Shown: positions 1 to 64,000 of the stretch, one piece after another
Position numbering within the stretch: the stretch's first letter is position 1
Layout: the number at the start of each line of letters is the position of its first letter
Assembly (NCBI GenBank): GCA_965242625.1
Contig: CBDEST010000005.1
Location: forward strand, 2,483,767-2,547,766
Direction of reading: 5' to 3'
Length of the DNA stretch: 64,000 nt
From: Bryobacterales bacterium
GTDB taxonomy: Bacteria > Acidobacteriota > Terriglobia > Bryobacterales > UBA6623
Made by a program: the position numbers and the translations under genes
The notes under the pieces: model-generated
The model's database searches: none
The model's input: the letters and a program-made list of their open reading frames with translations, nothing else
Told to the model about the DNA's origin: nothing

Positions 1-228
1 TTCCGATTGGCAGAAGGCAAGTATCTGCCCATTCCTGGCCGCGGCGAGTCCAAGGAGCATGCCGTGCATAGCGAGGTCCTTGGCACAGACCTCTACCTCG
101 ATGGTCAAGCATTGCGGCTCGAGAGTCCTGCGGCGGCCCCGGAAGTGCCGACGCTGAGTGCATTGGAAGCATTGTGGAAGGATAGATTGACGAGACAGCG
201 GGAGTCGGGAGAGGATGATCCTGCATGA
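1..228 (+). CDS. Uma2-family (PD-(D/E)xK, DUF820-type) endonuclease, type-A paralog, C-terminal part; 5' end outside window
   Basis: The frame is open from position 1. ORF 7..228 matches the C-terminus of the complete paralog 1830..2531 (RLA-GKY-PIPG-GESKE-AVHS ... DLYLDGQ-LRL ... SALE). Confidence 0.6.
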   Translation, partial: FRLAEGKYLPIPGRGESKEHAVHSEVLGTDLYLDGQALRLESPAAAPEVPTLSALEALWKDRLTRQRESGEDDPA

Positions 229-363
229 GCGGAGCGGAGACTGGGTCTGGTCAGTGCCACGCAACGGCCGAGGTTTCGAGAGGCGAGTGCCAATCTGGAG
301 CGGTAGTGCGCCGTGGGTCGAAGGACCGGGGGGTGCGTGGCTAAACAGGGATAGTCGTCAGGC

Positions 364-1341
364 ATGTATGGCGATCTGCAAAGCGTAAGCGGCCTAGCCG
401 CAGTTGGGAGGAACGGCGGTGGTGGGATCGTATGCGCTCTGCTGAACTTTCCGCCAGTGTTGGTGCTGGTATGGAGATTGGTATATGATGAGGGCGTGAG
501 CATCGCTCAGAATCAGGGTGAGAACCAGTTCATCCATGGTTTCTCTGCTGGATCCGCCGGGGTTGCCACCGAAGTGATCTGCGGCGTGGACCCCAGACTG
601 AAGGCGGATTGGCTATGTGACCCCGCACGCGCGTGGGGTGTGCGCATGACCGCTGTCCGATACGTGCGCGATGCGGTCGAGATTCACTATCGCCTCGAGC
701 GGGGCCGGACGGACATCTATCTTGATCGCAATGTTCCAGTCTTTCAAGGCGATGTTCGAGTGGACGCAGACTGTTTGGTCACGGTTGGAGTACCTCGGCG
801 GTTACGGAACTTCTACTGCGTTAGCACCGAAGGGCGACCGCCGGATTTCGCGCTAGACGTTGTCGGGTCGGTGCAAGACCCGTGGCGGGACTGGCCAAAG
901 AAGGCCGAGTGCTACGCAACCGTAGGGATGCGCGAATGCTGGCGGTTCGACATGACTGGCGAGTGCCTGAGGCCGCGCCTGCAAGGATTCCGTTTGGAGC
1001 GCGGGGAATACGTGGCGTTGCCTGCAACTGGGGAAGGCGGAGAGTTGACGATTCGCAGTGAAGTCCTGGGCTTGGAATTCCGATGGTGCAGCGAGCGGCT
1101 CCAGGTGAAGGATCCCAGCACCGGGCGGGTGTACCAGAGTTTGGAGAACGTGCGGGAGCTGCAGGCGCTGGAGGAAGCGGCGGAGCGCGGAGACCGAGGA
1201 GCTGCGGCGCGAGCGAAGAAGACTCGGCAGATGATTGCGGAAGTGATGGCGAAACGGGACGCGGTGCTGCAAGCGGTTTCCGGGAACGGAGCAATCGCCG
1301 GAGGCGCGGCTGTGCCTGCTGAGAGCAGGGGAAGCGCTTGA
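364..1341 (+). CDS. Uma2-like endonuclease, type-B paralog
   Basis: The last ~230 aa have a Uma2/PD-(D/E)xK layout (DCLVTVG ... PDFALDVVGS ... DWPKKAECYA ... GMRECWRFD ... LQGFRLERGEYVALP). A close paralog lies at 2721..3689. The true start may be ATG 646 (MTAVRYV). Confidence 0.6.
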   Translation: MYGDLQSVSGLAAVGRNGGGGIVCALLNFPPVLVLVWRLVYDEGVSIAQNQGENQFIHGFSAGSAGVATEVICGVDPRLKADWLCDPARAWGVRMTAVRYVRDAVEIHYRLERGRTDIYLDRNVPVFQGDVRVDADCLVTVGVPRRLRNFYCVSTEGRPPDFALDVVGSVQDPWRDWPKKAECYATVGMRECWRFDMTGECLRPRLQGFRLERGEYVALPATGEGGELTIRSEVLGLEFRWCSERLQVKDPSTGRVYQSLENVRELQALEEAAERGDRGAAARAKKTRQMIAEVMAKRDAVLQAVSGNGAIAGGAAVPAESRGSA

Positions 1342-1358
1342 CCGGGAATTGGAAGCTA

Positions 1359-1465
1359 GTGTCCTGTCTCGCAAGCCCTTGACCAGTAGATGCGGCGCGT
1401 GGCACCTTCGGCCGTAAGTCGAATCACTCAAGAATTACTGTGCAAGGATTTCTGAGACAGGACAC
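1359..1465. mobile_element. 107-bp MITE, copy 1 (TIR GTGTCCTGTCTC, TA duplication inside CTAG)
   Basis: Perfect 12-nt terminal inverted repeats gtgtcctgtctc/gagacaggacac are flanked by TA (1357-58, 1466-67) within C-TA...TA-G. The element is absent from the equivalent spacer after paralog 2721..3689. A second copy lies at 27166..27272. Confidence 0.75.
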
Positions 1466-1552
1466 TAGGGCAAATGCATCGTCCCAGGTCGCAAGCCCGC
1501 GGGACATGCTGTCGACATCCGACGATTCTCGTGCGTACAGGCCGCTCGGTGG

Positions 1553-1720
1553 GTGCAGTTCCGAATGCACCTTGGATGGGACATCTATCCTCGCCGACGC
1601 CGAAGATCCCGCCATCGAGGTCGAGTTCCCACGTTCCCAGCCGGCCGCCAGGACCGCCGGGAGTGTTGCCGAAAGAGCGGCCCTCCGGCCCTCCCGCGAG
1701 GGAACTGTGAGACAGGCTCT
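1553..1720 (-). pseudogene. Decayed copy of the last ~55-65 codons of the 30270..35171 lipoprotein gene family (d segment)
   Basis: My minus-strand translation is SLSHSSLAGGPEGRSFGNTPGGPGGRLGTWELDLDGGIFGVGEDRCPIQGAFGTA. The real gene ends GRFIGNTPSGPIGMLGTWQLNVFSELFGVGEERGPIQGAFGAELAP*. The remainder of the gene is not present upstream on the minus strand. Confidence 0.55.
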
Positions 1721-1829
1721 GTTGGTCGATCCGTTCCTCTATGTCGAAGCCTTGTCATGTCGCGACCACGCATTCGCCCCTCCTGACAGGAATCACTAAA
1801 CAGTTGCTACGCTGATTGGTCTCGACGGC

Positions 1830-2531
1830 ATGTGGCGAACGGGCCCGCCACTCGCCAAGCCAGACCCCAGTCCAGTTGTGAACGATCCCGGCATCAAGCA
1901 CCAGTTTCCCGCTTCTCTCGTGATGCAGGAGGCACCGGACCACTCGGCCGCGATCTTCCAGATACGGGACATCGTGACCCGCCATGTCCGAATGGCCGAA
2001 ATCCCTGAGGCCATCATCGCGTCCAACTTGTTGGTGCTCTTCGACTCAGCGGACAACTCGGCGCGCATTATTCCCGATATCTTCGTGGCGTTCGGAGCAG
2101 CCGAGTACTTGGCATCGTCGTTCCGCGTACCGAATGACCGGGACTTGCGCATGTTCGTCGTTGAAGTGTTGTCGCCGAGCACCCATGAGATCGACAAATC
2201 GACGAAGATGCTCAGTTACGCCGAGATGGGGGCGGCCGAGTACTGGCTGTTCGACCCGACCGGGAAGTTGCAAGTCACTCGTCTGCGGGGCTTCCGATTG
2301 GCGGACGGCAAGTACGTGCCCATACCCGGAAGCGGCGAGTCCAAGGAGCAAGCTGTGCATAGCATGGTCCTATCCATGGACCTTTACTTGGATGGCCAAA
2401 CATTGCGGCTAGCGAATCCTGCGACAGCAGAGGAGGTGCCGACATCGAGTGCATTGGAGGAATGCTGGAAAGAAAGTAAGGCGAGGGAGTCGGGGTCAGG
2501 GGAGGATGCGCCTGCGGGAGGAGAGCGGTGA
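1830..2531 (+). CDS. Uma2-family endonuclease, type-A paralog (complete)
   Basis: ATG at 1830. Motifs are HSAAIFQIRDIV, NLLVLFDSADNSARIIPDIFVAFG, FVVEVLSPSTHEIDKSTKMLSYAEMGAAEYWLFDP and GFRLADGKYVPIP, the typical Uma2 H / D / E-x-S-x(n)-K order. Confidence 0.7.
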   Translation: MWRTGPPLAKPDPSPVVNDPGIKHQFPASLVMQEAPDHSAAIFQIRDIVTRHVRMAEIPEAIIASNLLVLFDSADNSARIIPDIFVAFGAAEYLASSFRVPNDRDLRMFVVEVLSPSTHEIDKSTKMLSYAEMGAAEYWLFDPTGKLQVTRLRGFRLADGKYVPIPGSGESKEQAVHSMVLSMDLYLDGQTLRLANPATAEEVPTSSALEECWKESKARESGSGEDAPAGGER

Positions 2532-2720
2532 GTCAGTGGTCGATTCGCGGAACCCAAAGCGGAAGGCCATTCATCCATCTTCGTCGGAGGAGTGGGGCTG
2601 AGATCGGCCAGTGCCACGCAACAGCCGAGTCTTCGAGAAGCGAGTGCCAAGGTGGAGTAGGTGTGCGCCGTGGGTCTAAAGACGGTAGGGTGCGTGGCCG
2701 AGCGGGGATAGTCGTCTTGC

Positions 2721-3689
2721 ATGGGTGACGATCTCCAGATCGTCAATGGCCTGTCCGCAATTGGGAGCAAGGTCGGTGGTGGGATCGCGTGTGCTCTACA
2801 GAACTCCGTGCCGGTGCCGGTGCTGGTAAGGAGATTGGTATATGATGAGGGCGTGGGCACCGCTCAGAACAAGGTTGAGAACCAGTCCATGCGCGATGTC
2901 TCCGACGGGGTCGCCACCGAGGTGGTCTGCGGCGTGGACCCCAGCGTGAAGGTGAACTGGCTAGGCGCACCACCGAGCCCGCGGGGAGTGCGCATGACCG
3001 CTGTCTCATACGTGTGCGATGCGGTCGAAATCCACTACAGCATTGAGCGGGACCGGACAGACATTTATCTCGACTCGGAGGTCCGGGTCTGTCTAGGCGA
3101 TGTTCGAGTGGCCACGGACTTGCTGGTCACCGTTGGAATTCCTCGGCGGTTAAGGAACTTCTACTGCGTACGCACCGAAGGGCGACCGCCGGATTTCGCG
3201 CTGGACGTCGTCGGGTCGGTGCAAGACCCGTGGCGGGACTGGCCAGAGAAGGCCGAGCGCTATGCGGCTGTAGGGGTGCGCGAATGCTGGCGGTTCGACA
3301 TGACAGGGGAGTGTTTGCATCCTCGCCTGCAAGGATTCCGTTTGGAGCGCGGGGAATACCTGGCATTACCCTCGGCTGGGGAAGGCGGGGAGTTGACGAT
3401 CCGCAGTGAAGTCCTGGGCTTGGACTTCCGATGGTGCAGCGAGCGGCTCCAAGTGAAGGATCCCAGCACCGGCCGGGTGTACCAGAGTTTCGAGAACGTG
3501 CGGGAGTTGCAGGCACTGGAGGCGGCGGCGGAGCGCGGAGACCGAGAAGCCGGGGCGCGAGCCAAGAAGACTCGGCAGATGATCGCGAGAGTCATGGCGA
3601 AACGGGATGCGGTGCTGGGAGCGGTTTCCGGGGACGGAGGAATCGCCGGAGGCGCGGCTGTGCCTGCTGAGAGCAGCGGAAGTGCTTGA
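2721..3689 (+). CDS. Uma2-like endonuclease, type-B paralog
   Basis: This is a paralog of 364..1341 with the same motifs (TDLLVTVG, PDFALDVVGS, DWPEKAERYA, RECWRFD, GFRLERGEYLALP). An alternative start is ATG 2994 (MTAVSYV). Confidence 0.6.
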   Translation: MGDDLQIVNGLSAIGSKVGGGIACALQNSVPVPVLVRRLVYDEGVGTAQNKVENQSMRDVSDGVATEVVCGVDPSVKVNWLGAPPSPRGVRMTAVSYVCDAVEIHYSIERDRTDIYLDSEVRVCLGDVRVATDLLVTVGIPRRLRNFYCVRTEGRPPDFALDVVGSVQDPWRDWPEKAERYAAVGVRECWRFDMTGECLHPRLQGFRLERGEYLALPSAGEGGELTIRSEVLGLDFRWCSERLQVKDPSTGRVYQSFENVRELQALEAAAERGDREAGARAKKTRQMIARVMAKRDAVLGAVSGDGGIAGGAAVPAESSGSA

Positions 3690-3792
3690 CCGGGAATCGG
3701 AAGCTACGGCGAATGCACTCGCGCTAGGTCGCAAGCCCGCGGGACAGGCTCTCGACTTCCGACGATTCTCGTACGTGGCGGTCGCTCGGAGC

Positions 3793-3959
3793 GTGCCGTT
3801 CCGAATGCTTCTTGGATGGGCCCAGTATCCTCGCCGACGCCGAAGAGCCCGCCATCGCAGTTGAGTTCCCACGTGGCCAGCCGGCCGACAGGATCGCCGG
3901 AAGCGTTGCCGATAAAGCGGCCCTCCAGCCCTCCCGCGAGGGAACTGGAAACAGGCTCT
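3793..3959 (-). pseudogene. Decayed copy of lipoprotein-gene 3' end (d segment)
   Basis: ORF-track 3704..4402(-) contains SSLAGGLEGRFIGNASGDPVGRLATWELNCDGGLFGVGEDTGPIQEAFGTA, homologous to the C-terminus of 30270..35171. Confidence 0.55.
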
Positions 3960-3960
3960 C

Positions 3961-4199
3961 CGCTTCGAGGCCTCCGAGGGGCGGACGGAGGGTACGTGCC
4001 CATACCTGGATCTGGCGAGTCCACTGAGCAATCTGTGCGTAGCGGGATCCCACGCATAGACCTGTACTTGGAGGGCCCGCCATCGCGGCTCGCACGTCCC
4101 GCGACAGCCGGGGATGTAGCGATTCTGAGTGCATTGGAGGAATGCTGGAGCGAGAGCAAGACGAGACAGTCGGAGTCAGGAGGGGATGCCCCTGCATGA
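3961..4199 (+). pseudogene. Uma2 type-A remnant (C-terminal ~75 codons only; nuclease core deleted)
   Basis: GGYVPIPGSGESTEQSVRSGIPRIDLYLEGPPSRLARPATAGDVAILSALEECW aligns to the end of 1830..2531. It joins the d segment directly, at the same deletion junction seen at ~12626 and ~18100. Confidence 0.6.
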
Positions 4200-4890
4200 G
4201 CAGATCGGTGATCTAGCGGTCGAGTCGCGGAACCCAAAGGGGAAGGTGGTCCATCGACCTTTGTTGGCGGGGGGAGGCTGAGACTGGCCAGTGTCACGCC
4301 ACAGCCGAGGTTTCGAGAGTCGGGTGCCAATCTGTAGTAGTTGTGCCCGGTGGATCCAAGGACTGGAGGGTGCGTGACCAAACAGGGATAGTCGTCAGGC
4401 ATGGACGGCGATCTTCAAAGCGCCGATTAGGGAGAGGGTCGGTGGTGGGATCGCGTGCGCTCTGCGGAACCATGGAGGATTTTTCAACCTTCGGGCACGT
4501 AATCAAGAACCCGAGGGCGATTTCACGGTCGGTTGCGCTTGCCCGCTTCGTGGCCCGTGCGACAGTACTCGCTGCACTCGACGCCTAGGTGGACTCGCCC
4601 CGGCCGGCCGACTCGCAGCTCGAGCCGACGGAACTGTCGAGTTGCGACTGCGCGACAGGCATCAACGCCTTGACGTGGAGCGCCGCCTCCGGCGCGGCGC
4701 GGCTGTGCACCAAGATGCGCTGGACGGCGTACCGCCAAGGCAACCCGGATGACCGGCGGTGCGCGGATACTCCCCCGCGATCGCCTCGTGGAAGGGCGAT
4801 CACTTGCCGCCCGTCCGGCTCCGTTTGCGAATTCGAGGGAACCCGACTACCGGTCTCGCGCCCCAGCGTCGGAGTTCCTGCCAAGGGCAC

Positions 4891-5859
4891 TCAGCCTGCC
4901 GGATCAGGGGATTCCTCCGCACTCGGATCCGGCCCGGTCTCGCCGTCCCGTTGACCGGCCTGCTCTTGGTCGGGGACCGCTTGGCGCGCCAAGCCGGTTG
5001 CGTGCGCCGCCTCCGCCCGCCCGCCCGCCAAGGGACCCATCGATCCGGCGTAGCGCTCGACCACCTGCGCCGGACCCGGCTCGCCGTCAATCCCCGGCGA
5101 CGGATCATGACCCCGTCGCTGAGAGTGCCGTCCTGATCGCGGTGCCGCATCCTCGGGGACACTGCCAGCGCCCTCCGCCCTGCCCACGCGGTAGCTCAGG
5201 TCGCGGAGCGCGGATTGGATGTCGCGTAGCCCAGTTTGGGTGTCGCGGTGGCGCTCCTCGTTCCGCTCGTCGGACTGCTTGTACATTGCCAGCAGTTCCG
5301 CCTTGTCGCGAGCCCGCTGGTCGACGATTGACCGATGGCGTTCTGCGATCTGCTCCTGGGTCTGCTTGTACGCTGCCAGCAGTTCCGCCTTGTCGCGAGC
5401 CCGCTGGTCGACGATTGACCGATGGCGTTCTGCGATCTGCTCCTGGGTCTGCTTGTACGCTGCCAGCAGTTCCGCCTTGTAACGAGCCCGCTGGTCGACG
5501 GTTGCCCGATGGCGTTCTGCGATCTGCTCCTGGGTCTGCTTGTACGCTGCCAGCAGTTCCGCCTTGTAACGAGCCCGCTGGTCGACGGTTGCCCGATGGC
5601 GCTCCTCGCTCCGCTCGTCGGACTGCTTGTACGCTGCCAGCAGTTCCGCCTTGTAGCGAGCCTGCTGGTCGACGATTGCCCGATGGAGCTCCGCAATCTG
5701 CTCCTGGGTCTGCTTGTACATTGCCAGCAGTTCTGCCTTGTCGCGCTCCTGCCGGCGGAAGTGAACCTTCACGGCAATGCCCCCCAGTCCCAGGAGCAAG
5801 CTCACAAGCACGCCGAAAATCCACAACACTAGGGAACTGATGAAGATGCCTTGATCCAT
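4891..5859 (-). CDS. Membrane-anchored tandem-repeat coiled-coil protein (function unknown)
   Basis: ATG at 5859 follows GGAGAAGGAAG. The N-terminus has a TM helix (FISSLVLWIFGVLVSLLLGLGGIAV). About 6 repeats of 29 aa follow (AELLAAYKQTQEQIAERHRATVDQRARYK). The tail is Pro/Gly/Glu-rich. Confidence 0.55.
   Translation of the reverse strand: MDQGIFISSLVLWIFGVLVSLLLGLGGIAVKVHFRRQERDKAELLAMYKQTQEQIAELHRAIVDQQARYKAELLAAYKQSDERSEERHRATVDQRARYKAELLAAYKQTQEQIAERHRATVDQRARYKAELLAAYKQTQEQIAERHRSIVDQRARDKAELLAAYKQTQEQIAERHRSIVDQRARDKAELLAMYKQSDERNEERHRDTQTGLRDIQSALRDLSYRVGRAEGAGSVPEDAAPRSGRHSQRRGHDPSPGIDGEPGPAQVVERYAGSMGPLAGGRAEAAHATGLARQAVPDQEQAGQRDGETGPDPSAEESPDPAG
5245..5760. repeat. 87-bp in-frame tandem repeat, ~6 units
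   Basis: Unit starts fall at 5275, 5362, 5449, 5536, 5623 and 5710, an exact 87-nt period. Two adjacent unit pairs are nearly identical. Confidence 0.9.
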
Positions 5860-6773
5860 GCGATTCGCTTCCTTCTCCGACTCGGCCGCTGCAATCGTTC
5901 GTTGCCGCTCCGACCAGTGTAGCACAGCGGGCGGAGTGGCTCGAAAGCGATCCTCACGGCTTGGGATTTTTCGCTGTTCGGACGTGTAGTCCAAGGCCGT
6001 TTCGCGGTCGGGAGTCCGGCTTGGACACAACGGGATCCGTGCGTGGCTGACAGAACTCTCTGCAGTGCGTTTCAGCAAGCATCGCGCCGGTACCGGAATA
6101 CAACGCCGCTAATCCGGTTTTCTCGGCACGGTCACTTTCCGCAGACTCAGTCGGGCGGGCAGCGGCCGACGAACCGGTTCCATGGCGTGCGGTGCGCGTG
6201 GCGCGGCCCGATGGGGAGCCGCGCTTCAACCCGCTGCCGCGTGGGCGCCACGACCTTGGCTCCCGCGAATTCGGCGAGTCCCGTCTATGGCATGTCGCCG
6301 TGCTCGGCGAGTGCTTCGCCACGCACGTGGTATGCATGGCGATCAAACGAGAAGACCGGCGCGGGGCGTGCCTGGACGGGACGTTTCGAGAGCCGGGTGC
6401 CATTCGTGTGCGACACGTCGCCGTGCGCCAATCGCAGCATTTCCGTGCTGCGGATACTCGGCAGGACGGCCTGCAGCGAGGGACTGCGGTCCGCTCGTGC
6501 GCGGGAATCGGACACGCCGAGGTGTGCTGGACGCGCTACGCAGGGGCTTCCACGGCGTTGCAGTGCCCCGCAGCCACTCTGGATCGACGATGCCGTTAGT
6601 GCTGGAGGTCGAAAACCCTCTAGCAAGCCAGTCGAGACTGGCGGGCCAGAACATTGGAGTCGCCTGCGGAACTATGTGCCAGTGGCGGTGCTGCTGCGGG
6701 GATTGCTATGTGCTGAGGGCGTAAGCGCCGCTCAGAATGGCTAGGCGCACCTACGGACCCGCGGGGAATCCGC

Positions 6774-7471
6774 ATGACTGCGGTCACATATACGTGTGTG
6801 ATGAGGTCGAAATTCATGATCGCCTCGAGCGGGATCGGACGGACGTTTATCTCGACTCCGAGGTCCCAGTACTGCGAGGAGATGTTCGAGTGGACGCGGA
6901 CTGATTGGTCACGGTTGGAATCCCTCGGCGGCTACGGAACTACTGCTGCGTACGCACCGCCGGGCGACCGCCGGATTTCGCGCTGGACGTCGTCGGGTCG
7001 GTGCAAGACCCGTGGCGGGACTGGCCAGAGAAGGCCGAGTGCTACGCAGCTGTGGGGATGCGCGAATGCTGACGGTTCGACATGACCGGCGAGTGTTTGC
7101 ATCCTCGCTGGCAAGAATTCCGCTTGGAGGGCGGGGAATACGTGGCGTTGCCTTCAAATAGGGACGGCGGAGAGTTTACGATCCGCATCGAAGTCTTGAG
7201 CTTGGACTTCCGATGGCGCAGCGAGCGGCTCCAGGTGAAGGATCCCAGCACCGGCCGGGTGTACCAGAGTTTGGAGAACGTGCGGGAGCTGCAGGCACCG
7301 GAGGAAGCGGCCGAGTGCGGAGACCGAGGAACTGCGGCGCGAGCGAAGAAGACTCGGGAGATGATTGCGGAAGTCATGGCGAAACGGGACGCGGTGTTGG
7401 GAGCGGTTTCCGGGGACGGAGGAATCGCCGGAGGCGCGGCTGTGCCTGCTGAGAGCAGCGGAAGCGCTTGA
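6774..7471 (+). pseudogene. Uma2 type-B paralog, disrupted (frameshift plus in-frame stop)
   Basis: The DNA is collinear with 2994..3689 but split into ORFs 6774..7085 and 7082..7471. The conserved ECWRFD reads gaatgcTGAcggttcgac near 7065. Confidence 0.7.
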
Positions 7472-7616
7472 CTGGAAGTTAGAAGCCAGTGTTGCGTCAC
7501 AGCATGATCTTCGGGTAGATGGACTCGAGCTTGCAGCGTGCGTCGTCGAAGTTGATCGGCCTGTCGAGCGCGCGCTGGGGGCTCCATGTTTCGTGCTGAG
7601 TCGGGGATCGGAATCG

Positions 7617-8006
7617 TGTTAGCGCAAAGCTGAAATGTCCGGTTCTGGCAATTCTCAAATGTCCGCTTTTTGGAGGGAGCGCAGCGGCATGCCGGATCCA
7701 GTGCTACGACATCCTGGGCCAAGGTGCCTAGCGGGGCCGGGTACGCGTTGTGCGGCCGAGGTCTGCTGTTGAACTCCTGTTTGTCTTGTCGGACACTGGC
7801 TGGTTCGGCCGCAGCCAGCTTGAAGGCCGCTACTGCAGAAAGGAATACGGGGGTGCCTCCGTCCTCCGCCCCGCGAGGTTTCCCTTGGGCATGACGCGGC
7901 CCCGATGGAAGGGTCGACCGCAGCGGAAGGGATGGCTTGGAGGCCGCCCGGCAAACCGGACATTTCAGCTCGGCAGAAAAGCGGACATTTCAGCTTTGCT
8001 CTGACA
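7617..8006 (+). mobile_element. ~400-bp non-autonomous TIR element (MITE-400), copy 1
   Basis: The ~25-nt TIRs are tgttagcgcaaagctgaaatgtccg (left) and cggacatttcagctttgctctgaca (right). Subterminal aaatgtccg repeats are present. The body is shared with 13373.., 14393.. and 18854... Confidence 0.75.
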
Positions 8007-8048
8007 CACTCGTTGCCATGATCGACACGGATCGGTCATCATGGAGCA

Positions 8049-9626
8049 ATGCGCTCATTCAACACAACGGGACCAATGGTCGAGCAGGATCACTACTGCA
8101 TACCGCCATTGGAGCGCGTGGACTTGGATTGCGTGTTGAGTCTAGTCCGCGATCAGGAGTACTTCACCGTGCACGCCCCTCGGCAAACCGGCAAGACTTC
8201 TCTGCTGAAAGCCCTCCAAGACCTACTCAATAGCGGCGCCGTGGGCAGCTATCGTTGCGTCTATGTCCACTTGGAAGGCACCCAGACAGCTGGCCAAGAT
8301 GTCGGCCGGGCGATGCAATCGATCCTCGGTGGAATCGCCCTGCGGGCCCGGCTTGCACTCAAGGACCAATTCGTGCAAGAGACTTGGAGCGACTCGCTGG
8401 AGAGGGCGGGGCCCTACGGAGCGCTCACACGTGTGCTTACGAAGTGGTCCCTGGCCAGCCCAGAGCCGCTGGTGCTGCTATTCGACGAGATCGACGCCCT
8501 AGTAGGGGACACGCTGAATTCGGTGCTGCGGCAGTTGCGCTCCGGTTACGACAGAAGACCCGATAGCTATCCGCAAAGCGTCGTCTTGTGCGGAGTGCGA
8601 GAGGTGCGGGACTACGGGATTCACTTGGGTACGACGGGCGAGGCCGTGACGGGCGGCAGCGGGTTCAATATCAGCGCGGCGTCGTTGCAGCTGGGAGATT
8701 TCGGGCGCGCGGAAGTGGAGGTGCTGCTGGGTCAGCACACGGCCGAGACGGGGCAGGAGTTCGAGCCCGCGGCGCTGGAACGCGTGTGGACGCAGACGCA
8801 AGGGCAGCCGTGGCTGGTGAACGCACTCTGCACGGAAGCCTGCTTCAAGAGCCCGCAGGGGCGCGACCGCAGCCGTGCCATCACGGAGGACGACATCCTC
8901 GATGCTCAGGAAGTCCTCATCCAAGGGCGGGTGGGGCGTCTGCGCCAGCTCGCCCACAAGCTGCGCGAGGAGCGCGTGCAACGAGTGATCGAGCCGATGC
9001 TGAGCGGATCGCTAGGGCACGATATCTCCACCCATGATTACGAGTACGTGCGCGACTTGGGACTGATCGCCGCCGGCGGCGAGATGCGGATCGCCAATCC
9101 AATCTACGCGGAGTTCATTCCACGCGAGCTGACATTCATCCTGGAGAAGCTCTTGCGCCAGCAGGTGGCGTGGGACGTGAGCGGGGAGGGCGGCCTCGAG
9201 AGCGGCAAGCTGCTGGCAGCGTTCCAGCAGTTCTTTCGCGAGCAAGCGGAGTCACGGCTGGAGCGGTTCGCTTACAAGGAGGCGGGCCCGCAATTGCTGC
9301 TCCAGGCTTTCTTGCAGCGCGTCTTGAACGGCGGGGGGCGCATCGAGCGGGAGTACGGCTTGGGGTTCCAGCGGGTGGACATCTTGATCCGGTGGCCGCG
9401 CCCGCAGGGCATGCAGCGATTCGTGATCGAGTGCAAGGTCCGCAGGGGGAAGCTGGAGCGGACGATCGCGGAGGGCTTGGAGCAGACCGCTGGATACATG
9501 GACCGGTGCGGCGCGGACGCGGGTCACCTGGTGATCTTCGAGCGCGGCGAGAAGCCTTGGAAGGAGAAAGTGTTCCACCGGAGCGAGGAGTTCGACGGCA
9601 CGCCGGTCGAGGTGTGGGGCATGTGA
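8049..9626 (+). CDS. AAA-ATPase-like protein with C-terminal PD-(D/E)xK nuclease domain (AAA-ATPase_like / PDDEXK_9 type)
   Basis: ATG at 8049. The N-terminus NTTGPMVEQDHYCIPPLER and Walker A HAPRQTGKTS are present. The C-terminus RVDILIRWPRPQGMQRFVIECKV is a D...E-x-K motif. Confidence 0.7.
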   Translation: MRSFNTTGPMVEQDHYCIPPLERVDLDCVLSLVRDQEYFTVHAPRQTGKTSLLKALQDLLNSGAVGSYRCVYVHLEGTQTAGQDVGRAMQSILGGIALRARLALKDQFVQETWSDSLERAGPYGALTRVLTKWSLASPEPLVLLFDEIDALVGDTLNSVLRQLRSGYDRRPDSYPQSVVLCGVREVRDYGIHLGTTGEAVTGGSGFNISAASLQLGDFGRAEVEVLLGQHTAETGQEFEPAALERVWTQTQGQPWLVNALCTEACFKSPQGRDRSRAITEDDILDAQEVLIQGRVGRLRQLAHKLREERVQRVIEPMLSGSLGHDISTHDYEYVRDLGLIAAGGEMRIANPIYAEFIPRELTFILEKLLRQQVAWDVSGEGGLESGKLLAAFQQFFREQAESRLERFAYKEAGPQLLLQAFLQRVLNGGGRIEREYGLGFQRVDILIRWPRPQGMQRFVIECKVRRGKLERTIAEGLEQTAGYMDRCGADAGHLVIFERGEKPWKEKVFHRSEEFDGTPVEVWGM

Positions 9627-9742
9627 AGCCGGTCGCGCTCGCGCGGGAGGAGCGGCGGGGAGCGTTAGCCCGGGCGTCGGTCCCGGATGATCCAGACTGA
9701 TAGGTGGCAGATCTATCCGACCTGATGGTTGACACTTCCAAG

Positions 9743-9795
9743 GTGCCGGAGCTTGGCCAAGCTCCGGCACGGCACCTCCCCGCTGACGCGGGGAG
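9743..9795. terminator. Two hairpins between convergent genes (possible bidirectional terminator)
   Basis: A perfect 28-nt palindrome gtgccggagcttggccaagctccggcac spans 9743-9770. An 8-bp stem ctccccgc-tgac-gcggggag follows. Both lie between the 8049..9626(+) and 9890..10855(-) stops. There is no U-run. Confidence 0.4.
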
Positions 9796-9845
9796 GGAGA
9801 TCGCAGCTGCGAAAGGCGCTTCCGGAGCCAAGCCAGGAATCGCTC

Positions 9846-11038
9846 TGCGCAGCATCATTTCCAACATACAAGCGTGAACGCGGCCGCGCTCAGGCCGCCT
9901 CCCGCAGCTCCGCGAAGAGCGCCTCGCGCGCCTCTTGCAGCGTGCGCGCCGTCGAGTGTTCCGTCTGCGCGTGCGCCTTGCGCCGCTTCCCCTTGTCTTC
10001 CGTCTCCACGCGCGGGAACAGGCACGGCCGGTGGTAATTCAGGTACGGGTCTAGCCACTCCCGGTGGAACCGGTCCAAGCGCTCCGCGCGGCGCCCCGGG
10101 ATGTGCCCGTACCCGAACTGCTTGCGGATCACGCTGCCGTTCTTGCTCTCCGCCAGGGCCTTGTCGTTGCTGCGCCGCAGGCGCGACTTGGTGAACTCCT
10201 CCACGCGCAGCTTCTCCAGCAGCGCGGCCACCTGGTAGTTGATGTACTCGGATCCGTTGTCGGAGTGAAACCCATGCACGACAAAGGGGAACGACGCCAG
10301 CAGCCGCTCCAGCACCGGGATCAGGTAGCGCTCCGAGATGCGCTCCACGCAGCCCGTGAACTGGTACTGGGTGACCTCGTCGACCGCGTTGACGTGGTAC
10401 ACCCCCTTGACCTTGTCGAGGTCGCCCTGATGCACCGAGTCCACCCGCACCCAGCCCGGGCGGCCCTCCGGGCGCGGCTGGCGCCGCTCGCTGATCGGCA
10501 CCGTCGCGGGGCGCGTGGCGTCCAGGCTGCCGAGCACGCGCACGTACGCCTGGGAGCGCCGCAGGTTGTACAGATGGCCGTGGGAGAGCCCCGCCAGCCG
10601 CTCGTAGCGCTCGTCGCCGAAGACCTCGAAAGCGCGCCGCAGCGAGGCCATCGTGGACAGCCCCAACAGCGTACCGTGCAGCGCGTCCGTCTCCGCCAGC
10701 AGTAGGATGTCGTCCCGCGTGTAGCGCCGCCGGAACGGTCGCGCCGCGCCCTTGCGCCCGTCCGCCAGCTTGCCTTCCGCGATGTACGCCGCGATCAGCC
10801 GCGCCACTTGCGCCCGCGACAGCCCCGTCGTGCGCTGCAGGTACGTCCGCAGCAAGCCCCGCTCCGCGCGCTTGTGCAGCTTTCAGTACGAGAACGGCCG
10901 CAACATCCGCCTCACGTGCGCGTACGCCTCCGCCAAGGTTCGGTGCGTCGCCAGATCGAGTTGCAAGATCACCCTCCGATGATCCGCGCATCCCCACCGG
11001 AGCCTCGTTCGGGCTCACTTCTCGTTGGACAAGACTGG
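9846..11038 (-). mobile_element. Probable IS carrying a DDE (rve) integrase; boundaries tentative
   Basis: The end motif gctcacttctcgttggacaagactgg at 11013-11038 recurs as solo copies at 41299-41323 (inverted) and 15910-15935. An imperfect inverted match tttccaacatacaagcgtgaac lies near 9850. Confidence 0.4.
9890..10855 (-). CDS. DDE-type integrase/transposase (rve core); N-terminal region interrupted by an in-frame TGA
   Basis: Motifs are HQGDLDKVKGVYHVNAVDEVT, HGFHSDNGSEYIN and KALAESKNGSVIRK. The frame upstream reads ...AYAHVRRMLRPFSY*KLHKRAERGLLRTYLQ with TGA at 10883-10885, so the gene is probably decaying. Confidence 0.7.
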   Translation of the reverse strand: MLRTYLQRTTGLSRAQVARLIAAYIAEGKLADGRKGAARPFRRRYTRDDILLLAETDALHGTLLGLSTMASLRRAFEVFGDERYERLAGLSHGHLYNLRRSQAYVRVLGSLDATRPATVPISERRQPRPEGRPGWVRVDSVHQGDLDKVKGVYHVNAVDEVTQYQFTGCVERISERYLIPVLERLLASFPFVVHGFHSDNGSEYINYQVAALLEKLRVEEFTKSRLRRSNDKALAESKNGSVIRKQFGYGHIPGRRAERLDRFHREWLDPYLNYHRPCLFPRVETEDKGKRRKAHAQTEHSTARTLQEAREALFAELREAA

Positions 11039-11050
11039 TAAAATCGCGGC

Positions 11051-11284
11051 GTGGCTATCCGCTCGATCCGGAGCGCTGCTCTGCGACAGCTCTGGGAGGA
11101 CGACGATGCGAGCGGCCTGCCGCCCAAGGACATCCGACGACTGCGCACGATCCTACTGGGCCTCCACGCGGCCGCCGAGCGACGCGACCTCCAGCGCCTC
11201 CGTGGCATTCATCGGCTGCGCGGCGATCTTGACGGCTACTGGTCCGCACGCGTAGATCGTCACCGGAGGGTCGTGTTTCGCTAG
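11051..11284 (+). CDS. higB: HigB-like (plasmid_killer/RelE-fold) toxin, C-terminally truncated by a TAG
   Basis: IRSIRSAALRQLWEDDDASGLPPKDIRRLRTILLGLHAA ... LRGDLDGYWSARVDRHRRVVFR*. After the TAG the same frame continues EDGAAHDVDY, the expected HigB end. Confidence 0.6.
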   Translation: MAIRSIRSAALRQLWEDDDASGLPPKDIRRLRTILLGLHAAAERRDLQRLRGIHRLRGDLDGYWSARVDRHRRVVFR

Positions 11285-11335
11285 GAGGACGGCGCTGCGC
11301 ACGACGTCGACTATCCAGGCTTTCGTTACATCGAC

Positions 11336-11653
11336 ATGCCCAAGCCCACACTCAAGCCCATGCGCAACCCGCCCCACCCGGGTCTCGTGGTCCAGGACCT
11401 TGGTTTTACCGAGGGCACCCAGCGCTCGGAGATGATCGAGCGGATCGGACTCGACCGCGCCGAGATCGACCCTGTGCTCAATGGCGAGGCTCCCCTGACC
11501 GCCAGCGTGGCCATCGCGCTGGAGGATGCCGGGATCTCCAGCGCGGCTTACTGGCTGCGGATGCAGTCGATTTACGACCTCGCCCAAGAGCGGCTGCGCC
11601 GCGACAGTACCACCGTCTCCGAGGCGGCGGGTTCGGCGGCGGTGTCGCCGTAA
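11336..11653 (+). CDS. higA: HigA-family antitoxin (XRE-type HTH)
   Basis: MRNPPHPGLVVQD...GTQRSEMIERIGLDRAEIDPVLNGEAPLTASVAIALEDAGISSAAYWLRMQSIYDL is the typical HigA signature, and the gene lies next to higB. Confidence 0.7.
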   Translation: MPKPTLKPMRNPPHPGLVVQDLGFTEGTQRSEMIERIGLDRAEIDPVLNGEAPLTASVAIALEDAGISSAAYWLRMQSIYDLAQERLRRDSTTVSEAAGSAAVSP

Positions 11654-12236
11654 GCGACTGCGACTACGGACGCGGTTCCCGCCGTTGCGGGCTGATCCGC
11701 CGCTAGCAGCGTGTTGCAATGCTTCGTCGGCTGGCGAGGTCCACGGTATCGGCTGTGAGTGCCCGCGAAACGACGGCGCTCTGGCACTTCGAGGCCACCG
11801 CGGCCTGTTTTGTGGCCGTATCGATGTCCAGGGCAGACCATTGAAATCGCCGTTGACACTCTTGTAACAGGCTCCTACTGTTGAGTCAGGTCGCGATTTG
11901 CGGATAGACTGACTTAACAGTAGCTTCGCTGTAACTGCTCACCTAGGGTAGCGGCGGATCGGTGCCAAGCAGTGGTGGGTCGAGGCACAACTGGCGGTGA
12001 GCACAGGCAAATTCAATGTTCGGGATCGCCAGGCTTGGCTGGGCTTGCTAGCGGGATTTTCGACCTCCGTCGCCCACGGAAATGTCGATCCAGAGTGGCT
12101 GCGCGGTGCCGGAACGAGGTGTCGGCACCCCTTGGGGGGCCTTCCGGCTCGGCGTGCCGATTCCCGCGCACAGGCGCACTGAACCCCTTGGCCGCCGTGC
12201 GGCTCGTGGCTAGTTGCAGTCGCGCGGTTAGCGCCG

Positions 12237-12421
12237 GGTCGCCAACCTCCAGATGCTGCGCTCCGGCTGCAATGCTCGCAAGGGCACCGGTACGCACGAG
12301 CTGCTGCTCGCTCATCTGCGAGCGGACGGGATACTGCAAGAGTGAGTGTCCATATGGACTTGGAGCGGAAACGAGCTGTACCACAACATATGGTGTCTAC
12401 TGTAGTTGAGTGCGTACCTAG
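12237..12421 (+). mobile_element. 3' remnant of a second copy of the MTase-HNH TIR element (HNH tail + right TIR)
   Basis: ANLQMLRSGCNARKGTGTHELLLAHLRADGILQE* matches the end of 16611..17831. The right TIR gtctactgtagttgagtgcgtacctag spans 12395-12421. It is followed by the same flank attccgacgat. Confidence 0.75.
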
Positions 12422-12458
12422 ATTCCGACGATTCCCGATTACGCGGGTCGCTCGGTGA

Positions 12459-12626
12459 GTGCCGCTCCCAACGCTCCTTGGATGGGTCCTCTATCCTCGC
12501 CGCCGCCGAAGATCCCGCCATCGAGGTTGAGTACCCACGCCTCCAGCAAGCCGACAAGATCGTTGCGAGTGTCGCCGCTAGAGCGGCGCACCAACCCTCC
12601 CGCGAGGGAACTGTGAGATAGGCTCT
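12459..12626 (-). pseudogene. Decayed copy of lipoprotein-gene 3' end (d segment)
   Basis: ORF-track 12439..12705(-) contains SLAGGLVRRSSGDTRNDLVGLLEAWVLNLDGGIFGGGEDRGPIQGALGAA. Confidence 0.55.
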
Positions 12627-12639
12627 CCGTTTCGAGGCA

Positions 12640-12876
12640 CCGAGTGGCGGAGGAAGGTACGTGCCGATACCCGGATGCGGCGAGTTCAAGGAGCAATCTA
12701 TGCACAACAGGATCCTATGCGTAGACCTGTACTTCGAAGGCCAAGCATCGCGGCTCGCGAGTCCCGCGACAGCCGGAGATGTGGTGACGCTGAGTGCATT
12801 GGAGGAATTTGGGAACGAAGGAAGGACGAGACAGTCGGAGTCAGGAGAGGATGCCTCGGCACGAGCAGACCGGTGA
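12640..12876 (+). pseudogene. Uma2 type-A remnant (C-terminal part only)
   Basis: MPIPGCGEFKEQSMHNRILCVDLYFEGQASRLASPATAGDVVTLSALEEF. The deletion junction matches those at 3961 and 18100. Confidence 0.6.
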
Positions 12877-13372
12877 CCCAGCGGTCGAGTCGCGAACCCC
12901 AAAGCGGAAGGTGGTCCATTGACGCTCGTTGGAGGAGGGAGGCTGAGTCTGACCAGTGCCACGCAACAGCCGAGGTTTCGAGAGGCAAGTGCCAATCCGG
13001 AGTAGGTGTGCGCCGTGGATTGAAGGATCGGAGGGTGCGTAGCCAAACAGGGATAGTCGACAGGCATCGATGACGACCTCCAAAGCGTCGACTAGGGAGG
13101 GGGTCGGTGGTGGGATCGCGTGCGCTCTCCAGAACCATTTGCCAGTGCTGCTGCTGCTCGGGGGGATTGCTATACGCTGAGGGTGTGAGTACCGCTCAGA
13201 ACAGGGTCGAGGATCAGGTCGTCCATGATGTCTCCGCTGGGGGGGTCACTGACGTGATCTGCGGCGTGGACCCCAGGCTGAAGTTGAGTTGGCCGGGCGA
13301 ACCTGCGGGTCCGCGGGGAATCCGCATGACCGCTGTCTCACACACTTGCTCCGACACACAGTGGATTGCGCC

Positions 13373-13788
13373 TGTTAGCGCAAACCTTAAATGTCCGCTT
13401 TTTCGATGTAGCGGAGCAGCATGCCGGACCCCGTGCCACAAGGGCTGGGGCCAAGCCCACCGGCTGCAAGCAGCCGGTGGGCAGCGTTACGGCGAGCGCG
13501 CCGAGGTGCCTGGCGGGGCCGGGTACGCGTTGAGCGGCCGAGGCCTGCTGTTGAATGTCTGTTTGTCTTGTAGAACACCGGCTGGTTGGGCCGCAGCCAG
13601 CTTGAAGGCCGCTACTGCAGAAAGGAATACGGGGGTGCCTCTGTCCTCCGCCCCGCGAGGCTTCCCTTGGGCATGACGCGGCCCCGCTGGAAGAAGCGGC
13701 CGCAACGGAAGGGACAGCCCGGAGCCCGCCCGGCGAACCGGACATTTAAGGTTTGCCAAAAAGCGGACATTTAAGGATTGCTCCGACA
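13373..13788 (+). mobile_element. MITE-400, copy 2
   Basis: TIRs are tgttagcgcaaaccttaaatgtccg and cggacatttaaggattgctccgaca. An internal perfect hairpin cccaccggctgc-aa-gcagccggtggg spans 13456-13481. Confidence 0.75.
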
Positions 13789-13913
13789 AATTGTTGACAG
13801 ACTGTTGGCAGCCGCCCGCGAGAGGGTCTATCATGAATTCGCCAATGCTCCAGCAGTCAGCTGGCAGGCCGACCGTCCAAGCAGATCACAACGAGAGGGC
13901 GGGGGAGCAGACA

Positions 13914-14168
13914 ATGACGAGATCGGGCAGCAGCGTCAATTGGACTGCCATCCGAACGGGCGGCGCCATCGCGTTCGCGTTCATCGGACTATTCCTCGCC
14001 GCCCTCACTTGGCTTGATGGTCGGGCCGAGGCGCGGATTGAAGCGGTTGGCGAGCGAATCACCAGAGTCGATGCCCGGGCCGAGCAGCGGGACGCCCAAC
14101 TACGCGAGGACATCAAGGCGCTCGATGCCAAGCTCGATGAAGTCCTCGCACTCATCAGGCAGCGGTAG
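13914..14168 (+). CDS. Small membrane-anchored coiled-coil protein (unknown function)
   Basis: ATG 13914 lies 6 nt after GGGGGAG. A TM helix (GGAIAFAFIGLFLAALTWL) is followed by a heptad-like AEARIEAVGERITRVDARAEQRDAQLREDIKALDAKLDEV. Confidence 0.5.
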   Translation: MTRSGSSVNWTAIRTGGAIAFAFIGLFLAALTWLDGRAEARIEAVGERITRVDARAEQRDAQLREDIKALDAKLDEVLALIRQR

Positions 14169-14392
14169 GTTGCCCGCGAGAACGCTCCCGCTCCCCTCCC
14201 CCGGTCACAAGGCCGACACGCCCGAGAGCGGACGGAATCGACCGGAAACGCGCCAAAACACGCGCCGACCTTCCCGTTTCAGCTAGGTTCCCAACATTTT
14301 TTCTGCCCTCGTTGCGAACTAGGATCTGACTTGTCCTTATTCCATATACACTTTCCCCGAAAGCAACTTTTAGGCCCGCTGTTCAGTCCAAG

Positions 14393-14807
14393 TGGTAGCG
14401 CAAGCCTTAAATGTCCGGTTCTGGCAATTTTTAAATGTCCGCTTTTTCGAAGCAGCTGAGCAACATGCCGGACCCAGTGCCACCAAGTCCTGGACCAAGC
14501 CCACCGGCTGCAAGCAGCCGGTGGGCACCGCTACGGCGATCACGCGGCTGTGCCTGGCGGGGCCGGGTACGCGTTGAGCGGCCGAGGCCTGCTGTTGAAT
14601 ACCTCTTTGTCTCGTAGAACACTGTCAGATACGTCCCCAGCCAGCTTGAAGGCCGCTACTGCAGAAAGGAATGTGGGGCTGGCTCTGCCCGCCGCCGCCG
14701 CGAGGTTTTCCTCGGGCATGCAGCGGCCCCGCTGGAAGGAGTGACCGCAACGGTAGGGACGGCCCGGAGGCCGCCCCAGAACCGGACGTTTCAGCTTTGC
14801 TCCGACA
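14393..14807 (+). mobile_element. MITE-400, copy 3
   Basis: TIRs are tggtagcgcaagccttaaatgtccg and cggacgtttcagctttgctccgaca. The body and hairpin are the same as in copy 2. Confidence 0.75.
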
Positions 14808-14862
14808 ATCCGACAATCCGACATTGCACACGACAAAGCCCTGCTGGTCTGGTACTATCCGA

Positions 14863-15363
14863 ATGGAGGTGAGTGGCGTGGCGGCAACTCTCGATAGATT
14901 GAAAGGTGTGGGCAAGGGAGTGTTCAAGCTCCTGCTGTCTGCTGTTCCAACCGTGACGGTGGTCTTCTACCTGCATGGCGATCTCAAGGAGGAGGTTCTC
15001 TACCTGCATGGCGATCTCAAGGAGGAGGTTCGCATTTCGCGTGAGAACCATGTCGCCTTGGTTGGCACGGTCAACGATCTTCAAGTACAGGTGGCAAGGA
15101 TTGAGGAGAGGCAGCGGCTTCGCTCGGATCTTGCTAGGCGCTTCGCCGCCTCTGGCGAGGAGACCAGGTATGGCGACCCCGTGAGTGCCGCCGACGCTCT
15201 GCTGGCGTTGGCGCCGCCCGACATCGAAGCTAAACTCAGGGCACGTGACATCGGTGTCCCAACAGAGTTTGATACGCTCGACACAGACCCCGCAACAATG
15301 TTGGCAGACGAACTGTGGGAGGATCGCGCCAACATCTTGGCGCAGGCTGGCCCGATTCCTTAG
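14863..15363 (+). CDS. Hypothetical protein with hydrophobic N-terminus and coiled-coil segment
   Basis: ATG at 14863. VFKLLLSAVPTVTVVFYL is followed by a duplicated HGDLKEEV segment and then VNDLQVQVARIEERQRL. I recognised no family. Confidence 0.4.
   Translation: MEVSGVAATLDRLKGVGKGVFKLLLSAVPTVTVVFYLHGDLKEEVLYLHGDLKEEVRISRENHVALVGTVNDLQVQVARIEERQRLRSDLARRFAASGEETRYGDPVSAADALLALAPPDIEAKLRARDIGVPTEFDTLDTDPATMLADELWEDRANILAQAGPIP
14968..15033. repeat. 33-bp in-frame tandem duplication (2 units, 1 mismatch)
   Basis: tacctgcatggcgatctcaaggaggaggttctc (14968-15000) is repeated at 15001-15033. Confidence 0.9.
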
Positions 15364-15937
15364 GAGCCTGTGGAGGTCGCCGACGGTAGCACCCCTCCGA
15401 ATGCGCGTCGAAGGCAACGCAAGCCGGATTCACCGGTGCCATCCACGCCCATTGGAGTAGGACTCATTCCAACCTTCCCGCCCCCTGTCGAAGGTCGCCG
15501 CCCGTTCCGCGCGTCCGTCGATTCGCAGAATTTGCGATACACACCGCGCGGGCGGGCGGGGCTCGAGCACTTGCCATTCCGACACTCGGGCGTCTCCGCT
15601 ACGTTCCGCGGACACCGCGGTCGCTCCAGGATTCGTATCGCCGGTGCCTCGCCTTCCCGCGAATCACGAATTCATTCCCATCGTTGTCGATTCCCGTCTC
15701 GACCTGCCGCCGGTAGACACTCCTCGGCAACGGAGAAGCCGGGGACCTTGCGCTGACCCGCGCGCGACCGGCTCACGGTCGATGTCGCGAGACCCGCCAG
15801 CTTGAGGCAGCGCCGAGCCCTGCGTCCAGCAACTCCCGCCGAAAGTCCCGCATGGATCGCCAGCACTCCCAAGTGTTCGTGGAAATCGCCATTGACCTGC
15901 CGCACGGATGCTCATCTCTCGTTGGAGAAGACTGGCC

Positions 15938-16372
15938 AAGCGCTACGCGGCCGTGGGCATGCGCGAATGCTGGCGGTTCGACATGACCGGCGAGTGCCTG
16001 AGCCCGCGCCTGCAAGGATTCCGCTTAGAACGCGGGGAATACGTGGCATTGCCCTCGGCTGAGGAAGGCGGAGAGTTGACGATCCGCAGTGAAGTCCTGG
16101 GCTTGGACTTCCGATGGCACAGCGAGCGACTCCAAGTGAAGGATCCCAGTACCGGCCGGGTGTACCAGAGTTTGGAGAACATGCGGGAACTGCAGGCACT
16201 GAAGGAAGCGGCGGAGCGCGGAGATCGTGAAGCTGCCGCGCGAGCGAGGAAGACTCGGCAGATGATCGCGGAAGTCATGGCGAAACGGGACGCGGTGCTT
16301 GGACCGGCTTCTGGGGACGGAGGAATCGCCGGAGGCGCGGCTGTGCCTGCTGAGAGCAGCGGAAGCGCTTGA
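15938..16372 (+). pseudogene. Uma2 type-B remnant (C-terminal half only)
   Basis: Homology to 2721..3689 starts at ...DWP-KR-YAAVGMRECWRFD. The solo IS-end-like motif at 15910-15935 lies immediately upstream. Confidence 0.6.
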
Positions 16373-16449
16373 CTGGGAATCGGAAGCTACGGCGAATGTA
16401 CTCGCGCTAGGTCGCAAGCCCGCAGGACACGCTCTCGAATTCCGACGAT

Positions 16450-17894
16450 CTAGGCATGTACTTGGCTACAGTAGACCGGAAAACACCACAACATGTTGAT
16501 TCTCGCAGTGGATTGGCACTCGCGGCGAGACACTGGTATCGTGAGCCGAACTAGAATGCTCCGGCGACGGCTGCGACCGCCCCGGAGCGTGGTAGCAATG
16601 GAGGCGCTACATGACACAGCTTTGCAACCGGACGCTGTTCACGGGCGACAACCTGCCCATCTTGCGCGGCATGAATAGCGATTCCGTAGACCTGATCTAT
16701 CTGGATCCTCCGTTCAACTCGAACGCGACCTACTCCGCTCCCGTGGGCAGCGCGGCCGCCGGAGCGGCATTCAAGGATTCGTGGACGCTGGATGATGTGG
16801 ACGCCGAATGGCACGGCCAGATCGCCGACGAGCATCCGGCCCTGTACAAGATCATCGACGGCGCGGGCGCGGCGCACTCAAAGGGGATGCAAGCCTATCT
16901 GATCATGATGGGCGTGCGGATGATCGAGATGGAGCGCATCTTGCGACCTACAGGCTCGATCTACCTGCATTGCGACCCGACCGCCGGGGCCTATCTCAAG
17001 ACGCTCATGGACGCCGTGTTCGGGCGCAAGCAGTTCCGCAACGAGGTCGTCTGGAGCTATCGCCGCTGGCCTGCCAAGCATCCCAACTTTCAGCGGATGC
17101 ACGACACCATCCTGCGGTATGCAGGCGAGGGAGCGACATGGAATCAGCAGTACGAACCGCTCGCGGACTCCACGCGCAAGACCTTTGGCACCAAGCGCCA
17201 AGTCGCCGATTTCTCGAGCGGGCACCGGAAGCCCAGCACTACAGCGAAAGAGTCACCCGGCGCACCTATGCGCGATGTCTGGAGCATCGGCGTCATTGCT
17301 CCAGTCGCGAAGGAGCGGTGCGGGTATCCAACCCAGAAGCCCCTATCGCTGTTGGAGCGCATCATCACGGCCAGTAGCAACGAGGGGGATTACGTCTTCG
17401 ACCCGTTCTGCGGCTGTGCCACCACGCTAGTCGCTGCGGAGAGACTGTCCAGAAAATGGGGGGGGGCCGACCTCTCCGACCTCGCGGTCAAGCTCGTCAA
17501 GCAGCGGATCAAGCGCGAGTTGGGCGGACTGCTCTTCGATGTCATCCATCGGACGGACATCCCCAAGCGCACGGATCAAGGGAAGCTGCCCCACTATCGC
17601 AGTCACGCCCATCGACTCTACGGCGAGCAGGAGGGGCACTGCAAGGCTTGCGGGACGCACTTCCCGTTCCGAGTCATGCATGTCGATCACATCGTGCCAA
17701 AGTCTCAGGGCGGCGGCGATGAATTCGCCAACCTCCAGATGCTGTGCTCCGGTTGCAATGCTCGCAAGGGCACCGGTACGCACGAGCAGCTGCTCGCTCA
17801 TCTGCGAGCGGACGGGATACTGCAAGCGTGAGTATCCATATGGACTTGGCGCGGAAACGAGCACGGTGTCTACTGCAGTTAGGTGCGTGCCTAG
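16450..17894 (+). mobile_element. 1,445-bp TIR-bounded insertion whose only ORF is the MTase-HNH fusion
   Basis: The left TIR is ctaggcatgtacttggctacagtagac (16450-76) and the right TIR is gtctactgcagttaggtgcgtgcctag (17868-94), matching at 21/27 positions. Flanking direct repeats are attccgacgat and attcctacgat. Paralogous spacers at ~1520 and ~3765 are uninterrupted. Confidence 0.65.
16611..17831 (+). CDS. Beta-class N6-adenine/N4-cytosine DNA methyltransferase fused to a C-terminal HNH endonuclease
   Basis: GGAGG lies 6 nt before ATG 16611. Motif IV is IYLDPPFNS near the N-terminus and motif I is VFDPFCGCATT later, which is beta-class order. The C-terminal HNH reads HVDHIVPKSQGGGDEFANLQMLCSGCNARKG. 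Confidence 0.85.
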   Translation: MTQLCNRTLFTGDNLPILRGMNSDSVDLIYLDPPFNSNATYSAPVGSAAAGAAFKDSWTLDDVDAEWHGQIADEHPALYKIIDGAGAAHSKGMQAYLIMMGVRMIEMERILRPTGSIYLHCDPTAGAYLKTLMDAVFGRKQFRNEVVWSYRRWPAKHPNFQRMHDTILRYAGEGATWNQQYEPLADSTRKTFGTKRQVADFSSGHRKPSTTAKESPGAPMRDVWSIGVIAPVAKERCGYPTQKPLSLLERIITASSNEGDYVFDPFCGCATTLVAAERLSRKWGGADLSDLAVKLVKQRIKRELGGLLFDVIHRTDIPKRTDQGKLPHYRSHAHRLYGEQEGHCKACGTHFPFRVMHVDHIVPKSQGGGDEFANLQMLCSGCNARKGTGTHEQLLAHLRADGILQA

Positions 17895-17931
17895 ATTCCT
17901 ACGATTCCCGATCACGCGGGTCGCTCGGTGA

Positions 17932-18100
17932 GTGCCGCACCCAACGCTCCTTGGATGGGTCCTCTATCCTCGCCGACGCCCAAGATCCCGCCATCGAGGT
18001 TGAGTACCCAGGTCCACGGCAAGCCGACAGGATCGTTGCGAGTGTCGCTGCTGGAGCGGCGCACCAACCCTCCCGCGAGGGAACTGTGAGATAGGCTCTC
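17932..18100 (-). pseudogene. Decayed copy of lipoprotein-gene 3' end (d segment)
   Basis: My minus-strand translation is SLSHSSLAGGLVRRSSSDTRNDPVGLPWTWVLNLDGGILGVGEDRGPIQGALGAA. Confidence 0.55.
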
Positions 18101-18116
18101 CGTTTCGAGGCCCCGA

Positions 18117-18371
18117 GTGGCGGACGGAAGGTACGTGCCGATACCCGGATGCGGCGAGTTCAGGGAGCAATCTATGCACAGCAGCAGGATCCCATGCGTA
18201 GACCTGTACTTCGAAGGCCAAGCATCGCGGCTCGCGCGTCGCCCGACAGCGGGGGACGTTGAGGGCGTTGGAGGAACTCGGGAACGAAGGAAAGACGAGA
18301 CAGGCGGAGTCAGGAGAGGATGCCTCGGTACGAGCAGACCGGTGATCCAGCGGTCGAGTCGTGGAGCCTAG
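18117..18371 (+). pseudogene. Uma2 type-A remnant (C-terminal part only, degraded)
   Basis: ADGRYVPIPGCGEFREQSMHSSRIPCVDLYFEGQASRLARRPTAGDV. This is a paralog of 12640..12876 within the segmental duplication. Confidence 0.55.
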
Positions 18372-18853
18372 AGCGGAATGTGGTCTATTGACGTTCGTTG
18401 GAGGAGGGAGCCTGACACCGGCCGATGCCACGCAACAGCCGAGGTTTCGAGAGGCAAGTGCCAATCCGGAGTAGGTGTGCGCCGTGGGTTGAAGGATTGG
18501 AGGGTGCGTGGCCAAACAGGGATGGTCGTCAGGCATGGATGGCGATCTTCAAAGCTCCGATTAGGGAGAGGGTCGGTGGTGGGATCGCGTACGCTCTCCA
18601 GAACGATTTGCCAGCGCCACTGCTGCTCGGAGGGATTGCTATACGCTGAGGGTGTGAGAACCGCCCAGAACAGGGTCGAGGATCAGGTCGTCCATGATGT
18701 CTCCGCTGGGGTTGTCAATGAGGTGATCTGCGGCGCGGACCCTAGGCTGAAGGTGAGTTGGCCGGGCGCACCTGCGGGTCCGCGGGGAATCCGCATGACC
18801 GCTGTCTCACATACTTGCTCCGACATTTCTCCGACACCGGATTTCGCCGCTCC

Positions 18854-19268
18854 TGTTAGCGCAAAGCTGAAATGTCCGGTTCTGGCAATTCTGAAATGTC
18901 CGCTTTTTCGAGGGAGCGGAGCGGCATGCCGGATCCAGTGCTACGACGTCCCGGGCCAAGCCCACCGGCTGCACGCAGCCGGTGGGCACTCTTCCGGCGA
19001 ACGTGCCGAGGTGCCTGGCGGGGCCGGGTACGCGTTGCGCGGCCGAGGCCTGCTGTTGAATGCCTGTTTGTCTTGTAGAACACTGGCTGGTTCGGCCGCA
19101 GCCAGCTTGAAGGCCGCTACTGCAGAAAGGAATACGGGGGTGCCTCCGTCCTCCGCCCCGCGAGGCTTCCCTTGGGCATGACGTGGCCCCGATGGAAGGG
19201 CCGACCGCAGCGGAAGGGACGGCTTGGAGGCCGCCCGGCGAACCGGACATTTAAGGATTGCTCCGACG
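18854..19268 (+). mobile_element. MITE-400, copy 4
   Basis: TIRs are tgttagcgcaaagctgaaatgtccg and cggacatttaaggattgctccgac. The hairpin spans 18961-18986. It sits at the same position in the duplicated unit as copy 2. Confidence 0.75.
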
Positions 19269-19393
19269 AGCTCCAACACACTTGACAACGGGCGATACGT
19301 TGTGGTATGGTTGGATCACTCGGGGCAGAATTCCGATGTCGGGCAAACGCCCGTGCCGACATCACGAAATCGGGCAGGAAGGAGGCGAGAGTT

Positions 19394-19735
19394 ATGACAG
19401 AATTCGAGAACTACTTGATCGAATCCGTCGATGCGGAAGATCGAGTGTCCATCAAGATCGGCTTGATTGCAGATCACGCTGGAGCAAGAACCTACTTGTC
19501 GAGGCTGGGCGTTAGTAATGCTCAGGAGCAGGTTGACTTGGTCGTTAAGACGGGTCAACCTCGTGGCGGAGCACTTATGCCTCCAGTCCAGATCGGGGGG
19601 ACGGCACCTGAAAGAGAGATAGATCCGTTAACGGGAGAAGTCTCCGAGAGGGTCGGTTCCACGCAGAGGGTGTCTTCTTCAGTTTCCAACGCTAGTAGTG
19701 CTCCGGTCAGAACTCAGGAGAAAGATTCGTTATGA
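19394..19735 (+). CDS. Hypothetical protein
   Basis: GGAGG lies 8 nt before ATG 19394. The stop overlaps the next start (ATGA). The DNA is AT-richer (one line counted at 50% GC). I recognised no family. Confidence 0.5.
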   Translation: MTEFENYLIESVDAEDRVSIKIGLIADHAGARTYLSRLGVSNAQEQVDLVVKTGQPRGGALMPPVQIGGTAPEREIDPLTGEVSERVGSTQRVSSSVSNASSAPVRTQEKDSL

Positions 19736-19986
19736 CGGATTTCCTAGAGTTCTTGGCTCCCGACCACTTCGAGCGAATGCTGTGGCTGATCATCTTTACG
19801 TCCTTCGCAGCTCTTCGGTATCACAGAATGATACGCGAAGAGCGTCGCAAGGATCGGTTGATGGATCTCTTTCTCAAACATTACGGTGACGACAAGTCGT
19901 GGCCTCCCGGCACGCACGAGAGCTTGCGGGTTATGTTGCAGAAGGATCCGACTACACTGGTCAACCTGCGGAAGTCGCCTGACTAA
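19732..19986 (+). CDS. Hypothetical small membrane protein
   Basis: It starts in an ATGA overlap with the upstream ORF. It has one hydrophobic helix (MLWLIIFTSFAAL). Confidence 0.45.
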   Translation: MTDFLEFLAPDHFERMLWLIIFTSFAALRYHRMIREERRKDRLMDLFLKHYGDDKSWPPGTHESLRVMLQKDPTTLVNLRKSPD

Positions 19987-20210
19987 CACACTGACCGGCC
20001 CGCCCCGAGCCGTGCTGCGACGCAGCGTAAATCGGGGCAACCGTTCGGAGAGACGACACTATCGCCCTACTTGATCGCACAATGTCTGGCAGTGACCCTG
20101 CGGCCTGAAGTCATCGGGGCATCAAGTGCGGGAAAGCCCAGGCCGCCCGGAGGATGCTGACGCAGATCCGCATTACATTGCAGTCCCGACCCCGGATCGC
20201 GCCCTGACCC

Positions 20211-20340
20211 TCTTAGGGCAAAGCTGAAATGTCCGCTTCGTCGAAGCAGCGAGGCACCGTGCCGGGCCCAGTGCCACAATGTCCCGGGCCCAGTCCACCA
20301 GCCGCAAGCAACCGGTGGGCACCGCTCCACCGATCACGCA
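20211..20340 (+). mobile_element. MITE-400, copy 5 (left ~130 bp only)
   Basis: tcttagggcaaagctgaaatgtccg... follows the MITE body up to ...cgatcacgc and then abuts the IS66 right-end fragment. Confidence 0.6.
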
Positions 20341-20349
20341 ACTGCGACT

Positions 20350-20578
20350 CGTCAGCGGCAACCACGCTGGCCATGGAGCGTTGCGCATGAACATCGAGCT
20401 TGGGGCTCGTCAAGGTGAGGAGGCCGTATCCGTGCAATTGAAATCAGGGCATCCGGGATGCCGGTGCTTGGTCGCGACGCCCTCGACCACATCCTGCCGA
20501 AACTTTCTCAACTAGCCAGACATCAGGTTACCTGAGCCTTCAGGATTGGCTGGGCGTCAGGGGTATCTGGGCAGTTAC
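20350..20578 (+). mobile_element. Solo right end (229 bp) of the IS66-family element
   Basis: It is collinear with 25120..25348 in the same orientation. Homology stops exactly at the TIR ...tcaggggtatctgggcagttac. Confidence 0.8.
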
Positions 20579-20739
20579 CAATCCGCAGTCGCAGAGTGGA
20601 GGGAAGGGGCGCCGGCCGACGATGGAGGGAGCACGGATTCCGGCGTCCAGCACCATCCCGCCCGTGCCTCTCACTCCACTCCGACCGCGCTTCCGCGCCT
20701 CCTCAGCAAACCCGGCGCACGGATTTCCCGCACCGGCCC

Positions 20740-21573
20740 CTAGGCAGTTACCCCCTTGACTGCTTTCTGTTCCCTGAGTCGATAGAGCCCTCGCAGCAGT
20801 AAGACGAGGGCCCGATCAAGGTACGGTGTGTCGGCGAGGTACCGATTCTCTTCCTCGGTCAATCCATTATTCAGGTCCGCCGCCCCGTAGCCCTCGAATT
20901 GGCACTTACCTTCCCATGCGGGCTCGGAGCGCGCGAATGGTGTGACAAGGCCGAGCGTGGCGGCGATGTCGTGAGCGCAGCCCCCGAAACTGCCCACGAG
21001 AAACAGCGCCTGGCGCGCCGAGAGGCTGCACAACGCCTCTTCCGCGATGCCCGGCATGATGCCCTTGTAGCCCTTCACCCTCCCGCCCAGGAGAATCCGG
21101 CAGTCCGTCGCCTCGCGCATCACCCGGCGCATGGCCGTGAGACCTTCGGCCCACTGGTCGTCAGTCGGTTCCGAGCGGCTGGCGACACCGCGATCTAGCA
21201 TTGACACGGCACTGCCGTCTATGCCGAGAAGGGCGAGCCTGCCCACCCCGGACAACTCCTTGGCAGTCTCCTGCAGATCCTGGAACGGGGTCCGTATGTG
21301 GACGGGCCACGCCAAGTAGTTGACGATTCGGATCTCGTCGGGATCTTCGCCGCGAGCGTACCGCTGGGCGAGTTGGAATAGCAGCCTCGTGAAGCCGTAT
21401 TTCCTCAGGTCGCCGCCGTAAGCGAGATCCGCGCCCTGAGCGAGCATGAACGTCGCCAGATCGGCGATCGCATCCTTCAGGTGTCGCTCGCGCAGACCGA
21501 GGGCCGCCATGTCGGGGCTCTCCGAAACAGAAATCGCGACAACTTCCGGACGATCGGGACTCCGGACTGTCAT
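20740..21573 (-). CDS. Stand-alone SLOG/LOG-like Rossmannoid nucleotide-binding protein (tentative)
   Basis: ATG 21573 overlaps the upstream stop (ATGA). Motifs are VVAISVSES, GADLAYGGDLRKYGFT and ILLGGRVKGYKGIMPGIAEEA ... LVGSFGG. No SIR2, TM, Macro or nuclease domain is visible. Confidence 0.5.
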   Translation of the reverse strand: MTVRSPDRPEVVAISVSESPDMAALGLRERHLKDAIADLATFMLAQGADLAYGGDLRKYGFTRLLFQLAQRYARGEDPDEIRIVNYLAWPVHIRTPFQDLQETAKELSGVGRLALLGIDGSAVSMLDRGVASRSEPTDDQWAEGLTAMRRVMREATDCRILLGGRVKGYKGIMPGIAEEALCSLSARQALFLVGSFGGCAHDIAATLGLVTPFARSEPAWEGKCQFEGYGAADLNNGLTEEENRYLADTPYLDRALVLLLRGLYRLREQKAVKGVTA

Positions 21574-22748
21574 GATGGTTGACCCCCTTCCCATTCGCTG
21601 AATGCATGTAACGCGACGTCACTTCGAACTGCGCCGAACAACTTTACCTCGTCCCCCAGCATAGGTGGATCCGGATACACGATCTCCGTCCAGTCCCGCT
21701 CGCCCCGCAGGCTCCGTATCGAGAGCGAAGCCAGTTCCGGTGCGCGGGAAAGAAATAGCGTTCCAGGGTTGTCCTCCTGCAGTTCTTTCGTACGACATAG
21801 CCATAGATAGTGGAGCATTGTTTCGTCAAGAAGGCACCTGATAACGCTTGCGATACAGCCCGTGTCGGATGGATCCATGCGGATCGCGGGCACGTTTCCG
21901 AGATATGGAAACGCTCGTTCGTCTTTAGATCTCACGCAATCGACGACGACCATGGGCACACAATTCTGCTTGGCTTGAAGCACTTCGCGACAGCACCACT
22001 CACGCGAGGAGTAAGTGTCCGTGCGGATCGCCAGCAAGACACTATTCGGAATGGAATCCAAAATGACCTGTTCGAACGAGGAGCCGGGAGCAACGTCTGC
22101 GGTGTCCATGAAGCTTGCGAGAGCGGCATCCTCGTGGATCCAATTGCGAATCCGATTCGCAATGAACTCTCCATATTCGTCACGCTTTGAATGGCTCAAG
22201 AACACTTTGACCTTCTGGCGAGCGGCATCCCGCTGCCCCCTGTCCTCACGGTCACTCGATTTTGCATACCGCTGCCTGAGCATGCGAATGAATGCATGAA
22301 CCAAGTCGCGGACGAGCTTTTCCCTGTGCATGTCGCACTCAAGACGCCATCTATCCCACCTGATCCCTTGCACCCCAAGCCCACCCACGGGCAGGGAGCC
22401 ATCGATCAAGACAGGAAACACGCCGGCGCCGGGCGAACGCCGCGCCGCGCTCTGCTCGAGCTCTTTGAGATATCTGACCGCTCGGGAGTCTTGCACCAAG
22501 TCGCGGTTGAGGAAGACGACTACGGCCGTGGTGTCCGCTCGCTCCCAGTCCACAGGCCCGGGACCGCTCCCCTCGCTGGACAGGGCGCGATACGAGATCT
22601 GAACACGGGCCCCGGCCGTGACATTACGGAACCGGTCTGCATCGAACTGCTCGTGCAGCCAGCCTGCGAGTGCCTCGCCTTCGCTGTATCGCGCGTGCCA
22701 GACGAGATGGAGCGCGAAAGTCGACTTCGTATGGCTCGTCATGCCCAT
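21570..22748 (-). CDS. TIR-domain protein (C-terminal TIR; N-terminal ~170-aa TIR-like alpha/beta region)
   Basis: The C-terminal half reads KVFLSHSKRDEYGEFIANRIRNWI ... VLLAIRTDTYSSREWCCREVLQA. This gives the beta-A FLSHS-x-D motif and the alpha-C S-x-WC-x-x-E motif with the Glu retained. Confidence 0.7.
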   Translation of the reverse strand: MGMTSHTKSTFALHLVWHARYSEGEALAGWLHEQFDADRFRNVTAGARVQISYRALSSEGSGPGPVDWERADTTAVVVFLNRDLVQDSRAVRYLKELEQSAARRSPGAGVFPVLIDGSLPVGGLGVQGIRWDRWRLECDMHREKLVRDLVHAFIRMLRQRYAKSSDREDRGQRDAARQKVKVFLSHSKRDEYGEFIANRIRNWIHEDAALASFMDTADVAPGSSFEQVILDSIPNSVLLAIRTDTYSSREWCCREVLQAKQNCVPMVVVDCVRSKDERAFPYLGNVPAIRMDPSDTGCIASVIRCLLDETMLHYLWLCRTKELQEDNPGTLFLSRAPELASLSIRSLRGERDWTEIVYPDPPMLGDEVKLFGAVRSDVALHAFSEWEGGQPS

Positions 22749-22829
22749 GGCCCTCGGTCTACGCTATTCGATCCCAACCTGCAGGTTCCCGCGAATCCGG
22801 GCACGGTCGGAGCGAAGCGACCCTCACGC

Positions 22830-23396
22830 CTACACAAGCCGCGTGGACCATAGTGCCTTAATCCAACTGTCCAATGCAGCTTGGTTGTGCAAACCCTTCA
22901 GAGCACCGACCACGGCTGGCAAGGGGGGCGCAGGTGCCCCGGCGTTGTACATGATCCGAGCTCGGGGCTTGTCGAGCACATGCGCTCCGCCAACCTCGTA
23001 GCCGATCCACATGGAATCCGCGATCCGAGCAATCACGTGAACCAAGAAACCCCGGCTCACGCGGATTGCCTGCATGATGTGGTCCGGCAAGGCAGGGGAA
23101 CCTGGATCCGTGATCGTGCCGTCCCATTCGGCCATGTACACCGCTACTTTGTGCATGGAAGAAATGTACCTTGCCACGCGCTCCGCGGCTGAGTCGCCCG
23201 TCTTGTGCGACATGAACACCAGCTTCTGGAGCGTCTCAATGTGCGCGGGCGTGAAATTGAGTCTCCGCAGGGAGTCCGCTGTGTCATCACGCAGGAGCGC
23301 TCGTACTGCCCGCTCCGCATCATCGCGTCCGACGATGTCGGAACTTACGTGCTCGCCGAGAACGATCCTCTTGAATTTGATAGCAATGGACTGCAT
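22830..23396 (-). CDS. TIR-like (ThsB-like / DUF1863-type) protein
   Basis: AGGAGG lies 9 nt before ATG 23396. Motifs are KLVFMSHKTGDSAAERVARYI ... VAVYMAEWD ... ADSMWIGYEVGGAHVLDKP. Confidence 0.55.
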   Translation of the reverse strand: MQSIAIKFKRIVLGEHVSSDIVGRDDAERAVRALLRDDTADSLRRLNFTPAHIETLQKLVFMSHKTGDSAAERVARYISSMHKVAVYMAEWDGTITDPGSPALPDHIMQAIRVSRGFLVHVIARIADSMWIGYEVGGAHVLDKPRARIMYNAGAPAPPLPAVVGALKGLHNQAALDSWIKALWSTRLV

Positions 23397-23436
23397 GCGA
23401 CAGACCTCCTGAGCCGCTTCTCAGTGTAGCAGACGT

Positions 23437-25348
23437 GTAACTGCCCAGATACCCTGATCGGGCTTGGTTGCAGCGATGGGTAGCGGGCATGGCTGGCGGA
23501 TGTCGTACTAGGTGCGGCTCGGAGCGGAGCGGGGGTGCTGTCGAGGAGGTAGTTGACAGGGGCGTGCAAGCACATGTAACGTAGGAATTGTTCTGAGGGC
23601 GCGGGCACTCGGGCAAGTCATGGCGGCAGCGTTCCCAACGGCGGAGCAACAGCCGGGGGCGGCAGGTGGGCTTGAACAGCTCCAACAGCGGCAAGCCGCC
23701 CTCCAGCGACGGGCTGCGCAAGCCGCGGCGCAGCCAGAGCACCCGGGGCGGTTCCGGCAAGCCTTCGGGCGGCCAGCCCGGCCATCCGGGCACGACGCTG
23801 AAGCAAACCGCCGACCCGGATCACATCGAGACGCACCGGCCGGCGCACTGTGCCGGCTGCGGCGCGCCGCTGACGGCGGCCGACAGCGTGAGCTACGCGC
23901 GGCGGCAAGTGTTCGACTTGCCGCCGCCGCGCGTCGAAGTCACCGAGCACCAAGCGTACCCCTGCCAGTGCCCAGCCTGCGGGCACCGGACGCGGGCGGA
24001 ATTCCCCGACAGCGTACGCGTCCCGGTGCAATACGGCCCGCGGATCCAGGCCATGGCGGTGTACCTGCAGAACTGGCACTTGCTGCCCGAGGATCGCCTG
24101 GCGGAGCTGTTCCGGGACCTGCACGGCGTCGGCATCAGCGCGGGGACGCTGGCGAACATCACGCGCCAGGCGGCGGATGGCTGGCGGGCGTGCAGCGAGC
24201 GGATCCGGGATCTGCTGGTGGCCGCGGACGGCCCGAAGCACTTGGACGAGACGGGTTTCCGGATCACGGCGTGCGGGCAGTGGCTGCACGTGGTCTGCAC
24301 GCGGTGGCTGACGTTCTACCGCACGAGCGAGCGGCGCGGCAGCCTGCTGGCCGGCTTGCGCGGCTGCTTGGCGCACGATCACTGGAAGCTGTATTTCACG
24401 GTGCCGGACGTGCAGCACGCGCTGTGCAACGCGCATCACCTGCGCGAGTTGGAAGTGCTGGCGGAGATCGACGGGGAGGCGTGGGCGCGCCCCATGCAGG
24501 ACTTGCTGCGGATGGCGAGCCGCGCGGCGGGGATCGCGACCGAGGAGGGCTGGACCCTGCCGCCGGATCTGGTGGGATGGTTCGAGCAGCGCTACGACCG
24601 CTTGGTGGCGGGGGCGCTGGAGTACCACGAGGGGCTGGAGCCGTTGCGCCCGGCGGGCAAGGGCCGGAAGGGACGCCCGAAGCGGTGCCCGGGGCACAAT
24701 CTGGCGTTGCGGTTCCGGGACTTCAAGACGGAGACGCTGCGCTTCCTGCACGAGCCCGGGGTGCCGTTCACGAACAACCAAGCGGAGCGGGACCTGCGCA
24801 TGATGAAGCTGCGCATGAAGATCTCGGGCGCGTTCCGCTCGGCGCAGGGTGCCGCGGATTTCGCCACGTTGCGCGGCGTGCTGTCGACCGCGCGGAAGCA
24901 AGGTCGGAACCGCATCGAGGCGCTCATGCAAGGTCCGGCCGTGCTGCTCGAAGGCCTGCGCTGCTAGCGCGCGCCCGGCACCCGCCCCGCTGGTCCGGCC
25001 CCGCCGGTACCGGGCGGCGGTGCGCCCCGCCGCCGGATGGGAGGCGAGGATGTCTTGCGCTAGTCCGCCCCCAAGCATGCGGGGCGGCCGTTGGGCGAAG
25101 TGCTGCGAGACGGGTCTGTCGTCAGCGGCAGCCACGCTGGCCATGGAGCGTTGCGGATGAACATTGAGCCCGGGGCCCGTCAAGGTGAGGGGGCCGTATC
25201 CGTGCAATTGAATTCAGGGCATCCAGGATGCCGGTGCTTGGTCGCGACGCCCTCGACCACATCCTGCCATAACTTTCTCGACTAGCCAGACATCAGGTTG
25301 CCTGAGCCTTCAGGATTGGCTGGGCGTCAGGGGTATCTGGGCAGTTAC
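23437..25348 (+). mobile_element. IS66-family insertion sequence (single tnpC-type ORF)
   Basis: TIRs GTAACTGCCCAGATACCCTGA and its imperfect inverse lie at the ends. A GTAA start is typical of IS66. The flanking 8-mers differ (gcagacgt vs taacattc). Confidence 0.85.
23666..24967 (+). CDS. tnpC: IS66-family transposase TnpC; start/N-terminus uncertain
   Basis: Motifs are LNSSNSGKPPSSDG, the zinc-finger-like CAGCGAPL...CQCPACG, HLDETGFRI, LCNAHHLRE and FTNNQAERDLRMMKLRMKISG. The track start is GTG, and no leucine-zipper N-terminus is seen. Confidence 0.85.
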   Translation: MGLNSSNSGKPPSSDGLRKPRRSQSTRGGSGKPSGGQPGHPGTTLKQTADPDHIETHRPAHCAGCGAPLTAADSVSYARRQVFDLPPPRVEVTEHQAYPCQCPACGHRTRAEFPDSVRVPVQYGPRIQAMAVYLQNWHLLPEDRLAELFRDLHGVGISAGTLANITRQAADGWRACSERIRDLLVAADGPKHLDETGFRITACGQWLHVVCTRWLTFYRTSERRGSLLAGLRGCLAHDHWKLYFTVPDVQHALCNAHHLRELEVLAEIDGEAWARPMQDLLRMASRAAGIATEEGWTLPPDLVGWFEQRYDRLVAGALEYHEGLEPLRPAGKGRKGRPKRCPGHNLALRFRDFKTETLRFLHEPGVPFTNNQAERDLRMMKLRMKISGAFRSAQGAADFATLRGVLSTARKQGRNRIEALMQGPAVLLEGLRC

Positions 25349-25410
25349 TAACATTCTTAATTGGCTAGGGGGCATGTGCTCTGTGTCAAGCGGCAGACGC
25401 TCGCTAGGCG

Positions 25411-26394
25411 TCACTCTGAGGGTGGGGCGGACACGTGAGTCTCTCCGACGCTAACGCTTAAGACGAACCCCATCAACGACCGCACCTTCACGACAACACC
25501 ATCATACGGCCCGTCGTACCATCCGAGAAAGCCATCCTCACGCCACTGTCTACTATCGTCAGCGTCTCTAAATAGACTTCTCATCCTAACGTGCTGACCT
25601 ATAAATAGAGACCTACGAACCTCACGTCTATCACGCAAGGATACGCCCGTAACTATAAGATAAAAGTGTGCTACCCTGCTAGACTTACGTTCCTCAATCG
25701 TGGCTGTAGGAAATCTGCCCCCGTCAAAAAACTTGCGCTGATAGGCATGTCCATCATATAGCAAATCCTGTAGAGCGTCCCCGTACATCAGTCCGCCGGA
25801 CATGTTAGACCGTAAGAATAGATTGTCACCAATTTGTAGTATCTGCACGTATGTCCGTTGAATTTTATCAATACATCCATATTCCCCTGAGTCGTCTATC
25901 CACTCCTTATCGCCAGTCGTGTTGAAATCATCTATTGCTTCAAATATCATCTGAATCCATATGCAGACAATCCACCTAAGTCGGTATATTTCACACATGA
26001 TAAACATACGCATAGATCGTCGCGTCAGACACCCTCGGTGCTTATTCCTGCCACCAGCTATCCAACTTGTTATGACGTTAGACACCGCTTGAAGTGGTTT
26101 TATTCGATATCGGCGCGCATCGTCATTTAGTGACCAAGAAATATTTTCATCATAGCTAGTGTGTCGGGCTACGAACTCACTTAGCCATGCATACCCCCTA
26201 GACATAGCCCATTGCCCGACGATCAGATTCCATAGAATTAGCACGGCAGATAGATTGACACTACCGCATAGAACTGCATATAGCGACACACAGATTGTCA
26301 TTAGGGCCACGACAGCCCCGACACTATCGCGCCTGCTGGCCTTGATGGAGTAATGCTTCCTAGCATTTAGTTGCCAATGTGTATTCTGTCTCAT
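25411..26394 (-). CDS. Orphan membrane protein in strongly AT-rich DNA
   Basis: ATG 26394 (MRQNTHW) is the likely start. Predicted TM helices are VGAVVALMTICVSLYAVLCG, LSAVLILWNLIVGQWA and IYRLRWIVCIWIQMIF. Hand GC counts are 40-52% against 68% in the adjacent IS. I recognised no family. Confidence 0.5.
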   Translation of the reverse strand: MRQNTHWQLNARKHYSIKASRRDSVGAVVALMTICVSLYAVLCGSVNLSAVLILWNLIVGQWAMSRGYAWLSEFVARHTSYDENISWSLNDDARRYRIKPLQAVSNVITSWIAGGRNKHRGCLTRRSMRMFIMCEIYRLRWIVCIWIQMIFEAIDDFNTTGDKEWIDDSGEYGCIDKIQRTYVQILQIGDNLFLRSNMSGGLMYGDALQDLLYDGHAYQRKFFDGGRFPTATIEERKSSRVAHFYLIVTGVSLRDRREVRRSLFIGQHVRMRSLFRDADDSRQWREDGFLGWYDGPYDGVVVKVRSLMGFVLSVSVGETHVSAPPSE

Positions 26395-26423
26395 CCTAAT
26401 CACCGCCCCGCATCCAATGGGTG

Positions 26424-26525
26424 TTATATACCAATCGATGCGTCCAGATTGTAGATCGTCTGGACGGGTTGCGCCGGAGCGGCGATGCCGCACACCAGCA
26501 CGGCGATGATGAGCAAGATAGTCAT
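26424..26525 (-). CDS. 33-codon hydrophobic peptide ORF
   Basis: GGAGG lies 7 nt before ATG 26525. The peptide is MTILLIIAVLVCGIAAPAQPVQTIYNLDASIGI*. It ends 29 nt before the 26394 start. Confidence 0.4.
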   Translation of the reverse strand: MTILLIIAVLVCGIAAPAQPVQTIYNLDASIGI

Positions 26526-27165
26526 GTAGCACCTCCTACATGCTGCCATGCGCCGGGGCGGTTGCGGCCGTCGCCGACGCGACTTCGATTCGGAATCATG
26601 ATACCAGCGTCGCGGCACGGGTGTCAAGATCGGAAAAATCCATTATGGCACAAGGGCTTGGCTACTTTGGTATATGATTCCTGTTGAGAACCACGTGCGG
26701 TCGAGCGATACATCTCGCGATCAAATCAATTTGACCCATGAACAGCGACAAGCGACTTGCACGATGAGTCGTGAACTGCTGGGGTATTCGCTTCGTGAGC
26801 GTGAAGTGCTCGGCAATCGAGATCGGTTCGAGCTCACGGTACGGTTCTCCTCAATCAGCGATTGCGACCGCAGCATCGTGCTCGCCGAGGTCTCACAATG
26901 GAAGGTTTGCGTCCCATGAGAGACACCGCATTCTCGCCCACCGCCGAGCAGCGTTGGATCCTTGCCCGAATCAACCCTGACTCGCCCCGCGACATCAGTT
27001 CCCGCGCGGATGTCCTTTGGGGCTATGGTGTCCTCTATCGCAAGCACGGGGTCCGCAAGCCGTCCACCGCATACAGGGATGGCGAACCGGTCCATCGCAA
27101 TCACCCGCTCGCCTTGACTTGCTGGATATGGGCGAACCTCGACCCGCACTGGGCACCGTCCACTA

Positions 27166-27272
27166 GTGTCCTGTCTCGCAAGCCCCTAACCAGTAGATGC
27201 GGCGTGTGGCACCTTCGGCCGTAAGTCGAATCACTCAAGAATTACTGTGCAGGGATTTCTGAGACAGGACAC
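27166..27272. mobile_element. 107-bp MITE, copy 2
   Basis: It has the same 12-nt TIRs and body as 1359..1465. It is flanked by TA (27164-65, 27273-74) inside cacTA...TAgc, i.e. a CTAG target. Confidence 0.75.
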
Positions 27273-27407
27273 TAGCACCGCCCCGCGAGACGAGAACGTT
27301 GAGTGGCTGCGAGACCGCGATTGGGCGGACGAGTCGATCTTCGACAAGCGTCCTCGACGCAAGTCCATGGCCGCAGACGAGCAAGGAACGCTGGAGTCTG
27401 GCTAGCC

Positions 27408-27950
27408 ATGCCCGAGAAGTTGAACGAGCGACATGGATTCATCGTCATTGCGCTGCGATACCACGACCAGCAGAAGCAGATTGATGTGGCCAAGGACGCG
27501 GCTCTCTCACCGGCTGGGTTGGATTCGCGGGAGAGCGAGACCTTCGTCGCACTTGCCGCCCTAGAAGAGCGAGGTCTGGTCAGCGTCCGCGAGCCTCTGG
27601 ACACGCACTGCAGCATAGTCTCACTGACTCCAGGGGGTCGTGAGCTGGACAGGCGGCTTCGGAACGTCGATGAGATTGATCGACTCACCCGTGCACTGCC
27701 TCGGGAACCGTGGCAGCCAGTCAATGAGGACGCCTCGCCCACGCTGCGGGAAGCCTGCAAGGGGATCTGGGACGGTGCTGTTATCGGCGGCCTCTGCCGC
27801 CATGCCAACGGAATCAGTCTCGAGGATTTGCACTCGACGATTCTCGGCGGGGCGACGAACCGGACGACACCGACATGCAGGACCGATCAACGTATCAACG
27901 TACAGGCTACGGAGCAGGTACTTGTTGCGTATGTACGACGCGAGAACTGA
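27408..27950 (+). CDS. Possible MarR-like winged-helix regulator
   Basis: ATG at 27408. QKQIDVAKDAALSPAGLDSRESETFVALAALEERGLVSVREPLDTHCSIVSLTPGGREL resembles a MarR HTH-wing, but the evidence is weak. Confidence 0.35.
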   Translation: MPEKLNERHGFIVIALRYHDQQKQIDVAKDAALSPAGLDSRESETFVALAALEERGLVSVREPLDTHCSIVSLTPGGRELDRRLRNVDEIDRLTRALPREPWQPVNEDASPTLREACKGIWDGAVIGGLCRHANGISLEDLHSTILGGATNRTTPTCRTDQRINVQATEQVLVAYVRREN

Positions 27951-28115
27951 TAGCTACCCGCTCTCGATTTACTCCCGCGGCGACTGGCCTGCACCGGAAC
28001 TCTGGCCAGAGGGCAAGGTCGGAAGCCCAAGCCCCGTGCCGGACACCAACCCAGCCCGACTCAAGAACGCTCCGTACTTCCCCATCGAACCATTGGAGAC
28101 ATGCGAGGAACCGCC

Positions 28116-29333
28116 ATGACCATTGCCGAGATGCTGGATCGGGAGGATGTCCTGATCTTCGATACCGAGACCACGGGGTTCGCCAAGTGGTCCGAGATCG
28201 TCGAGATTTCGATCATCGACACACGGGGCGATGTGCGACTCAACACTGTTGTCATGCCCCGTGGCACCGTGCTGGAGGACGTGGTCAAGGTCCACGGCCT
28301 CACCAAGGAGCGGCTAGCCGAGATGGACGCCCCGCAGTGGACAGACGTATTCAAGAAAGTCCAAGCGGTCCTCGGAGGCGCGCAAGTACTCGCCGCGTAC
28401 AACTTCGCCTTTGACCGGCGGATGATCGAGCAGACCAATCAGAAGCACCGCACCGGATTCGATCCGTACATCAAGATGCCGTCGAACTGCTGCATCCTGC
28501 GCGAGTACAAGCGGTTTGTCCGCCTCGGCCTGACCGACCTCGAACTTCCTTCATCCAATAATCTGTCCGAAGCCTACACCGCTCTAACCGGCGAGGAACC
28601 TTCGGATGAGCACCGAGCACTCCCCGATTGTCTGGCGACGCTCGCGGTCATGCGCGTCATGGCAAGGCACTACCGCGAAGCTGGTTGCTCGCGGACTGTC
28701 GAACTTTCCACCGCTCCCCGCTACACACCGCCGACGTCGAGGCGAGCGGAAGGCAAGCAGTTCGCCATCACCGGCAAGTTCGCCAAAATGTCTCGATCCG
28801 TACTGGTAGGTTTGATCCAGAGCGGCGGCGGCAGTGTCACTCAATCTGTCAGCCCACGCACTGATTACTTGGTTCGTGGCAACAGCCCCGGCAAGACCAA
28901 GACGAGGGGCGCGAACGAGCACGATGTAAGAGTCATCGGCATTGCCGAGGTACTGAAGATGCTTGGTTCCCATGAGGTCAAGACTGATACCGTGCATGAT
29001 GAACCGGTGCCGGTGGGCACGGTCAGAGAAAACGTAAAGCGTCCGCCGATCAATCCGGCCAACTTCAGAGGGTATGAGCAACCGGAGTGCCGCGGTACTG
29101 CGCTTGCAGGCAAGCGGCTCGCCATAACTGGAGTGTTTGCGGAGTTCTCCCGCCGCGAAGTCCAGACATTGATCTCAGACCATGGCGGAGAGGTGACGAA
29201 CCACATAAGTCGCAAGACTGATTACTTGGTCGCTGGAGAGCGGGCTGGATCCAAGCTCGCCAAGGCCGGGAAGGCGGGCACTTCTGTCATCACCATCCAC
29301 CAGCTCCTGAATATGATCCAGCCCCACGAATAG
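28116..29333 (+). CDS. DEDDh 3'-5' exonuclease (DnaQ/epsilon-like) fused to two BRCT domains
   Basis: Exo I is LIFDTETTG, Exo II is AAYNFAFDRRM and Exo III is HRALPDCLATL. Two LigA-type BRCT repeats follow (GKQFAITGKF...TDYLVRG; GKRLAITGVF...TDYLVAGERAGSKLAKA). GAGGAA lies 6 nt before ATG 28116. Confidence 0.8.
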   Translation: MTIAEMLDREDVLIFDTETTGFAKWSEIVEISIIDTRGDVRLNTVVMPRGTVLEDVVKVHGLTKERLAEMDAPQWTDVFKKVQAVLGGAQVLAAYNFAFDRRMIEQTNQKHRTGFDPYIKMPSNCCILREYKRFVRLGLTDLELPSSNNLSEAYTALTGEEPSDEHRALPDCLATLAVMRVMARHYREAGCSRTVELSTAPRYTPPTSRRAEGKQFAITGKFAKMSRSVLVGLIQSGGGSVTQSVSPRTDYLVRGNSPGKTKTRGANEHDVRVIGIAEVLKMLGSHEVKTDTVHDEPVPVGTVRENVKRPPINPANFRGYEQPECRGTALAGKRLAITGVFAEFSRREVQTLISDHGGEVTNHISRKTDYLVAGERAGSKLAKAGKAGTSVITIHQLLNMIQPHE

Positions 29334-29357
29334 GATCGCAACGACACTGCGATTGCG

Positions 29358-29550
29358 TGTTAGCCCAAGGCTTAAGCGTCCGGTGCTGGCAGTCCCTTGT
29401 TGTCCGCCTTTTCGGAGCAGCGGAGCAGCATGCTGGACCCAATGCCACAAAGCCCTGGGCCAAGCCCATGGGCTGCAAGGAGTCGGTGGGAACATCTATG
29501 GCGATCACGCGGCTGCGACGGGCGGGGCTAGGGCGTTGTGCGGCCGTCGC
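29358..29550 (+). mobile_element. MITE-400, copy 6 (degenerate left half)
   Basis: tgttagcccaaggcttaagcgtccgg... follows the MITE body, including a degraded hairpin, as far as ...gtgcggccg. Confidence 0.55.
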
Positions 29551-30211
29551 CTGCACCCGTGCGTGTAGATCCGGGTGGCTCTGGTCCCCGACCTCCGATG
29601 TCTTCCTCAGGTACAACGCGGACTCGATGGAAGGCCACCAGAGGCGGTTGGGCATGTCTTGCAGCACACCCTCCCGAGGGTCTGTAAGCACCTCGTTCCC
29701 GCATCCCATCCCTCGGCTGCGCTGCAGGCTCGTTGTCGGACTGGAATGCACTCGGAGCTGACACTGTTGCAACAGGCTTCTATGGGCCGGGAGGGTGCGT
29801 GGCCAAACCGGGATAGGCGTCAGGCGCGGGTATGAGGGCGGTGTCATCCACGCCACGCCCGCCCCGGCCGATTACGCGGATCCCGATGTGCGCGAATTCC
29901 GAGAATCGGATGCAAGCTCGCACTAGCAAGCCTGTCTGGACGATCCGCGAAGCTCGGTTGGGAACTGTCCGAGATCCTGCAGGTCGAAGGCTGTCAGTCG
30001 CTGGAACACGCATGCGACCGAAGCGTCCCGCGCAGGTCCATGGAACGGTCGGAGATGGTCCTGCGATGCGTGTCAACCGCGCTTGCGACGCGGTAGACAC
30101 GCTGGCATGGGACGCGGCTTCGCTGCGACCGCCGGACGAACACAGAGCCCGACCGACTCGTTCTGGACTGCGGGCGGCTGGGATAGACTCTCGACTTCCG
30201 GCAATTTACAT

Positions 30212-30240
30212 GCGGGCGGCACTCTCCGAGTGCCGCCCGC
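30212..30240 (-). terminator. Stem-loop just downstream of the giant lipoprotein gene
   Basis: A perfect 13-bp stem gcgggcggcactc-tcc-gagtgccgcccgc begins 30 nt after the 30270 stop. There is no clear U-tract. Confidence 0.45.
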
Positions 30241-30269
30241 CGCTGGAACCCGATGCATGCGCGATGCAG

Positions 30270-33200
30270 CTAGGGAGCCAGTTCCGCTCCGAATGCTCCC
30301 TGGATGGGGCCTCTCTCCTCGCCGACGCCGAAGAGTTCGCTGAAGACGTTGAGTTGCCACGTCCCCAGCATGCCGATAGGACCGCTGGGAGTGTTGCCGA
30401 TAAACCGGCCTGACAGCTCGCCCGTGAGGTCGCTGTGACTTACAGACGAAGGCGGGGTTGGATTGCTGGTGATAGTCCAGAATTCCTCCGAGCCATCGAG
30501 ATAGAGGAAGGATAGCTCGCCGCCCCCGTAGTTGTTCATGGCGACAGGGACTTCCAAGTTCAACTGCGCTCTGTGCAGGCGCGCCAAGTTCCCCTCCGGG
30601 CTTGCCGGAGCCGAGATCAGCGGAACGTCCGCGTAGAGTTCGACGTCGTTGAGTTCGGCTACGTCGAATCCACTGAAACGGGGAGCCCAAGTGACGACTA
30701 GATCCTCCGCCCCGTCTTCAGCTGGCTTGAAGAAAAATCTCCCGTTCGAGGCATTATACGAGCGTTGAAGGGGGCTAGCTCCCCCTTGCACCAACCGGCC
30801 GTCCACCGTGTCCAGTTCCACCGACACGTCGTCGAGGTCGCTGCTGAACCCGAGAACGCTGCGATCGTCGCCGTAATTGGCGATCTCTCCCGCGAAAGTC
30901 ACCGACTTGACTTCCGGCAGCACGGCCGAATTGACCAAGTCCGCCCGCCCGAACTGCAGCGCGCCGAACGCCGGGTTGGTCGAGCGGAGATCGCTGACCT
31001 TGACGCGCACTTGGCCGCCAACCTCGGCCGCGTTCCACTCCACCCGCGCTTCGACGCTGCCCCTGTAGAACTGGTTGTTCTGGGCCGCCACCGTGCTGCC
31101 CACGTAGCGGGCTAGCACGTTGGTGGAGCCGCTCGCCGGGTATTGCGGCTGATCCGCGGCTTCATAGGCTCGCGTCGGAGCCACTGGACTGTACGCGAAC
31201 GCCCCGATCCCGCCGAAGGGTCGGGAATCCGGGTCGGAGCTATCGATCAATCCGGCGCCCGCGAACGGGGACTCCTGCTTGCGCCAAGCCCCGAAACGGG
31301 TGAAGTCGGTCTTGCCGGTCTGGAGCAAGAGCCTCGATTTGGGTCGGCTGTAGATAGCGCTGAGCGACGCGCTCGCGACCACCGGATTCGTGCTCTGGCC
31401 CGCGAAGACACCGCCGCTGTCGAACGCCGCCTCGAACGCTTCCATGTTTTCCAGCGCCGCGACGATGTCGTCGATTTCCGCCAGCACCTCCCTGTCCTGC
31501 GGGTCGTTGCTGGAGTTGACGGGGTAGTTGAGCCAGGCGGTCCACTTGCCCTCGATAGCCTGCGGTGTCTCGACCGCGCCGCTGTCCGGCGTCAGGACGC
31601 CGGTGTTGAACCCGGGGACCACCACCGGTCCGGCACCGGGCGTAGTTACCCCGTCTTCAACGCGGGCAGCACGAATCTCCGGGATATCCGGGCCGAAGAT
31701 CTTGCGCATCTCCGCTTGGATCGCCGAGAAGACTTCCTGCCGTCGGTCGTTCGCGAACGTGGCGTCGACATCGCCCAGATTGATCAGCTGCTGGAGCCGG
31801 GCCCGCTGCTTGATGACCTCCGCCCGGACCTCGCTCACGTGCGTGGCCTTGATCACCTCCTGCTGCGCGGCTAGGGCCACCTCGTCGGTCGAGGTGACGG
31901 GATACTCGAGTGCGAAGAGCTTGGCCCGGTCCAGTTCGAACACGGTCTGGGCATCGAAATTCACGAACCCGTCGCGCGTCCGGATCCGGACTTCGCCGAC
32001 ATCCGCGTCCGGGCCGACATCACCCCCTGGTGTGGTTATGACTATAGGTCTTGTCGTGTCTCGAACGGAAACCGGCACTAAAGCGTTAATGCCCTCGGCT
32101 GTTCCTCGACCTACATTAGGATTGGGACACGTACCGGCACCGCCGGGACACGCGAACGAGTCCACGGCGCCCTCGATTCCGTATGTCGACCAAGGGATCC
32201 ATCTAACCCGATAGCCCAATTGCGTCGTGGTTGTTTCGGGCAGCGTGAGTTCCACCTCGTACTGCTCCACGGCGCTCCCGCCCAGGCTGTCCGACGAAAT
32301 CTCGAGCTTCGTGTCGCCCGGCTTGATTTCCGGGGGCGCGCTGCTGTCGGTGAGCCACACGCTGGCGGGGTTCGCCGCCGACCCGCCCACCTTGCTCAGG
32401 TCATTTTTCAGAGCCGCGTTCGGGTCGAGCCGTTCGACGCGTTCCACGCCGAACCCGCCGGCCAGGATCTCCTCGTCCACGGCCAGTCGCCACGTGCCGA
32501 TCGCCTCGGTTCCTGCCTCGTCGCCCCGGCCCAGCAGCCGGCCCGAGAAGCGCCCGCCTTCGAAGACGGTGTCCGTTCTGCTCCCGACCCCCGGCATGTA
32601 GGAGATGCGCCCCTCGCCGGTGCCGGTCCGGACTCGCCACGAGCCGCGCCTCTCCAGCGAGGCCCTCGGAAGCACGAAGTGGGACACGTCGCCGCCCAAG
32701 CCGAAGCTCCACGCCTCGCCCGTGTTCGAGTCGGCGAGCCCCCGCACCAAGCCGTCCACGTCTCGCGCTGCGAAGTTCACCGTGATTTCCATCGTGCCTT
32801 GGTAGAGGGTGCCCTCCTGGTCCGCGGCGTGCGTGACGCCCGCGTAGTACCCGTTGCCCGCGGTCTGGACGTCGCTCGCCCGCATGGTCGGCTCCATCGT
32901 CGACCACGCGAATCCCTGCGCCCTGTCCGCGCCTCCGGGGCCCGCGGCCGCGTGATCCGTCTCGTTGTACACCGCCGCCCCGAACCGCGTCGAGCCCAGG
33001 ACTCCCAGCGTGCTCGTAGCGGTCCACTTCACGCGGTTGAACGCGGCTTTCGCCTGCGCTTCCGTGCGCTCCGGGAATCCCAGCAAGCGGTCGGGTCCGT
33101 TCTCTTTCGTCGCCGCCACCAAGGCTTCTTCGGTGCTCAGCGCTGCGATGACCCCGTCGAACGCCTCCAGCACGCGGTTCTGGGACACGATGCGCTCGAG

Positions 33201-35171
33201 CAACTCCACTATCACCTGGTTTCCATTCTCCAGCACCGGGTCTCCATCGGCGTCCCTCTGAATCAAATCCAAGCCGAAGAGCCCGGCCACCAACTTATCC
33301 GCAGCGTCCCATTGCAGGCCCACCTGCGTGTCGAACGCCGTGGAACTGATGCCGTCGGCCTCTCGCAACTCGACGAGGCCCTCCACCCGGTCGCGAATCT
33401 TTATCATGTCGTCGCGCGCCTCGGCGACCAAGTTCGGTCCCGTCGCCACGGCTCGGCCGCTGCCCAGTAGGTCGTCCATCGAGAGGGTCGCGCCCAGCGC
33501 GTTCAGCATGGTGCCGGTCTCGTCGGCGGCCGTCTCGGGGTCGTCCGTGCTCAGGCTCGGCCGACCGTGCGTGTCGACCGCGTTCGTGTGCATCGCCGTG
33601 CCGACGATCGGCACGTCGAAGCGCGTGCCGGCCAGCATGCCTTCGTCGTCCTTGGACACGCGGAACATAGCCCCGTCCGGTCCGGTGATCTCCCCCATGC
33701 CGGACGCCGGCAGATTCGCATCGCCCACGTCGTATCCGCTGCCGTCCTCCCGCGCCGAGGCGGTCAAGCCCGTGCCCGCGATGACCATCGTCATGGGCCG
33801 GTATGCCGCCGCCCACGTGCCGCCGGTCAGCGTCAGCTCGTACTCGTTGGCGGCGCCGGTGGCGTCGTTCTCGGCACCCTCCACCCGGTCGCCGGACGCG
33901 ACCGATGCCTCGCCCTGCATCCAGCGACCCTGCTCGTCGGTCGCCAGTTCGACGCTCATGCCGCTGGTACCCAACCTCACGGACTGCCGCGTGGGCTCGT
34001 GCATGGCCGACCACTCGCCGGCGTCGCGCATGCTCAGCCGGTAGGTCTGCCCGAAGGAATTCTGCGTGACCCCGCCGTCCTCGACAGCGGTGCCGTCCTC
34101 GAAGGACCACCCGCCGGCCTCGGTCGTCATCAGCCGCACCGTCTCTTGGCTGCCGCCCAGGTCCACGACCCGGGGCGTCGCGATGAACGCCGCCATCCAC
34201 ATGCCGTCGTCGTCCATCGTCAGGCGGTACCGGTTGTCGTTCTCCGCGGTTGCCACGTAGCCCTCGAGCACTACGCTGTCACCCAGCGCCCAGCCGCCGG
34301 CTTCGGTACTCGTCAGCATGACGGTGTCGCCGCTCGTGCCGAGCGTCACGCTCTGCGTCATCGGCATGAACATCGCCATCCACATGCCGTCGTCGTCCAT
34401 CGTCAAGGTGTAGCTGAGAGTGCCCACCATGTGGGTATCGGTGCCGTCGCCGGCCAGTTCCATCTCGCCGAGCATCCACACGCCCGCCTCGTTGGTCATC
34501 AGCTCGACCGTGTTGTCGCTCTTGCCGAGCGTCACGGTCTGCGTCATCGGCATGAATGTCGCCATCCACATGCCGTCGTCGTCCATCGTCAAGGTGTAGC
34601 GGGCGCCCTCGGTACTGGTTGCCAGGCCGCCGGCCTCGAACGCGGCGCCGTCCATCGAGAAGCCGCCGGCCTCGGTGGTCATCAGCGTGGCGGACTCGCC
34701 GCTTGCGCCGAGGGGGACCATGACCTCCATCGGCTGGAACGCAGCCGACCAAGTCCCGTCGGCCAGCGTCAGCACGTACGTCCGGCCGCCCTCGCCCTCG
34801 ACGGGGCTCTCGGCCCCGCCCGTGAAGGCCTCTCCATCGAGCGTGAAGCCGCCGGCCTCGGTGGTCATCAGCGTCAACGTGCCGCCGCTGTCGCCAAGCG
34901 CGACCTCGACCGCCTCCGGCTGGAACGCCGGAGGCGGGGCGGGCGCCGGAGCTGGCGGAGTCGCGACGGGCGCGGGTTCGTCGCCGCCGCAACCGGCCCA
35001 GCCGAGCGCCACCAAGGCGCACAGCGCGAGCACGGCCCCGCGTCCAGTTCTGAAATCTGTGGTTGAAGGCTTGGAAGAAAGCACGCAATGCACCCCTATC
35101 GTTCGAATACCGTTCTGTGCCAGAGACTGGCCGGTGGGGAGTGACTCGATGTACACACCATCCCGAACCAA
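30270..35171 (-). CDS. Giant repeat-rich putative surface lipoprotein with TbpB/fHbp-like C-terminal beta-barrel motifs (tentative)
   Basis: The signal with Cys reads RGAVLALCALVALGWAGCGGDE. The track start is TTG, and GTG 35084 is plausible. There are ~8 modules of ~55-60 aa (LMTTEAGG...Y-LTMDDDGMWMA-F-P). The C-terminus reads GRFIGN...GTW......GAFGA. Confidence 0.6.
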   Translation of the reverse strand: MVRDGVYIESLPTGQSLAQNGIRTIGVHCVLSSKPSTTDFRTGRGAVLALCALVALGWAGCGGDEPAPVATPPAPAPAPPPAFQPEAVEVALGDSGGTLTLMTTEAGGFTLDGEAFTGGAESPVEGEGGRTYVLTLADGTWSAAFQPMEVMVPLGASGESATLMTTEAGGFSMDGAAFEAGGLATSTEGARYTLTMDDDGMWMATFMPMTQTVTLGKSDNTVELMTNEAGVWMLGEMELAGDGTDTHMVGTLSYTLTMDDDGMWMAMFMPMTQSVTLGTSGDTVMLTSTEAGGWALGDSVVLEGYVATAENDNRYRLTMDDDGMWMAAFIATPRVVDLGGSQETVRLMTTEAGGWSFEDGTAVEDGGVTQNSFGQTYRLSMRDAGEWSAMHEPTRQSVRLGTSGMSVELATDEQGRWMQGEASVASGDRVEGAENDATGAANEYELTLTGGTWAAAYRPMTMVIAGTGLTASAREDGSGYDVGDANLPASGMGEITGPDGAMFRVSKDDEGMLAGTRFDVPIVGTAMHTNAVDTHGRPSLSTDDPETAADETGTMLNALGATLSMDDLLGSGRAVATGPNLVAEARDDMIKIRDRVEGLVELREADGISSTAFDTQVGLQWDAADKLVAGLFGLDLIQRDADGDPVLENGNQVIVELLERIVSQNRVLEAFDGVIAALSTEEALVAATKENGPDRLLGFPERTEAQAKAAFNRVKWTATSTLGVLGSTRFGAAVYNETDHAAAGPGGADRAQGFAWSTMEPTMRASDVQTAGNGYYAGVTHAADQEGTLYQGTMEITVNFAARDVDGLVRGLADSNTGEAWSFGLGGDVSHFVLPRASLERRGSWRVRTGTGEGRISYMPGVGSRTDTVFEGGRFSGRLLGRGDEAGTEAIGTWRLAVDEEILAGGFGVERVERLDPNAALKNDLSKVGGSAANPASVWLTDSSAPPEIKPGDTKLEISSDSLGGSAVEQYEVELTLPETTTTQLGYRVRWIPWSTYGIEGAVDSFACPGGAGTCPNPNVGRGTAEGINALVPVSVRDTTRPIVITTPGGDVGPDADVGEVRIRTRDGFVNFDAQTVFELDRAKLFALEYPVTSTDEVALAAQQEVIKATHVSEVRAEVIKQRARLQQLINLGDVDATFANDRRQEVFSAIQAEMRKIFGPDIPEIRAARVEDGVTTPGAGPVVVPGFNTGVLTPDSGAVETPQAIEGKWTAWLNYPVNSSNDPQDREVLAEIDDIVAALENMEAFEAAFDSGGVFAGQSTNPVVASASLSAIYSRPKSRLLLQTGKTDFTRFGAWRKQESPFAGAGLIDSSDPDSRPFGGIGAFAYSPVAPTRAYEAADQPQYPASGSTNVLARYVGSTVAAQNNQFYRGSVEARVEWNAAEVGGQVRVKVSDLRSTNPAFGALQFGRADLVNSAVLPEVKSVTFAGEIANYGDDRSVLGFSSDLDDVSVELDTVDGRLVQGGASPLQRSYNASNGRFFFKPAEDGAEDLVVTWAPRFSGFDVAELNDVELYADVPLISAPASPEGNLARLHRAQLNLEVPVAMNNYGGGELSFLYLDGSEEFWTITSNPTPPSSVSHSDLTGELSGRFIGNTPSGPIGMLGTWQLNVFSELFGVGEERGPIQGAFGAELAP
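33730..34950. repeat. In-frame tandem module repeats (~170 bp) inside the giant gene
   Basis: Recurring peptide blocks are V-LG-SG-...-L-T-EAGGW/F ... YTLTMDDDGMWMA-FMPMTQ. The coordinates are approximate. Confidence 0.6.
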
Positions 35172-35703
35172 GGCTACGAAGGGCTCACGACCCTAGTCAA
35201 GCCGATTGTAAACTATCCGCACCTAGGGTTGTCAAGCCTAGCAGCCTAGACTCCTGCGACAGCATGTAAATTTCCAGTCAATTCGACAACGGGCGTGCTC
35301 TTTCCCGCCGCCGCGGACAGCCTGTCGCGCCTCCGAGCAGCGTGTTAGCGCGCCTCCGAGCGTCCCCGCGGATCGGCGCAATCGTGCGTTGCGGCTCGCA
35401 CGGAAGCGCGCGCCGAGCCAGTCCCGCGCTCCGATTCGTCGCCTTTCGCGGCAAGGCCCGACCGTGCGGGAAGACGAGCCTGCTCGGTTACGTCTGCCGA
35501 CCGCGCATGCGCGATCGGCCACCGGCCGCCTGCGGCGACTTCAGTTGTCGCGCCGCAGTCATCCGCTACGGAAGTCGCAAGCCAGCCAAGACATTCCACC
35601 TGACGGTTCACCGAGAGTCAAGCCGCCATCCGGTCGGCACCGCGCCTCCGCGGGCAAAGCCGCTTCCCTCCGCCGCCAAGACCGGACTTGGCATCCCGGA
35701 TGC

Positions 35704-37164
35704 CTACGCAGCCAGGACACCCCGGATGACGTGACCGTGCACGTCCGTCAGGCGGTAGTCCCGTCCGCCGAACCGATAGCTCAAGTTCTCGTGGTCCAGA
35801 CCGAGCAGGTGGAGCACGGTCGCGTGCAGGTCGTGAACCGTGCATTGGTTTTCCACGACGCGGTAGCCGTACTCGTCGGTTTGACCGTAGACGATGCCCT
35901 TCTTGAGCCCCCCGCCCGCCAGCCACATGCTGAATCCGTACGGGTTGTGATCGCGGCCGATCGTCCCTTGCGCGAACGGCGTGCGACCGAACTCGCCCGA
36001 GAAGATCACCAGCGTGTGGTCGAGCAGGCCGCGCGCCTTCAGATCCTTCACCAACGCGGCGACCGGCTGGTCCACCGTCAGCGCGTTCGCGCCGTGCCCG
36101 ATCTCCAGCTTGTTGTGCTGGTCCCACGGGTTGCCCATGCCGTCGGACTTCCCGGGCGTGTTGACCATCGTGAGTTCGACGAAGCGCACGCCCCGCTCCA
36201 CCAAGCGGCGCGCCAGTAGGCACTGCTTGGCGTAGGCTGCCGTGGATGGATTGGAGGAATCGACGCCGTACAGCTTCCGGGTCGCTTCGGTTTCGCTGGC
36301 GAGGTCGACCAGTTCTGGTACCGCGGCTTGCATGCGGTAGGCCGTTTCGTAGTTGGCGATCGCGGCTTCGACCGGTTCGTTGTCGCCGATCGTCTCCAGG
36401 AATCCCTCGTCCATGCGCCGGACGAAATCGAGCTGCCGGCGCTGGCGGCCGTCCGGCCCCGACGGCACGATGTTGCGGAGCGGCTCGGCCTGTCCCGGAT
36501 GGATCAGCGAGGCTTGATGGATCGACGGCAAGAACCCGTTGCCCATCATGGCGATGCCGCCGTGCGGAATGCCACCGCCGCCCGTGACCACGAAGCCCGG
36601 CAGGTTCCGGTTCTCGCTGCCCAGTCCGTAGGTGACCCACGCCCCCATGCTCGGGAAGCCCGCAAACGGCAGGCCGCAATGGAAGTAATAGTTGCCTTGG
36701 GCGTGCTCCATGAACTTGGCGGACATGGAGCGGATCACGCATAGCTCGTCGGCGATCTCGCCGATGCGCGGGAAGAGATCGCTGACGGGGATCCCGCTCT
36801 CGCCGCGCGGCTTGAACTCCCACGGGCTCGGGAAGATCGTGCCGTCCTGGTTGAACATGGTCCGCTCGGTCTTGAACGGCATCGGCTGGCCGGCTTCCCG
36901 GGCGAGGCGCGGCTTGGGATCGAACGAATCGACGTGCGACAGGCCGCCCGACATGTAGCAGAAGATGACGTTCCGGACCTTGGGGTCGAAATGCGGACGC
37001 CTCGTCCCGGGCTGCTGGCCGGGGTCGGAATCCTCCCTGGCGGCGCGCGCTTCCTCCGCCATCAGCGCGGCGGCGGCCAGCATGCCGAATCCGGTCGACG
37101 TGGCGCCGAGCATCTCCCGCCGGCTGAAGCGCCGCGGAACTCCTAGCGGCCGTTTAGCGGACAT
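35704..37164 (-). CDS. DUF1501 family protein (sulfatase-like, Tat-signal)
   Basis: ATG at 37164. The Tat-like signal is RRFSRREMLGATSTGFGMLAAAALMA. Motifs are NVIFCYMSGGLSHVDSFDPKP and HGRDHNPYGF. It is paired with a PSCyt/DUF1553 gene. Confidence 0.8.
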   Translation of the reverse strand: MSAKRPLGVPRRFSRREMLGATSTGFGMLAAAALMAEEARAAREDSDPGQQPGTRRPHFDPKVRNVIFCYMSGGLSHVDSFDPKPRLAREAGQPMPFKTERTMFNQDGTIFPSPWEFKPRGESGIPVSDLFPRIGEIADELCVIRSMSAKFMEHAQGNYYFHCGLPFAGFPSMGAWVTYGLGSENRNLPGFVVTGGGGIPHGGIAMMGNGFLPSIHQASLIHPGQAEPLRNIVPSGPDGRQRRQLDFVRRMDEGFLETIGDNEPVEAAIANYETAYRMQAAVPELVDLASETEATRKLYGVDSSNPSTAAYAKQCLLARRLVERGVRFVELTMVNTPGKSDGMGNPWDQHNKLEIGHGANALTVDQPVAALVKDLKARGLLDHTLVIFSGEFGRTPFAQGTIGRDHNPYGFSMWLAGGGLKKGIVYGQTDEYGYRVVENQCTVHDLHATVLHLLGLDHENLSYRFGGRDYRLTDVHGHVIRGVLAA

Positions 37165-40100
37165 AGAGAAACTCCTTGAAATTGAACAGCGCGTGCGCCA
37201 TCCGGCTCCACACCTCGGAAGCACCTAACAGATCAAGCTGCAGGACGCCTTCTTCTTCGGCGAGCCCCTGCACGAACGCGATCGCGTCCGAGCGTTCCGC
37301 CGGGCGCGGAGCGCGGCCCAACGCCTTGACGTACATGTAGTCCACCCGTGTCTCCGCGCTGTGACCCGCGCCCGCTGCCAGGCGCCGTCCCCACGCCCTC
37401 GCCGCGGCAACCACGAAGGGACTGTTCATCAGCGCCAGCGACTGCGCGGGGACATTGGTCACGTCGCGGCGGCCGCGAGTCGTCGACGGGATCGGCCGGT
37501 CGAAGACTTCCAGGAATGGATTCGTCCGGTTGCGCCGGATCTCTTGGTAGACGCTCCTCCGATTGGTTCCGTAAGTTGCCGAGTCCGGACCCTTGTCGGC
37601 GCCGTACATATCGCGCTCTTGCTGGAATCCGCCGTACATGGTCGCGTCGAGCTGTCCGGATACCGCGAGCAACGAGTCGCGGATGGCTTCGGCTTCGAGC
37701 CTGCGCACGGGCATGTGTTGCAACCAGGCGTTGGACGGGTCTGTCTCCAACGCTCGAGCCGAGGCAGCGCTGCTCGTCCGGTACACGCGAGACGAGACCA
37801 GCAGCTCGATCAAGCCCTTGATCGACCACCCGCTCTCGACGAAATGCGCGGCGAGATAGTCGAGCAATTCGGGATGCGACGGCCGCTCGCCCAGCACGCC
37901 GAAGTTATCGGGTGTCGCGACGAGCCCGCGGCCGAAGACGTACTGCCAGACGCGGTTCGACATCACCCGCGCGGTGAGCGGATTGGACGGGCTGGCAATA
38001 TCCTCAGCCAGCGCGAGGCGCACCAAGCCCGGGTTCGCGTACCGCTCGCCCCCGATGGCTGAGAGGTACTGCCTCGGAACCGGCGACCCCGGCTTGCGCG
38101 GGTCGCCGCGCACCAACAGCGGCTGGTCCGCCGCACCCTCCTCGAGGATGCTTGGGAATCGTTGCGGGACCGGTATCTCGGCTTCCAGCCGGCGATACTC
38201 GGTCACCAGCGGACGGGCCCGCTCGAGTGCTTCCAACGTAGTCGGTAGCAGCCCGCGCCGCACGAAGTAATCCAGGTACGCTGCCTGCAGCTCGTCGACA
38301 CGACCCTCGCGCCACGCTTCGATCGTGGCGACCAACCGCCGCGCGATGAGAGCGGGGATATCTCCTCCCGTTGCTGGAGCGTCTCCGTCCAGCAGGTAGA
38401 GGATCGGCAAGGAAGTCTCTTTCGGTTGAGCCTTGTCGTTGTGGAACGCCACCGCCGCGGCCCCGATCGCCGACCGCGCGTGCCGGGGGCGCTCGGGGCG
38501 CGGCTTCTTGGCCCCGTCGACCGGATCGTAGGAGAAGTTCGTCGAATCCTCGCGGGTAGTGAATTCGACGTATGCAGTGAAGCCCTTCCAGTAGCGAGTG
38601 TCCCAGCTCCACCAGCGCATCTCGTCGCTCTTCGGGCTGTAGCGCTGCTGGTAGATGCCTCCTCCCGGCAGCGGATAGTTCTCGACAATGAGCCGAGCGA
38701 AGCTCATGTCCCCGCCCAGCGCCTTGACGCTGACGTAGTTCGTATCGACCTCGAAGCGCGGAGATTGCATGACGCCGGCGTGCTTGGTCGAGAGGAGGTG
38801 CGTGTACGCGCCGCCCGGGTAGATCCCTTGGATAGCGTCGTCGCCCTTGGGCAGCACCGCGAATTCCCCGGGTACCGACGGGGACCCACTCGCTCCGGTG
38901 CCGTGATGCAGCCAATTTGCGTAATCCTCTCCGCTCAAGTCCCATAGCCGCTCGAAGCGTTCGGCGTTGAATGCCTCGCGGGAATCGATTTCGCGGCGCC
39001 AGCTGCTTCGCAGCTCCTGCCATGACTCTTCCAATTCCGAGTCGGCCTGACCGCCGAGTTCCACGAAGGCGTTCAGCGGGCTCTCGAGATCGCAGGCGGC
39101 CTCCTCGAGCGCGTCGCGAACCGCGTCGTCGGAGACCGCGACGAGCCGCTCTGCCAGAGCGTCCGCCGAGGCAATCCATGCCTCCGCCAACGCGTCGCGG
39201 ATGCCGCGTTTCAAACCTTGCAACTCTTCCACGTGCAGGCTCAGCTCTGTCGGGGAATCCGCGGCCCGCATCGTCGGCCGCGCGCCGTACAGCGTTCCGA
39301 ACAGCGCATAGTAGTCGCGCTGGCTGATGGCGTCGAACTTATGGTCGTGACAGCGCGCGCAAGACACCGTCAGGCCTTGGAAGGTCTTGGACAGGACGTC
39401 GATTTGGTTGTCAGTCCACTTGACGCGTTCCTCCCACGGGTCGACAGGCTGGTAGCCAAGCTCCACGAGTCGGAGGTGGGCGGTGCCGAGAATCGATTCG
39501 TTGATCTTGCCGTCGGCGCTGAGCCGCGGGCGCTCCAACAGATCGCCCGCGACATGCTCGCGCACGAGCTGGTCATAGGGGATGTCTGCGTTTAGCGCTC
39601 GGACCAAGTAGTCCCGGTACCGCCATGCGTTGGGAGTGGAAGGATCGCCCTCGCTCCCGTGGGAATCGGCGTAGCGGATCCAGTCCATCCAATGGCGCGC
39701 CCAGCGCTCTCCGAATCGCTCGGAAGCCAGCAGTCTCCGCACCAGTCTCCCGTACGCATCCGGTCGCTCGTCAGAGAGAAAGGCCGAAATTTCGCCCGGC
39801 GTGGGCGGCAGGCCGGTGATGTCGAATGTCAGCCGGCGGATGAGCGTTCGCCGGTCCGCGGGCGCCGCGGGTTTCATGCCCTCCTGGTCAAGTCGTGCCA
39901 GCACGAAGTTATCCACGGGATTGGCGGGCCAATCCGCGCTGCGGACATCCGGCGGGGTCATCTCTTGGACAGGCTGCCAAGCCCAATGGGCGTCGCGTCG
40001 CTCCGCTAGGTTGAATCCTTCCCCGGAAGCTGCGTCTTCGGCCGGGTCGTCCGGCCAAGGTGCGCCCATGCGAATCCATTCCGCGATCACGTCGATCCGC

Positions 40101-40495
40101 TCCTCGGGCAGCTTGCCCGTCGGCGGCATGATCACCGGCGCGCCTCGCAGCATCTGCATCAGGCGACTTTGCTCGGGGTTGCCCGGCAGGATCGCCGCGC
40201 CGGAGTCGCCGCCCGCGAGCACCGCTTCCCGGCTGTCCAAGCGCAGCCCTGCGAAGGGGGTTTCGACCCTTCCGCTGTGGCATGTGAAACACTGCTCCGC
40301 AAGTAGCGGGCGCACCTCGCGCTCGAAGAACTCGATGTCTTCAGCCGAGGGTTCCGCGCCTAGTGCTTCTCCGGATAGCGTCCCCAACGCGAGTGTCGCC
40401 AAGATCGCTACAGCCGGCCGCACCAGTGATCGAGTGTTATTGCTCGGTACTCGCGTCACAGGTCCCTTGGTATTGGACGGAACCGTCAGTCGCAT
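37154..40495 (-). CDS. Planctomycete cytochrome-c (PSCyt) / DUF1549 / DUF1553 domain protein
   Basis: ATG at 40495 with a signal peptide. The haem motif is CFTCHSG. There are long DUF1549/DUF1553-like blocks (CARCHDHKFD). It overlaps the DUF1501 start by 11 nt. Confidence 0.8.
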   Translation of the reverse strand: MRLTVPSNTKGPVTRVPSNNTRSLVRPAVAILATLALGTLSGEALGAEPSAEDIEFFEREVRPLLAEQCFTCHSGRVETPFAGLRLDSREAVLAGGDSGAAILPGNPEQSRLMQMLRGAPVIMPPTGKLPEERIDVIAEWIRMGAPWPDDPAEDAASGEGFNLAERRDAHWAWQPVQEMTPPDVRSADWPANPVDNFVLARLDQEGMKPAAPADRRTLIRRLTFDITGLPPTPGEISAFLSDERPDAYGRLVRRLLASERFGERWARHWMDWIRYADSHGSEGDPSTPNAWRYRDYLVRALNADIPYDQLVREHVAGDLLERPRLSADGKINESILGTAHLRLVELGYQPVDPWEERVKWTDNQIDVLSKTFQGLTVSCARCHDHKFDAISQRDYYALFGTLYGARPTMRAADSPTELSLHVEELQGLKRGIRDALAEAWIASADALAERLVAVSDDAVRDALEEAACDLESPLNAFVELGGQADSELEESWQELRSSWRREIDSREAFNAERFERLWDLSGEDYANWLHHGTGASGSPSVPGEFAVLPKGDDAIQGIYPGGAYTHLLSTKHAGVMQSPRFEVDTNYVSVKALGGDMSFARLIVENYPLPGGGIYQQRYSPKSDEMRWWSWDTRYWKGFTAYVEFTTREDSTNFSYDPVDGAKKPRPERPRHARSAIGAAAVAFHNDKAQPKETSLPILYLLDGDAPATGGDIPALIARRLVATIEAWREGRVDELQAAYLDYFVRRGLLPTTLEALERARPLVTEYRRLEAEIPVPQRFPSILEEGAADQPLLVRGDPRKPGSPVPRQYLSAIGGERYANPGLVRLALAEDIASPSNPLTARVMSNRVWQYVFGRGLVATPDNFGVLGERPSHPELLDYLAAHFVESGWSIKGLIELLVSSRVYRTSSAASARALETDPSNAWLQHMPVRRLEAEAIRDSLLAVSGQLDATMYGGFQQERDMYGADKGPDSATYGTNRRSVYQEIRRNRTNPFLEVFDRPIPSTTRGRRDVTNVPAQSLALMNSPFVVAAARAWGRRLAAGAGHSAETRVDYMYVKALGRAPRPAERSDAIAFVQGLAEEEGVLQLDLLGASEVWSRMAHALFNFKEFLYVR

Positions 40496-40943
40496 GGAAC
40501 TGGCGATCCTATCGGTCGCCTAATACTACAACCGACGGCAGCGATCATTGCAAGCGAACCGAAGCAATCTCTCGCACCGTCGGTCGTAGATCGGTTGCTA
40601 ATGGCAGGTCAGCCCGCAGCGGGGTCCGCGTCCGCAGTCGCTGTCGCTTCTGGTATCGCCTCTGACCGCGCCCCCGACGGCCGAGCTGTTGTAAAGGAGC
40701 ATGTCTCCCACGCCGCGCCATGCTGCGCGGGCAATCACGCCAGAGAAGCGAGCGTGCCAGCCGCTCGCAAGTTCGATTTGCGCATCTGAACCATTACGTC
40801 CGCGCGGCGCGTCAAGCCGCGCCGGTTTCAGCAACTCCAGCACGACAGCGCTGTGCGCAGTTCGGCCGCGGCCCCTCCGGCCAGTCTCAGGCCTCTGGCC
40901 GTCCACCGTGCGAGGCGGATCCCGCGCTCGTGCTGGTCGGCTG

Positions 40944-41255
40944 TCACGGTTCCGCTAGGCCAGCAGCGCAAGCACTGTGATCAGGATCGCCAGCGCGGTG
41001 AAGCCTAGGATGATCGTCCAGCGCGGCGTTGATTCTCGCGCTCTGGGCGTCGATCTTCGCGCCCCGAGTTTCGAGCGCGGCGTCGATCTTTGCGTTCTGG
41101 ACGCGGATCTCCGCGATTACGTTCTGGCCGGCCATGCTCTCCGTCCCTCGGACGAAAGCGTACGCCTCGTCATCGGCGGCGCCCAGCTTGCGCAGGGTCA
41201 CGAACATTTGCTGCTCGCTGGGCTGGATCGGGGTGTCGGGCGTGGGGGCGTCCAT
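40944..41255 (-). CDS. Hypothetical coiled-coil protein; possible frameshift before a C-terminal TM helix
   Basis: The coil reads IAEIRVQNAKIDAALETRGAKIDAQSARI. The +1 frame reads WTIILGFTALAILITVLALLA* and ends at 40955. Confidence 0.35.
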   Translation of the reverse strand: MDAPTPDTPIQPSEQQMFVTLRKLGAADDEAYAFVRGTESMAGQNVIAEIRVQNAKIDAALETRGAKIDAQSARINAALDDHPRLHRAGDPDHSACAAGLAEP

Positions 41256-41915
41256 GAGTCGCGTTCAGTGTACGACGCCGCGACGCAACGTGGATGCCGC
41301 AGTCTTGTCCAACGAGAAGTGAGCTTCCGTGTTGGCAGCCGAAGATGGTCTGCACGCCATCCGGCAAAGCCAGGGGCCTGTGCTGGCACCCGTGCAGAGG
41401 GCCGGCCGGGCTGCCGCAACGGCCCTTGGTTGGCCTCTCGGCTCGCGGCAGGCCGCGTTCGGGTTGCATTCCGGTGCTCGCCGCGTAGCCTAGTCTCCAG
41501 CCTACCCGCGCAGTGCGGGAATTCCGCACTCGGCCGGCTACGAACGAGGAACGGAAGCGCGCTCAAGGCCGCGTCGCCGACATCAGCCCGGCCCCGCGCT
41601 CCCGCCCGCTTGGCGCGTCCTGCGAATCCCGCTGGAAGCGGCGCACCGCGGCTATGTGCCCCCGAACCCATCTCGAAGCTGACGCTCGTGGCTGTCCCGG
41701 TCCTGTGACAGTTCCGTGCCTGTCCCGGAGGGAAGGCATTGTGTAAAGTACGGTGGATGACCGTTCTGGGCCATGCAGTTCGCTATCTGGTTCTGCCCGA
41801 TGAAGTGCAAGCGCGGAACTTCGTTCTCAATGGAGCTGCGGTTTTTCGCGCGCAGGGAAGGCGCACCACGCGACAAGTCCAGCCGCTCCAGTAATCACGG
41901 CAGGAAGAGAGTTCG

Positions 41916-42806
41916 ATGGCGACCTATCGCCTAGCTAGCGCTGCCACTGGGGATGCCCGCGACGGTTTTGTAGTTGCGGTTCGTCAAGAACTGGGCCGTC
42001 ATGGATTCCTCGATGTCACTCGTCGGACCGACAAGCGGCGGCTGTGGAAGCACAAGCAGGCCAAACAGACCGTGCTGGGCGTAAGGAGAGACCGCGGCCA
42101 ACGGTTCGGGGCTGCGCACGACCCGCTGGACGAAGCTGTCCTGCTCGTGGGCGGAGCGAGCAGACGAGAGCGGCTCTACATGTACGAGTACGCCATCCGG
42201 TGCTGGGGGGAAGAGTGGAAGGAGGACGGCCTGCTTCGGAAACTTGATGCCCGTGCAAAGCAAGCGAGCGACTGCATGGACGGTGGTGATGTCGGTATGC
42301 CTGCATCGATCCCGTTTCGGGAGATGCTGGAGTCGCTTGAACGGCATCGATCCGATCTCGAGGAACGATTCTCTCCCGGGAAGATAGAGTCAACGCTCGA
42401 AGAACTGTCCAACCGATATTCACCCACCCGCGAGCAGCTCCGCTCACGGTTGGTCAGGTTGCTAGTGCCTGACGCCAACGAAGGGATTCCCGCGGGCGCG
42501 CTGCCGCCCGGCTTAGCTGAGCCGCATTGCCCGGATGGTCCGAAGGGCCCGCCGTCCATCGACTTCGAAGCACTTGTGAGTGGACGCGGAGCCATCGATG
42601 AGCAAGCCCCGTTCCAAGTGACCTTCGAGGATCGGTCCTGCACGGATCGAGCGGCGGCTGAGGACCGGGTGAATGAATGGCTTCGGGAGCCGAATCCCGC
42701 GTTGGGGAGACGCAGTCCCGATGACATCCTGCGCGAGGGAGACCAGGCGCTACTGGACTATCTCTTCGGATTGATCGCGGGCATCGAGTGTGGTGTGCAT
42801 TCATGA
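41916..42806 (+). CDS. ParS/MbcA/Xre-type antitoxin-like protein (C-terminal DUF2384-like domain) with long N-terminal extension
   Basis: AGGAAGAG lies before ATG 41916. The C-terminus is VNEWLREPNPALGRRSPDDILREGDQALLDYLFGLIAGIECGVHS. The stop overlaps the next start (ATGA). Confidence 0.5.
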   Translation: MATYRLASAATGDARDGFVVAVRQELGRHGFLDVTRRTDKRRLWKHKQAKQTVLGVRRDRGQRFGAAHDPLDEAVLLVGGASRRERLYMYEYAIRCWGEEWKEDGLLRKLDARAKQASDCMDGGDVGMPASIPFREMLESLERHRSDLEERFSPGKIESTLEELSNRYSPTREQLRSRLVRLLVPDANEGIPAGALPPGLAEPHCPDGPKGPPSIDFEALVSGRGAIDEQAPFQVTFEDRSCTDRAAAEDRVNEWLREPNPALGRRSPDDILREGDQALLDYLFGLIAGIECGVHS

Positions 42807-43090
42807 ACGCAAGCCCTGTTTCCAGCACTTGGTTTCGAGCGGTGCAGACGCAGTATCTGAGCAACCCGTTGGGCTTCGCCCACACACCCGCAACGCCGAG
42901 CCGCTATAGTGCGGGCACGGGCCAATACCCGCTGCTGTACTTGGCCCCCGCCCCGTTAACGGCCCTTCGCGAGCATCGAGCTTTCGTGCGACTCCCCGGC
43001 CTGCCCGGACGAATTGGCCTGCTCCCGACTGGCTCGGCCGCTTCCGTCGTAGTGTTCTCCGAGTTCATTCCAATCCGAAAACGAGCCTGA
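42803..43090 (+). pseudogene. RES-domain toxin (NAD+ phosphorylase family), probably 3'-truncated
   Basis: STWFRAVQTQYLSNPLGFAHTPATPSRYSAGTGQYPLLYLAPAPLTALRE fits the RES N-terminal half. Only 95 codons are present, and the expected Ser region is missing. Confidence 0.45.
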
Positions 43091-44139
43091 AGCGTGGTCG
43101 AGGGATGGGATGTGGGAACAGGGCGATTAGCGGCCCTGCGGGTCTACTGGCGCGTCCACGAAGTCGTGCCCCCCACCGGCCGCCCCGGCCGCGTCCACCG
43201 GTGCCTGCCGCGGCACGTCAGCGGCCGCGTCCTCGAGCGGGATTGTCACTACCAGCCGCGGCCGGGCCCCGGATCTGCGCGCCGATCTCGGCACGCGGAT
43301 GTCCGATCGCCACAGCATGGTCACGAGGTCCTTGCAGTAGGCGATCGCATTCAGCGGGATGCACTCCCCGGTGGCGGTCGACTGGACATGCTCATGGCGG
43401 CCCGTCCGCAGATCGATCTCCACCTCCACTTGGATCTCCCCCGGCAGCCGTCAGGGAGCGACACCTCGGCGTCGCTGGGATACCTGGGCGTCTGGAGCGC
43501 GCCCTTGGTGCCCGGCGGCACCGAGATAGCGAAGCTACATGTCCCGAATCTCGTCAACGTTGATCCTCGCTCTCGTCCGTCATCGGCTGCCGCCCCATCC
43601 GAAGACATAGGGGGTTCCTCGGGACCGGCAGGTTGTCGCCCGTGAACAACGTTCGGTCGCTATGCCCTGTCATGTAGCACCTCCGTTGCTCCCATGTGCC
43701 CGGGCGGATCTCAGCCGTCGCGAGCGCGCCTGTCTCGGATCACGATACCATCGCCACGCCCGTCACGCAGCTCCACTCAGTCCGCCAAGCGGCGGCCCGG
43801 CCGTGCTGAAGCCCGCTTGAAGCTCGACATGAAACCGGGGGAAGCGGCCCGCGCGATTTTCCGCGCCTTCACCCGCATCAACGCCGTACGCTTGCAGGAG
43901 CAAACTGCCAGAGTCCTCGCCTGACCGATGTCGGGCGCGGGTTTCGGCACTCGCGATCAATTGACCTCCTTCATCTCCACAGACTCTCGTCCGGCGTACC
44001 GCGCCCGTGGCTCGGTGACCCGCCGCTCCGCTTCGCCTGACGCCCGTGATCGACTGGAATCTGCACACGATCTCTCGCTGATTTTCCTCCTTGGGAATTC
44101 AGGCTAGCTGAGAACCTCGCGAAGGGTACAATCGAATCT

Positions 44140-44832
44140 GTGGAAAGGGCAGGTGCAGGCGGGGTGAACCCGCGAGTCTATGTCGAGACGTCGGTCGTCG
44201 GCTACCTGACTGCACGTCCCGCACGCGATGTCGTGATGTTGGGCAATCAACTCGCGACGCGCGCGTGGTGGCCAGATGTTCCGAACCGCTTTGACCTCGT
44301 CGTTTCCGAATTAGTGCTTGACGAGGTTGCCGCGGGAGATCCTACGGAGGCACGAGCCCGCCGAACTGCGGTAGCGTCGCTCCCGGTGCTGGCGTTCGAC
44401 AAGGAGTCCGCTGATCTCGGCCGTCACTCGATCCAGAGTCACGCTATCCCGTCGGGTGCAGAACAGCACGCCGCGCACGTTGCCATCGCAGCGGTAAGCG
44501 GAGTGGATTACCTTGCGACATGGAATCTCCGGCACATCGCTAATCCGCGACTGATCCCGCTGATCGACAAGTCGTGTCGGGACAGGGGCTATGCTCCTGC
44601 GGTGATCTGCACCCCAGTTCAGCTCCAGGGGCATGACGTGGAAGACACAGAACGCGATCCCATCATGGCGGAACTGCGGGAAATCCGCGCCCAAGTGGTG
44701 GCCGAGGTCGGCAACGATCCAAGGGCGATCATGGAGTACGTCAAGTGGACGAAGGCGGCCGCCGCAGGCAGCGGCGGACAGCCCCCGCGTGGCGAGAGTG
44801 CATCGGCGTTAGGCGAGCGCTCGAAGCCGTGA
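44140..44832 (+). CDS. PIN-domain (VapC-like) protein with a fused C-terminal partner-like tail
   Basis: VYVETSVVGYLTARPARD ... AAHVAIAAVSGVDYLATWNLRHIAN. The tail is DPIMAELREIRAQVVAEVGNDPRAIMEYV, which is usually a separate small ORF. Confidence 0.6.
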   Translation: MERAGAGGVNPRVYVETSVVGYLTARPARDVVMLGNQLATRAWWPDVPNRFDLVVSELVLDEVAAGDPTEARARRTAVASLPVLAFDKESADLGRHSIQSHAIPSGAEQHAAHVAIAAVSGVDYLATWNLRHIANPRLIPLIDKSCRDRGYAPAVICTPVQLQGHDVEDTERDPIMAELREIRAQVVAEVGNDPRAIMEYVKWTKAAAAGSGGQPPRGESASALGERSKP

Positions 44833-46188
44833 CGGACTGACCTTCCCGCGTCCACGAAGCCCGCGAGGATGGCATGGCATCCCCTCGTAGTCAGGGCAGG
44901 TGGCTTGGCCTTCGTCCCGGGAGCGAGTGCACGTCTCGGCGCGAAGTCATCCGTTGATCGACGTGCGCTCTACGGTCGTTCGTCGGCCGCCGGGCGTCGT
45001 TGTATTGCGGGTGGGTGCGGTTGGAGGGCTAGCGCTGCCTAGTAGCCACAAGTGCTGCTGAACAGCAGGTTGCGGATCGCGTTACGGGATCCTGCTGACG
45101 GGCCATTTCCAAGCCAGCCGAGTGTTCCAAGATGGCTTTGGTCAGCGTTTCGTAGCCGCGCCACCTGAGCTGTTGGCCCGGCTCCGCGTCATGCTTGCGG
45201 TTCCGATGGCCGCCGAGGTGGGCCACAAAGCGCACCGCCGCCCGAGGGCATTGGACCGCGCAAGCCGAACTGACGCGCTTGGACGCCGAGGAAACCCGGC
45301 TCGTCGTCGAACAGCAACACCGCGGCGAATACGGGCACCTGCCGCCACAGCAGCGTCATCACCATCAGGCGCCAGTTGATTACGCTGTTGATAGCCAGCG
45401 CTGCGAGTCGTATTTGACGATTTGGATGGCGTCCGCCACCTCCGCCACGTTCACCGACTTCAGCAGGTTCCACTGCACGGCCTACTCGTCGCCCGGCGGC
45501 GAGCACTCGACGAGATACACCCTGTACAGGTCGACCGGCGCGGAGTCCGCGCGGGTCGCGGGCAGCGAAAGCCTCCGGAACCGCAGCTCGCAGACCGCCA
45601 AGCACTTCCGGCGTGCGATCTCGACCTCCACGCAGTCGGCGGCCGGCCCCTCGGCTAGTGCGGCGAAGAGCCTCCGACCCTGACCCTCCAAGTTGCAGTC
45701 GTGCTGCCTACGCACCAGCAGGTCCACCTGCCGTGGCGACGCTGCGCGTCGACCAGCTCGAAGCAGTCGGCTTCCCGGTCCATCATCGCGATCACCCGCG
45801 TCCGGCGCGGTAACCAGCGCACCGCTTCCGCGATGCCTGCGTAGCCGTCGAATCAGCGGCGAGTCTTCGTGCCCCGGGCCCGCGCCGGCGTGCCGAACCC
45901 GCACCGCAGCATGCCCAGCGGCGGCCCCTGCGCGGTCACCGCCAGCGTCAGATGCAGATGCAGCCCCAGCGTGCCCGTGCCGATCTGGTTGCGCCCGACC
46001 ACTTACAGGCCGGCGCAGCCCGGGCGCGTTGCGAAGTTCAGGTCGCTGCCGTCCTAGAGGCAGAGCACTGTTGGCTGCCCGCGCATGTCCCGCGCGCTCC
46101 GTGCGATGCGGCGCCAGAATGTGCGCCGGCGTCACCCCCGAGTCTGCCGGCCGCTCGATCCTGTGCTGGTGTTACTTGGATTCCGCTT

Positions 46189-46776
46189 TCAGCGTTGCCC
46201 GAAAGCGATACCAATCGTATAATGCCAACGCTGTTCGTCGGAATATCGCACTCCGAATGCGAATCCGAATCCGCGTGTCACCTTGACCACGGACTGGATA
46301 CCGTAACCTAGGATCACGTTGGAGTCATAACGGCGTTGCGTATGCGATGGACAGTAGCTATCGAGCAGGCCGCAATCGCTCGACTCCCAACTGTGATCCG
46401 TGGAAGCGTATCCGACAACACCAACGGGTATGATCGCCACGCGGTCATGTCGCCACGGAAGGTATCCGATGGGCATCGAAACTCCGTGTCTCGAAATACT
46501 GTCAGTGAAGCCCTCGAGGATCTCCTTGCTCTGCCCGCCCGCGATGCGGTTCCACTCGAATCCCAAGAGGAATCCGTGCCATACACCGCCAACACCCAAC
46601 CCGCCGAAATTACCGGCCTCCTTGAGGTGGACGCGGTCGCTTCCGGGGTACGCCGCAGCACTGCGACCGCGGGTCGCTTGTGTGGGCGCGTGAACGCCGT
46701 ACAACAGTACCTCTCCGGCCTTCACCGTTCCTTGCATCGCTGCAAACATCGCGAGAATCGTTACCACGTTCTTCAT
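46189..46776 (-). CDS. Outer-membrane beta-barrel-like protein
   Basis: AGGAAAG lies before ATG 46776. The signal is MKNVVTILAMFAAMQGTVKA. An alternating Gly/aromatic pattern runs through the protein. The C-terminal strand is HYTIGIAFGQR. Confidence 0.5.
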   Translation of the reverse strand: MKNVVTILAMFAAMQGTVKAGEVLLYGVHAPTQATRGRSAAAYPGSDRVHLKEAGNFGGLGVGGVWHGFLLGFEWNRIAGGQSKEILEGFTDSISRHGVSMPIGYLPWRHDRVAIIPVGVVGYASTDHSWESSDCGLLDSYCPSHTQRRYDSNVILGYGIQSVVKVTRGFGFAFGVRYSDEQRWHYTIGIAFGQR

Positions 46777-47536
46777 GAGTGTCTTTCCTTTCTGCGGCCT
46801 AGGCCGCACACTCAACCGCCAACGTGTCGGGCGTCAGTTGGCGGCATTTCGTGATCAATCTCAGCCCCGCCCGGACCAGCCTGTCTGACAACCGCTCGCA
46901 CAGCGAGACACTTGCCAGAATCCCTTTCAGAGGAGTGGAGACTCTAAAGTCGTGCCTCCGCGTCCTGTCGCAATGAAACGCCAGCCGGCATACGTTACTC
47001 TGAGCCCTCTCGGCCCACACTGAACTGCTGCTGCATTGAAACAAAACACCGCTCTGGAGGTCGATTTCGACTGTTGCGAATACACCTCCCCCCACCCAGC
47101 CGCCGGTCGCGGCTGGCTCCGCGATTTCCAGCCATGGCCGAGCCGGGGCTCGGCGGCGGGGGCGTCCGGCCCGAGTTGGCGACGAATGTGGATTCTGCTT
47201 TGGAGGAGAGCACCGACTCGCGCCGGCCTCTCGCTAGTGAAGGATGGCCTGCTCGGACCCAGACTGCTGTTGGGGCATGCGCACCAATGAATGGAGGGGC
47301 TTGACTGCCGGACACCCCCGCCGCCCCGACTCTACCACGGTCGGTGCTCCTTGTTTCGTTCTTGGAGGATCCGGGCGCAGCCCGGTGGTGGGACTGCTGT
47401 TCGACGGGTTCCGAGCCATCATTCGGCCGAGCCGATCATAAACCGAGAAGTCAGTCCCGAGTGCGCTCGCATTGGCGGGAGCCGGCCTCGCGACCGGCTC
47501 CCCCGTTTCAGTGCCGCGCGTCGGCGCGGGCCCGGT

Positions 47537-48436
47537 TCAGTTCTGCGCGAAGAAGCTGGCGTGGACGGCTTGGCCCTCCAAGGTCAGCGCCTGTCCGACC
47601 AACACGTTGTCACTCACCCGTCGCTCGGTCCCGAGCGCCACCCCCGGAATCTCGCTCGCCTTCCGCTCCGCGAAGCGCCGGATGAACCACAGGACTTTCT
47701 CCGCCGACGGTGCGCCTTGCACCCTCGGTTCCTCCATGAGGTACGACCGAATCAGAGCGTTCCAGTGGGCGGTCAGCAGGTTCGGCGCACCGAACACGTC
47801 GACTGCGACCACCCATTCGCCATGGGTGACCGCGATGCCGCACTGCCCGGGCAGCGGGCCCCGGTTGCGCAGTTCCTGGGCCGTTGCCGACCAGCCGCTC
47901 TTGCGCTCGTACGCATGCTCGACCGCCGCTGCCGCGCTCGTCCGGGATCGAACTTGATTCATGTTGAGGTTCTCGTCCACGGCGGCCCAGACTTGGCCTT
48001 GGTGCCCATGGCGGGTGCCGGCGCTCCGGACGGAATGGGCGACGTGCTGCACGACGGCCTTCCGGACATTGCGATTGGCGAACGCTTGCCCCTGTCGGTA
48101 CGCCTCCTTGCGACCCCAGCGGCCGCGCTCCAGGCACGAGACCGGCAGTTCCAGCTTGGTACGTGCGGGCATGAGCACGTCCACATTGACGGTGCGATTC
48201 TGCTTTCCGCCGTGGAAGTGCTCGCCCTCCACGACGAGGATCGGCCTATCGGTCGGGTTGTGCGCCAGCAGCGTGGGCACCGAGGCCTCCGGCAGCTCGT
48301 CAACGAGCAGGCCCGCGTCGGGCCCGGTCGCGATTTCCGGCAAGCCGTTGGACTTCAGGTAGATGGGGAAGAGCGAAACGTTCAGCCTCGTGATCGGGGT
48401 TCCGACCGAGGCGATTGCGAGATTGTTGAATTGCAT
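47537..48436 (-). CDS. ARPP-1-like protein (family associated with ADP-ribose-processing genes; tentative)
   Basis: AAGGAG lies 7 nt before ATG 48436. The remembered family hallmark is VVEGEHFHGGKQNRTVNVDVLMPARTKLELPVSCLERGRW ... QGQVWAAV. Confidence 0.5.
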   Translation of the reverse strand: MQFNNLAIASVGTPITRLNVSLFPIYLKSNGLPEIATGPDAGLLVDELPEASVPTLLAHNPTDRPILVVEGEHFHGGKQNRTVNVDVLMPARTKLELPVSCLERGRWGRKEAYRQGQAFANRNVRKAVVQHVAHSVRSAGTRHGHQGQVWAAVDENLNMNQVRSRTSAAAAVEHAYERKSGWSATAQELRNRGPLPGQCGIAVTHGEWVVAVDVFGAPNLLTAHWNALIRSYLMEEPRVQGAPSAEKVLWFIRRFAERKASEIPGVALGTERRVSDNVLVGQALTLEGQAVHASFFAQN

Positions 48437-48470
48437 GAGTGTCTCCTTCCGTGCCGCGGGCGGCACAAAT

Positions 48471-48485
48471 TTGTCTTACTGACAA
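48471..48485. promoter_or_regulatory. Candidate operator palindrome in the divergent ARPP-1 / Nudix-wHTH intergenic region
   Basis: TTGTC-TTACT-GACAA lies in an AT-rich ~98-bp spacer. A related ttgtcaaagtgtcaa sits at 48499-48513. A GC hairpin gtgccgc-gg-gcggcac spans 48451-66. Confidence 0.3.
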
Positions 48486-48498
48486 TAATACGGCTTAA

Positions 48499-49296
48499 TT
48501 GTCAAAGTGTCAAGAAATCTGCGAAAATAAATTCGTGACCCTCCCCGAGCGGCCGAGCGAGTACGACCCGCGCGCCTTCCCGCCCGTGGCGGTCACGGTC
48601 GACATCGCGGTCATGACGATTCGCAGCAACGATCTCCAGATGCTCCTGATCGAGCGCGGCGAGGAGCCGTTCCGGGGGACTTGGGCTCTGCCTGGCGGCT
48701 TCGTGCGACCCGACGAGGATCCCGCCGGGGCCGCGGCTCGCGAACTCGCCGAAGAAACCGGCGTCCGTCCCGAGTCCGCGCACTTGGAACAGCTCGGCTG
48801 CTATGGCGATCCGCACCGGGATCCCCGCATGCGCGTGATCACGATCGCGTATTGGGCTGTCTGCTCAGAGCTGCCGACGCCGCTCCCCGGAGGTGACGCC
48901 GCGAGCGCGGATCTCGTTCCGGTGTCCAAGCTCGAAAGCGGGGGCATTCGCCTCGCGTTCGATCACGGCAAGATCGTCCGTGACGCTGTCGAGTGCGTGC
49001 GCACGAAGCTCGAGACCACCCCGCTGGCGGCGCGATTCTGCCCGACGGAGTTCACGATTACCGACTTGCGCAGGGTTTACGAGACGGTCTGGAACACGAC
49101 CCTCGATGCCGGCAACTTCCAGCGCAAGATTCGCTACAACAGCGTCTTCGATCTGGTCCGGCCGAGGCGTAGCGAGCAGGAGACGCCCCTGCGGGGACGG
49201 CCGGCTTCGCTTTGGACGGTCCGGGCCGACGCCGACCCAACCCTCGATACTCCGTTCCGGCGTCGGCGGGGAACCGCTGACCAGCGTTCCGCGTAG
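48499..49296 (+). CDS. NrtR-like Nudix protein with C-terminal winged-helix domain
   Basis: The Nudix box is GTWALPGGFVRPDEDPAGAAARELAEETG. The C-terminal region FTITDLRRVYETVWNTTLDAGNFQRKI is typical of NrtR. The track start is TTG, with GTG 48535 as an alternative. Confidence 0.65.
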   Translation: MSKCQEICENKFVTLPERPSEYDPRAFPPVAVTVDIAVMTIRSNDLQMLLIERGEEPFRGTWALPGGFVRPDEDPAGAAARELAEETGVRPESAHLEQLGCYGDPHRDPRMRVITIAYWAVCSELPTPLPGGDAASADLVPVSKLESGGIRLAFDHGKIVRDAVECVRTKLETTPLAARFCPTEFTITDLRRVYETVWNTTLDAGNFQRKIRYNSVFDLVRPRRSEQETPLRGRPASLWTVRADADPTLDTPFRRRRGTADQRSA

Positions 49297-49420
49297 ACGC
49301 CGCCGTCCGTCGCACGGCACTTGGCGGCGTTATCGGGTCCAAGTCGAACTGATGCGTCCCGACCGCGCCTCAGGACGTGGATTCCCTGAGCGGATACGTG
49401 TCGCAGGGTATACTCCAACC

Positions 49421-49849
49421 ATGGTGAGACCGATGGGCGAACCGGACGAAGAGAAACCGGGACGGTGCTCTCGCGACGAAGATGAACTCGTCAAGCGGCT
49501 GGTTCGCCTGCTCCGTGAGGACAGCGGAGGTCGCTGCGAGGAGGGCGGAAGTGAAGTCCAGCAATCCACCGAGCTAACGATCACTTGGAGCACCTTGGAC
49601 GACGCGGAGCAACTCCAAAGGATCTGTTCAAAACTCGAAGCGGAATCCTCGCCGAACGGGTTCGTGGTTCGATTCCCCGAAGCGTCTCCGCTTGACGAAA
49701 CCGAAGCACTTGAAGGTGTCAACGCATGGCTCGATCGCGCGAATCCAGCATTTAACGACCAGCGCCCAAGGGAATACCTGGCCTGCGCCGAACGACGCAG
49801 GTTCTTGGACGCCTTCGTAGCATCGCTTGAAGGGAGCATCTTTTCGTGA
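49421..49849 (+). CDS. DUF2384-like (ParS/MbcA-type) antitoxin-like protein
   Basis: ATG at 49421. The C-terminus is GVNAWLDRANPAFNDQRPREYLACAERRRFLDAFVASLEGSIFS. The downstream frame (...TRYRVVRASYARSLLG...) looks like a decayed RES start. Confidence 0.45.
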   Translation: MVRPMGEPDEEKPGRCSRDEDELVKRLVRLLREDSGGRCEEGGSEVQQSTELTITWSTLDDAEQLQRICSKLEAESSPNGFVVRFPEASPLDETEALEGVNAWLDRANPAFNDQRPREYLACAERRRFLDAFVASLEGSIFS

Positions 49850-50036
49850 ACGCGCCACGTCAGTCAGCTCCAGCCGCTGGATGCCCAAGGACTCGCGACG
49901 GTGAACGGCACTCGGTATCGGGTCGTGCGAGCCAGTTACGCGCGGTCTCTCTTGGGTCACGCCAAGAAATGTGACTTCGTACATTTCGCTTTGTTGCACA
50001 AGCCGACGCGTGACGAACGGCTCCAAGGGCGCTCGG

Positions 50037-51232
50037 CCGTGACTGTCGGTATGTCCCGCAACGGAAGCACCAAGCTTGCCGCACTCTGCCGGTAGCGGAC
50101 GCTCAAGCCGTCATGGGTCCGTACCGACGTTGATCACCACGTAACACTCCGTCGTCGCGATTGTGTGCGCCAACCAACGAACCCGCCCGCGACAGCGCTT
50201 GCAGCCGTGCGCCGAGTCGACCGCGCGGGTCGACGAATCTTCGAGTGGACGGGCGCTACGCGCGGCCTTCCACGCGATCCAGCAGTTCGGCGCCGCTCGC
50301 GCAATCCACGAGCCAGACGCCGATGGCCAGCAAGCGGTCATACTCGCGAACCTCCGCGAGGCACACCGCCAGCCGCTCAGCCGTCGTAGCACCGAACCGT
50401 TGCTCGGCCTGCACTAGCAGCTGTTCCCGTACCCCCTTGAGGCCTTTCTCGAGGCGTTCCTGCCGCACTTCCTCGAGGCCTCGCCTGAAGCCTTCCCGGT
50501 AGCCTTGTTCGAAACCCCTTGCCTCCAACTTGGCGTTGGCTGCTTGGAGGCTCGCGTCCAGCAACGTACGGACCTTGCCCTCTTTCGCCAGTCTCCGCAT
50601 CGTCTCTACGTTCCTCAACACCTTACAGTCTACTCCCTGCCGTCACATCGCCTTCCGCCGTGACTGTCGGTACGTTCCGAAGCGGAGAAACCACGCTCGC
50701 CGGACTCTGCCGGTACCGGCCGCTCACGGCGTCATGGGTTCGTCCCCGCGGCGATCACCGCGTAACGCTCCGTCGTCGCGATCACGCACGGGAATCAACG
50801 AACCCGCCCGCGACGGGCCTTGCAGCCGCGCACCGAGTTGACCGCACGCGTCGACGAATCTTCGAGTGGACGGGCGCTACGCGCGGCCTTCCACGCGGTC
50901 CAGCAGTTCGCTGCCGCTCGCGCAATCCAGGAGCCAGCTGCCGATGGCCAGCAAGCGGTCATGGTCGACTACCTCCGCGAGGCGCGTCGCCAGCCGGTCA
51001 GCCGTTGCAGCACCGAACCGTTGCTCGGCCAGCGATTGCAGCAGTTTCCGCTGCTGTTCGAGGCTCTTCTCGAGGGCTTCCTCGAGGGCTTCCTCGAGGG
51101 CCTCGGCCTTCAGCTTCGCTTTGGCTGCTTGGATGCGCGCGTCCAGTAACGTGTGGATCTTGCCCTCTTTCGCCAGATTCTGCACCGTCTCTACCTCCTT
51201 CAACACATCACAGTCTACTCCCTGCCGTTCCA
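50037..51232. repeat. Tandem direct duplication (~0.6 kb x2) covering the 3' part of the Rpn gene and its downstream DNA
   Basis: Unit 1 (~50037-50651) and unit 2 (~50652-51232) both begin gccgtgactgtcggta and end cagtctactccctgccgt. Confidence 0.75.
50256..50621 (-). pseudogene. Duplicated Rpn C-terminal (DUF4351-like) fragment
   Basis: LAKEGKVRTLLDA ... QAEQRFGATTAERLAVCLAEVREYDRLLAIGVWLVDCASGAELLDRVEGRA parallels the end of 50877..51989. Confidence 0.55.
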
Positions 51233-51989
51233 TGACCGAGTAGAACCAGTTCAGGAACTGCTGCTGCAGACCATCCAACTCCGGCGTCTCCAGCTGCCGC
51301 ATGGCCTCTTCCAGCATCGGGATGGCCTCGTCCAACTCCTGCATGGTCTCCGTCTGGATCATCAGCGACATGATGTTGCCCGCCGGCAGCTCCCGCCCCG
51401 CGTACGCCCCCATGTCGAGCACCACGTAGCTGTCCCCCGTGTACCCCGGCGCCCACGCCCGCTCGCTCGCTGTCGGCAGCGTCCCCTTCCGCACCAGATC
51501 GCGCAGCCGCGTCGGCGCGGTCCACCGCCGGGAGCCGTTGTACAACACGATCGGCAGGATCGGCGCGAGGTAGCGGGTCCGCCTGAAGTTCGGGTCTGTC
51601 AACAGGTGCTCGTAGATCCGGATCGCCGCGCTCTGCACCCGCAAGGCCATGTAGCGGTCCACCCGCGACTGGAATTCGACCAGCACCACCACGTAAATAT
51701 GCCGGCCGGCCAGACGGCCCTTGACGATCGGCACCCGCCAGAGCACGTCGACGTACCGCCGGGCCAGATCCGGCGTGATCTGCTCGGTCGGCACCAGCTC
51801 GGCGCGTTCGAAATCCAAGTACTTGAACCACTCCTTGGCGCCCGCGAACGAATCGGTCACGTACCCGTACATCAGCTGCTGAAAGGCGCTCAATACTCTG
51901 TACACCGCCTTGTAGGCCTCGTCGTGCCGCATCCGGGGCTGACCCTGCCCCGTCGCTTCGGCGGTCGCCGCCTTGCCTGTCTCTGCCAT
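50877..51989 (-). CDS. Rpn-family recombination-promoting nuclease / putative transposase (PD-(D/E)xK, YhgA-like) with DUF4351-like tail
   Basis: ATG at 51989. Motifs are HDEAYKAVY and RYVDVLWRV...HIYVVVLVEFQSRVDRYMALRV. The C-terminus matches the duplicated fragment. Confidence 0.75.
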   Translation of the reverse strand: MAETGKAATAEATGQGQPRMRHDEAYKAVYRVLSAFQQLMYGYVTDSFAGAKEWFKYLDFERAELVPTEQITPDLARRYVDVLWRVPIVKGRLAGRHIYVVVLVEFQSRVDRYMALRVQSAAIRIYEHLLTDPNFRRTRYLAPILPIVLYNGSRRWTAPTRLRDLVRKGTLPTASERAWAPGYTGDSYVVLDMGAYAGRELPAGNIMSLMIQTETMQELDEAIPMLEEAMRQLETPELDGLQQQFLNWFYSVMERQGVDCDVLKEVETVQNLAKEGKIHTLLDARIQAAKAKLKAEALEEALEEALEKSLEQQRKLLQSLAEQRFGAATADRLATRLAEVVDHDRLLAIGSWLLDCASGSELLDRVEGRA

Positions 51990-52583
51990 GCCTAGCCATT
52001 ATGGCACAGCGCCCGCGCCCGGCGCTCGCGGAGTGGCGGCCCGGGATTCTGAAGGTTCTGTCCGTGCGCGCTCAAGGCGCCAAGGTGAGACCGGACTGGA
52101 TCGCTCCGAGCGACTGCGGCGCACGGGCGTTCTCGGAGTGACCGCTGACGGACACCGACTCACCGGCAGAGCTTCCGAAGACGGAGGCTATCGGACGGTT
52201 GGCTTCCCTCGCAACTGCCCGAGTGCGCCCGTCGATTCAGCCTTCGGTCGTGGCACATCGTCGGGGTTGTCCGGGCCGCAGAAAAATGATAGTTGCGCTA
52301 TGCCCCATAGATCGTAGTATCATCGTCATAGTGATCCTCGCTTATGGGGAAGCTGTCCGCTTGATAGCGCTATAGGAAACGCTAGACTGCGGCTGCTTGA
52401 ACACGTAGCTAGATCGACCGTACGTTGCCCCTTGGCATTTCTCTCCGGGCGGCGATTCGTTCTACTAACCCAGATGCCCATGCCCGTCCCTGCGATTGGT
52501 GCAACGTTGCGGCCGCTCGTGCGTGCCGTTCCGCGAGCGGTGGTGTCTGGCCGTGAGGCGTCACCAACTCCCTCACCAGCTTC

Positions 52584-54827
52584 ATGAGGCTACCTATGAA
52601 TGGACTGCAGCAAGATCCGGCTCAGTTGCCGCCGGTGACCAGCAGCGTCACCGGCACCGCCGAAGGCACGGGCCACTCGATCATCGCCGCCACCGTGCCC
52701 GCGCCCCCTCGAAAGCGTGATTCGCTTTGGATCCCCGCCGGAGAATCCGCGGAGATTGCCGGACTGAACATTGGCGGCATGGTCTATGTCGGCAAGTCGC
52801 CGGATGCCGACAGCGAGGGCCCGCTCGAGGGCTGCCTGATCGATCCGCAATGCGCCGTGGCGTCCGGCGCTCCGTCCGACACGGCGTCGTTCTTCGACTT
52901 CTTCACGCCCTATCGCGACCTCACCCCCAGCGAGCGCAGGACCTACCTGCGCTGGCTCGCGGCGGGGCGCTCGGATCCCCATGTCCCGACTCCCTGCGTG
53001 CGGCTGTACTTCCACGGCTTGGAGTACCGCTTGCTGACCGGCGACCCGGACGCCGACGAGTGCATGGCGCTGCTGGCGGAGGTTCGCAGGCTTCGCGAAA
53101 TCTACTCCGAGGACCCGGATCTGGACGACGAACTGGGCGGCCTGCTGGAATTCGGTCCGGTCTTCGACCCCGAGGCGTTTGTCGCCGACCCGGGAGACTT
53201 CCTCGAGTCTCGCCGGCGAGACTTGCCCCTGCCCCTCAAGATCGGCTTGGGCAGGCGGCTGGACCGCGGCGACGCGGTCGAATGGAACTGGCTCCTGAGC
53301 TGGTGGCTGGCCAGCCTTGCGACCAAGCCTCGGCCCATCGTCCGCAAGTGCTTTGACGAGTTCTCGGAACTGTTCGCGATCCGTCTCGCCAAGGAGTACC
53401 CGAACGGTTTCACGATCCGCAGTCCCCATCGCAAGCTAGCCTGCGAATACCTGCCCGCGAATCCCCACTTCGGCAAGGCGTTTCGCAAGGAACTCCAGGA
53501 CTGCGACGACGTTTCGAAACTCGCGCGTCCGGTCAAACTGGCAGATCGCATGGCGCAGGAGTGCGCGGACGACCTCGAAGCCTACGGGCGCTTCGTGCAG
53601 CGCAGGCCGCGCGAGAAGAACTCGGTCCAAGCCCAGCTGCTCTTGCCCGACGACCTCGCCGAAAGCCGTGCGAACCACGGGTACCGGCAGCTCGTGGAGT
53701 GGGCCGAGGAATGCCTGCGGCAACGCGGGGGCGCGGCTTGGATCGACGAAGCCTTGGAGACCGTCGAGGGGGTGCGCCCGGCTAGGGCGCGACCCAGGGC
53801 CGTCGCGCAAGTCGTGGACGCGCTCCGCTTGGCGGGGATCGGCCTCGCCCCGCATCAAGAGTTCGGCGACCACATCCTCAAGATCGGCGACCCGATTGCT
53901 CTGTATCGCTTGCCCGATCCGGCCAAGGGCCAGGAACCGGTTTCGCCCGCGTACCAACCCGTGCTGACTGCCTTGCGTGGCGCGATTTACGGCGCGCAAG
54001 CCCACGGATCGATCTCCGCCGCCGAGCGTGCCGTGCTCGAGACCTATATCGACGAATGCCCGCGCTTGATGGACCGGGATCGCGCGATGCTCCATGTCGA
54101 CTTGAACTGGCTGGTCGTCAGGAAGCCTAGCCTCCTAGCCATTCGCCGGCGTTGCGAAAGCTACTCGCCGGGACTGCTCCAGGAGATCCGGGAACTGGCC
54201 GCCGCCGTCGTGTCCGCCGACGGCTTGGCGCGCCCCGCCCAGGTGCAAGCCACGCAGAAGCTCTACGGCGTCATGGGCCTGCCTGCGGACGATGCTTTCT
54301 CCGGGCTCCATCGCATGTCCGGCGGCGCGGTCGGGCAGTCGGTCACCGCCTTCCAGACCGAGGACGAGGGCGCGGACCGCCAGTTCCGCAACGCGCCGCG
54401 CGCCCGCCCGAAGAAATCTTCGGAGGGCGTGGCTCTCGATAGCGAACGGATCTCCGAGATCGTCGCGGACACCCGCAAGGTATCGGCGGTCCTTTCCGAT
54501 GTCTTCGCCGAGGAGAGCGGCCGGGAGGCGGGCTCCCGCATGTCGGCCCGATCCGCCGCGAGCGTCACGTTCGACGGGCTGGACGGGGCCCATGGCCAGC
54601 TCGTCGCCATGCTGTTGCAGCGCTCCTCGTGGAGTGAGGGCGAATTCGCGGCCTTGGTCCAGGGTTGCGGATTGCTGCCCGGCGGGGCGCTGGAGGCGAT
54701 CAACGAGTGGTCGTTCGAGCGGTTCGGAGATGCTTTGCTAGAAGAAGACTCCGAACTTGTCGTGAATCAAGAAGTCGCGGAAACCCTGCGCAGAGACTCC
54801 GCAGCCTCGTCCAATGCAGCAGCCTAG
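52584..54827 (+). CDS. sngA: TerB-N / TerB / TerB-C domain protein (Shango SngA-like)
   Basis: TerB-N reads LWIPAGESAEIAGLNIGGMVYVG ... LTPSERRTYLRWLAAGR ... YFHGLEYRLL. TerB-C reads LDSERISEIVADTRKVSAVLSDVF ... GLLPGGALEAINEWSFERFG. Confidence 0.75.
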   Translation: MRLPMNGLQQDPAQLPPVTSSVTGTAEGTGHSIIAATVPAPPRKRDSLWIPAGESAEIAGLNIGGMVYVGKSPDADSEGPLEGCLIDPQCAVASGAPSDTASFFDFFTPYRDLTPSERRTYLRWLAAGRSDPHVPTPCVRLYFHGLEYRLLTGDPDADECMALLAEVRRLREIYSEDPDLDDELGGLLEFGPVFDPEAFVADPGDFLESRRRDLPLPLKIGLGRRLDRGDAVEWNWLLSWWLASLATKPRPIVRKCFDEFSELFAIRLAKEYPNGFTIRSPHRKLACEYLPANPHFGKAFRKELQDCDDVSKLARPVKLADRMAQECADDLEAYGRFVQRRPREKNSVQAQLLLPDDLAESRANHGYRQLVEWAEECLRQRGGAAWIDEALETVEGVRPARARPRAVAQVVDALRLAGIGLAPHQEFGDHILKIGDPIALYRLPDPAKGQEPVSPAYQPVLTALRGAIYGAQAHGSISAAERAVLETYIDECPRLMDRDRAMLHVDLNWLVVRKPSLLAIRRRCESYSPGLLQEIRELAAAVVSADGLARPAQVQATQKLYGVMGLPADDAFSGLHRMSGGAVGQSVTAFQTEDEGADRQFRNAPRARPKKSSEGVALDSERISEIVADTRKVSAVLSDVFAEESGREAGSRMSARSAASVTFDGLDGAHGQLVAMLLQRSSWSEGEFAALVQGCGLLPGGALEAINEWSFERFGDALLEEDSELVVNQEVAETLRRDSAASSNAAA

Positions 54828-56124
54828 TATCCGCCGTCGCGAACGCGACGTGATCGTGCAAGCTCTGCGCGCGGGCGTCGTGCCGCGCCTCGGTCTGCAG
54901 CATATCCAGGTCGGGCGGACCCGCGAGATCGAGGAGATGCTGCGGGACATCGAGCGCATCGAGGAGGGCGGCTCCTCGATTCGGTTCATCGTCGGCGAGT
55001 ACGGCTCGGGCAAGACGTTCTTCCTCAATCTCGTGCGCTTGGTGGCGCTGGAGAAGGGCCTCGTCACGATGTCTGCCGACCTAGCCCCGGATCGCCGGCT
55101 TCACGCCTCGGGCGGGCAGGCGCGGTCGCTGTTCGCCGAAATGACGCACAACCTCTCCACCCGCACCAAGCCGGATGGCGGGGCGTTGCCGAGCGTCGTC
55201 GAGCGCTTCGTGTCGCGCGCCGTCAGGGATGCCGGGGACGGCGGCGACGTCCATGCCCTCATCCGGTCGCGCCTCGCGCACTTGGAGGAGTACGTCGGCG
55301 GTTACGATTTCGCCACGGTCGTGGCCCGCTACTGGGAGGGCCACGAGGAAGGTAACGACCAGCTCAAGTCCGACGCATTGCGCTGGCTGCGCGCGGAATT
55401 CGCCACGCGCACCGACGCCCGCAAGGCGCTCGGCGTGCGGACGTTCATCGACGACGCCAGCGTGTACGACCACCTGAAGCTCTTCTCGGCGTTCGTGCGC
55501 GAGGCCGGCTACGGCGGCCTGGTGATCGTGCTCGACGAGATGGTCAACCTCTACAAGCTCACCAACAGCCGGGCGCGGAACGTCAATTACGAGCAGATCC
55601 TCAGAATCCTCAACGACGTCCTCCAAGGCAGCGCCACGCACATCGGCTTCTTGATGGGCGGCACGCCCGAGTTTCTGATGGACACGCGGCGCGGGCTGTT
55701 CAGCTATCCTGCGTTGCAATCGCGGCTGGCCGAGAACACCTTCGCCCGCGACGGCCTGGTGGACCTGTCCGGGCCCGTCGTCCAACTCCAGAATCTCTCT
55801 CCGGAAGACCTGTTCGTGCTGCTCGACAACATCCGCACGGTCTTCGCCTCCGGACCGAACGGCAGGGAACTCGTCCCGAACGGTGCGTTGCGGGCCTTCA
55901 TGCAGCACTGCTCCAAGCGCATCGGCGACGCCTACTTCCGCACGCCGCGCAACACCGTCAAGGCGTTCGTGAGCTTGCTCTCGGTGCTCGAGCAGAATCC
56001 CGGAGCCGATTGGCGCAAGCTGCTGGGCGGCGTGGACATCGCCGCGGACCGCGGGGATGCCCGCGAGGACGCGCCCGAGTCCGCGGACGGGGCCGATGAC
56101 GAGCTCGCCAGTTTCACCCTCTGA
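54814..56124 (+). CDS. sngB: BrxC/BrxD-type (DUF2791) P-loop ATPase (Shango SngB-like)
   Basis: ATG 54814 overlaps the upstream stop by 14 nt. The N-terminus is RRERDVIVQALRAGVVPRLGLQHIQVGR. Walker A is GEYGSGKTFF. Walker B-like is LVIVLDEM. Confidence 0.75.
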   Translation: MQQPSIRRRERDVIVQALRAGVVPRLGLQHIQVGRTREIEEMLRDIERIEEGGSSIRFIVGEYGSGKTFFLNLVRLVALEKGLVTMSADLAPDRRLHASGGQARSLFAEMTHNLSTRTKPDGGALPSVVERFVSRAVRDAGDGGDVHALIRSRLAHLEEYVGGYDFATVVARYWEGHEEGNDQLKSDALRWLRAEFATRTDARKALGVRTFIDDASVYDHLKLFSAFVREAGYGGLVIVLDEMVNLYKLTNSRARNVNYEQILRILNDVLQGSATHIGFLMGGTPEFLMDTRRGLFSYPALQSRLAENTFARDGLVDLSGPVVQLQNLSPEDLFVLLDNIRTVFASGPNGRELVPNGALRAFMQHCSKRIGDAYFRTPRNTVKAFVSLLSVLEQNPGADWRKLLGGVDIAADRGDAREDAPESADGADDELASFTL

Positions 56125-58408
56125 CATCGCTGGCGCCGGGATCGGCGAGTCGCCGGAATTCGGGCTGCTCGCCCGACCGGTGCAGCAGTGGATCTGGAAG
56201 AGCGGCTGGTCCGAGCTGCGCGACATCCAGGAGAGCGCGATTCCGCTGCTGCTGCAGGGCGACCGGGATCTCGTAATCGCCGCTCCGACCGCGTCCGGCA
56301 AGACCGAGGCGGCGTTCGTGCCGCTGCTCTCCAAGGTCGTTGGAAGCGATTCCGGCCGAGCGGGCTTCGCCCTCGTCTACGTCAGTCCGCTCAAAGCGTT
56401 GATCAACGACCAATTCCGGCGCCTGGACGAGCTTTGCGAGGCACTCGAGATCCCGGTTCACAAGTGGCACGGGGACGTGTCCGGAACCGCGAAGGCCCGT
56501 GCCATCCGTGATCCGCGGGGCGTCCTCCTGATCACGCCGGAGTCGCTCGAAGCGATGTTCGTGCGACGCGGGAGCGAGATCCCGCGCCTCTTCGCCGGCG
56601 TCTCGAGCGTCGTGGTCGATGAGTTGCACGCCATGCTCGACACGGAGCGCGGCATGCACCTGCGCTCCCTGCTGGATCGCATCGAGCTCGCCGTGCGTCG
56701 CCGGGTGCGCCGGGTCGGCCTCTCCGCCACGCTGGGCGACATGCATCTCGCCAAAGCGTACTTGCGTCCGCGCGCTGCGGACGAGGTCGACCTCATCAAG
56801 AGCGAATCGGGCGGTCAGGAAATCAGGCTCCTCGTCAAGGGATACGTCGTGGGCGGAGCGCCCCCGGAACACGGCAGCGCGGAGGGGAGCGGCGAGGCCA
56901 TCGAAGATCAGCAGCAGCTAGCGAGCCAGCGCTCCATCGCCGCGCATCTGTTCAAGAGCCTGCGCGGGCGCCAGAATCTGGTGTTCGCCGACTCGCGCGA
57001 ACAGGTCGAAGTGTACGCCGACCGCTTGCGCGAGCTCTCCGAGCGGGCGCACCTGCCGAACGAGTTTTACGCCCATCACGCGAACCTCGCGCGCCAGCAT
57101 CGCGAGTTCGTGGAAGCCCGTCTGCGCAGGGCGACGGAGCCGACGACCGCCGTTTGCACCTCCACGCTGGAACTGGGCATCGATATCGGAGAGGTGGAGA
57201 GCATCGCCCAGATCGGTCCGCCGTTCTCCGTCTCGAGCACCCGCCAGCGGCTGGGACGTTCCGGGCGCAGGGAGGGCAAGGCCGCGATCATGCGCACCTA
57301 TGTCCAAGAATCCTCGCTGGACTCGCTCAGCCATCCGGTGGACGCCTTAAGGATCCGCCTGGTCCGGTCGATCGCCATCATCGAACTGCTGATAAAGGGA
57401 TGGTGCGAGCCGCCGGGGACGACCGCGCTGCACTTGTCGACGCTCGTGCAGCAATGCCTCTCCGTGATTGCCGAGCGCGGCGGCGCGACAGCTCGGACAC
57501 TGTTCGACGCGCTCTGCCGTCGCGGGGCGTTCGCGACCGTCACTTCCGAGTTGTTCGCGCAGGTGCTCCGTTCGCTGGGCACGGGAGACCACCCGCTTAT
57601 CGAGCAAGCCCCTGACGGGACCATTCTGTTGGCGGCGCGGGGCGAGACGCTCGTGGAGCACTACACCTTCTACGCCGTGTTCGGCACGCCCGAGGAGTAT
57701 CGCGTCACGTCTGAAGGCCGGGTGCTCGGCACGCTCCCGGTCGCGTTCGCGGTCGTGGTCGACTCCACGATCATCCTCGCGGGCAAGCGCTGGCGCGTGA
57801 CCGCCGTGGACTCGTCGTCCAAGGTTATCGATGTCGTGCCGGATCCGTCGGGCAAGCCGCCCAAGTTCTCCGGGAGTCCCGGCTTGCTGCACGACCGGGT
57901 CGCCGAGCGCATGCGCGAGGTCTACACCAGCGAGACCGTCCCGCCGTACCTCGATGCGACCGCGCGATCGCTGCTCGCCGAAGCGCGCCGGAATTACAGA
58001 TATCTCAGCTTGGACACGACGCCCATCCTGCAGATCGGATCCCGACAGACGCTGGTCCTGCCGTGGCGCGGCACCGTGGCCACCGAGACGCTGGCACTGG
58101 CTTTGGTCGGGCAGGGGCTGAAGGCGGCCGCCCGGAATCACATCGTCGTCGAAGTCGATAGCGGGGAAGTGACCGTGCGCCGGGCGTTGCGGCAGATTGC
58201 CGGAGGCCGGTCCCCGGATCCAGTTGCCTTGGTCGCGCTGATGCGCGACTTGGAACGCGAGAAGTATCACGCCTACTTAAGCCCTCAGTTGCGCTGCATT
58301 GACGCCGCTTCGGCCCGGATCACCGCGGAAGGCTTACCGGAACTCGCCAGCCAGCTCGCGGGTATCGTCACCTCGCGGGAAGGCGGTCGGCAGAGAGGGA
58401 ATGGGTGA
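56057..58408 (+). CDS. sngC: Lhr-like DExH helicase (Shango SngC-like)
   Basis: Motifs are LRDIQESAIP, Walker A AAPTASGKTEAA, YVSPLKALINDQ, VVVDELHAM and GLSATLG. It overlaps the upstream gene. The alternative start ATG 56096 is equally possible. Confidence 0.8.
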   Translation: MPARTRPSPRTGPMTSSPVSPSDIAGAGIGESPEFGLLARPVQQWIWKSGWSELRDIQESAIPLLLQGDRDLVIAAPTASGKTEAAFVPLLSKVVGSDSGRAGFALVYVSPLKALINDQFRRLDELCEALEIPVHKWHGDVSGTAKARAIRDPRGVLLITPESLEAMFVRRGSEIPRLFAGVSSVVVDELHAMLDTERGMHLRSLLDRIELAVRRRVRRVGLSATLGDMHLAKAYLRPRAADEVDLIKSESGGQEIRLLVKGYVVGGAPPEHGSAEGSGEAIEDQQQLASQRSIAAHLFKSLRGRQNLVFADSREQVEVYADRLRELSERAHLPNEFYAHHANLARQHREFVEARLRRATEPTTAVCTSTLELGIDIGEVESIAQIGPPFSVSSTRQRLGRSGRREGKAAIMRTYVQESSLDSLSHPVDALRIRLVRSIAIIELLIKGWCEPPGTTALHLSTLVQQCLSVIAERGGATARTLFDALCRRGAFATVTSELFAQVLRSLGTGDHPLIEQAPDGTILLAARGETLVEHYTFYAVFGTPEEYRVTSEGRVLGTLPVAFAVVVDSTIILAGKRWRVTAVDSSSKVIDVVPDPSGKPPKFSGSPGLLHDRVAERMREVYTSETVPPYLDATARSLLAEARRNYRYLSLDTTPILQIGSRQTLVLPWRGTVATETLALALVGQGLKAAARNHIVVEVDSGEVTVRRALRQIAGGRSPDPVALVALMRDLEREKYHAYLSPQLRCIDAASARITAEGLPELASQLAGIVTSREGGRQRGNG

Positions 58409-58559
58409 ATTCAGGTGATTCGAGCGGCCGCTTCGGGGTGGTCCTCGGTCCGGCTAACGACAGATTGCAGAGCACTCGGACCGGGTTCGGCGGACAGCGC
58501 ACGCTCATCATGCTGAGCCAGCGCGTACGGTCGCGAGTGCAATCGAGCGACCACCGCGC

Positions 58560-59528
58560 TCAGCGGGCTCGCGTCCAGACAAGCCGGGAATCTTGGCCCC
58601 GCGCCGAAACGTGAAACACCAGCTCCTCGCCTTCCGATCCCAGCAGCATCCCGAACGCTCCCGTCGGCAGCGCAGAACCGGTCTCCACCCACTCCAAGTC
58701 ACCGCTGTCCTGCTGGACTTCGAAGACCGTGATCGGGGGAAATGACCCGCGCAGCACCGCGTTTTCCCACGGCCCTTCCACGAACAGCCGACCCGAGTCG
58801 GTGACCCCTCCGAGCACGATCTGGAAACCTGGCCGGAGTGCCAGCGATCCTCCCGAAACCACGGTGCCTTGGGTCGAGACCACCGTCCAAGTTCCAGCCG
58901 AGGGAGAGATCACGGCAGCATGGTGCCGCGAGGTCAGCAGCAGGGCGCCCTCGGTCGGGTGCCGGAGTCCGGTCGACAGACCCGTCCGCGGCAGGAGGGA
59001 CCGAACCAAGTTGCCGCCCAGGTCGTACTGCCGCATGACGTCATGGACCGGCTTCTCGGTCAAGTCTTCCAACTTCTCGATCCCGATCGCCCACAGGCTC
59101 CCGTCCGCAGTGAATCCGATCTCGCCGGCGGTGAACGGCCACGTGCGCACGAAGCGAATCAGCGACCCGTCCATGCGGAACCACGCCAGCACTGACGTGA
59201 GCCGCCCCTCCCGGTCCACGGCCCCGGCGCTGACGGCGACGCGCCGGTCGAACGACACCGTGACCGCGTCCACTTGGTACTGGAACGTCTTTGGAAGGTC
59301 GAGCGACTGCTGCAGCTTGGGCCCTTCGGTCACATGGTCGATCCGGTACGCGGACATCGATTGGTTCACCGAAGCCACGTGCCCGGATTGGTAACCCGGC
59401 AAGGGCAGGCCGCCGAAGTCCCGGTAGGCGTACGTCTCGCTGCGGCTCGGAACGAGCAACTCGGCGGCGCGAGTCGGAATCGAAACGAGTCCGGCCGCCA
59501 GTGCAAGCAGCGGAATCCAGTTGGTCAT
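58560..59528 (-). CDS. Secreted hypothetical protein (beta-rich)
   Basis: ATG at 59528. The signal is MTNWIPLLALAAGLVSIPTRAAE. I recognised no family. Confidence 0.45.
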   Translation of the reverse strand: MTNWIPLLALAAGLVSIPTRAAELLVPSRSETYAYRDFGGLPLPGYQSGHVASVNQSMSAYRIDHVTEGPKLQQSLDLPKTFQYQVDAVTVSFDRRVAVSAGAVDREGRLTSVLAWFRMDGSLIRFVRTWPFTAGEIGFTADGSLWAIGIEKLEDLTEKPVHDVMRQYDLGGNLVRSLLPRTGLSTGLRHPTEGALLLTSRHHAAVISPSAGTWTVVSTQGTVVSGGSLALRPGFQIVLGGVTDSGRLFVEGPWENAVLRGSFPPITVFEVQQDSGDLEWVETGSALPTGAFGMLLGSEGEELVFHVSARGQDSRLVWTRAR

Positions 59529-59904
59529 GATGTCGAACCTCCTTGGCGTTGCGCGTTTGGTCGATACCGGTTCTAGCAACTGGGTGCCGTGCGATCTCTT
59601 CGGCCGATTGGATCCAAGGAGCACTCGGACGCTTGCCCCGAGAGTCCCTCGGCCAGCTGGCCGCTCAGCCCCAGCCCGAGCACGCCCGACGGCATCGCGC
59701 TCGGCGACACTCCGCGTTCCGGCAAGGTCTTGGGCATACGCATGTAGAGACGCTCCGCGACAGGAACCGTGCAGCGTGTAACGGCGCGCCGTGGAATCCT
59801 TTTGCCCGTTCGCAACCGAGTTCGGCCTAAAGGCTGAGCGAAGGGTGTATGATCCGGCCTGATGGGTTGCACATCTATCCGAGCGGATAGGTAACACTGC
59901 CAAG

Positions 59905-61116
59905 ATGCCTCGGAAGGACAGCGGGCCGGCGGCGGAGCGCGAGAGATTCATCGAGGACTGGCTGGCGGGAGGGTGCCGGGACGTGGCGGGCTTGAGCCGC
60001 ACGTACGGCATCAGCCGCAAGACGGCGCACCAGTGGATCCGGCGTTTCCTGGACGGCGGCGTGGAGGGCCTGGCGGAGCGCTCGCACGCGCGCCGGGATC
60101 GCGCGGGGCGCGTTCCGGCGGAGATGGAGCGGCGGCTGGCGGCGGCGCGCCGCGCGCATCCGACGTGGGGTCCGAAGAAGCTGCGGGCGTGGCTGGGGGA
60201 GACGGAGCCGGGCACGGCGTGGCCGGCGGAGTCGACGATCGGCGAGGTGCTGCGGCGAGCGGGCTTGACGCAGCCGCGGAAGCGTCCGCGGCGAGCCGCC
60301 CCGACGGGCGTCCCGCGCGCCAGGGCGGACGCTCCGAACGCGCTCTGGACGATCGATTACAAGGGGCAGTTCCGGACCGCGGACGGGCTGTGGCTGTACC
60401 CGCTGACGGTGATGGACGCGCACAGCCGCTACCTGCTCGCGTGCGCGGGGCACGGCCAGGTGTCGGGCCCGGCCACGCGGGCGACGCTGCAAGCAGTGTT
60501 CCGGGAGCATGGCTTGCCGGAGCGCTTGCGCAGCGACAACGGCAGCCCGTTCGCCTCGACCGGGGCCGGTCGCCTGAGCAAGCTGGCCGCGTGGTGGTTG
60601 AAGCTGGGCATCGAGTGGGAGCGGATCCGGCCCGGCCGGCCGCAGCAGAACGGGCGGCACGAGCGCATGCACCGGGTGCTGAAGGCGGAGACGGCGCGGC
60701 CGCCGGCGGCCAACCGCCGCCAGCAGCAGGCGCGCTTCGACCGGTTCCGCGACGAGTACAACCAAGTGCGGCCGCACGAAGCGCTGGGCCAGCGACGGCC
60801 CGCGGAGTTGTTCGCGCGCTCGGCCCGGGCATACCCGGAACGCGTACCGGACCCGGAGTACCCGGCGCACTGGGAGCGGCGACGGGTGCGCCGGGACGGC
60901 TCGCTGAAGTTCCAAGGGCGGCAGCCCCATCTCAGCGAAGCGTTGGCCGGGGAGGAGGTCGGGTTGGTCGAGGTCGAGGAGCAGCTGTGGCAGATCTGGT
61001 TCTGCGATTACAAGGTTGCCGTCCTGGATGCAGCCCAAGGGAAGCTCTGGGGAGTCGGTTCCGCCGGTCGCCGCCCAGCGGCCATCCAAGCCGCCATGGA
61101 GACCCCTGAAGCGTAA
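59905..61116 (+). CDS. IS481-family transposase (HTH + rve DDE core)
   Basis: Motifs are GISRKTAHQWIRRF, WGPKKLRAWL, LWTIDYKGQF, LRSDNGSPF and RPQQNGRHERMH...YNQVRPHEAL. The IS ends were not resolved. Confidence 0.85.
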   Translation: MPRKDSGPAAERERFIEDWLAGGCRDVAGLSRTYGISRKTAHQWIRRFLDGGVEGLAERSHARRDRAGRVPAEMERRLAAARRAHPTWGPKKLRAWLGETEPGTAWPAESTIGEVLRRAGLTQPRKRPRRAAPTGVPRARADAPNALWTIDYKGQFRTADGLWLYPLTVMDAHSRYLLACAGHGQVSGPATRATLQAVFREHGLPERLRSDNGSPFASTGAGRLSKLAAWWLKLGIEWERIRPGRPQQNGRHERMHRVLKAETARPPAANRRQQQARFDRFRDEYNQVRPHEALGQRRPAELFARSARAYPERVPDPEYPAHWERRRVRRDGSLKFQGRQPHLSEALAGEEVGLVEVEEQLWQIWFCDYKVAVLDAAQGKLWGVGSAGRRPAAIQAAMETPEA

Positions 61117-61180
61117 CCCGTCAGGTCGGATTAAAGTGTAACCTACCAAGTCAGTCTAACAAGGGCCGAACCGTCACGTG

Positions 61181-61274
61181 TGTTGGAGCGAGATTCAAAT
61201 GTCCGGTCCGCCCGGCGGCCCGCGCGGGTCTGTCCCTTCCGTTGCGGTCAGCCCTCCACCGGGGCCGTGTCATG
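61181..61274 (-). mobile_element. MITE-400, copy 7 (right-end ~95 bp, inverted orientation)
   Basis: tgttggagcgagattcaaatgtccggtccgcccggcggcc...cccttccgttgcggtc matches the reverse complement of the MITE right arm. Confidence 0.55.
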
Positions 61275-61450
61275 GCTACAGAAACCATCAACATACGCAT
61301 GCGTACGAATCATCATCTAGCCACAATGCTGTCAACTTAAGCACGAGGCAACTCAATCCAGTAACGCAGGAGCCTACACTTGTCGGCCCAAAATCGACCG
61401 TCTGCACGCCTAAGTTGACAGTATTGGCCCAAAACTGACTGTCCGCACCC

Positions 61451-62335
61451 TTAAGTCGATGGTATCGACCTTTTGTCCTTGGCAGGCAAGGATTCAACCG
61501 CCTTACGGAATCCTTCCGGATCCCCCAGCGAGATGCTGCGGAATACCATCAAACCGGGATCCGGCTCTGCGACGTTCAATTCCATCCGGTAGTCGAATCG
61601 CTCCCAAGCCCCGGCGTCAAGTCTCATTTCTAGGTTGGTGCAAGCAACTACCACGGTTGGGCTCTCGAGTTCCAAGAGATCGTTCAAGAAACTTTCGCGA
61701 ACGCACTTCAGTTCTTCGACCCGCCAGCCGTCATAGACGTAAGTCGAGTCGCAAATTCGTTCGACCTTCCGCAGAACCAACACACAGGGTGTCTCGGCAG
61801 CAAACTCGCGCAGCCTCTCCAATTGATCTGACCAACGGCCAGCGCGGGATTCAATCTCATCGCGGAACTCAACCAAGAAACACTCGATCTCCAGCTCTCC
61901 CGCAATGTAGCGCGCCAAGTCGAAGGGTTCTTGGATAGCGGTGCCCGATGTGAACACGCAAGTCGGAAGGGGCTCGTCTTGCCGCAAGCGAGGCCCCGCT
62001 ACGCACAGGATCTCTTTGACCATCGCGCGCTGTTCGGGTGTGAGGACTGACGGCGGTTCATATACGTCCTGAAGCTGATCGGTCTCGTAGATAAAATAGA
62101 GTCGATCATCGTCATCGAGATCGGACCAATCGGCCCCCCAGTGTAGGCGGGGCCGCAGATCGTTCATGGAACCGGACCAAATCCATCGCAATCTGTCTGC
62201 GCAGCCTTGCTCGCCATGACCTTCCAGTCGTCTCGCAATATAGGCAGTGCATTCAAGGACATCTTCAATGTCCTTCCGCACGGCGGCACTTGCGAGTCCG
62301 ACCAAGCTGTCCTTCAAATTCTTGTCGAGTTCCAT
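61451..62335 (-). CDS. Hypothetical protein with degenerate AAA+-like core (no Walker A seen)
   Basis: ATG at 62335. CVLVLRKVERI resembles Walker B. VVVACTNLEMRLDAGAWERFDYRMEL resembles sensor-1 plus the RFD box. The P-loop position reads TSGTAIQEP. The DNA is AT-richer. Confidence 0.4.
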   Translation of the reverse strand: MELDKNLKDSLVGLASAAVRKDIEDVLECTAYIARRLEGHGEQGCADRLRWIWSGSMNDLRPRLHWGADWSDLDDDDRLYFIYETDQLQDVYEPPSVLTPEQRAMVKEILCVAGPRLRQDEPLPTCVFTSGTAIQEPFDLARYIAGELEIECFLVEFRDEIESRAGRWSDQLERLREFAAETPCVLVLRKVERICDSTYVYDGWRVEELKCVRESFLNDLLELESPTVVVACTNLEMRLDAGAWERFDYRMELNVAEPDPGLMVFRSISLGDPEGFRKAVESLPAKDKRSIPST

Positions 62336-62678
62336 AGCGCGATCATACCATCTCTTGCGACGGCCCGGTCATCCCTCTTGAGGGCCATCGCGGAGAACGG
62401 CCCGACCGGGATCGTGACGATCGGCCCGCCCTCGCCGTGGTTGTCGCGGAGCGCCGCGCTTCGGCGGTTCCGTAGGCGGGCGTTGCCTTGGCCAGCGAGA
62501 GTTGCTTACGGACGTTCCGGTGCGCGTAGCGCGATCGAGCGCAGGCCTGCCGCCCACAACCTGTCAGGTGTCTCGTCTTCCTCTTCGAGGTAGCGTGTTC
62601 CACGGCCGGCGAGGGTGGTGCTCTCACGCGCTGGTTCGCCGTGTCACTGGCGACGGCGACGACTCCCCCGAAGCCTGA

Positions 62679-62910
62679 GACTGCGCGATTCGAGGCAATC
62701 TGAACTCGCGCCCGGTTCCGAGAAACGCACCTGCCGCCGTTCGGACTTACAAGCTCGGAGGCTATCAGGTGCTCAAGAAGCTGGTGTCCTACCGCGAACG
62801 CGAAAGCATGGGGCGTCCGTTGACCGAACGCGAGGCCCCGCGCTTTAGCGGTGTGGCCCGACGAATCGTGGCGTTGCTACGGGTTGGCGCCGACATTGAG
62901 GGCGTCACGC
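62679..62910 (+). pseudogene. 3' remnant of a type ISP / type IIG restriction-modification enzyme gene
   Basis: VRTYKLGGYQVLKKLVSYRERESMGRPLTEREAPRFSGVARRIVALLRVGADIEG matches the remembered conserved C-terminus (GGYQV-KWL-R...GR-L...I). An in-frame stop lies at 62676 just upstream. Confidence 0.5.
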
Positions 62911-63039
62911 GATGGCACCCGTCCATAAAGCAAGAGCCACCCGTCGGGGTGGCTCTTGAGCCGACAGCACGCTGCCGGCGGGTATTTCTTATCCTACAGC
63001 AGCTCTGGCGTAAACGCAAGGGGGGTCTCAGATTTTTTT

Positions 63040-63260
63040 GTAACTGCCTTGGTACTCTGCTCGGTCCGGGTTGCAGCCATGGGGCGATGGGTGCCGGGGC
63101 GTAGAGGTCGGATGTCGCTCCGGCAAGTGCTCAGGCGGTCAGTCGGGGCACCCGGGCTCGACGTTGCGGCAGACCCACGACCCGGATCACGTGGCGACAC
63201 TTCTGCCGTCGAGCTGCGGCGCACCGCTGCCGGCAGCGGGGGCCACATGCGACTGGCCCA
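63040..63260 (+). mobile_element. IS66-like remnant (left TIR + internally deleted tnpC 5' part)
   Basis: gtaactgccttggtactctgctcggtccgggttgcagcc parallels the 23437 left end. SGGQSGHPGSTLRQTHDPDHV parallels TnpC SGGQPGHPGTTLKQTADPDHI. Confidence 0.55.
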
Positions 63261-63453
63261 GCACTGTTGCGTCCGGGCGAGGTGCGCCCCACCGATTGAG
63301 CCCTCAGGCTCGGCAGATCGTCGGCGCATCCGGACAGCTACCGTAAGTCCAGCTTCGGCTTGGAACAACCAGTTCGGCAGCGCGAGTCGGAATCGGCTAC
63401 GGAGGCAGCGCTAGTCCGAGATAAACGCCTGTACGCCTGGACTGGTGCTTCGG

Positions 63454-64000
63454 CTACCAGCCATCGGGTCGCACGATCGAAGTGCTTGGTATACGATCCG
63501 GGAGTTGCGAGACTCGGAGCATGTTCTCACGAATGTGCCGCACGTGAGTGGCAGCGCTCCGCAACGTCGGAGCGATTGTCCAGCGACTCGGACAAACTGC
63601 GATCACTGTCTTGCCACGTTCTTCGGCGACCATGCGGATCGGTTCGACGAGGTCAGTATCATTCGACACTACCGCAGCGACATCAAAGCAATCCTTCCAA
63701 GCATCGTTCAAGAGATGGACAGCCAAGTTCACATCTGACCCCTTTTCCTCCAGTGTGTGCGCCTCGGCAATCACCGAGTTGCGGACTGGCGGTGCGTTTC
63801 GCTTCCGGTACTTCGCGCTACTAGGCTGCCGCTTCGGATAGTGTCCGACGGGCAGGACCGGATCGTCGGTATCTGACATGGCGACAGAGTGCGCCCCTTC
63901 GCGAATCGTGACGGTGGGCGTTGCATCGATCTCGCAGTCTGCGACCGGCAGATTAAGGAGCGGTCGCCATATCGCTTTGCTGTGAAATAAGGTCAGGATC
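63454..64000 (-). CDS. NYN-domain (PIN-like, LabA/limkain-type) protein; 5' end outside window
   Basis: EEKGSDVNLAVHLLNDAWKDCFDVAAVVSNDTDLVEPIRMVAEERGKTVIAV ... SQLPDRIP...IVRPDGW. The frame stays open upstream of M63879 to the window edge. Confidence 0.65.
   Translation of the reverse strand, partial: ILTLFHSKAIWRPLLNLPVADCEIDATPTVTIREGAHSVAMSDTDDPVLPVGHYPKRQPSSAKYRKRNAPPVRNSVIAEAHTLEEKGSDVNLAVHLLNDAWKDCFDVAAVVSNDTDLVEPIRMVAEERGKTVIAVCPSRWTIAPTLRSAATHVRHIRENMLRVSQLPDRIPSTSIVRPDGW

Follow-up and report, generated by a model that had tools for sequence, protein, structure and literature searches.

A DNA methyltransferase-HNH gene carried by a transposase-less element, probably a non-autonomous transposon of IS1595-family descent

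Mobile insertion cassettes such as MIC231 of Bacillus cereus hold passenger genes between IS231 ends, and experiments have shown that the IS231 transposase moves MIC231 in trans. Furuta, Abe and Kobayashi (2010; PMC2853133) described restriction-modification units that resemble transposons yet lack a transposase, including a type II unit of Xanthomonas oryzae with 65-bp terminal inverted repeats (TIRs) and an 8-bp duplication, and a type IIG unit of Neisseria gonorrhoeae with 26-bp TIRs and an 8-bp duplication; whether such units are mobilised in trans or mobilise themselves was left undecided there (PMC2853133). The definition of the IS1595 family goes back to Siguier, Gagnevin and Chandler (2009, as cited in PMC2853133), a work quoted there as a case of solitary methylase or restriction-modification genes linked to insertion sequences. 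Members of the family are reported to end in GG, to duplicate 8 bp of target and to encode a DDE transposase with a zinc finger (PMC8101967). In the literature searched, which lay outside the family-defining 2009 paper, no account of a methylase-HNH passenger turned up for this family.

In the window analysed here, a 64-kb stretch of Bryobacterales DNA, a 1,445-bp segment at 16450-17894 with a methylase-HNH open reading frame (ORF) interrupts a repeated spacer, as a preliminary description had claimed. The features that define the insertion are as follows.

16439-16449, + strand: left copy of the target-site duplication, ATTCCGACGAT, an 11-mer that recurs with one mismatch after the right TIR
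16450-16476, + strand: left TIR, a 'type A' end, CTAGGCATGTACTTGGCTACAGTAGAC
16477-16498, + strand: subterminal motif CGGAAAACACCACAACATGTTG with palindrome CAACATGTTG
16611-17831, + strand: methylase-HNH cargo gene (406 aa), beta-class N6A/N4C DNA methyltransferase with C-terminal HNH
17842-17849, + strand: GGACTTGG, relic of the inner part of the 'type B' right TIR of close relatives, GGGCTTGGCTACTTTTGTATATAATTCCC
17868-17894, - strand: right TIR, degenerate, the reverse complement of CTAGGCACGCACCTAACTGCAGTAGAC
17895-17905, + strand: right copy of the target-site duplication, ATTCCTACGAT
3756-3766, + strand: empty paralogous target site, CTTCCGACGAT, a single occurrence
1516-1526, + strand: second empty paralogous target site, CATCCGACGAT, a single occurrence

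The boundaries were set independently of the repeats by the empty paralogues. With 16450-17905 removed, the remaining sequence aligns without gaps to the paralogous spacer at 3617-3925 and can be aligned to the one near 1516-1526 as well; both spacers are uninterrupted and each holds the target once, bearing out the earlier report of an empty site preserved in the same window. At these boundaries lie imperfect 27-nt TIRs that match at 21/27 positions, a match with a chance probability of ~5e-8 at these fixed positions given the base composition. Neither 27-nt end was found elsewhere in the 64-kb window when up to 3 mismatches were allowed, and since both are absent from the empty paralogous spacers they are not part of the ancestral repeat. 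The flanking direct repeat spans 11 nt, of which 10/11 are identical. Since the junctions read AT/CTAG...CTAG/AT and are palindromic, the element boundary is ambiguous from sequence: with the TIR starting at CTAGG the target duplication is 10-11 bp, and with the terminal T/A pair counted as TIR it is 9 bp in the window and 8 bp in the related locus L094 (see below). Alignment to IS1595 ends suggests that this pair belongs to the TIR. Only 160 nt upstream and 63 nt downstream of the ORF are non-coding, leaving, as first reported, no room for a transposase, and the sole long ORF is the methylase-HNH gene. The CGGAAAACACCACAACATGTTG motif is also found just inside the right end in the copy at 12237, L091 and L094, and is deleted from the right end of the window element, whose right subterminal region has lost 15 nt. 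The window copy is an old one that can probably no longer move; the signs of its decay are the degenerate right TIR, this 15-nt deletion and the one mismatch in the duplication.

The cargo protein matches Pfam N6_N4_Mtase (PF01555) over residues 26-297 (E 1.6e-39) and HNH (PF01844) over residues 344-388 (E 4e-13). Motif IV (DPPF, residues 32-35) is N-terminal to DPFCGCATT (264-272), so that, as in the beta class, motif IV precedes the AdoMet-binding motif I in a methyltransferase fold, and the predicted structure (pLDDT 71.5) matches CcrM, M.BceJIV, MboIIA and RsrI. The HNH residues C344xxC347, D359-H360, N374 and C379xxC382-N383 are invariant in 27 homologues, with the catalytic motif framed by two CxxC pairs that form an intact Cys4 zinc site. 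Against six transposase-less relatives the cargo has a dN/dS of 0.08-0.24, and the gene is under strong purifying selection. The central region, variable between the window protein and that of L094, is probably the target-recognition domain. More than 8,000 homologues have the same domain pair; no characterised homologue was found in the PDB, phage or plasmid collections, the plasmid and phage collections containing the methylase domain and not the fusion, and PADLOC models match the methylase part alone. The single polypeptide is read as restriction-modification-like from its domain content, and with both enzyme activities predicted from sequence, the cargo is most likely a selfish or defensive module of that kind.

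Several sequences within the window are related to the element.

12237-12432, + strand: truncated duplicate of the main insertion, with the last ~105 nt of the ORF and the right end
12395-12421: right TIR of the truncated duplicate, followed by ATTCCGACGAT at 12422-12432
26413-26686, - strand: mini-element of 270 bp that shares the promoter and leader and has a 'type B' end, AGGAATCATATACCAAAGTAGCCAAGCCC
43620-43753, - strand: 5' relic of a third copy, with the promoter -10 box, the leader and the first ~20 methylase codons

To the left of the truncated duplicate is an rve-type IS region. Positions 12392-12651 and 17865-18124 are 93% identical, and the similarity runs on for more than 1 kb. 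Since the truncated copy shares the flank of the main copy, it is a segmental duplicate and not independent evidence of transposition; the report that it keeps a right TIR followed by the unmutated ATTCCGACGAT stands, but the copy is not a second insertion. The element has thus inserted once within the window. A 33-codon ORF replaces the methylase gene in the mini-element, and the ~20 kb around the main element are a mosaic of diverged repeat units. No IS1595-family transposase was found within the 64-kb window, and the IS66 element and rve ORF of the window were rejected as transposition partners, their ends being unrelated to those of the element.

Evidence for movement came from outside the window. 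The metagenome locus L094 encodes a methylase-HNH protein 75% identical to that of the window, between flanks that are unrelated to the window's and include NspV-like and MmeI-like genes. Its left end is identical to the window's at 48/50 of the first 50 nt, its 23-nt TIR is perfect, and a target of 10 bp, ATTAACGTAT, is duplicated without a mismatch. Having the same ends but a different duplicated target, L094 is an independent insertion, and the window element is therefore not the sole insertion of its type. Both elements are without a transposase and have the same architecture, and their ends are conserved far more than synonymous sites, at which the cargo genes have diverged by ~0.8. Since the transposase-less layout is shared despite this divergence, the form is older than either insertion and moved in that state. 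The element thus combines the features of a passenger transposon, namely terminal TIRs, a duplicated target with an empty site, no transposase and copies elsewhere. Seven further close homologues (L001/L002, L003, L093, L095, L096, L099 and the one at window 26.6 kb) are likewise single-gene cassettes, set in different neighbourhoods, and have another end type, 'type B', GGGAATTATATACAAAAGTAGCCAAG, at their boundaries. The candidate duplications of these 'type B' cassettes are all decayed, matching at 6/8 in L003 and in L095, and the cassettes share a left-TIR/promoter junction at no fewer than 5 different loci. In the closely related strains L091 and L092 the right end and flank are kept and the left end differs, so that part of the copy history is rearrangement rather than transposition. 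A metagenome scan with the window protein gave one useful locus, L084, and a scan for the 27-nt TIR pattern gave 0 matches in a collection of species-representative genomes to which the source genome does not belong.

The 'type B' terminus GGGAATTATATACAAAAGTAGCCAAG also bounds complete IS1595-family elements from several phyla, in which an IS1595-family DDE transposase adjoins the methylase-HNH gene. The TIRs of these elements begin with GGG and their target duplications are clean and 8 bp long.

L004: complete element, TIR 33/33, duplication AAATCTTT
L005: complete element, duplication CTAGCGAG/CTAGCGCG
L021: complete element, TIR 39/40, duplication TCTGTTTT
L033: complete element, duplication TATCGTTG
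L058: complete element, duplication AAAGTAAT

The transposases match Pfam DDE_Tnp_IS1595 and Zn_ribbon_IS1595 (E 1e-37 to 1e-46), and the zinc-ribbon type was found in L004, L005, L021, L033, L046, L058, L084 and L098. Overall, an IS1595 transposase stands beside the methylase-HNH gene at 14 of ~90 homologue loci, in metagenome-assembled genomes labelled Poribacteria, Dehalococcoidia, Binatia, Rhodothermales, Alpha- and Gammaproteobacteria and others. Since the partner transposases are 33-54% identical to one another across several phyla, the partnership is old or recurrent; pairwise divergence of transposase and methylase is weakly correlated (rho 0.29), which fits one old partnership as well as repeated capture. 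These findings point to an old and widespread partnership of IS1595-type transposases with the methylase-HNH gene. From position 7 the window TIR is colinear with the end of the L033/L058 type (TATGTACTTGGCTCC vs TACATACTTGACTCC), whereas its outermost 5-6 nt are CTAGG (TCTAGG with the flanking T) in place of the canonical GGGAAT tip. The window TIR thus lacks the terminal GG of the IS1595 family, the 'type B' relatives starting with GGGAAT, and the window element likewise lacks the DDE transposase with its zinc ribbon. It is an IS1595-family derivative and not a strict member of the family.

Since the 'type B' ends match those of complete IS1595-family elements, the window element can be read as a non-autonomous, transposase-deleted derivative. 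On this sequence evidence we consider it likely that 16450-17894 is a non-autonomous transposon from an IS1595-family lineage, and that it was most probably mobilised in trans. The suggestion of a cargo-carrying transposon moved in this way, made in the preliminary description, is supported both by L094 and by the autonomous relatives with homologous TIRs and 8-bp duplications. A DDE transposase made elsewhere, presumably of IS1595 type, would bind both inverted ends, cut out or copy the element and join it to staggered cuts in the target, the repair of which would leave the flanking direct repeat.

The field's names for such an element are mobile insertion cassette and transposase-deleted transporter IS, and it exemplifies a known kind of element rather than a new way of moving DNA. 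Like mobile insertion cassettes, it has one non-transposase gene between IS-type ends, a target duplication and copies at different sites; unlike MIC231, its parent would be IS1595-like instead of IS4/IS231, and its trans-mobilisation, experimental for MIC231, is proposed here from comparison of ends. It resembles the IS1595 transporter IS in carrying a passenger gene and in having complete relatives with a zinc-ribbon DDE transposase, and differs from them in the missing transposase, the CTAGG tips and a duplication that reads as 10-11 bp, or as 9 bp with the other boundary, against a family norm of 8 bp (range 7-9 bp). With the units of Furuta et al. it shares methylase/nuclease genes, imperfect TIRs, a short duplication, an empty site and the lack of an internal transposase, but those units have separate R and M genes where the window element has a single methylase-HNH fusion. 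Because transposase-bearing relatives with homologous ends were found, a parental autonomous family can be named for the window element, making it a well-bounded case of a restriction-modification-like gene that spreads as the only gene aboard a small transposon. The opinion that such an element is unusual was not upheld, given the more than 8,000 homologues and the 14 of ~90 loci with an IS1595 transposase for a methylase-nuclease moving as a TIR unit, and, for the transposase-less unit, the restriction-modification units already in Furuta et al. 2010 (PMC2853133). On the question left undecided in that paper, the evidence from the window supports movement in trans by a DDE transposase, which is now testable. 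Annotation should mark the methylase-HNH gene as cargo of a mobile element and treat the adjoining repeats as transposon ends.

It is conceivable, though unlikely, that a complete transposase-bearing IS inserted here and lost its transposase in place, never having moved in transposase-less form. Complete elements with both the transposase and the methylase-HNH gene exist, the window copy is decayed (right TIR, 15-nt deletion, duplication mismatch) and its region is rich in rearrangements. However, the window element and L094 lie at unrelated sites with their own duplications and yet have the same layout and 50-nt left end, the 'type B' cassettes share one TIR/promoter junction at five or more loci, and identical deletions arising independently are very unlikely.

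An involvement of the methylase-HNH protein itself in the transposition machinery, either as sole mobilising enzyme or as accessory nuclease of an IS1595-type transposon, was judged very improbable. In the accessory version, it might be likened to TnsA in Tn7 or to TnpB/IscB in IS200/605 elements. Such a role would explain the constant travel of the gene with these ends, and would suit its position as the sole ORF, under purifying selection (dN/dS 0.08-0.24), in at least 9 cassettes and its partnership with diverse IS1595-family transposases in several phyla; a GTAGCCAA-like motif also occurs in planctomycete cassette ends and around a 39%-identical spirochaete homologue, and for TIR-flanked restriction-modification units the same question was left open by Furuta et al. 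2010 (PMC2853133). Most homologues, however, have neither TIRs nor a transposase nearby, and the mini-element at window 26.4-26.7 kb has the same end and promoter without the methylase gene. The weak correlation between transposase and methylase divergence (rho 0.29) also speaks against this role. Site-specific homing is argued against by the targets, which are AT-rich and unrelated to one another, and by a putative recognition domain that differs from copy to copy. To our knowledge, no HNH enzyme carries out strand transfer yielding target duplications, which counts against the protein as mobiliser, and no positive evidence was found for the earlier idea that it moves the element itself. We likewise give little credence to the gene being a functional partner of the IS1595-type lineage, as a second-strand or donor-site nuclease or as an addiction module, and hold it just as doubtful that the 'type A' cassettes, with their CTAGG tips, depend on methylase-HNH for movement. 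If true, this partnership would add a new kind of transposon-associated nuclease to TnsA and TnpB/IscB.

That the repeats are by-products of the local repeat architecture (microhomology, segmental duplication) and that recombination, illegitimate or homologous, brought in the gene is scarcely credible, for although the surrounding 20 kb are a mosaic of diverged repeat units, the gene is joined to other sequences with different left and right junctions in L091/L092 and the truncated 12237 copy is a segmental duplicate, the 27-nt ends are missing from every empty repeat unit, L094 with the same ends and a perfect duplication in a different context already contradicts it, and genuine IS1595-type elements, flanked by clean duplications of 8 bp, have ends homologous to these.

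Several further searches concerned flanking sequences across the protein family. Flanking inverted repeats were rejected as a trait of the protein family, since most of ~60 distant loci did not rise above shuffled controls; because distant homologues without a nearby transposase mostly have no flanking repeats, the repeats go with the transposon and not with the protein. A k-mer search for a conserved flanking motif gave enriched CTAG-containing 7-mers with no positional pattern, an enrichment that probably reflects stop-codon-rich intergenic DNA. The GTAGCCAA core is shared with the spirochaete locus L050, with similar hit counts in correct and control orientation across all loci, and was given no weight. 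Matches of both TIR types on viral contigs were single, unpaired and consistent with chance.

For the trans-mobilised transposon preferred here, signals for expression of the cargo were predicted inside the element.

16513-16542, + strand: sigma-70-like promoter, TTGGCA, 18-nt spacer, TATCGT, with TG upstream of the -10, inside the element
16558-16610, + strand: 5' leader with two hairpins
16558-16588, + strand: first leader hairpin, GCTCCGG...CCGGAGC
16592-16610, + strand: second leader hairpin, GTAGC-aatGGAGGc-GCTAC, enclosing the ribosome-binding site
17458-17466, + strand: G9 homopolymer tract (codons W283-G285), candidate slipped-strand on/off switch

A homologous promoter, TTGAC(A/G)-17-TGGTATCGT, was found in L001, L003, L094, L095 and at window 26.6 kb. 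In alignment the second leader stem is GGAGC/GCTCC in L003 and GAAGC/GCTTC in L094 and L095, differences that are compensatory changes as judged from the predicted pairing; an Rfam search of the element gave 0 matches. The element would bring its own promoter and a leader folding over the ribosome-binding site, and we propose that the cargo could therefore be expressed wherever the element lands.

Phase-variable DNA methyltransferases ('phasevarions') are known in Haemophilus, Neisseria and Helicobacter. As in these, the window methylase ORF has a homopolymer tract, G9 where relatives carry G8-G12, and frameshifts there truncate the protein; unlike in phasevarions, the length variation is known from assemblies of different relatives and not from within one population. 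A frameshift in the tract, which falls after methylase motif I and before the next GxD motif, would switch the cargo off. The reading frame is broken at the G tract in L091 (twice), L092 (twice) and L093, all in metagenome assemblies, and homopolymer sequencing errors may account for part of these frameshifted forms. Together, the G9 tract and the frameshifted relatives suggest on/off switching of the gene, and hence possible phase variation of the cargo. Other family members have C14, G13, G9 and C9 tracts at other positions. Since the gene often has such homopolymer tracts, its transposition would let epigenetic or defence functions pass from one bacterium to an unrelated one in the same habitat. 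Within the 64-kb window the G9 tract is the one G/C run of at least 8, against 9.5 expected from composition.

The gene for the methyltransferase-HNH protein lies on a 1,445-bp segment, bounded by terminal inverted repeats (TIRs), that interrupts the spacer of a Uma2 repeat unit. Each coordinate assigned to this element in the preliminary description was confirmed in the window sequence, where the following features were read:

Element and insertion site
16439-16449, left direct repeat ATTCCGACGAT
16450-16476, left TIR CTAGGCATGTACTTGGCTACAGTAGAC
16611-17831, methyltransferase-HNH ORF, 406 codons
17868-17894, right TIR, reverse complement of CTAGGCACGCACCTAACTGCAGTAGAC
17895-17905, right direct repeat ATTCCTACGAT

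With the 1,445-bp element and a single 11-mer copy taken out, the remaining sequence aligned without gaps with a paralogous repeat unit (3617-3925), in which the empty site CTTCCGACGAT is present once (3756-3766), and also aligned with the repeat unit around 1516-1526; Uma2-family genes are present in the repeat units. The left and right TIRs match at 21 of 27 positions (P ∼5e-8 from base composition, with positions pre-set by the insertion boundaries), and neither 27-mer end was found again in the window at three or fewer mismatches. Since both junctions read AT/CTAG...CTAG/AT, the sequence alone does not fix the boundary between TIR and duplication: a TIR beginning CTAGG leaves a duplication of 10-11 bp, and one that includes the terminal T/A pair leaves 9 bp. 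The window copy looks old and is probably immobile now: its right TIR is degenerate, the two duplication copies differ by one mismatch, and a subterminal motif of the right end, which a truncated duplicate of the element (copy 2), L091 and L094 retain, has been lost through a 15-nt deletion. Another copy of the repeated spacer carries a MITE-like insertion of ∼106 bp (1359-1465; TIR GTGTCCTGTCTC / GAGACAGGACAC, flanks CTA/CTAG), which is absent from the paralogues at 3700 and 16400 and whose CTA-type short duplication is reminiscent of IS5-family elements.

Flanking DNA was compared between the window and loci of methylase-HNH homologues elsewhere (L-numbers). The protein of L094 is 75% identical to that of the window, and its neighbourhood, which includes NspV-like and MmeI-like genes, is unrelated, the element being all that the two have in common. 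The left junction of L094 reads ...taaATTAACGTAT/CTAGGTATGTACTTGGCTCCAGTAGACCGGAAAACACCACAACATGTTG... and the right junction ...ACTGGAGCCAAGTACATACCTAG/ATTAACGTAT/cta..., showing inverted repeats of the window type (type A) that are perfect over 23 nt and a perfect 10-bp duplication of a target other than the window's. The window insertion is thus not the only one anywhere, a doubt raised in the preliminary description, as the same element stands at an unrelated site with its own duplication. The element ends are conserved far beyond neutral expectation, because the window and L094 agree at 48 of the outermost 50 nt on the left, as against ∼0.8 synonymous substitutions per site in the cargo genes.

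Other close relatives are single-gene cassettes in different neighbourhoods (L001/L002, L003, L093, L095, L096 and L099), with 88% (L001/L002), 80% (L003), 74% (L095) and 70% (L096, degenerate) identity to the window protein. These are bounded by a second, GGG-beginning inverted repeat (type B), GGGAATTATATACAAAAGTAGCCAAG(CCC), distinct from type A; the inner 8 nt of its right end, GGACTTGG (17842-17849), are retained within the right end of the window element. Their 8-bp duplications were seen only as decayed candidates (6/8 in L003 and L095). All these cassettes have a sigma-70-like promoter (in the window TTGGCA-18-TATCGT at 16513-16542, with TG upstream) and a two-hairpin leader, the second hairpin of which encloses the ribosome-binding site and has a stem that varies compensatorily among copies (GTAGC/GCTAC, GGAGC/GCTCC, GAAGC/GCTTC).

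Clustering of the ORFs that flank ∼60 more distant homologues identified one family of 305-332 aa directly beside the methylase-HNH gene. These neighbours are IS1595-family transposases (Pfam DDE_Tnp_IS1595, E 1e-37 to 1e-46, together with the family zinc ribbon), and tblastn placed such a transposase beside the methylase-HNH gene at 14 loci, in MAGs labelled Rhodobacter, Dehalococcoidia, Rhodothermales, Thermoanaerobaculia, Halioglobus, Poribacteria, Arenicellales and others. The TIRs of the two-gene units have the type B terminus, beginning GGGAATTAT(A/G)TA, and the units are flanked by clean 8-bp duplications:

Ends of the two-gene units
L004, TIR 33/33, duplication AAATCTTT
L005, TIR not scored, duplication CTAGCGAG / CTAGCGCG
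L021, TIR 39/40, duplication TCTGTTTT
L033, TIR not scored, duplication TATCGTTG
L058, TIR not scored, duplication AAAGTAAT

They agree with the GG termini, usual 8-bp duplication and zinc-finger DDE transposase published for the IS1595 family (PMC8101967). Aligned jointly, the TIR of type A was colinear with the kind of end found in L033 and L058 from position 7 inward (TATGTACTTGGCTCC versus TACATACTTGACTCC), differences being limited to the outer 5-6 nt, with type A one base shorter. If the flanking T/A pair is counted as a TIR base, the L094 duplication becomes 8 bp and that of the window 9 bp, both within the IS1595 range; the CTAGG tip of the window element is non-canonical for the family. 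The genome matches L004-L083 are mostly MAGs with sponge-associated lineage names (Poribacteria, Poriferihabitaceae, Porisulfidus, Dehalococcoidia, Caldilineaceae, Binatia), and these names, with proteins 40-58% identical across phyla, suggest that the element may have been exchanged within one habitat. Three tandem methylase-HNH paralogues (1427-2860, 3001-4287 and 4414-5817) occur in a Flammeovirgaceae MAG (L036:1427-5817).

The methylase-HNH gene moves along with IS1595-type transposons of one lineage, and the planctomycete-like cassettes, including that of the window, are derivatives that have lost the transposase. Deletion of the transposase came first and cassette movement afterwards, because copies with the same transposase-less architecture stand at unrelated sites, have separate duplications and show near-saturated synonymous divergence from one another; movement after the deletion would therefore have required a transposase, most likely supplied in trans. 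No IS1595-family transposase was detected by tblastn within the 64-kb window. The majority of distant homologues have neither TIRs nor transposase, so the repeats belong to the transposon rather than to the protein. It is very improbable that the methylase-HNH protein is a working partner of the transposon instead of its cargo. The first interpretation offered in the preliminary description, a cargo-carrying non-autonomous transposon moved in trans, is upheld by the L094 insertion and the IS1595-type relatives with related ends, and, as to the search it proposed for an autonomous element sharing the TIRs, related units of transposase and methylase-HNH gene occur in other genomes, type A being colinear from position 7 with the ends of the L033/L058 kind. 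The finding is real and involves no new mechanism. Such a cassette has a precedent in the mobile insertion cassettes that IS231 moves in trans. Furuta, Abe and Kobayashi (2010; PMC2853133) described transposase-less restriction-modification units bounded by TIRs and 8-bp duplications, and were unable to tell movement in trans from movement by the units' own products. Elements with passenger genes were already part of the original definition of the IS1595 family, and PMC2853133 cites the defining paper for IS-linked restriction-modification and solitary methylase genes. The literature covered, which was incomplete, yielded no account of these cassettes or of IS1595 elements that carry a methylase-HNH gene as passenger.

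Copy 2 (12237-12432), cited at first as further evidence of the element (12237-12421), loses that role, as it shares its flank with the full copy (12392-12651 and 17865-18124 are 93% identical, and similarity extends for more than 1 kb). This rules out a second transposition, and copy 2 is a segmental duplicate of one insertion, afterwards truncated beside an rve-type IS region. An IS insertion or deletion probably caused the truncation, because in L091 and L092 (91-96% DNA identity to the window) a full methylase copy directly follows the AAA gene. The AAA-ATPase gene (8049-9626) is separated from the truncated methylase copy by a minus-strand ORF (9890-10855, within 9740-12236) with a weak match to an rve integrase core (E 2e-6). 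L091 and L092 contain two gene copies each, with the right end, ATTCCGACGAT and right flank as in the window; their left end differs, homology starting only at 16577, and one copy has a different right junction as well. They are segmental duplications and recombination products, fitting the repeat-rich setting, and not new insertions. Their alternative left end is another dispersed repeat of the lineage, listed here with two remnants:

Dispersed repeat and remnants
L091:1995-2115 and 9863-9975, and window 43060-43125 (adjoining the 43.6-kb relic), dispersed repeat gagcctgaagcgtggtcgagggatgggatg...
26413-26686, minus strand, mini-element of 270 bp with a type B end and the cassette promoter and leader, without the methylase gene
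43620-43753, minus strand, third methylase-HNH copy, a 5′ relic with -10 box, leader hairpins and first ∼20 codons, then unrelated sequence

The sole ORF of the mini-element has 33 codons and is hydrophobic (MTILLIIAVLVCGIAAPAQPVQTIYNLDASIGI); the mini-element either arose by deletion or represents this vehicle carrying a different cargo.

According to Pfam, the cargo protein has a PF01555 methyltransferase at residues 26-297 (E 1.6e-39) and, C-terminal to it, HNH at 344-388 (E 4e-13), a domain pair shared by thousands of homologues. DPPF (motif IV) precedes DPFCGCATT (motif I), and the predicted model (pLDDT 71.5) matches CcrM, M.BceJIV, MboIIA and RsrI. In the HNH part both CxxC pairs, the D-H and both N residues are intact, and they are invariant in 27 homologues. 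The protein is maintained, as dN/dS is 0.08-0.24 among cassettes. Comparison of the window gene with that of L094 shows high variability in its central third, as expected of a putative target-recognition domain. No characterised relative was found in PDB, phage or plasmid collections, and PADLOC matches the methylase part alone. Defence-type genes in the neighbourhood encode SLOG, two TIR-domain proteins, an AAA ATPase and Uma2 nucleases; the regions 20740-23396 and 28101-29333 hold the SLOG cluster-2 protein (E 2.5e-67), the two TIR-domain proteins and an RNase T-type exonuclease-BRCT fusion.

A G9 tract (17458-17466) forms codons W283-G285, just ahead of an invariant GxD in the cofactor pocket. 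No other G/C run of at least 8 is present in the 64-kb window, where composition expects ∼9.5. Relatives have G8 to G12 at this position, and the planctomycete-like clade has G9-G12 tracts. In three independent sequences (L091, L092 and L093) a frameshift falls exactly at the tract, with loss of the rest of the methylase and HNH, and the tract is likely a candidate on/off switch. Other family members have tracts at other positions (C14 in L021, G13 in L029, G9 in L046, C9 in L061), and this recurrence of long homopolymers at different gene positions suggests that frameshift switches may have evolved repeatedly in the family. Phase-variable methylases have contingency loci with this pattern; errors at homopolymers in the metagenome assemblies are possible.

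The window also contains a complete element of another family:

IS66-family element
23437-25348, complete element with perfect 18-nt TIRs GTAACTGCCCAGATACCC
23666-24967, its transposase (DDE_Tnp_IS66, E 4.5e-34)

A ∼230-bp piece of this element is repeated at 20349-20581. Tandem coding units were seen in two minus-strand ORFs, as six units of 87 bp (5152-5842) inside 4891-6078, and as units of 183-186 bp (33910-34928) inside a 1,633-codon ORF (30270-35171).

Follow-up and report, generated by a model that had tools for sequence, protein, structure and literature searches.

The window analysed here is a stretch of DNA of 64,000 nucleotides, in which an insertion sequence of the IS66 family (23437..25348, plus strand) stands between two sets of genes on the minus strand. 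On its left lie three genes that encode two TIR-type proteins and a SLOG protein, hereafter the cassette; on its right lies a low-GC gene (25411..26394) for a 327-amino-acid protein, P0001, with an N-terminal hydrophobic hairpin. Beyond the other end of the cassette is the solo right end of a second, diverged IS66-family copy (20349..20578, plus strand). A preliminary description of the locus proposed that this layout could reflect a decayed composite transposon or a recombination between IS copies, and that the membrane protein could be the effector that the cassette lacks.

The first gene of the cassette (22830..23396, minus strand) encodes a divergent TIR-like protein of 188 amino acids, whose match to TIR_2, at 22.7 bits, is under the cut-off of 28. 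It is followed by a TIR-domain protein of 392 amino acids (21570..22748, minus strand; TIR_2, E=1.3e-9) and, last, by a SLOG cluster2 protein of 284 amino acids (20740..21594, minus strand; PF18163, E=2.5e-67) that has 1253 homologues. The SLOG protein contains PF18163 alone (aa 18-227); domains of the SIR2, Macro or membrane kind are absent. The 392-aa TIR shares 38% identity along its entire length with a homologue in Alcaligenes, where the same architecture of small TIR, 392-aa TIR and SLOG2 is found as Tn7-like cargo. The 392-aa TIR and SLOG genes form a conserved core pair, and the small partner varies among relatives: two of them (L019 and L006) have small TIRs that show no homology to the 188-aa TIR. 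Gene order varies as well, being TIR-SLOG-TIR in L006 and L007, and in one relative, L005, the homology covers the three cassette genes only (window 23410..20740). Six other contexts of the cassette were inspected, and none contains a membrane gene or a P0001-like gene. Since it is found in varied contexts, the cassette is mobile in some way; we take it to be a self-contained three-gene unit: small TIR, large TIR, SLOG.

The cassette resembles Thoeris in that TIRs stand beside a protein with a SLOG domain, within a defence island, and its variable small TIR beside a conserved core recalls the variable thsB genes. The matches to ThsB itself are weak, with E=8.9e-6 for the 188-aa protein and E=1.1e-3 for the 392-aa protein. 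Type I Thoeris joins a ThsB TIR to a ThsA SIR2-SLOG protein, and a ThsA-like effector, in which a SIR2 or membrane domain is fused to SLOG, is absent from the cassette, whose SLOG protein is a stand-alone PF18163 without a match to any PADLOC or NCBIfam model. The cassette agrees with type III, several TIRs and a SLOG in one operon, in architecture only: NCBIfam equivalog cut-offs are not reached, the ThcB4 model giving 32.4 bits against 220. A literature search returned no paper mentioning PF18163 or "SLOG cluster2" and, for ThcA/ThcB, cannabinoid papers only.

The element at 23437..25348 is 1912 bp long and of the single-ORF type. Both its ends are intact and carry an 18-nt perfect terminal inverted repeat, GTAACTGCCCAGATACCC, which extends to 21 matches in 22 with one gap; the GTAA start of the repeats first described stands. 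The window has three occurrences of the motif, where 0.04 would be expected, and the same GTAA-initiated terminus at both ends of the element is found identically in two full-length copies used for comparison, a relative of 2088 bp (L008) and an independent metagenome copy of 2090 bp (L023), whose transposases have 499-506 amino acids. The residual transposase ORF (23666..24967, plus strand; 433 aa, GTG start) matches DDE_Tnp_IS66 (PF03050, E=4.5e-34) and zf-IS66 (PF13005, E=1.4e-8), and scores 274 bits with the NCBIfam equivalog transpos_IS66 (NF033517), above its cut-off of 180. The transposase and the GTAA-type repeats are thus those of the IS66 family, but this copy is internally deleted, frameshifted and without target duplication. 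Against the full-length copies of about 2.09 kb it lacks 161 bp at a deletion point around 23656..23666. The deletion strips the N-terminal coiled coil of the transposase (DUF6444) and shifts its frame, leaving the original ATG at 23620 out of frame. Family and coordinates had been correctly called, but the element is not the complete one it was taken for, and no intact, autonomous copy stands at this place. Since the full-length L008 is filled by one 506-aa ORF, with no room for accessory tnpA and tnpB, the element belongs to the single-ORF IS66 subgroup, presumably the one named ISBst12-like. The source chromosome (6.73 Mb) has at least 10 transposase paralogues. They are mosaic in sequence, the four-gamete test failing at 56 of 91 informative site pairs. 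Proteins of the DUF1501, PSCyt and PSD1 kinds would suit a genome of Planctomycetota or Bryobacterales type, with best named hits at only ~70% identity. A plasmid collection contained no close relative of the element, and a scan of its 18-nt end over 596 Gb of genome contigs outside the source genome gave 10 single matches, all in taxa unrelated to one another or to the source, roughly as many as chance alone would give.

An 8-bp target-site duplication is a criterion of the IS66 family. Here the octamer GCAGACGT (ACGTCTGC on the gene strand; 23429..23436) adjoins the left end of the element, and the right end lacks a counterpart. The flanks are unlike, gcagacgt against taacattc, and share no word of 5 nt or more within 30 nt of either side, at any offset, which confirms the absence of an intact duplication reported at first. 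This absence bears on the history of the copy at 23437..25348, not on its membership in IS66. The full-length L008 has an 8-9-bp duplication, GAATTCTC, and L023, which sits inside a MITE terminus, has none. With duplications missing in two of the three full copies examined, the duplication rule of this IS family has a single copy, offset by 2 nt, in its favour.

Mismatched flanks would also arise if two copies of a multi-copy family had been mis-joined in assembly: the genome contains many near-identical IS copies, and repeat collapse yields the same picture. However, the record is one contig of 6.73 Mb, and most of this copy bears marks of its own, namely the private 161-bp deletion near its left end and 18 private residues of the residual transposase that reach alignment column 476 of 506, so that a mis-join could hide only in the last ~400 bp. 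Moreover, the independent metagenome copy likewise lacks a duplication. We judge such an artefact highly improbable.

Two relatives of the locus, both IS-free, reveal the state that preceded the insertion. L001 is 98.3% identical over window 23438..20615, and L002 97.2%; both contain the empty site cgcttgac/ACGTCTGC/tacgctgag, which fixes the insertion point precisely at ACGTCTGC, 40 bp before the first TIR gene. Homology on the cassette side stops precisely at the IS terminus, and past that position both relatives carry a MITE-like repeat, unlike the DNA now beyond the IS. Since the ancestral upstream DNA is a MITE-like repeat and not the low-GC gene, to which the cassette is not adjacent in either relative, the right flank is a later arrival, probably IS-mediated. 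The rearrangement suggested in the preliminary description is supported, by the break at the IS terminus together with the lack of a duplication at any offset, and so is its caution against a single original operon, the relatives being different there. Neither the right junction nor that of the solo end turned up in an IS-free form; L001 stops 37 bp before the solo end, and the exact pattern of the right junction, when searched for, had no match.

The solo end on the far side of the cassette consists of 230 bp, the left ~1.86 kb of that copy being deleted. It is 94.3% identical to 25119..25348, in the same orientation, and 89% identical to L023, and its homology terminates at GTTAC. Its presence, orientation and end exactly at the terminal repeat are as first described; its size is 230 bp from 20349 and not 229, and the two copies are not identical. 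It abuts an incomplete copy of a MITE-like repeat (20186..20345, plus strand), the first ~160 nt of some 415 bp, whose other copies align at 18855-19268, 13380-13790, 14393-14806 and 7614-7965.

These observations favour, with a probability that we put at roughly 0.7, the reading that the layout consists of scars which a multi-copy element of the IS66 family has left in a chromosomal defence island rich in repeats, and forms no functional unit. There is also the possibility that the cassette was carried in as an IS-cassette-IS transposon, the left copy of which was later mostly lost: as in composite transposons such as Tn10 and Tn5, directly oriented IS remnants stand on both sides of a cargo-like cassette, and the contexts of the cassette are varied. 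However, L001 and L002, 97-98% identical to the cassette, are uninterrupted at the site of the right IS, which therefore came after the cassette. In addition, L005 shares genes only, with no IS-bounded flanks; the left copy retains its inner 230 bp and has no outer end; and over these common 230 bp the copies are just 94% identical. Absence of the right IS from 98%-identical relatives, a missing outer end and a divergence of 6% set the locus apart from Tn10 and Tn5, and we consider the decayed composite transposon very unlikely.

The history of scarring that we prefer is as follows. An IS copy inserted at ACGTCTGC and displaced the native upstream DNA of the first cassette gene. The DNA past its right end would then have been exchanged for an unrelated module, either through homologous recombination with another IS copy (deletion or inversion) or through an IS-mediated adjacent deletion. 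Such an exchange would explain both why the second 8-bp target copy is missing and why an unrelated module abuts the IS; the event behind it may have been a deletion, an inversion or a one-step intramolecular transposition. Reciprocal junctions would be expected elsewhere: in one, an IS right end would lead into GCAGACGT and then gtcaagcgc; in the other, the partner of TAACATTC would stand before an IS left end. The IS decayed later, through the 161-bp frameshifting deletion and the 18 private amino-acid changes. In a separate event, a second, diverged copy inserted downstream of the SLOG gene, at a distance of 161 bp, and was trimmed to its last 230 bp, with the other end of the deletion inside the MITE-like repeat. 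IS-mediated chromosomal rearrangements arise by adjacent deletion or when dispersed copies of an IS recombine. The locus shares with them one flank that equals the empty site of relatives, another that does not, and many mosaic paralogous copies of the element; it differs in that no reciprocal product was seen in the collections searched, which cover genomes other than the source.

The low-GC gene has a GC3 of 47% and an overall GC of 47.2%, which drops to 41.7% in its poorest 300-nt stretch, against 63.9% for the whole window, 69.6% for the IS and a GC3 of 67-76% in the cassette genes; the low GC first reported for this DNA is thus confirmed. Of the two to three hydrophobic helices then ascribed to the protein, hydropathy supports one N-terminal hairpin (aa 23-60) and does not support three helices. 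P0001 is very rare: its only homologue family, P0140, is 42% identical over the full length. Neither P0001 nor P0140 has a match in Pfam, NCBIfam, PADLOC, PHROGs or PDB sequences, the single PDB hit (E=0.19) being noise. Viral contigs and JGI metagenomes yielded no member of the P0001 family, exact look-ups on contigs retrieved neither P0001 nor the SLOG protein of the cassette, and the AlphaFold2 model of P0001, built on an alignment of two sequences, has a pLDDT of 34 and is unusable. In L003 and L004, the P0140 gene lies directly behind an MTase-HNH gene, to which it is translationally coupled by a TGATG overlap, in a restriction-modification island (MTase-HNH / MmeI-like) with no TIR or SLOG gene. 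No convincing inverted ends flank the pair in L003.

P0001 and the MTase-HNH genes are also connected by a promoter and 5' leader of ~105 nt, found upstream of the low-GC gene (26521..26627, minus strand) and common to MTase-HNH genes, with copies at 16513..16615 (plus strand) and 43750..43627 (minus strand). It contains a sigma-70-like candidate promoter, TTGACA-18-TGgTATCAT, at 26627..26598 (minus strand). Folding of the shared leader gave z-scores from -0.96 to +0.87, no sign of structure; Rfam had no match in the window or in 25300..27300, and a search for tRNA genes found none. The leader's GGAGG-N6-ATG is the start of a hydrophobic ORF of 33 codons (26424..26525, minus strand). The hydrophobic character and the GGAGG start of this ORF were correctly described, but with 55% GC and a GC3 of 74% it falls outside the low-GC DNA to which it had been assigned, and its start belongs to the shared leader. 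It is absent from L003 and L004, hence not conserved, and is probably a stub or leader ORF, not a dedicated gene. As a remnant of an MTase-HNH gene the ORF gives a local alignment no better than shuffles, and the frame-0 resemblance of its HDYLAHHRRAG to HEQLLAHLRADG is too short to count.

If the IS were removed, 62+40 = 102 bp would separate the stop codon of the low-GC gene from the first TIR ATG, on the same strand, in agreement with the distance of about 100 bp given initially, and no terminator-like site lies between that stop codon and the IS. Some TIR signalling systems are known to have membrane effectors (bioRxiv 10.64898/2025.12.03.692087), and one can conjecture that the low-GC membrane gene, with the small ORF, once headed an effector/TIR/TIR/SLOG operon that a simple IS insertion cut in two. 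However, a simple insertion does not fit an IS without target duplication, nor the other DNA that the IS-free relatives carry at that position. The genes, moreover, do not co-occur: the island of the homologue has no TIR or SLOG gene, and the six cassette contexts have no membrane gene. The low-GC gene also has its own promoter and leader, and its GC3 differs from that of the cassette genes, although the GC argument alone is weak, because in L003 the homologue, translationally coupled to a high-GC gene, has a low GC as well. We regard the split operon as nearly impossible, and the suggestion that the membrane protein is the missing effector of the cassette does not survive.

In the history of scarring by IS copies, the low-GC gene is part of another module, with its own sigma-70-like promoter and leader, and its position beside the cassette is accidental. 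One reading of this module, tentative and in our opinion unlikely, is that P0001 is the partner of a mobile MTase-HNH module and that the locus was orphaned by loss of the MTase. The locus may be what survived a deletion of the MTase gene between its start codon and its 3' end, with promoter, leader and the 33-codon stub left over; contrary to the MTase-HNH element of the window, it has the interior leader only, and not the element ends. P0001 may be, for example, a membrane effector or an immunity component of a restriction-modification-like cassette. The leader promoter may also read through the dead IS into the TIR/SLOG cassette.

The value of these results is chiefly negative: annotations should not call the membrane gene the effector of the TIR/SLOG system, and the cassette is to be treated as a self-contained three-gene unit with the 392-aa TIR and SLOG2 as its conserved core. 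The locus offers a clean case, datable by the empty site of a 98%-identical relative, of a multi-copy IS reshuffling a defence island. Such reshuffling creates misleading gene neighbourhoods, which matters when defence systems are discovered through guilt by association.

Two by-products of the analysis concern the MTase-HNH genes. The MTase-HNH element at 16450..17894 is 1445 bp long and encodes no transposase. Its inverted ends, of 27 nt, are imperfect, it has a direct duplication of 10-11 bp, and paralogous empty sites exist; no autonomous IS that matches it was found in the window. We take it to be akin to the mobile insertion cassettes of the MIC231 type, which have IS-like ends, a passenger gene and no transposase. 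Beside this transposase-less cassette with an MTase-HNH gene stands a two-member protein family, P0001/P0140, that is tied to MTase-HNH.

The DNA between the TIR/SLOG cassette and its low-GC neighbour is a textbook IS scar: the rearrangement is ordinary for dispersed IS copies, and nothing in it is new in kind. An IS66-family element of 1912 bp lies at 23437..25348, and its ends form an 18-nt perfect inverted repeat, GTAACTGCCCAGATACCC, that extends to 21/22 with one gap; the window has three copies of this 18-mer, where 0.04 would be expected. The boundaries, the GTAA-type ends and the unlike flanks of the preliminary description all hold. The flanking octamers are gcagacgt and taacattc, and no common 5-mer or longer is found within 30 nt of either end, so shifting the boundaries rescues no duplication. 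To call the element complete, however, was wrong. Two full-length copies from other contigs, L008 (2088 bp) and L023 (2090 bp), encode transposases of 499-506 amino acids. Set against them, 161 bp are missing from the window copy at about 23656..23666; this deletion takes out the N-terminal coiled coil and leaves the original ATG (23620) out of frame. The transposase ORF that remains (23666..24967) matches DDE_Tnp_IS66 and zf-IS66 and reaches the cut-off of the NCBIfam IS66 equivalog (274 bits, cut-off 180); 18 of its residues are private when compared with nine paralogues of the same genome. The copy has decayed: it is old and non-autonomous, a defective new member of a known family, the single-ORF kind of IS66.

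An IS-free version of the junction with the cassette, whose search had been proposed, does exist. Two metagenome contigs, L001 and L002, carry the cassette at 98.3% and 97.2% identity, and, followed from the SLOG side, both stay homologous to the window up to 23438, the IS terminus, and no further. In gene-strand orientation, the L001 sequence is cgcttgac, ACGTCTGC, then tacgctgag and on to the ATG, where the window has gggcagttac, ACGTCTGC, then tacactgag and on to the ATG. The IS thus went in at ACGTCTGC, 40 bp ahead of the first TIR gene. Before that, the DNA upstream of this site was a MITE-like repeat followed by gacaagcgcttgac, which differs from the present right flank. A simple insertion would give GCAGACGTgtcaagcgc after the right end of the IS, where the window has taacattcttaattgg; the DNA right of the IS is therefore not its original neighbour. 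The ancestral right flank was lost, and was replaced in a second, IS-associated event, as expected from the IS-linked rearrangement proposed earlier: the flank is not ancestral, and a duplication appears at no boundary shift.

The exchange of flanks could have followed either of two routes. Homologous recombination with another IS copy would yield a deletion between direct copies and an inversion between inverted ones; alternatively, a one-step intramolecular, IS-mediated adjacent deletion would suffice. A reciprocal IS-IS recombination would leave an IS right end followed by GCAGACGTgtcaagcgcttgtcgg, and the partner of TAACATTC before an IS left end. An IS-mediated exchange is plausible, and would fit both the transposase paralogues and the unlike flanks of L023. 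The 6.73-Mb source chromosome holds at least 10 paralogous copies of the transposase, and these are mosaics of each other (56 of 91 informative-site pairs fail the four-gamete test). The metagenome that yielded L001 is also the source of L023, whose left end lies within a MITE terminus; this may reflect a target preference or the mere abundance of MITEs. Around the copy of L008, there is an 8-9-bp duplication, GAATTCTC. An assembly mis-join at the IS would also put foreign DNA on its right, but this is unlikely, given that the window copy bears marks of its own over most of its length and that an independent contig displays the same phenomenon.

The cassette itself lies, as described, between directly oriented IS pieces, and consists of three minus-strand genes that encode a 188-aa TIR-like protein, a 392-aa TIR protein and a 284-aa SLOG cluster2 protein (PF18163, E=2.5e-67). 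The solo right end reported on its far side was found at 20349..20578: its 230 bp are 94.3% identical to 25119..25348, in the same orientation, and stop at the terminal GTTAC. No more than about 4 nt separate this remnant from a MITE-like element that keeps just the first ~160 of its ~415 bp (20186..20345); both are cut at internal positions. Where they meet is a deletion joint, and lost in it were the remainder of the MITE, 1.86 kb from the left of the IS, and anything between them; L001 stops 37 bp before reaching the solo-end position. This layout had suggested a decayed composite transposon, with the IS copies carrying the cassette. Such an origin is contradicted by relatives that are 98% identical and IS-free, by the 6% divergence of the two IS copies, and by the boundaries of a further cassette locus, L005, which are those of the genes alone. 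L005, 84% identical, has only 23410..20740 of the window in common, a span that opens 14 nt ahead of the first ATG and closes with the SLOG stop codon; its flanks differ.

The cassette is self-contained. An Alcaligenes relative has the same order (small ThsB-type TIR, 392-aa TIR, SLOG2) as cargo beside TniB/TniQ genes, with 38% full-length identity for the 392-aa TIR protein and 55% for the SLOG protein. The genes of this conserved pair overlap; the small TIR is swapped between relatives, its family and position varying among L005 and three other cassette contexts, L006, L007 and L019. The gene order is TIR-SLOG-TIR in L006 and L007, and two more contexts, L021 and L022, hold decayed versions. 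At E<=1e-5 the SLOG2 family counts 1253 members; it has no model in PADLOC or NCBIfam, and a literature search found no paper that mentions PF18163. As in Thoeris, TIR proteins are paired with a SLOG protein, and the outline resembles that of "type III Thoeris", which combines several TIR proteins with a SLOG effector, its signalling being uncharacterised (bioRxiv 10.64898/2025.12.03.692087). The sequences, however, fall outside that type: the ThcB4 model gives 32 bits where the cut-off is 220, and no PADLOC or NCBIfam model is hit by the SLOG protein. The 392-aa TIR protein is itself a candidate NAD-consuming effector.

We now turn to the minus-strand gene right of the IS (25411..26394), whose low GC had been correctly noted: 47.2% (GC3 47%, lowest 300-nt window 41.7%), against 69.6% in the IS and a window average of 63.9%. 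Its product, P0001, of 327 amino acids, does have an N-terminal hydrophobic segment; hydropathy gives one hairpin (aa 23-60) and not three helices. A word-indexed search of 5.8 billion proteins returned the gene itself alone; a complete HMMER search over 1.84 billion representatives added a sole relative, P0140, with 42% full-length identity, in which the hairpin and a C-terminal VVVKVRSL..LSVSVGE block are kept. The gene is thus real, yet very rare. At both of its loci, L003 and L004, the start codon of P0140 overlaps the stop codon of an N6_N4-MTase-HNH gene (TGATG), which lies in an island that has an MmeI/Eco57I-like enzyme but neither TIR nor SLOG genes. P0140 is low in GC there too (45-48% versus about 60%). 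Low GC thus goes with the gene family and alone is no proof of a separate origin, so that the GC contrast earlier held against a single operon is not decisive by itself. The ENA metagenome scaffold L003 (3..7314) runs MmeI/Eco57I-like (>1180 aa), 159-aa ORF, MTase-HNH, P0140, 145-aa ORF, 207-aa ORF; its unnamed ORFs have no match in Pfam or PHROG, and its large enzyme gene holds a second low-GC stretch (44-50%).

Upstream of the low-GC gene, the ~105 nt that precede the 33-codon ORF (leader 26627..26521, minus strand; ORF 26424..26525) share 78% identity with the ~105 nt in front of the MTase-HNH gene of the window (16513..16615), and a third copy at 43750..43627 keeps 16 MTase codons. The leader holds a near-consensus promoter, TTGACA-18-TGgTATCAT (26627..26598, 11/12), and the shared block terminates in GGAGGyGCTACATGAC. 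The GGAGG before the ATG is thus there as reported, but GGAGG-N6-ATG lies within the shared leader, and the ORF therefore borrows the RBS and start codon of the MTase; with a GC3 of 74%, its composition is unlike that of the low-GC gene to which it had been joined. It has no counterpart in L003/L004 and no detectable similarity to MTase sequences, and is best read as a putative stub or leader ORF.

A predicted promoter of its own, independent of the cassette, serves the low-GC gene. The idea that this membrane gene and the cassette were once one operon, with the membrane protein as effector, is contradicted by the empty site in relatives, the missing duplication, the context of the homologue, the separate promoter and composition. 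Nor do the two co-occur: none of the cassette contexts examined contains a membrane gene of any kind. Cassette and gene have independent contexts, and their adjacency is an accidental juxtaposition. Since no terminator-like site intervenes, transcription from the leader promoter may run on across the dead IS into the cassette, but would be a by-product even if it did.

The neighbourhood is a repeat-rich defence island, with Uma2 nucleases, MTase-HNH, a DEDDh-BRCT exonuclease and TerB/BrxC-D/helicase genes, and is full of segmental repeats and MITE-like elements. The MTase-HNH gene (16611..17831) and its leader form a discrete 1445-bp insertion (16450..17894), with 27-nt imperfect inverted ends, CTAGGCATGTACTTGGCTACAGTAGAC and CTAGGCACGCACCTAACTGCAGTAGAC (21/27), and a direct duplication of 10-11 bp, ATTCCGACGAT / ATTCCTACGAT. 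Paralogous empty sites lie near 3745..3775 and 1510..1535, and truncated copies at 12239..12421 and 43750..43620. Having no transposase gene, it resembles a mobile insertion cassette, and the window contains no autonomous IS that matches it. In the ~415-bp MITE-like family, the terminal inverted repeats are based on GCAAAGCTGAAATGTCCGG; there are copies at 18855..19268, 13380..13790, 14393..14806 and 7614..7965, fragments at 20186..20345 and 29357..29554, and copies outside the window in L001 (51..313), L005 (8828..8882) and L023 (31..55); MITEs adjoin the cassette upstream in L001 and downstream in L005. A second small repeat family is a 113-bp element present twice (27163..27275 and 1356..1468, 96% identity), itself a hairpin with 33-nt arms, 79% complementary.

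Segmental repeats of 75-96% identity form a patchwork over the left third of the window (1..20350) and 29357..30430, for example 12239..13756 with 17725..19261, and 249..1358 with 2606..3706, Uma2-family genes included: this is a duplicating, decaying island. Between a MITE and a MITE fragment, 19307..19986 (53.5% GC) holds two plus-strand ORFs of 142 and 84 aa with an ATGA overlap, which match nothing in any family library searched. At 28101..29333, a DEDDh exonuclease with two BRCT domains in the same protein fits PDC-S48, a candidate defence model (E=4e-27), and a further defence-like cluster at 52584..58408 has a TerB-N/TerB-C protein, a BrxC/D-like ATPase and a DEAD-box helicase in a row.

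Follow-up and report, generated by a model that had tools for sequence, protein, structure and literature searches.

A TIR, TIR and SLOG cluster2 cassette in a Bryobacterales bacterium is a member of a widespread Thoeris relative and may carry its own effector

We analyzed a window of 64,000 nucleotides (the whole stretch of DNA) from a Bryobacterales bacterium, in which three genes on the minus strand form a cassette. Gene 1 (22830..23396) encodes a small, divergent ThsB-like TIR protein of 188 amino acids; gene 2 (21570-22748) encodes a TIR protein with three domains; and gene 3 (20740..21573) encodes a stand-alone SLOG cluster2 protein of 277 amino acids, as identified with Pfam, an alignment of the family (A1), and an AlphaFold2 (AF2) model that was compared to known structures with Foldseek. 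An earlier reading of the locus from its sequence alone (the "sequence-only reading") had reported these three open reading frames, and all are present where it placed them. It was also right that gene 3 starts in an overlap with the stop codon of gene 2: the TGA of gene 2 (21570-21572) and the ATG of gene 3 (21571-21573) share the ATGA at 21570..21573 on the minus strand, which is an overlap of 4 nt. This junction, which couples the translation of genes 2 and 3, is retained in most related loci. Upstream of gene 1 is the ribosome-binding site AGGAGG that had been noted (23405..23410, minus strand), but it lies 8 nt, not 9 nt, before the ATG (23396). All three genes are intact and, in the alignments, keep the residues that are invariant in their families. 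The cassette is AT-richer than its surroundings, as had been claimed, but only mildly (60.5% GC vs. 64.0% for the window, or the 7th percentile among windows of the same size). Scanning for promoters and terminators gave nothing beyond chance level.

Gene 3 had been proposed to be an SLOG-type protein, and a profile search agrees: it matches Pfam's LD_cluster2 or SLOG cluster2 family (PF18163, hereafter SLOG2) over its full length and over the gathering score (E = 2.5e-67, 227.7 bits, cut-off 25.3). It is 47-98% identical to more than 100 stand-alone homologues. From alignment A1 and the AF2 model, we divided it into an SLOG core (about amino acids 8-220) and a conserved helical tail (amino acids 221-277). 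Its motifs are YGGDL (52-56), LGGRV (162-166), MPGIAEEA (173-180), and GSFGGC (194-199), and alignment A1 shows that PG(I/V)AEE and many polar residues are invariant across the SLOG2 family. The AF2 model (pLDDT 84.5) matches the SLOG domains of the TRPM2 chanzyme and of BcThsA (7uxs and 8btp), which bind ADPR and cADPR, so the resemblance to the SLOG domain of ThsA that the sequence-only reading had in mind was found. The best matches (TRPM2 MHR1/2 and ThsA) are ligand-binding, non-catalytic SLOGs. The model also matches LOG structures (1t35, 5zbl, and 7w2i), but LOG and DprA are only distant fold matches, and neither Pfam nor NCBIfam gave a match to LOG (Lysine_decarbox), DprA, or a housekeeping equivalog at E <= 1. 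Thus, the worry that gene 3 might be a housekeeping LOG or DprA ortholog was not borne out. PADLOC v2 has no model that covers gene 3.

Gene 2 is built from an N-terminal α/β domain (amino acids 1-168; 22245..22748), a TIR domain (amino acids 176-275; 21924..22223), and a C-terminal α/β domain (amino acids 276-392, plus the stop codon; 21570..21923), all on the minus strand. The outer domains were delimited with an alignment of the family (A2) and an AF2 model, and the TIR domain with Pfam's TIR_2, the invariant columns, and an alignment to Roq1. TIR_2 matches amino acids 182-271 (E = 1.3e-9, 39 bits, cut-off 28), and TDxYSSREWCxxE is an invariant motif of the domain. E255 in WCCRE, a Glu whose retention had already been recognized, is invariant in 33 homologues of gene 2 and lines up with that of the catalytic site in the TIR domain of plant Roq1. 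Judged from this catalytic Glu, the TIR domain of gene 2 is catalytically intact. The sequence-only reading had also pointed to about 170 extra residues at the N terminus, which the AF2 model shows as an α/β domain, but it overlooked the C-terminal domain. Both outer domains are conserved in the family, neither is assignable to a known family, and hhalign shows no similarity of the N-terminal domain to TIR. NCBIfam's ThcB4 scores just 32 bits against gene 2, far under its cut-off of 220.

For gene 1, the TIR assignment holds up in most comparisons. Using TIR target profiles that had been purged of members of the gene-1 family, hhalign gave that family a probability of 91-96.5% and placed E134 of WIGYE at the position of the catalytic (ThsB) Glu, and PADLOC's ThsB model matched gene 1 with E = 8.9e-6. 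However, the score of Pfam's TIR_2 was under its cut-off (22.7 bits, E = 1.5e-4). The TIR-like core covers about amino acids 54-140 (22977-23237, minus strand), with E134 as the putative catalytic Glu. Close homologues of gene 1 were found only in a sister contig and at three loci from Arenicellales.

On either side of the cassette are parts of IS66 elements, which we consider to be context and outside of the system. Downstream of gene 3 is a solo IS66 end remnant of 233 nt (20349..20581, no strand assigned), which is a direct repeat of 25119-25351 (94% identical); upstream of gene 1 is a full IS66-family element (23437..25351, plus strand; Pfam DDE_Tnp_IS66 and zf-IS66). The cassette had been described as bracketed by IS66 ends, and there is indeed a remnant on one side and a full element on the other, but these do not delimit a mobile unit. 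In the sister contig (L085, 95% DNA identity), the trio and its flanks are conserved, a whole IS66 occupies the site of the remnant, and, by synteny, the full element at 23437..25351 is an insertion relative to that contig. Because IS66 is placed differently in a contig that is 95% identical, it does not define the unit, and we ruled out the IS66 copies as its boundaries (their positions differ between the contigs while the flanks are the same). The adjacent open reading frame at 25411-26532 is AT-rich (its segment has 49.6% GC) and has no family match in Pfam, PADLOC, or NCBIfam. The suggestion that it encodes a missing effector fails, as neither the sister contig nor any of the 80 related loci has it.

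Across genomes, genes 2 and 3 stay together. A homologue of gene 2 was found at 73 of the 80 related genome loci, and an intact gene 2 adjoins gene 3, through the same overlap, in 66 of the 80 genomes, from about ten phyla and also from archaea. Mean column identity across phyla is 59% for gene 2 and 66% for gene 3, while the small TIRs are far less conserved. Judging from these comparisons, gene 2 and gene 3 are an obligate pair. Of the 66 intact pairs, 56 have an additional small TIR gene within 3 kb, and for 51 it is on the same strand and within 400 bp (or is fused). The sequence-only reading expected the families to recur as a neighborhood, and they do. The small TIRs fall into several unrelated clades, vary in number and position, and are often multiple, with up to four or five TIR genes at a related locus; some are 42-53% identical to the ThsB of a validated Thoeris system (IMG 2639430608). 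On the other hand, no third TIR occurs within 3 kb of seven intact pairs, all of them in the interior of long contigs; L066 and L009 are examples of loci with just the two genes and no other TIR.

In many other relatives, genes 2 and 3 are a single gene for a protein of about 680 amino acids. For example, a 686-amino-acid protein from Priestia megaterium aligns with both gene 2 (E = 1e-47) and SLOG2 (E = 4e-35), and Gloeothece and Aureispira have fusions of the same kind. Among the best 150 family representatives, 30 are proteins of 654-744 amino acids with SLOG2 at the C terminus, and the two of these that we checked with Pfam contain TIR_2 and LD_cluster2. We inspected three fused loci (L086, L088, and L090), and all three have extra TIR genes nearby. 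SLOG2 is also found in other architectures: SLOG2-patatin (P0263, at L091), SLOG2-ThsB_TIR (L017, L024, L033, and L038), and metallophosphatase-TIR-SLOG2. Where patatin or ThsB_TIR is fused to the C terminus of SLOG2, a homologue of gene 2 is directly upstream and the 4-nt overlap is kept. At another locus (L051), a separate patatin gene lies beside the gene 2/3 pair and the small TIR is absent. From these arrangements, SLOG2 looks like a ligand sensor module that is joined to swappable enzymes (TIR or patatin).

The SLOG2 family is large (about 2,500 clusters at 50% identity), and it extends from archaea to E. coli and to plasmids of Klebsiella. A TIR neighborhood is the hallmark of the family, which gene 3 matches over its full length and with a high score. 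Burroughs et al. 2015 in NAR reportedly predicted these TIR-associated SLOG cluster2 neighborhoods by comparative genomics only. What our analysis adds is the relation, split or fused, of SLOG2 to the gene-2 family, the rate at which a third TIR occurs, and the alternative SLOG2 fusions. The defense-island setting that had been proposed for the cassette is seen in its relatives: related pairs are found in type I R-M operons, where they separate hsdS from hsdR, and others adjoin AIPR, DUF3800, or TIR-Nmad2-MazG modules. In the window itself, a gene for an MTase-HNH protein lies 3 kb from the cassette. A search of IMG/VR found no phage-borne relative. Overall, there is nothing unusual about the cassette among the members of this very widespread relative of Thoeris. 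It has several of the features by which Thoeris is defined: an intact catalytic Glu in each TIR (E255 and the putative E134), an SLOG partner, and enrichment in defense islands among its relatives. In our literature search, no paper turned up that tests the SLOG2 family experimentally.

Among validated systems, those that come nearest to the cassette are type III and type IX Thoeris. The sequence-only reading overlooked published combinations of TIRs with a stand-alone SLOG (type III Thoeris, and Pfam's SLOG cluster2). As bioRxiv 10.64898/2025.12.03.692087 summarizes the work of van den Berg et al. (2024, Cell Host Microbe), several TIRs and a stand-alone SLOG make up the anti-phage system of type III Thoeris. 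The cassette is similar in that it has multiple TIR genes (two) and a small SLOG protein without another domain, and TIR1 and TIR4 of type III are weakly similar to TIRs of the family studied here. However, two type III-like loci (L081 and L082), which we reached via proteins homologous to the published TIR4 and not from the original strain, carry a different SLOG of about 190 amino acids (SLOG cluster3; PF18180, LD_cluster3), and loci of this kind lack a three-domain TIR protein of the gene-2 type. SLOG2 and SLOG cluster3 have no detectable relation at the profile level (hhalign probability 0.9%, E = 0.06). We ruled out type III Thoeris for the cassette because of the SLOG family (cluster2 vs. 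PF18180).

Type IX Thoeris combines ThsB with ThsJ (IMG 2538300522 and 2639430607), which a preprint describes as a "TIR and SLOG" effector (Yirmiya et al. 2025). It resembles the cassette in having a ThsB-type TIR plus a TIR/SLOG combination, and the fused gene-2/gene-3 proteins match the description of ThsJ; we compared them by this description only, and ThsJ may use another SLOG family. Also, small TIRs found beside split pairs share 42-53% identity with one of the type IX ThsB proteins. The cluster of this ThsB is promiscuous across Thoeris types (Yirmiya et al. 2025), and the neighbors of type IX ThsB homologues on plasmids are type I, type II, or unrelated TIR proteins. Unlike ThsJ, the TIR and the SLOG in the window are encoded by separate genes with a 4-nt overlap. 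In type IX, the ThsB product 3'cADPR failed to trigger the effector. By analogy, 3'cADPR may not be the ligand for genes 2 and 3 either.

Two further systems are comparable in part. Type I Thoeris (ThsB with the SIR2-SLOG protein ThsA) also pairs a TIR generator with an SLOG sensor of an ADPR-derived signal, and the SLOG2 model matches the SLOG structures of BcThsA and EcThsA, at 12-16% identity and TM 0.4-0.6. But the cassette has no SIR2, its SLOG is of a different family, its putative effector is a TIR, and the sensor and the putative effector are encoded by separate but coupled genes. TIR-SAVED and TIR-STING from CBASS resemble the proposed principle, as a ligand-binding domain oligomerizes a TIR NADase; their sensor fold is different, their signal is a cyclic oligonucleotide, and homology is limited to the TIR domain.

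The Thoeris-like logic that had been proposed is supported by the profile and fold matches (TIR, TIR, and a stand-alone SLOG). The sequence-only reading went on to conclude that the cassette has no recognizable effector. In Pfam and PADLOC searches, the cassette does lack SIR2, TM, protease, and nuclease domains, but the killing effector that seemed to be missing most likely is a TIR protein, either that of gene 1 or that of gene 2, acting as a candidate NADase, so this is probably a false puzzle. A TIR NADase effector within the cassette is the simplest reading because gene 2 and SLOG2 are obligate partners that are coupled here and fused elsewhere, and because SLOG2 is also fused to patatin and to ThsB-type TIRs. 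We propose that the cassette is a three-gene, Thoeris-type NAD-signaling system against phage, in which gene 1 is the generator, SLOG2 is the sensor, and gene 2 is the NADase effector; we consider this plausible but somewhat short of probable. The ThsB-like gene 1 would sense infection and convert NAD+ to an ADPR-derived signal. SLOG2 would bind this signal, and the liganded SLOG2 would cause the TIR of gene 2 to assemble and become active as an NADase, leading to depletion of NAD+ and abortive infection. If genes 2 and 3 are a split version of a "TIR + SLOG" effector, then no effector is missing. The alignments of genes 2 and 3 show high conservation, as expected for an effector module and not for a phage sensor. 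The least certain step of the proposal is which TIR generates the signal and which kills: the C-terminal fusions of SLOG2 that still have gene 2 upstream would be just as compatible with a signal-generating gene 2.

In the reverse assignment, which we think is rather unlikely, gene 2 would be a dedicated signal-generating TIR whose flanking domains sense infection, SLOG2 would be the receptor, and the effector would lie on the C-terminal side of SLOG2. Gene 1 would act as the NADase here, and patatin or a fused ThsB-type TIR would do the killing elsewhere. Besides those C-terminal fusions, the locus whose pair has a separate patatin gene instead of a small TIR (L051) fits this, and gene 2 is the sole TIR that is invariably present. 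But it is not obvious what purpose a fusion of generator and receptor would serve, and this is the arrangement of 30 of the 150 representatives; pairs without a third gene would have no effector; and gene 2 is conserved across phyla, unlike phage sensors, while it is the small TIRs that are diverse and multi-copy, like ThsB. Another division of labor, which the sequence-only reading had raised, would make SLOG2 an enzyme, such as a LOG-like N-glycosidase or phosphoribohydrolase that converts the TIR product or a nucleotide to a messenger or to a toxic or depleted metabolite. The motif of LOG enzymes is PGGxGTxxE, which the invariant PG(I/V)AEE of SLOG2 resembles, but a conserved, Glu-containing motif is also said, from structural work on ThsA with 3'cADPR, to bind ribose in ThsA. 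The SLOG superfamily does contain LOG enzymes, the fold matches include LOG structures, many polar residues of SLOG2 are invariant, and the stand-alone SLOG is named an "effector" in the literature on type III Thoeris. Yet the top fold matches are ligand-binding and non-catalytic, Pfam's LOG model does not match, and SLOG2 has repeatedly been fused to bona fide effector enzymes, in the fashion of a sensor domain. Overall, we consider an enzymatic SLOG2 to be quite improbable.

Genes 2 and 3 might also be self-contained, with SLOG2 sensing a nucleotide from the host or phage, or a product that gene 2 itself makes at a low level (positive feedback), and with the small TIRs as additional inputs. 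The two-gene loci and the common single-protein fusions are consistent with this, and a preprint reports a stand-alone TIR-SAVED effector that answers a host signal. Against it are the extra TIRs near 56 of 66 intact pairs and at 3 of 3 inspected fused loci, and it seems improbable. Finally, the effector could be encoded elsewhere (by the open reading frame at 25411-26532), or the cassette could be a decayed remnant, or it could have a housekeeping function of the LOG or DprA type. That frame is adjacent and AT-rich, but the sister contig keeps the trio without it or its 49.6%-GC segment, and none of the 80 loci has a homologue; the intact genes with their family-invariant residues argue against decay, and the lack of a LOG, DprA, or NCBIfam housekeeping match for gene 3 argues against housekeeping. 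We consider these explanations to be very improbable.

A bolder reading is that gene 2 and SLOG2 form an autonomous, self-amplifying switch, in which the ligand is a new TIR-derived nucleotide and SLOG2 is a hub that can recruit different enzymes (TIR or patatin). This is speculative and unlikely, but if true, it would imply a distinct branch of Thoeris, with a signal of its own that is new and a sensor-effector complex that is heteromeric. By analogy to type IX Thoeris, the known cADPR isomers may not be the ligand of SLOG2. More broadly, the puzzle of type III Thoeris (its effector and its signal) recurs in the SLOG2 family, which is larger and more conserved. The relation between split and fused forms of genes 2 and 3 leads to a testable model, an SLOG sensor that controls a TIR NADase. 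For annotation, PF18163 beside a TIR protein of about 390 amino acids can be treated as one defense module, and PADLOC v2 misses such calls. Orthologous cassettes that are tractable for experiments are present in E. coli UK_Dog_Liverpool (DL545_RS10065-10085) and on the Klebsiella plasmid pKpnB199 (D8663_RS00575-00585).

The cassette consists of three minus-strand genes: gene 1 (22830-23396, 188 aa), gene 2 (21570-22748, 392 aa), and gene 3 (20740-21573, 277 aa). The sequence-only reading had described these ORFs, and all three are present at these positions. An ATGA overlap joins genes 2 and 3, as it had noted, and 81 nt separate gene 1 from gene 2. It had placed an AGGAGG 9 nt before gene 1; the motif is there, but it lies 8 nt upstream of the ATG. 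A longer, in-frame start for gene 3 (at 21594) is unsupported by homologues. The cassette is only mildly richer in AT than the window (60.5% vs. 64.0% GC, or the 7th percentile among windows of the same size). Promoters and terminators were sought by consensus, with no match above chance.

Gene 3 had been taken for a stand-alone SLOG protein, and both sequence and fold agree. Its sole Pfam match is to PF18163 (LD_cluster2 or "SLOG cluster2," here SLOG2; E = 2.5e-67). The family's name reportedly goes back to a comparative-genomics survey that Burroughs and colleagues published in 2015. Gene 3 matched no PADLOC or NCBIfam model, and a sequence-profile search for relatives with solved structures found none. 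When its AlphaFold2 model (pLDDT 84.5, pTM 0.86) was compared to the PDB, the matches were the SLOG domains of the TRPM2 chanzyme with ADP-ribose, of BcThsA with 3'cADPR, and of EcThsA. LOG, MCP, and DprA were more distant fold matches.

Gene 2 contains a TIR_2 domain (aa 182-271, E = 1.3e-9). The motif TDxYSSREWCxxE is invariant across 33 homologues, and its final Glu (E255) is retained as proposed; the aligned counterpart of E255 in the plant Roq1 TIR is the catalytic Glu. The AF2 model (pLDDT 82.4) has two extra alpha/beta domains, at aa 1-168 (the N-terminal region of about 170 aa that had been noticed) and at aa 276-392. Both are conserved, with no detectable kinship to TIR or to any family. 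The case for gene 1 as a TIR protein is more mixed: it scores below Pfam's threshold for TIR_2, but its small family matches TIR profiles built without its members at 91-96.5% probability, and E134 falls on the TIR catalytic position in the profile alignment.

Relatives of gene 3 form a large and uniform family. A 90%-clustered database yielded 1,423 matches, of which the best 120 are all 267-313 aa with PF18163 only; a 50%-clustered library has 2,488 SLOG2 representatives (E <= 1e-3). Among contigs with one genome per species, 190 stretches encode a relative, and our locus counts are for the best 80 of these. They come from Chloroflexota, Acidobacteriota, Binatia, Gemmatimonadota, Latescibacterota, Bacteroidota/Rhodothermales, Alpha-, Beta-, and Gammaproteobacteria, "Entotheonella," and Nitrosopumilaceae archaea. 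A homologue of gene 2 is present in 73 of the 80 loci, and in 66 an intact copy lies immediately upstream of gene 3, nearly always with the overlapping junction. The remaining loci have copies that are disrupted by an IS, frameshifted, or degraded. Of the 66 intact pairs, 51 have an additional TIR ORF fused or within 400 bp on the same strand, and 56 have one within 3 kb. These ORFs are mostly 140-220 aa, and examples were confirmed by Pfam as ThsB_TIR or TIR_2. They belong to several clades and lie upstream or downstream of the pair, sometimes in multiple copies; close relatives of gene 1 itself were found only in a sister contig and in three Arenicellales loci. Because the pair recurs and most intact pairs have an additional TIR nearby, the trio is the normal architecture, with a constant pair and a variable third TIR.

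Genes 2 and 3 are also found as one protein. A 686-aa "TIR domain-containing protein" from a Priestia megaterium plasmid aligns with all of gene 2 (residues 5-374, hhalign E = 1e-47) and with SLOG2 (residues 398-684, E = 4e-35). Gloeothece PCC 7424 and Aureispira have the same fusion. Among the 150 best of the 2,488 representatives, 30 carry SLOG2 at the C terminus of a protein of 654-744 aa, and TIR_2 plus LD_cluster2 was confirmed for two of these. All three fused loci that we inspected have extra TIR genes nearby. Other proteins carry SLOG2 followed by a ThsB-type TIR (four loci, with Pfam confirmation for L017), by a patatin phospholipase (P0263), or by TPR repeats (P0279 and P0331, ~880 aa), and the 1,051-aa P0398 joins a metallophosphatase (calcineurin-like phosphoesterase) to gene 2 (TIR) and SLOG2. 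Given these varied fusions, SLOG2 appears to behave as a central ligand-binding module that is physically tied to enzymes, much as the SLOG of type I ThsA is tied to SIR2. In locus L091 (2826-7405), a SLOG2-patatin gene (1,134 aa) overlaps an upstream 392-aa homologue of gene 2 by 4 nt, with ThsB-type TIRs downstream; in Rhizobium mongolense (L051, 2903-5872), the pair is preceded by a separate gene for a patatin of the same family. Patatin is thus a putative, facultative membrane-lytic effector of the module. A possible read-through of Schlafen-AlbA_2/HATPase_c_4 with SLOG2 lies inside a type I R-M operon (L073, 6741-9038). Rhizobium lusitanum (L071, 5743-6657) has a second, partial SLOG cluster2 ORF (304 aa, covering just the model's C-terminal half) directly upstream of its gene 2 homologue.

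The sequence-only reading saw no recognisable effector in the cassette, which it described as bracketed by IS66 ends, and raised as one possibility an effector elsewhere (25411..26525). IS66 sequence does lie on both sides: a full copy spans 23437-25351, and its 233-nt end (25119-25351) is repeated at 20349-20581 with 94% identity. However, the metagenomic sister contig (L085), which is 95% identical over 20349-23438, retains the trio and both outer flanks with IS66 downstream of gene 3 and none upstream of gene 1, so IS66 does not delimit the system. (The L085 copy of IS66, at 12161-16420, is split by the reverse transcriptase gene, RVT_1 + GIIM, of a group II intron.) The proposed effector, ORF 25411-26532 (minus strand, 373 aa, with hydrophobic stretches), lies in a 49.6% GC segment, 25352-26734, that is missing from L085. 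The segment thus seems to be a recent insertion beside IS66, of unassigned nature. None of the 80 loci encodes a homologue of the ORF, which also matches nothing in Pfam, PADLOC, or NCBIfam; since it is missing from L085 as well, it is not the system's effector.

The apparent lack of an effector is best accounted for by a TIR-SLOG effector that is split over two coupled genes. We consider the domain-level reading (TIR, TIR, SLOG) of a real cassette to be correct. Its domain content and intact putative catalytic residues are established, as are, across its relatives, the obligate joining of gene 2 to SLOG2 by coupling or by fusion, a third TIR that varies as ThsB does, and a setting in defence islands. 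Our leading, tentative reading is that gene 1 would sense infection and generate a signal, SLOG2 would receive it, and the gene 2 TIR would act as an NADase effector, so that genes 2 and 3 would be a "TIR + SLOG" effector in split form. The main rival, which we think rather unlikely, swaps the roles of the two TIRs; in its favour are the proteins with an enzyme fused to the C terminus of SLOG2. That genes 2 and 3 are a self-contained module seems improbable, and an enzymatic, LOG-like SLOG2 slightly more so. Under each reading, an effector outside the cassette becomes unnecessary.

Overall, the cassette looks like an ordinary member of a very widespread Thoeris-like family known from computation. 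A 2025 preprint (10.64898/2025.12.03.692087) lists eleven Thoeris types. It describes type III (van den Berg et al. 2024) as four TIRs and a "SLOG domain-containing effector." We traced homologues of the published type III TIR4 domain to two loci, where the SLOG protein is PF18180 (cluster3, ~190 aa). The logic and the signalling question are shared, but PF18180 has no significant profile similarity to SLOG2 (PF18163), and therefore the window is not type III by effector family. Type IX pairs ThsB with ThsJ, a "TIR and SLOG" effector. It protects B. subtilis, and its ThsB product, 3'cADPR, triggered no toxicity. Proteins that fuse gene 2 with SLOG2 match this description of the effector. Small TIRs beside split pairs share 42-53% identity with one type IX ThsB, but the ThsB cluster concerned is promiscuous across Thoeris types. 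Operons labelled "SLOG Patatin" gave no defence in E. coli (10.64898/2025.12.03.692087). Most E. coli TIR clusters were tested by Wang et al. 2024.

Some 20 of the 80 loci have the module between hsdM/hsdS and hsdR in a type I R-M operon. AIPR, DUF3800, and larger TIR proteins are further neighbours. A module of small TIR, Nmad2, MazG/MazG_C, and a UDG-like protein also recurs beside the pair (L012, L020, L037, L045, L060, L064, L071, L077, L080, and L089), in some cases joined by thymidylate synthase and a 5-hmdU DNA kinase-like gene. It could be a functional partner of the pair or else a predicted defence of its own, based on nucleotide modification. A search of IMG/VR viral contigs turned up no copy of the pair. 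The pair occurs in 39 of the 5,426 complete E. coli genomes and on plasmids such as pKpnB199 of Klebsiella pneumoniae (L087; conjugative, IncFIB/IncHI1B), where ISNCY copies flank it and the small TIR is divergently oriented. In E. coli UK_Dog_Liverpool (L089, 1939082-1942985), the cassette comprises a hypothetical protein, two small TIRs, gene 2, and gene 3. These enterobacterial cassettes are convenient for experiments.

Elsewhere in the window, 3 kb from the cassette, one ORF (16611-17831, plus strand) combines an N6/N4 DNA methyltransferase domain with a C-terminal HNH nuclease domain and is possibly an R-M-like or orphan defence gene. Further away are an RNase_T exonuclease fused to BRCT domains (28101-29333, plus strand), a 1,633-aa ORF without a Pfam match (30270-35171, minus strand), and a PSCyt1/PSCyt2/PSD1 protein of a kind typical of Planctomycetota (37154-40495, minus strand), which makes the window look planctomycete-like and hints at that phylum for the host. 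A repeat of ~430 bp that adjoins IS elements, with at least two copies in the window (14392-14816 and 18854-19287, plus a fragment at 20218-20324) and two in L085 (8865-9301 and 19350-19755), may be an unclassified non-autonomous mobile element.
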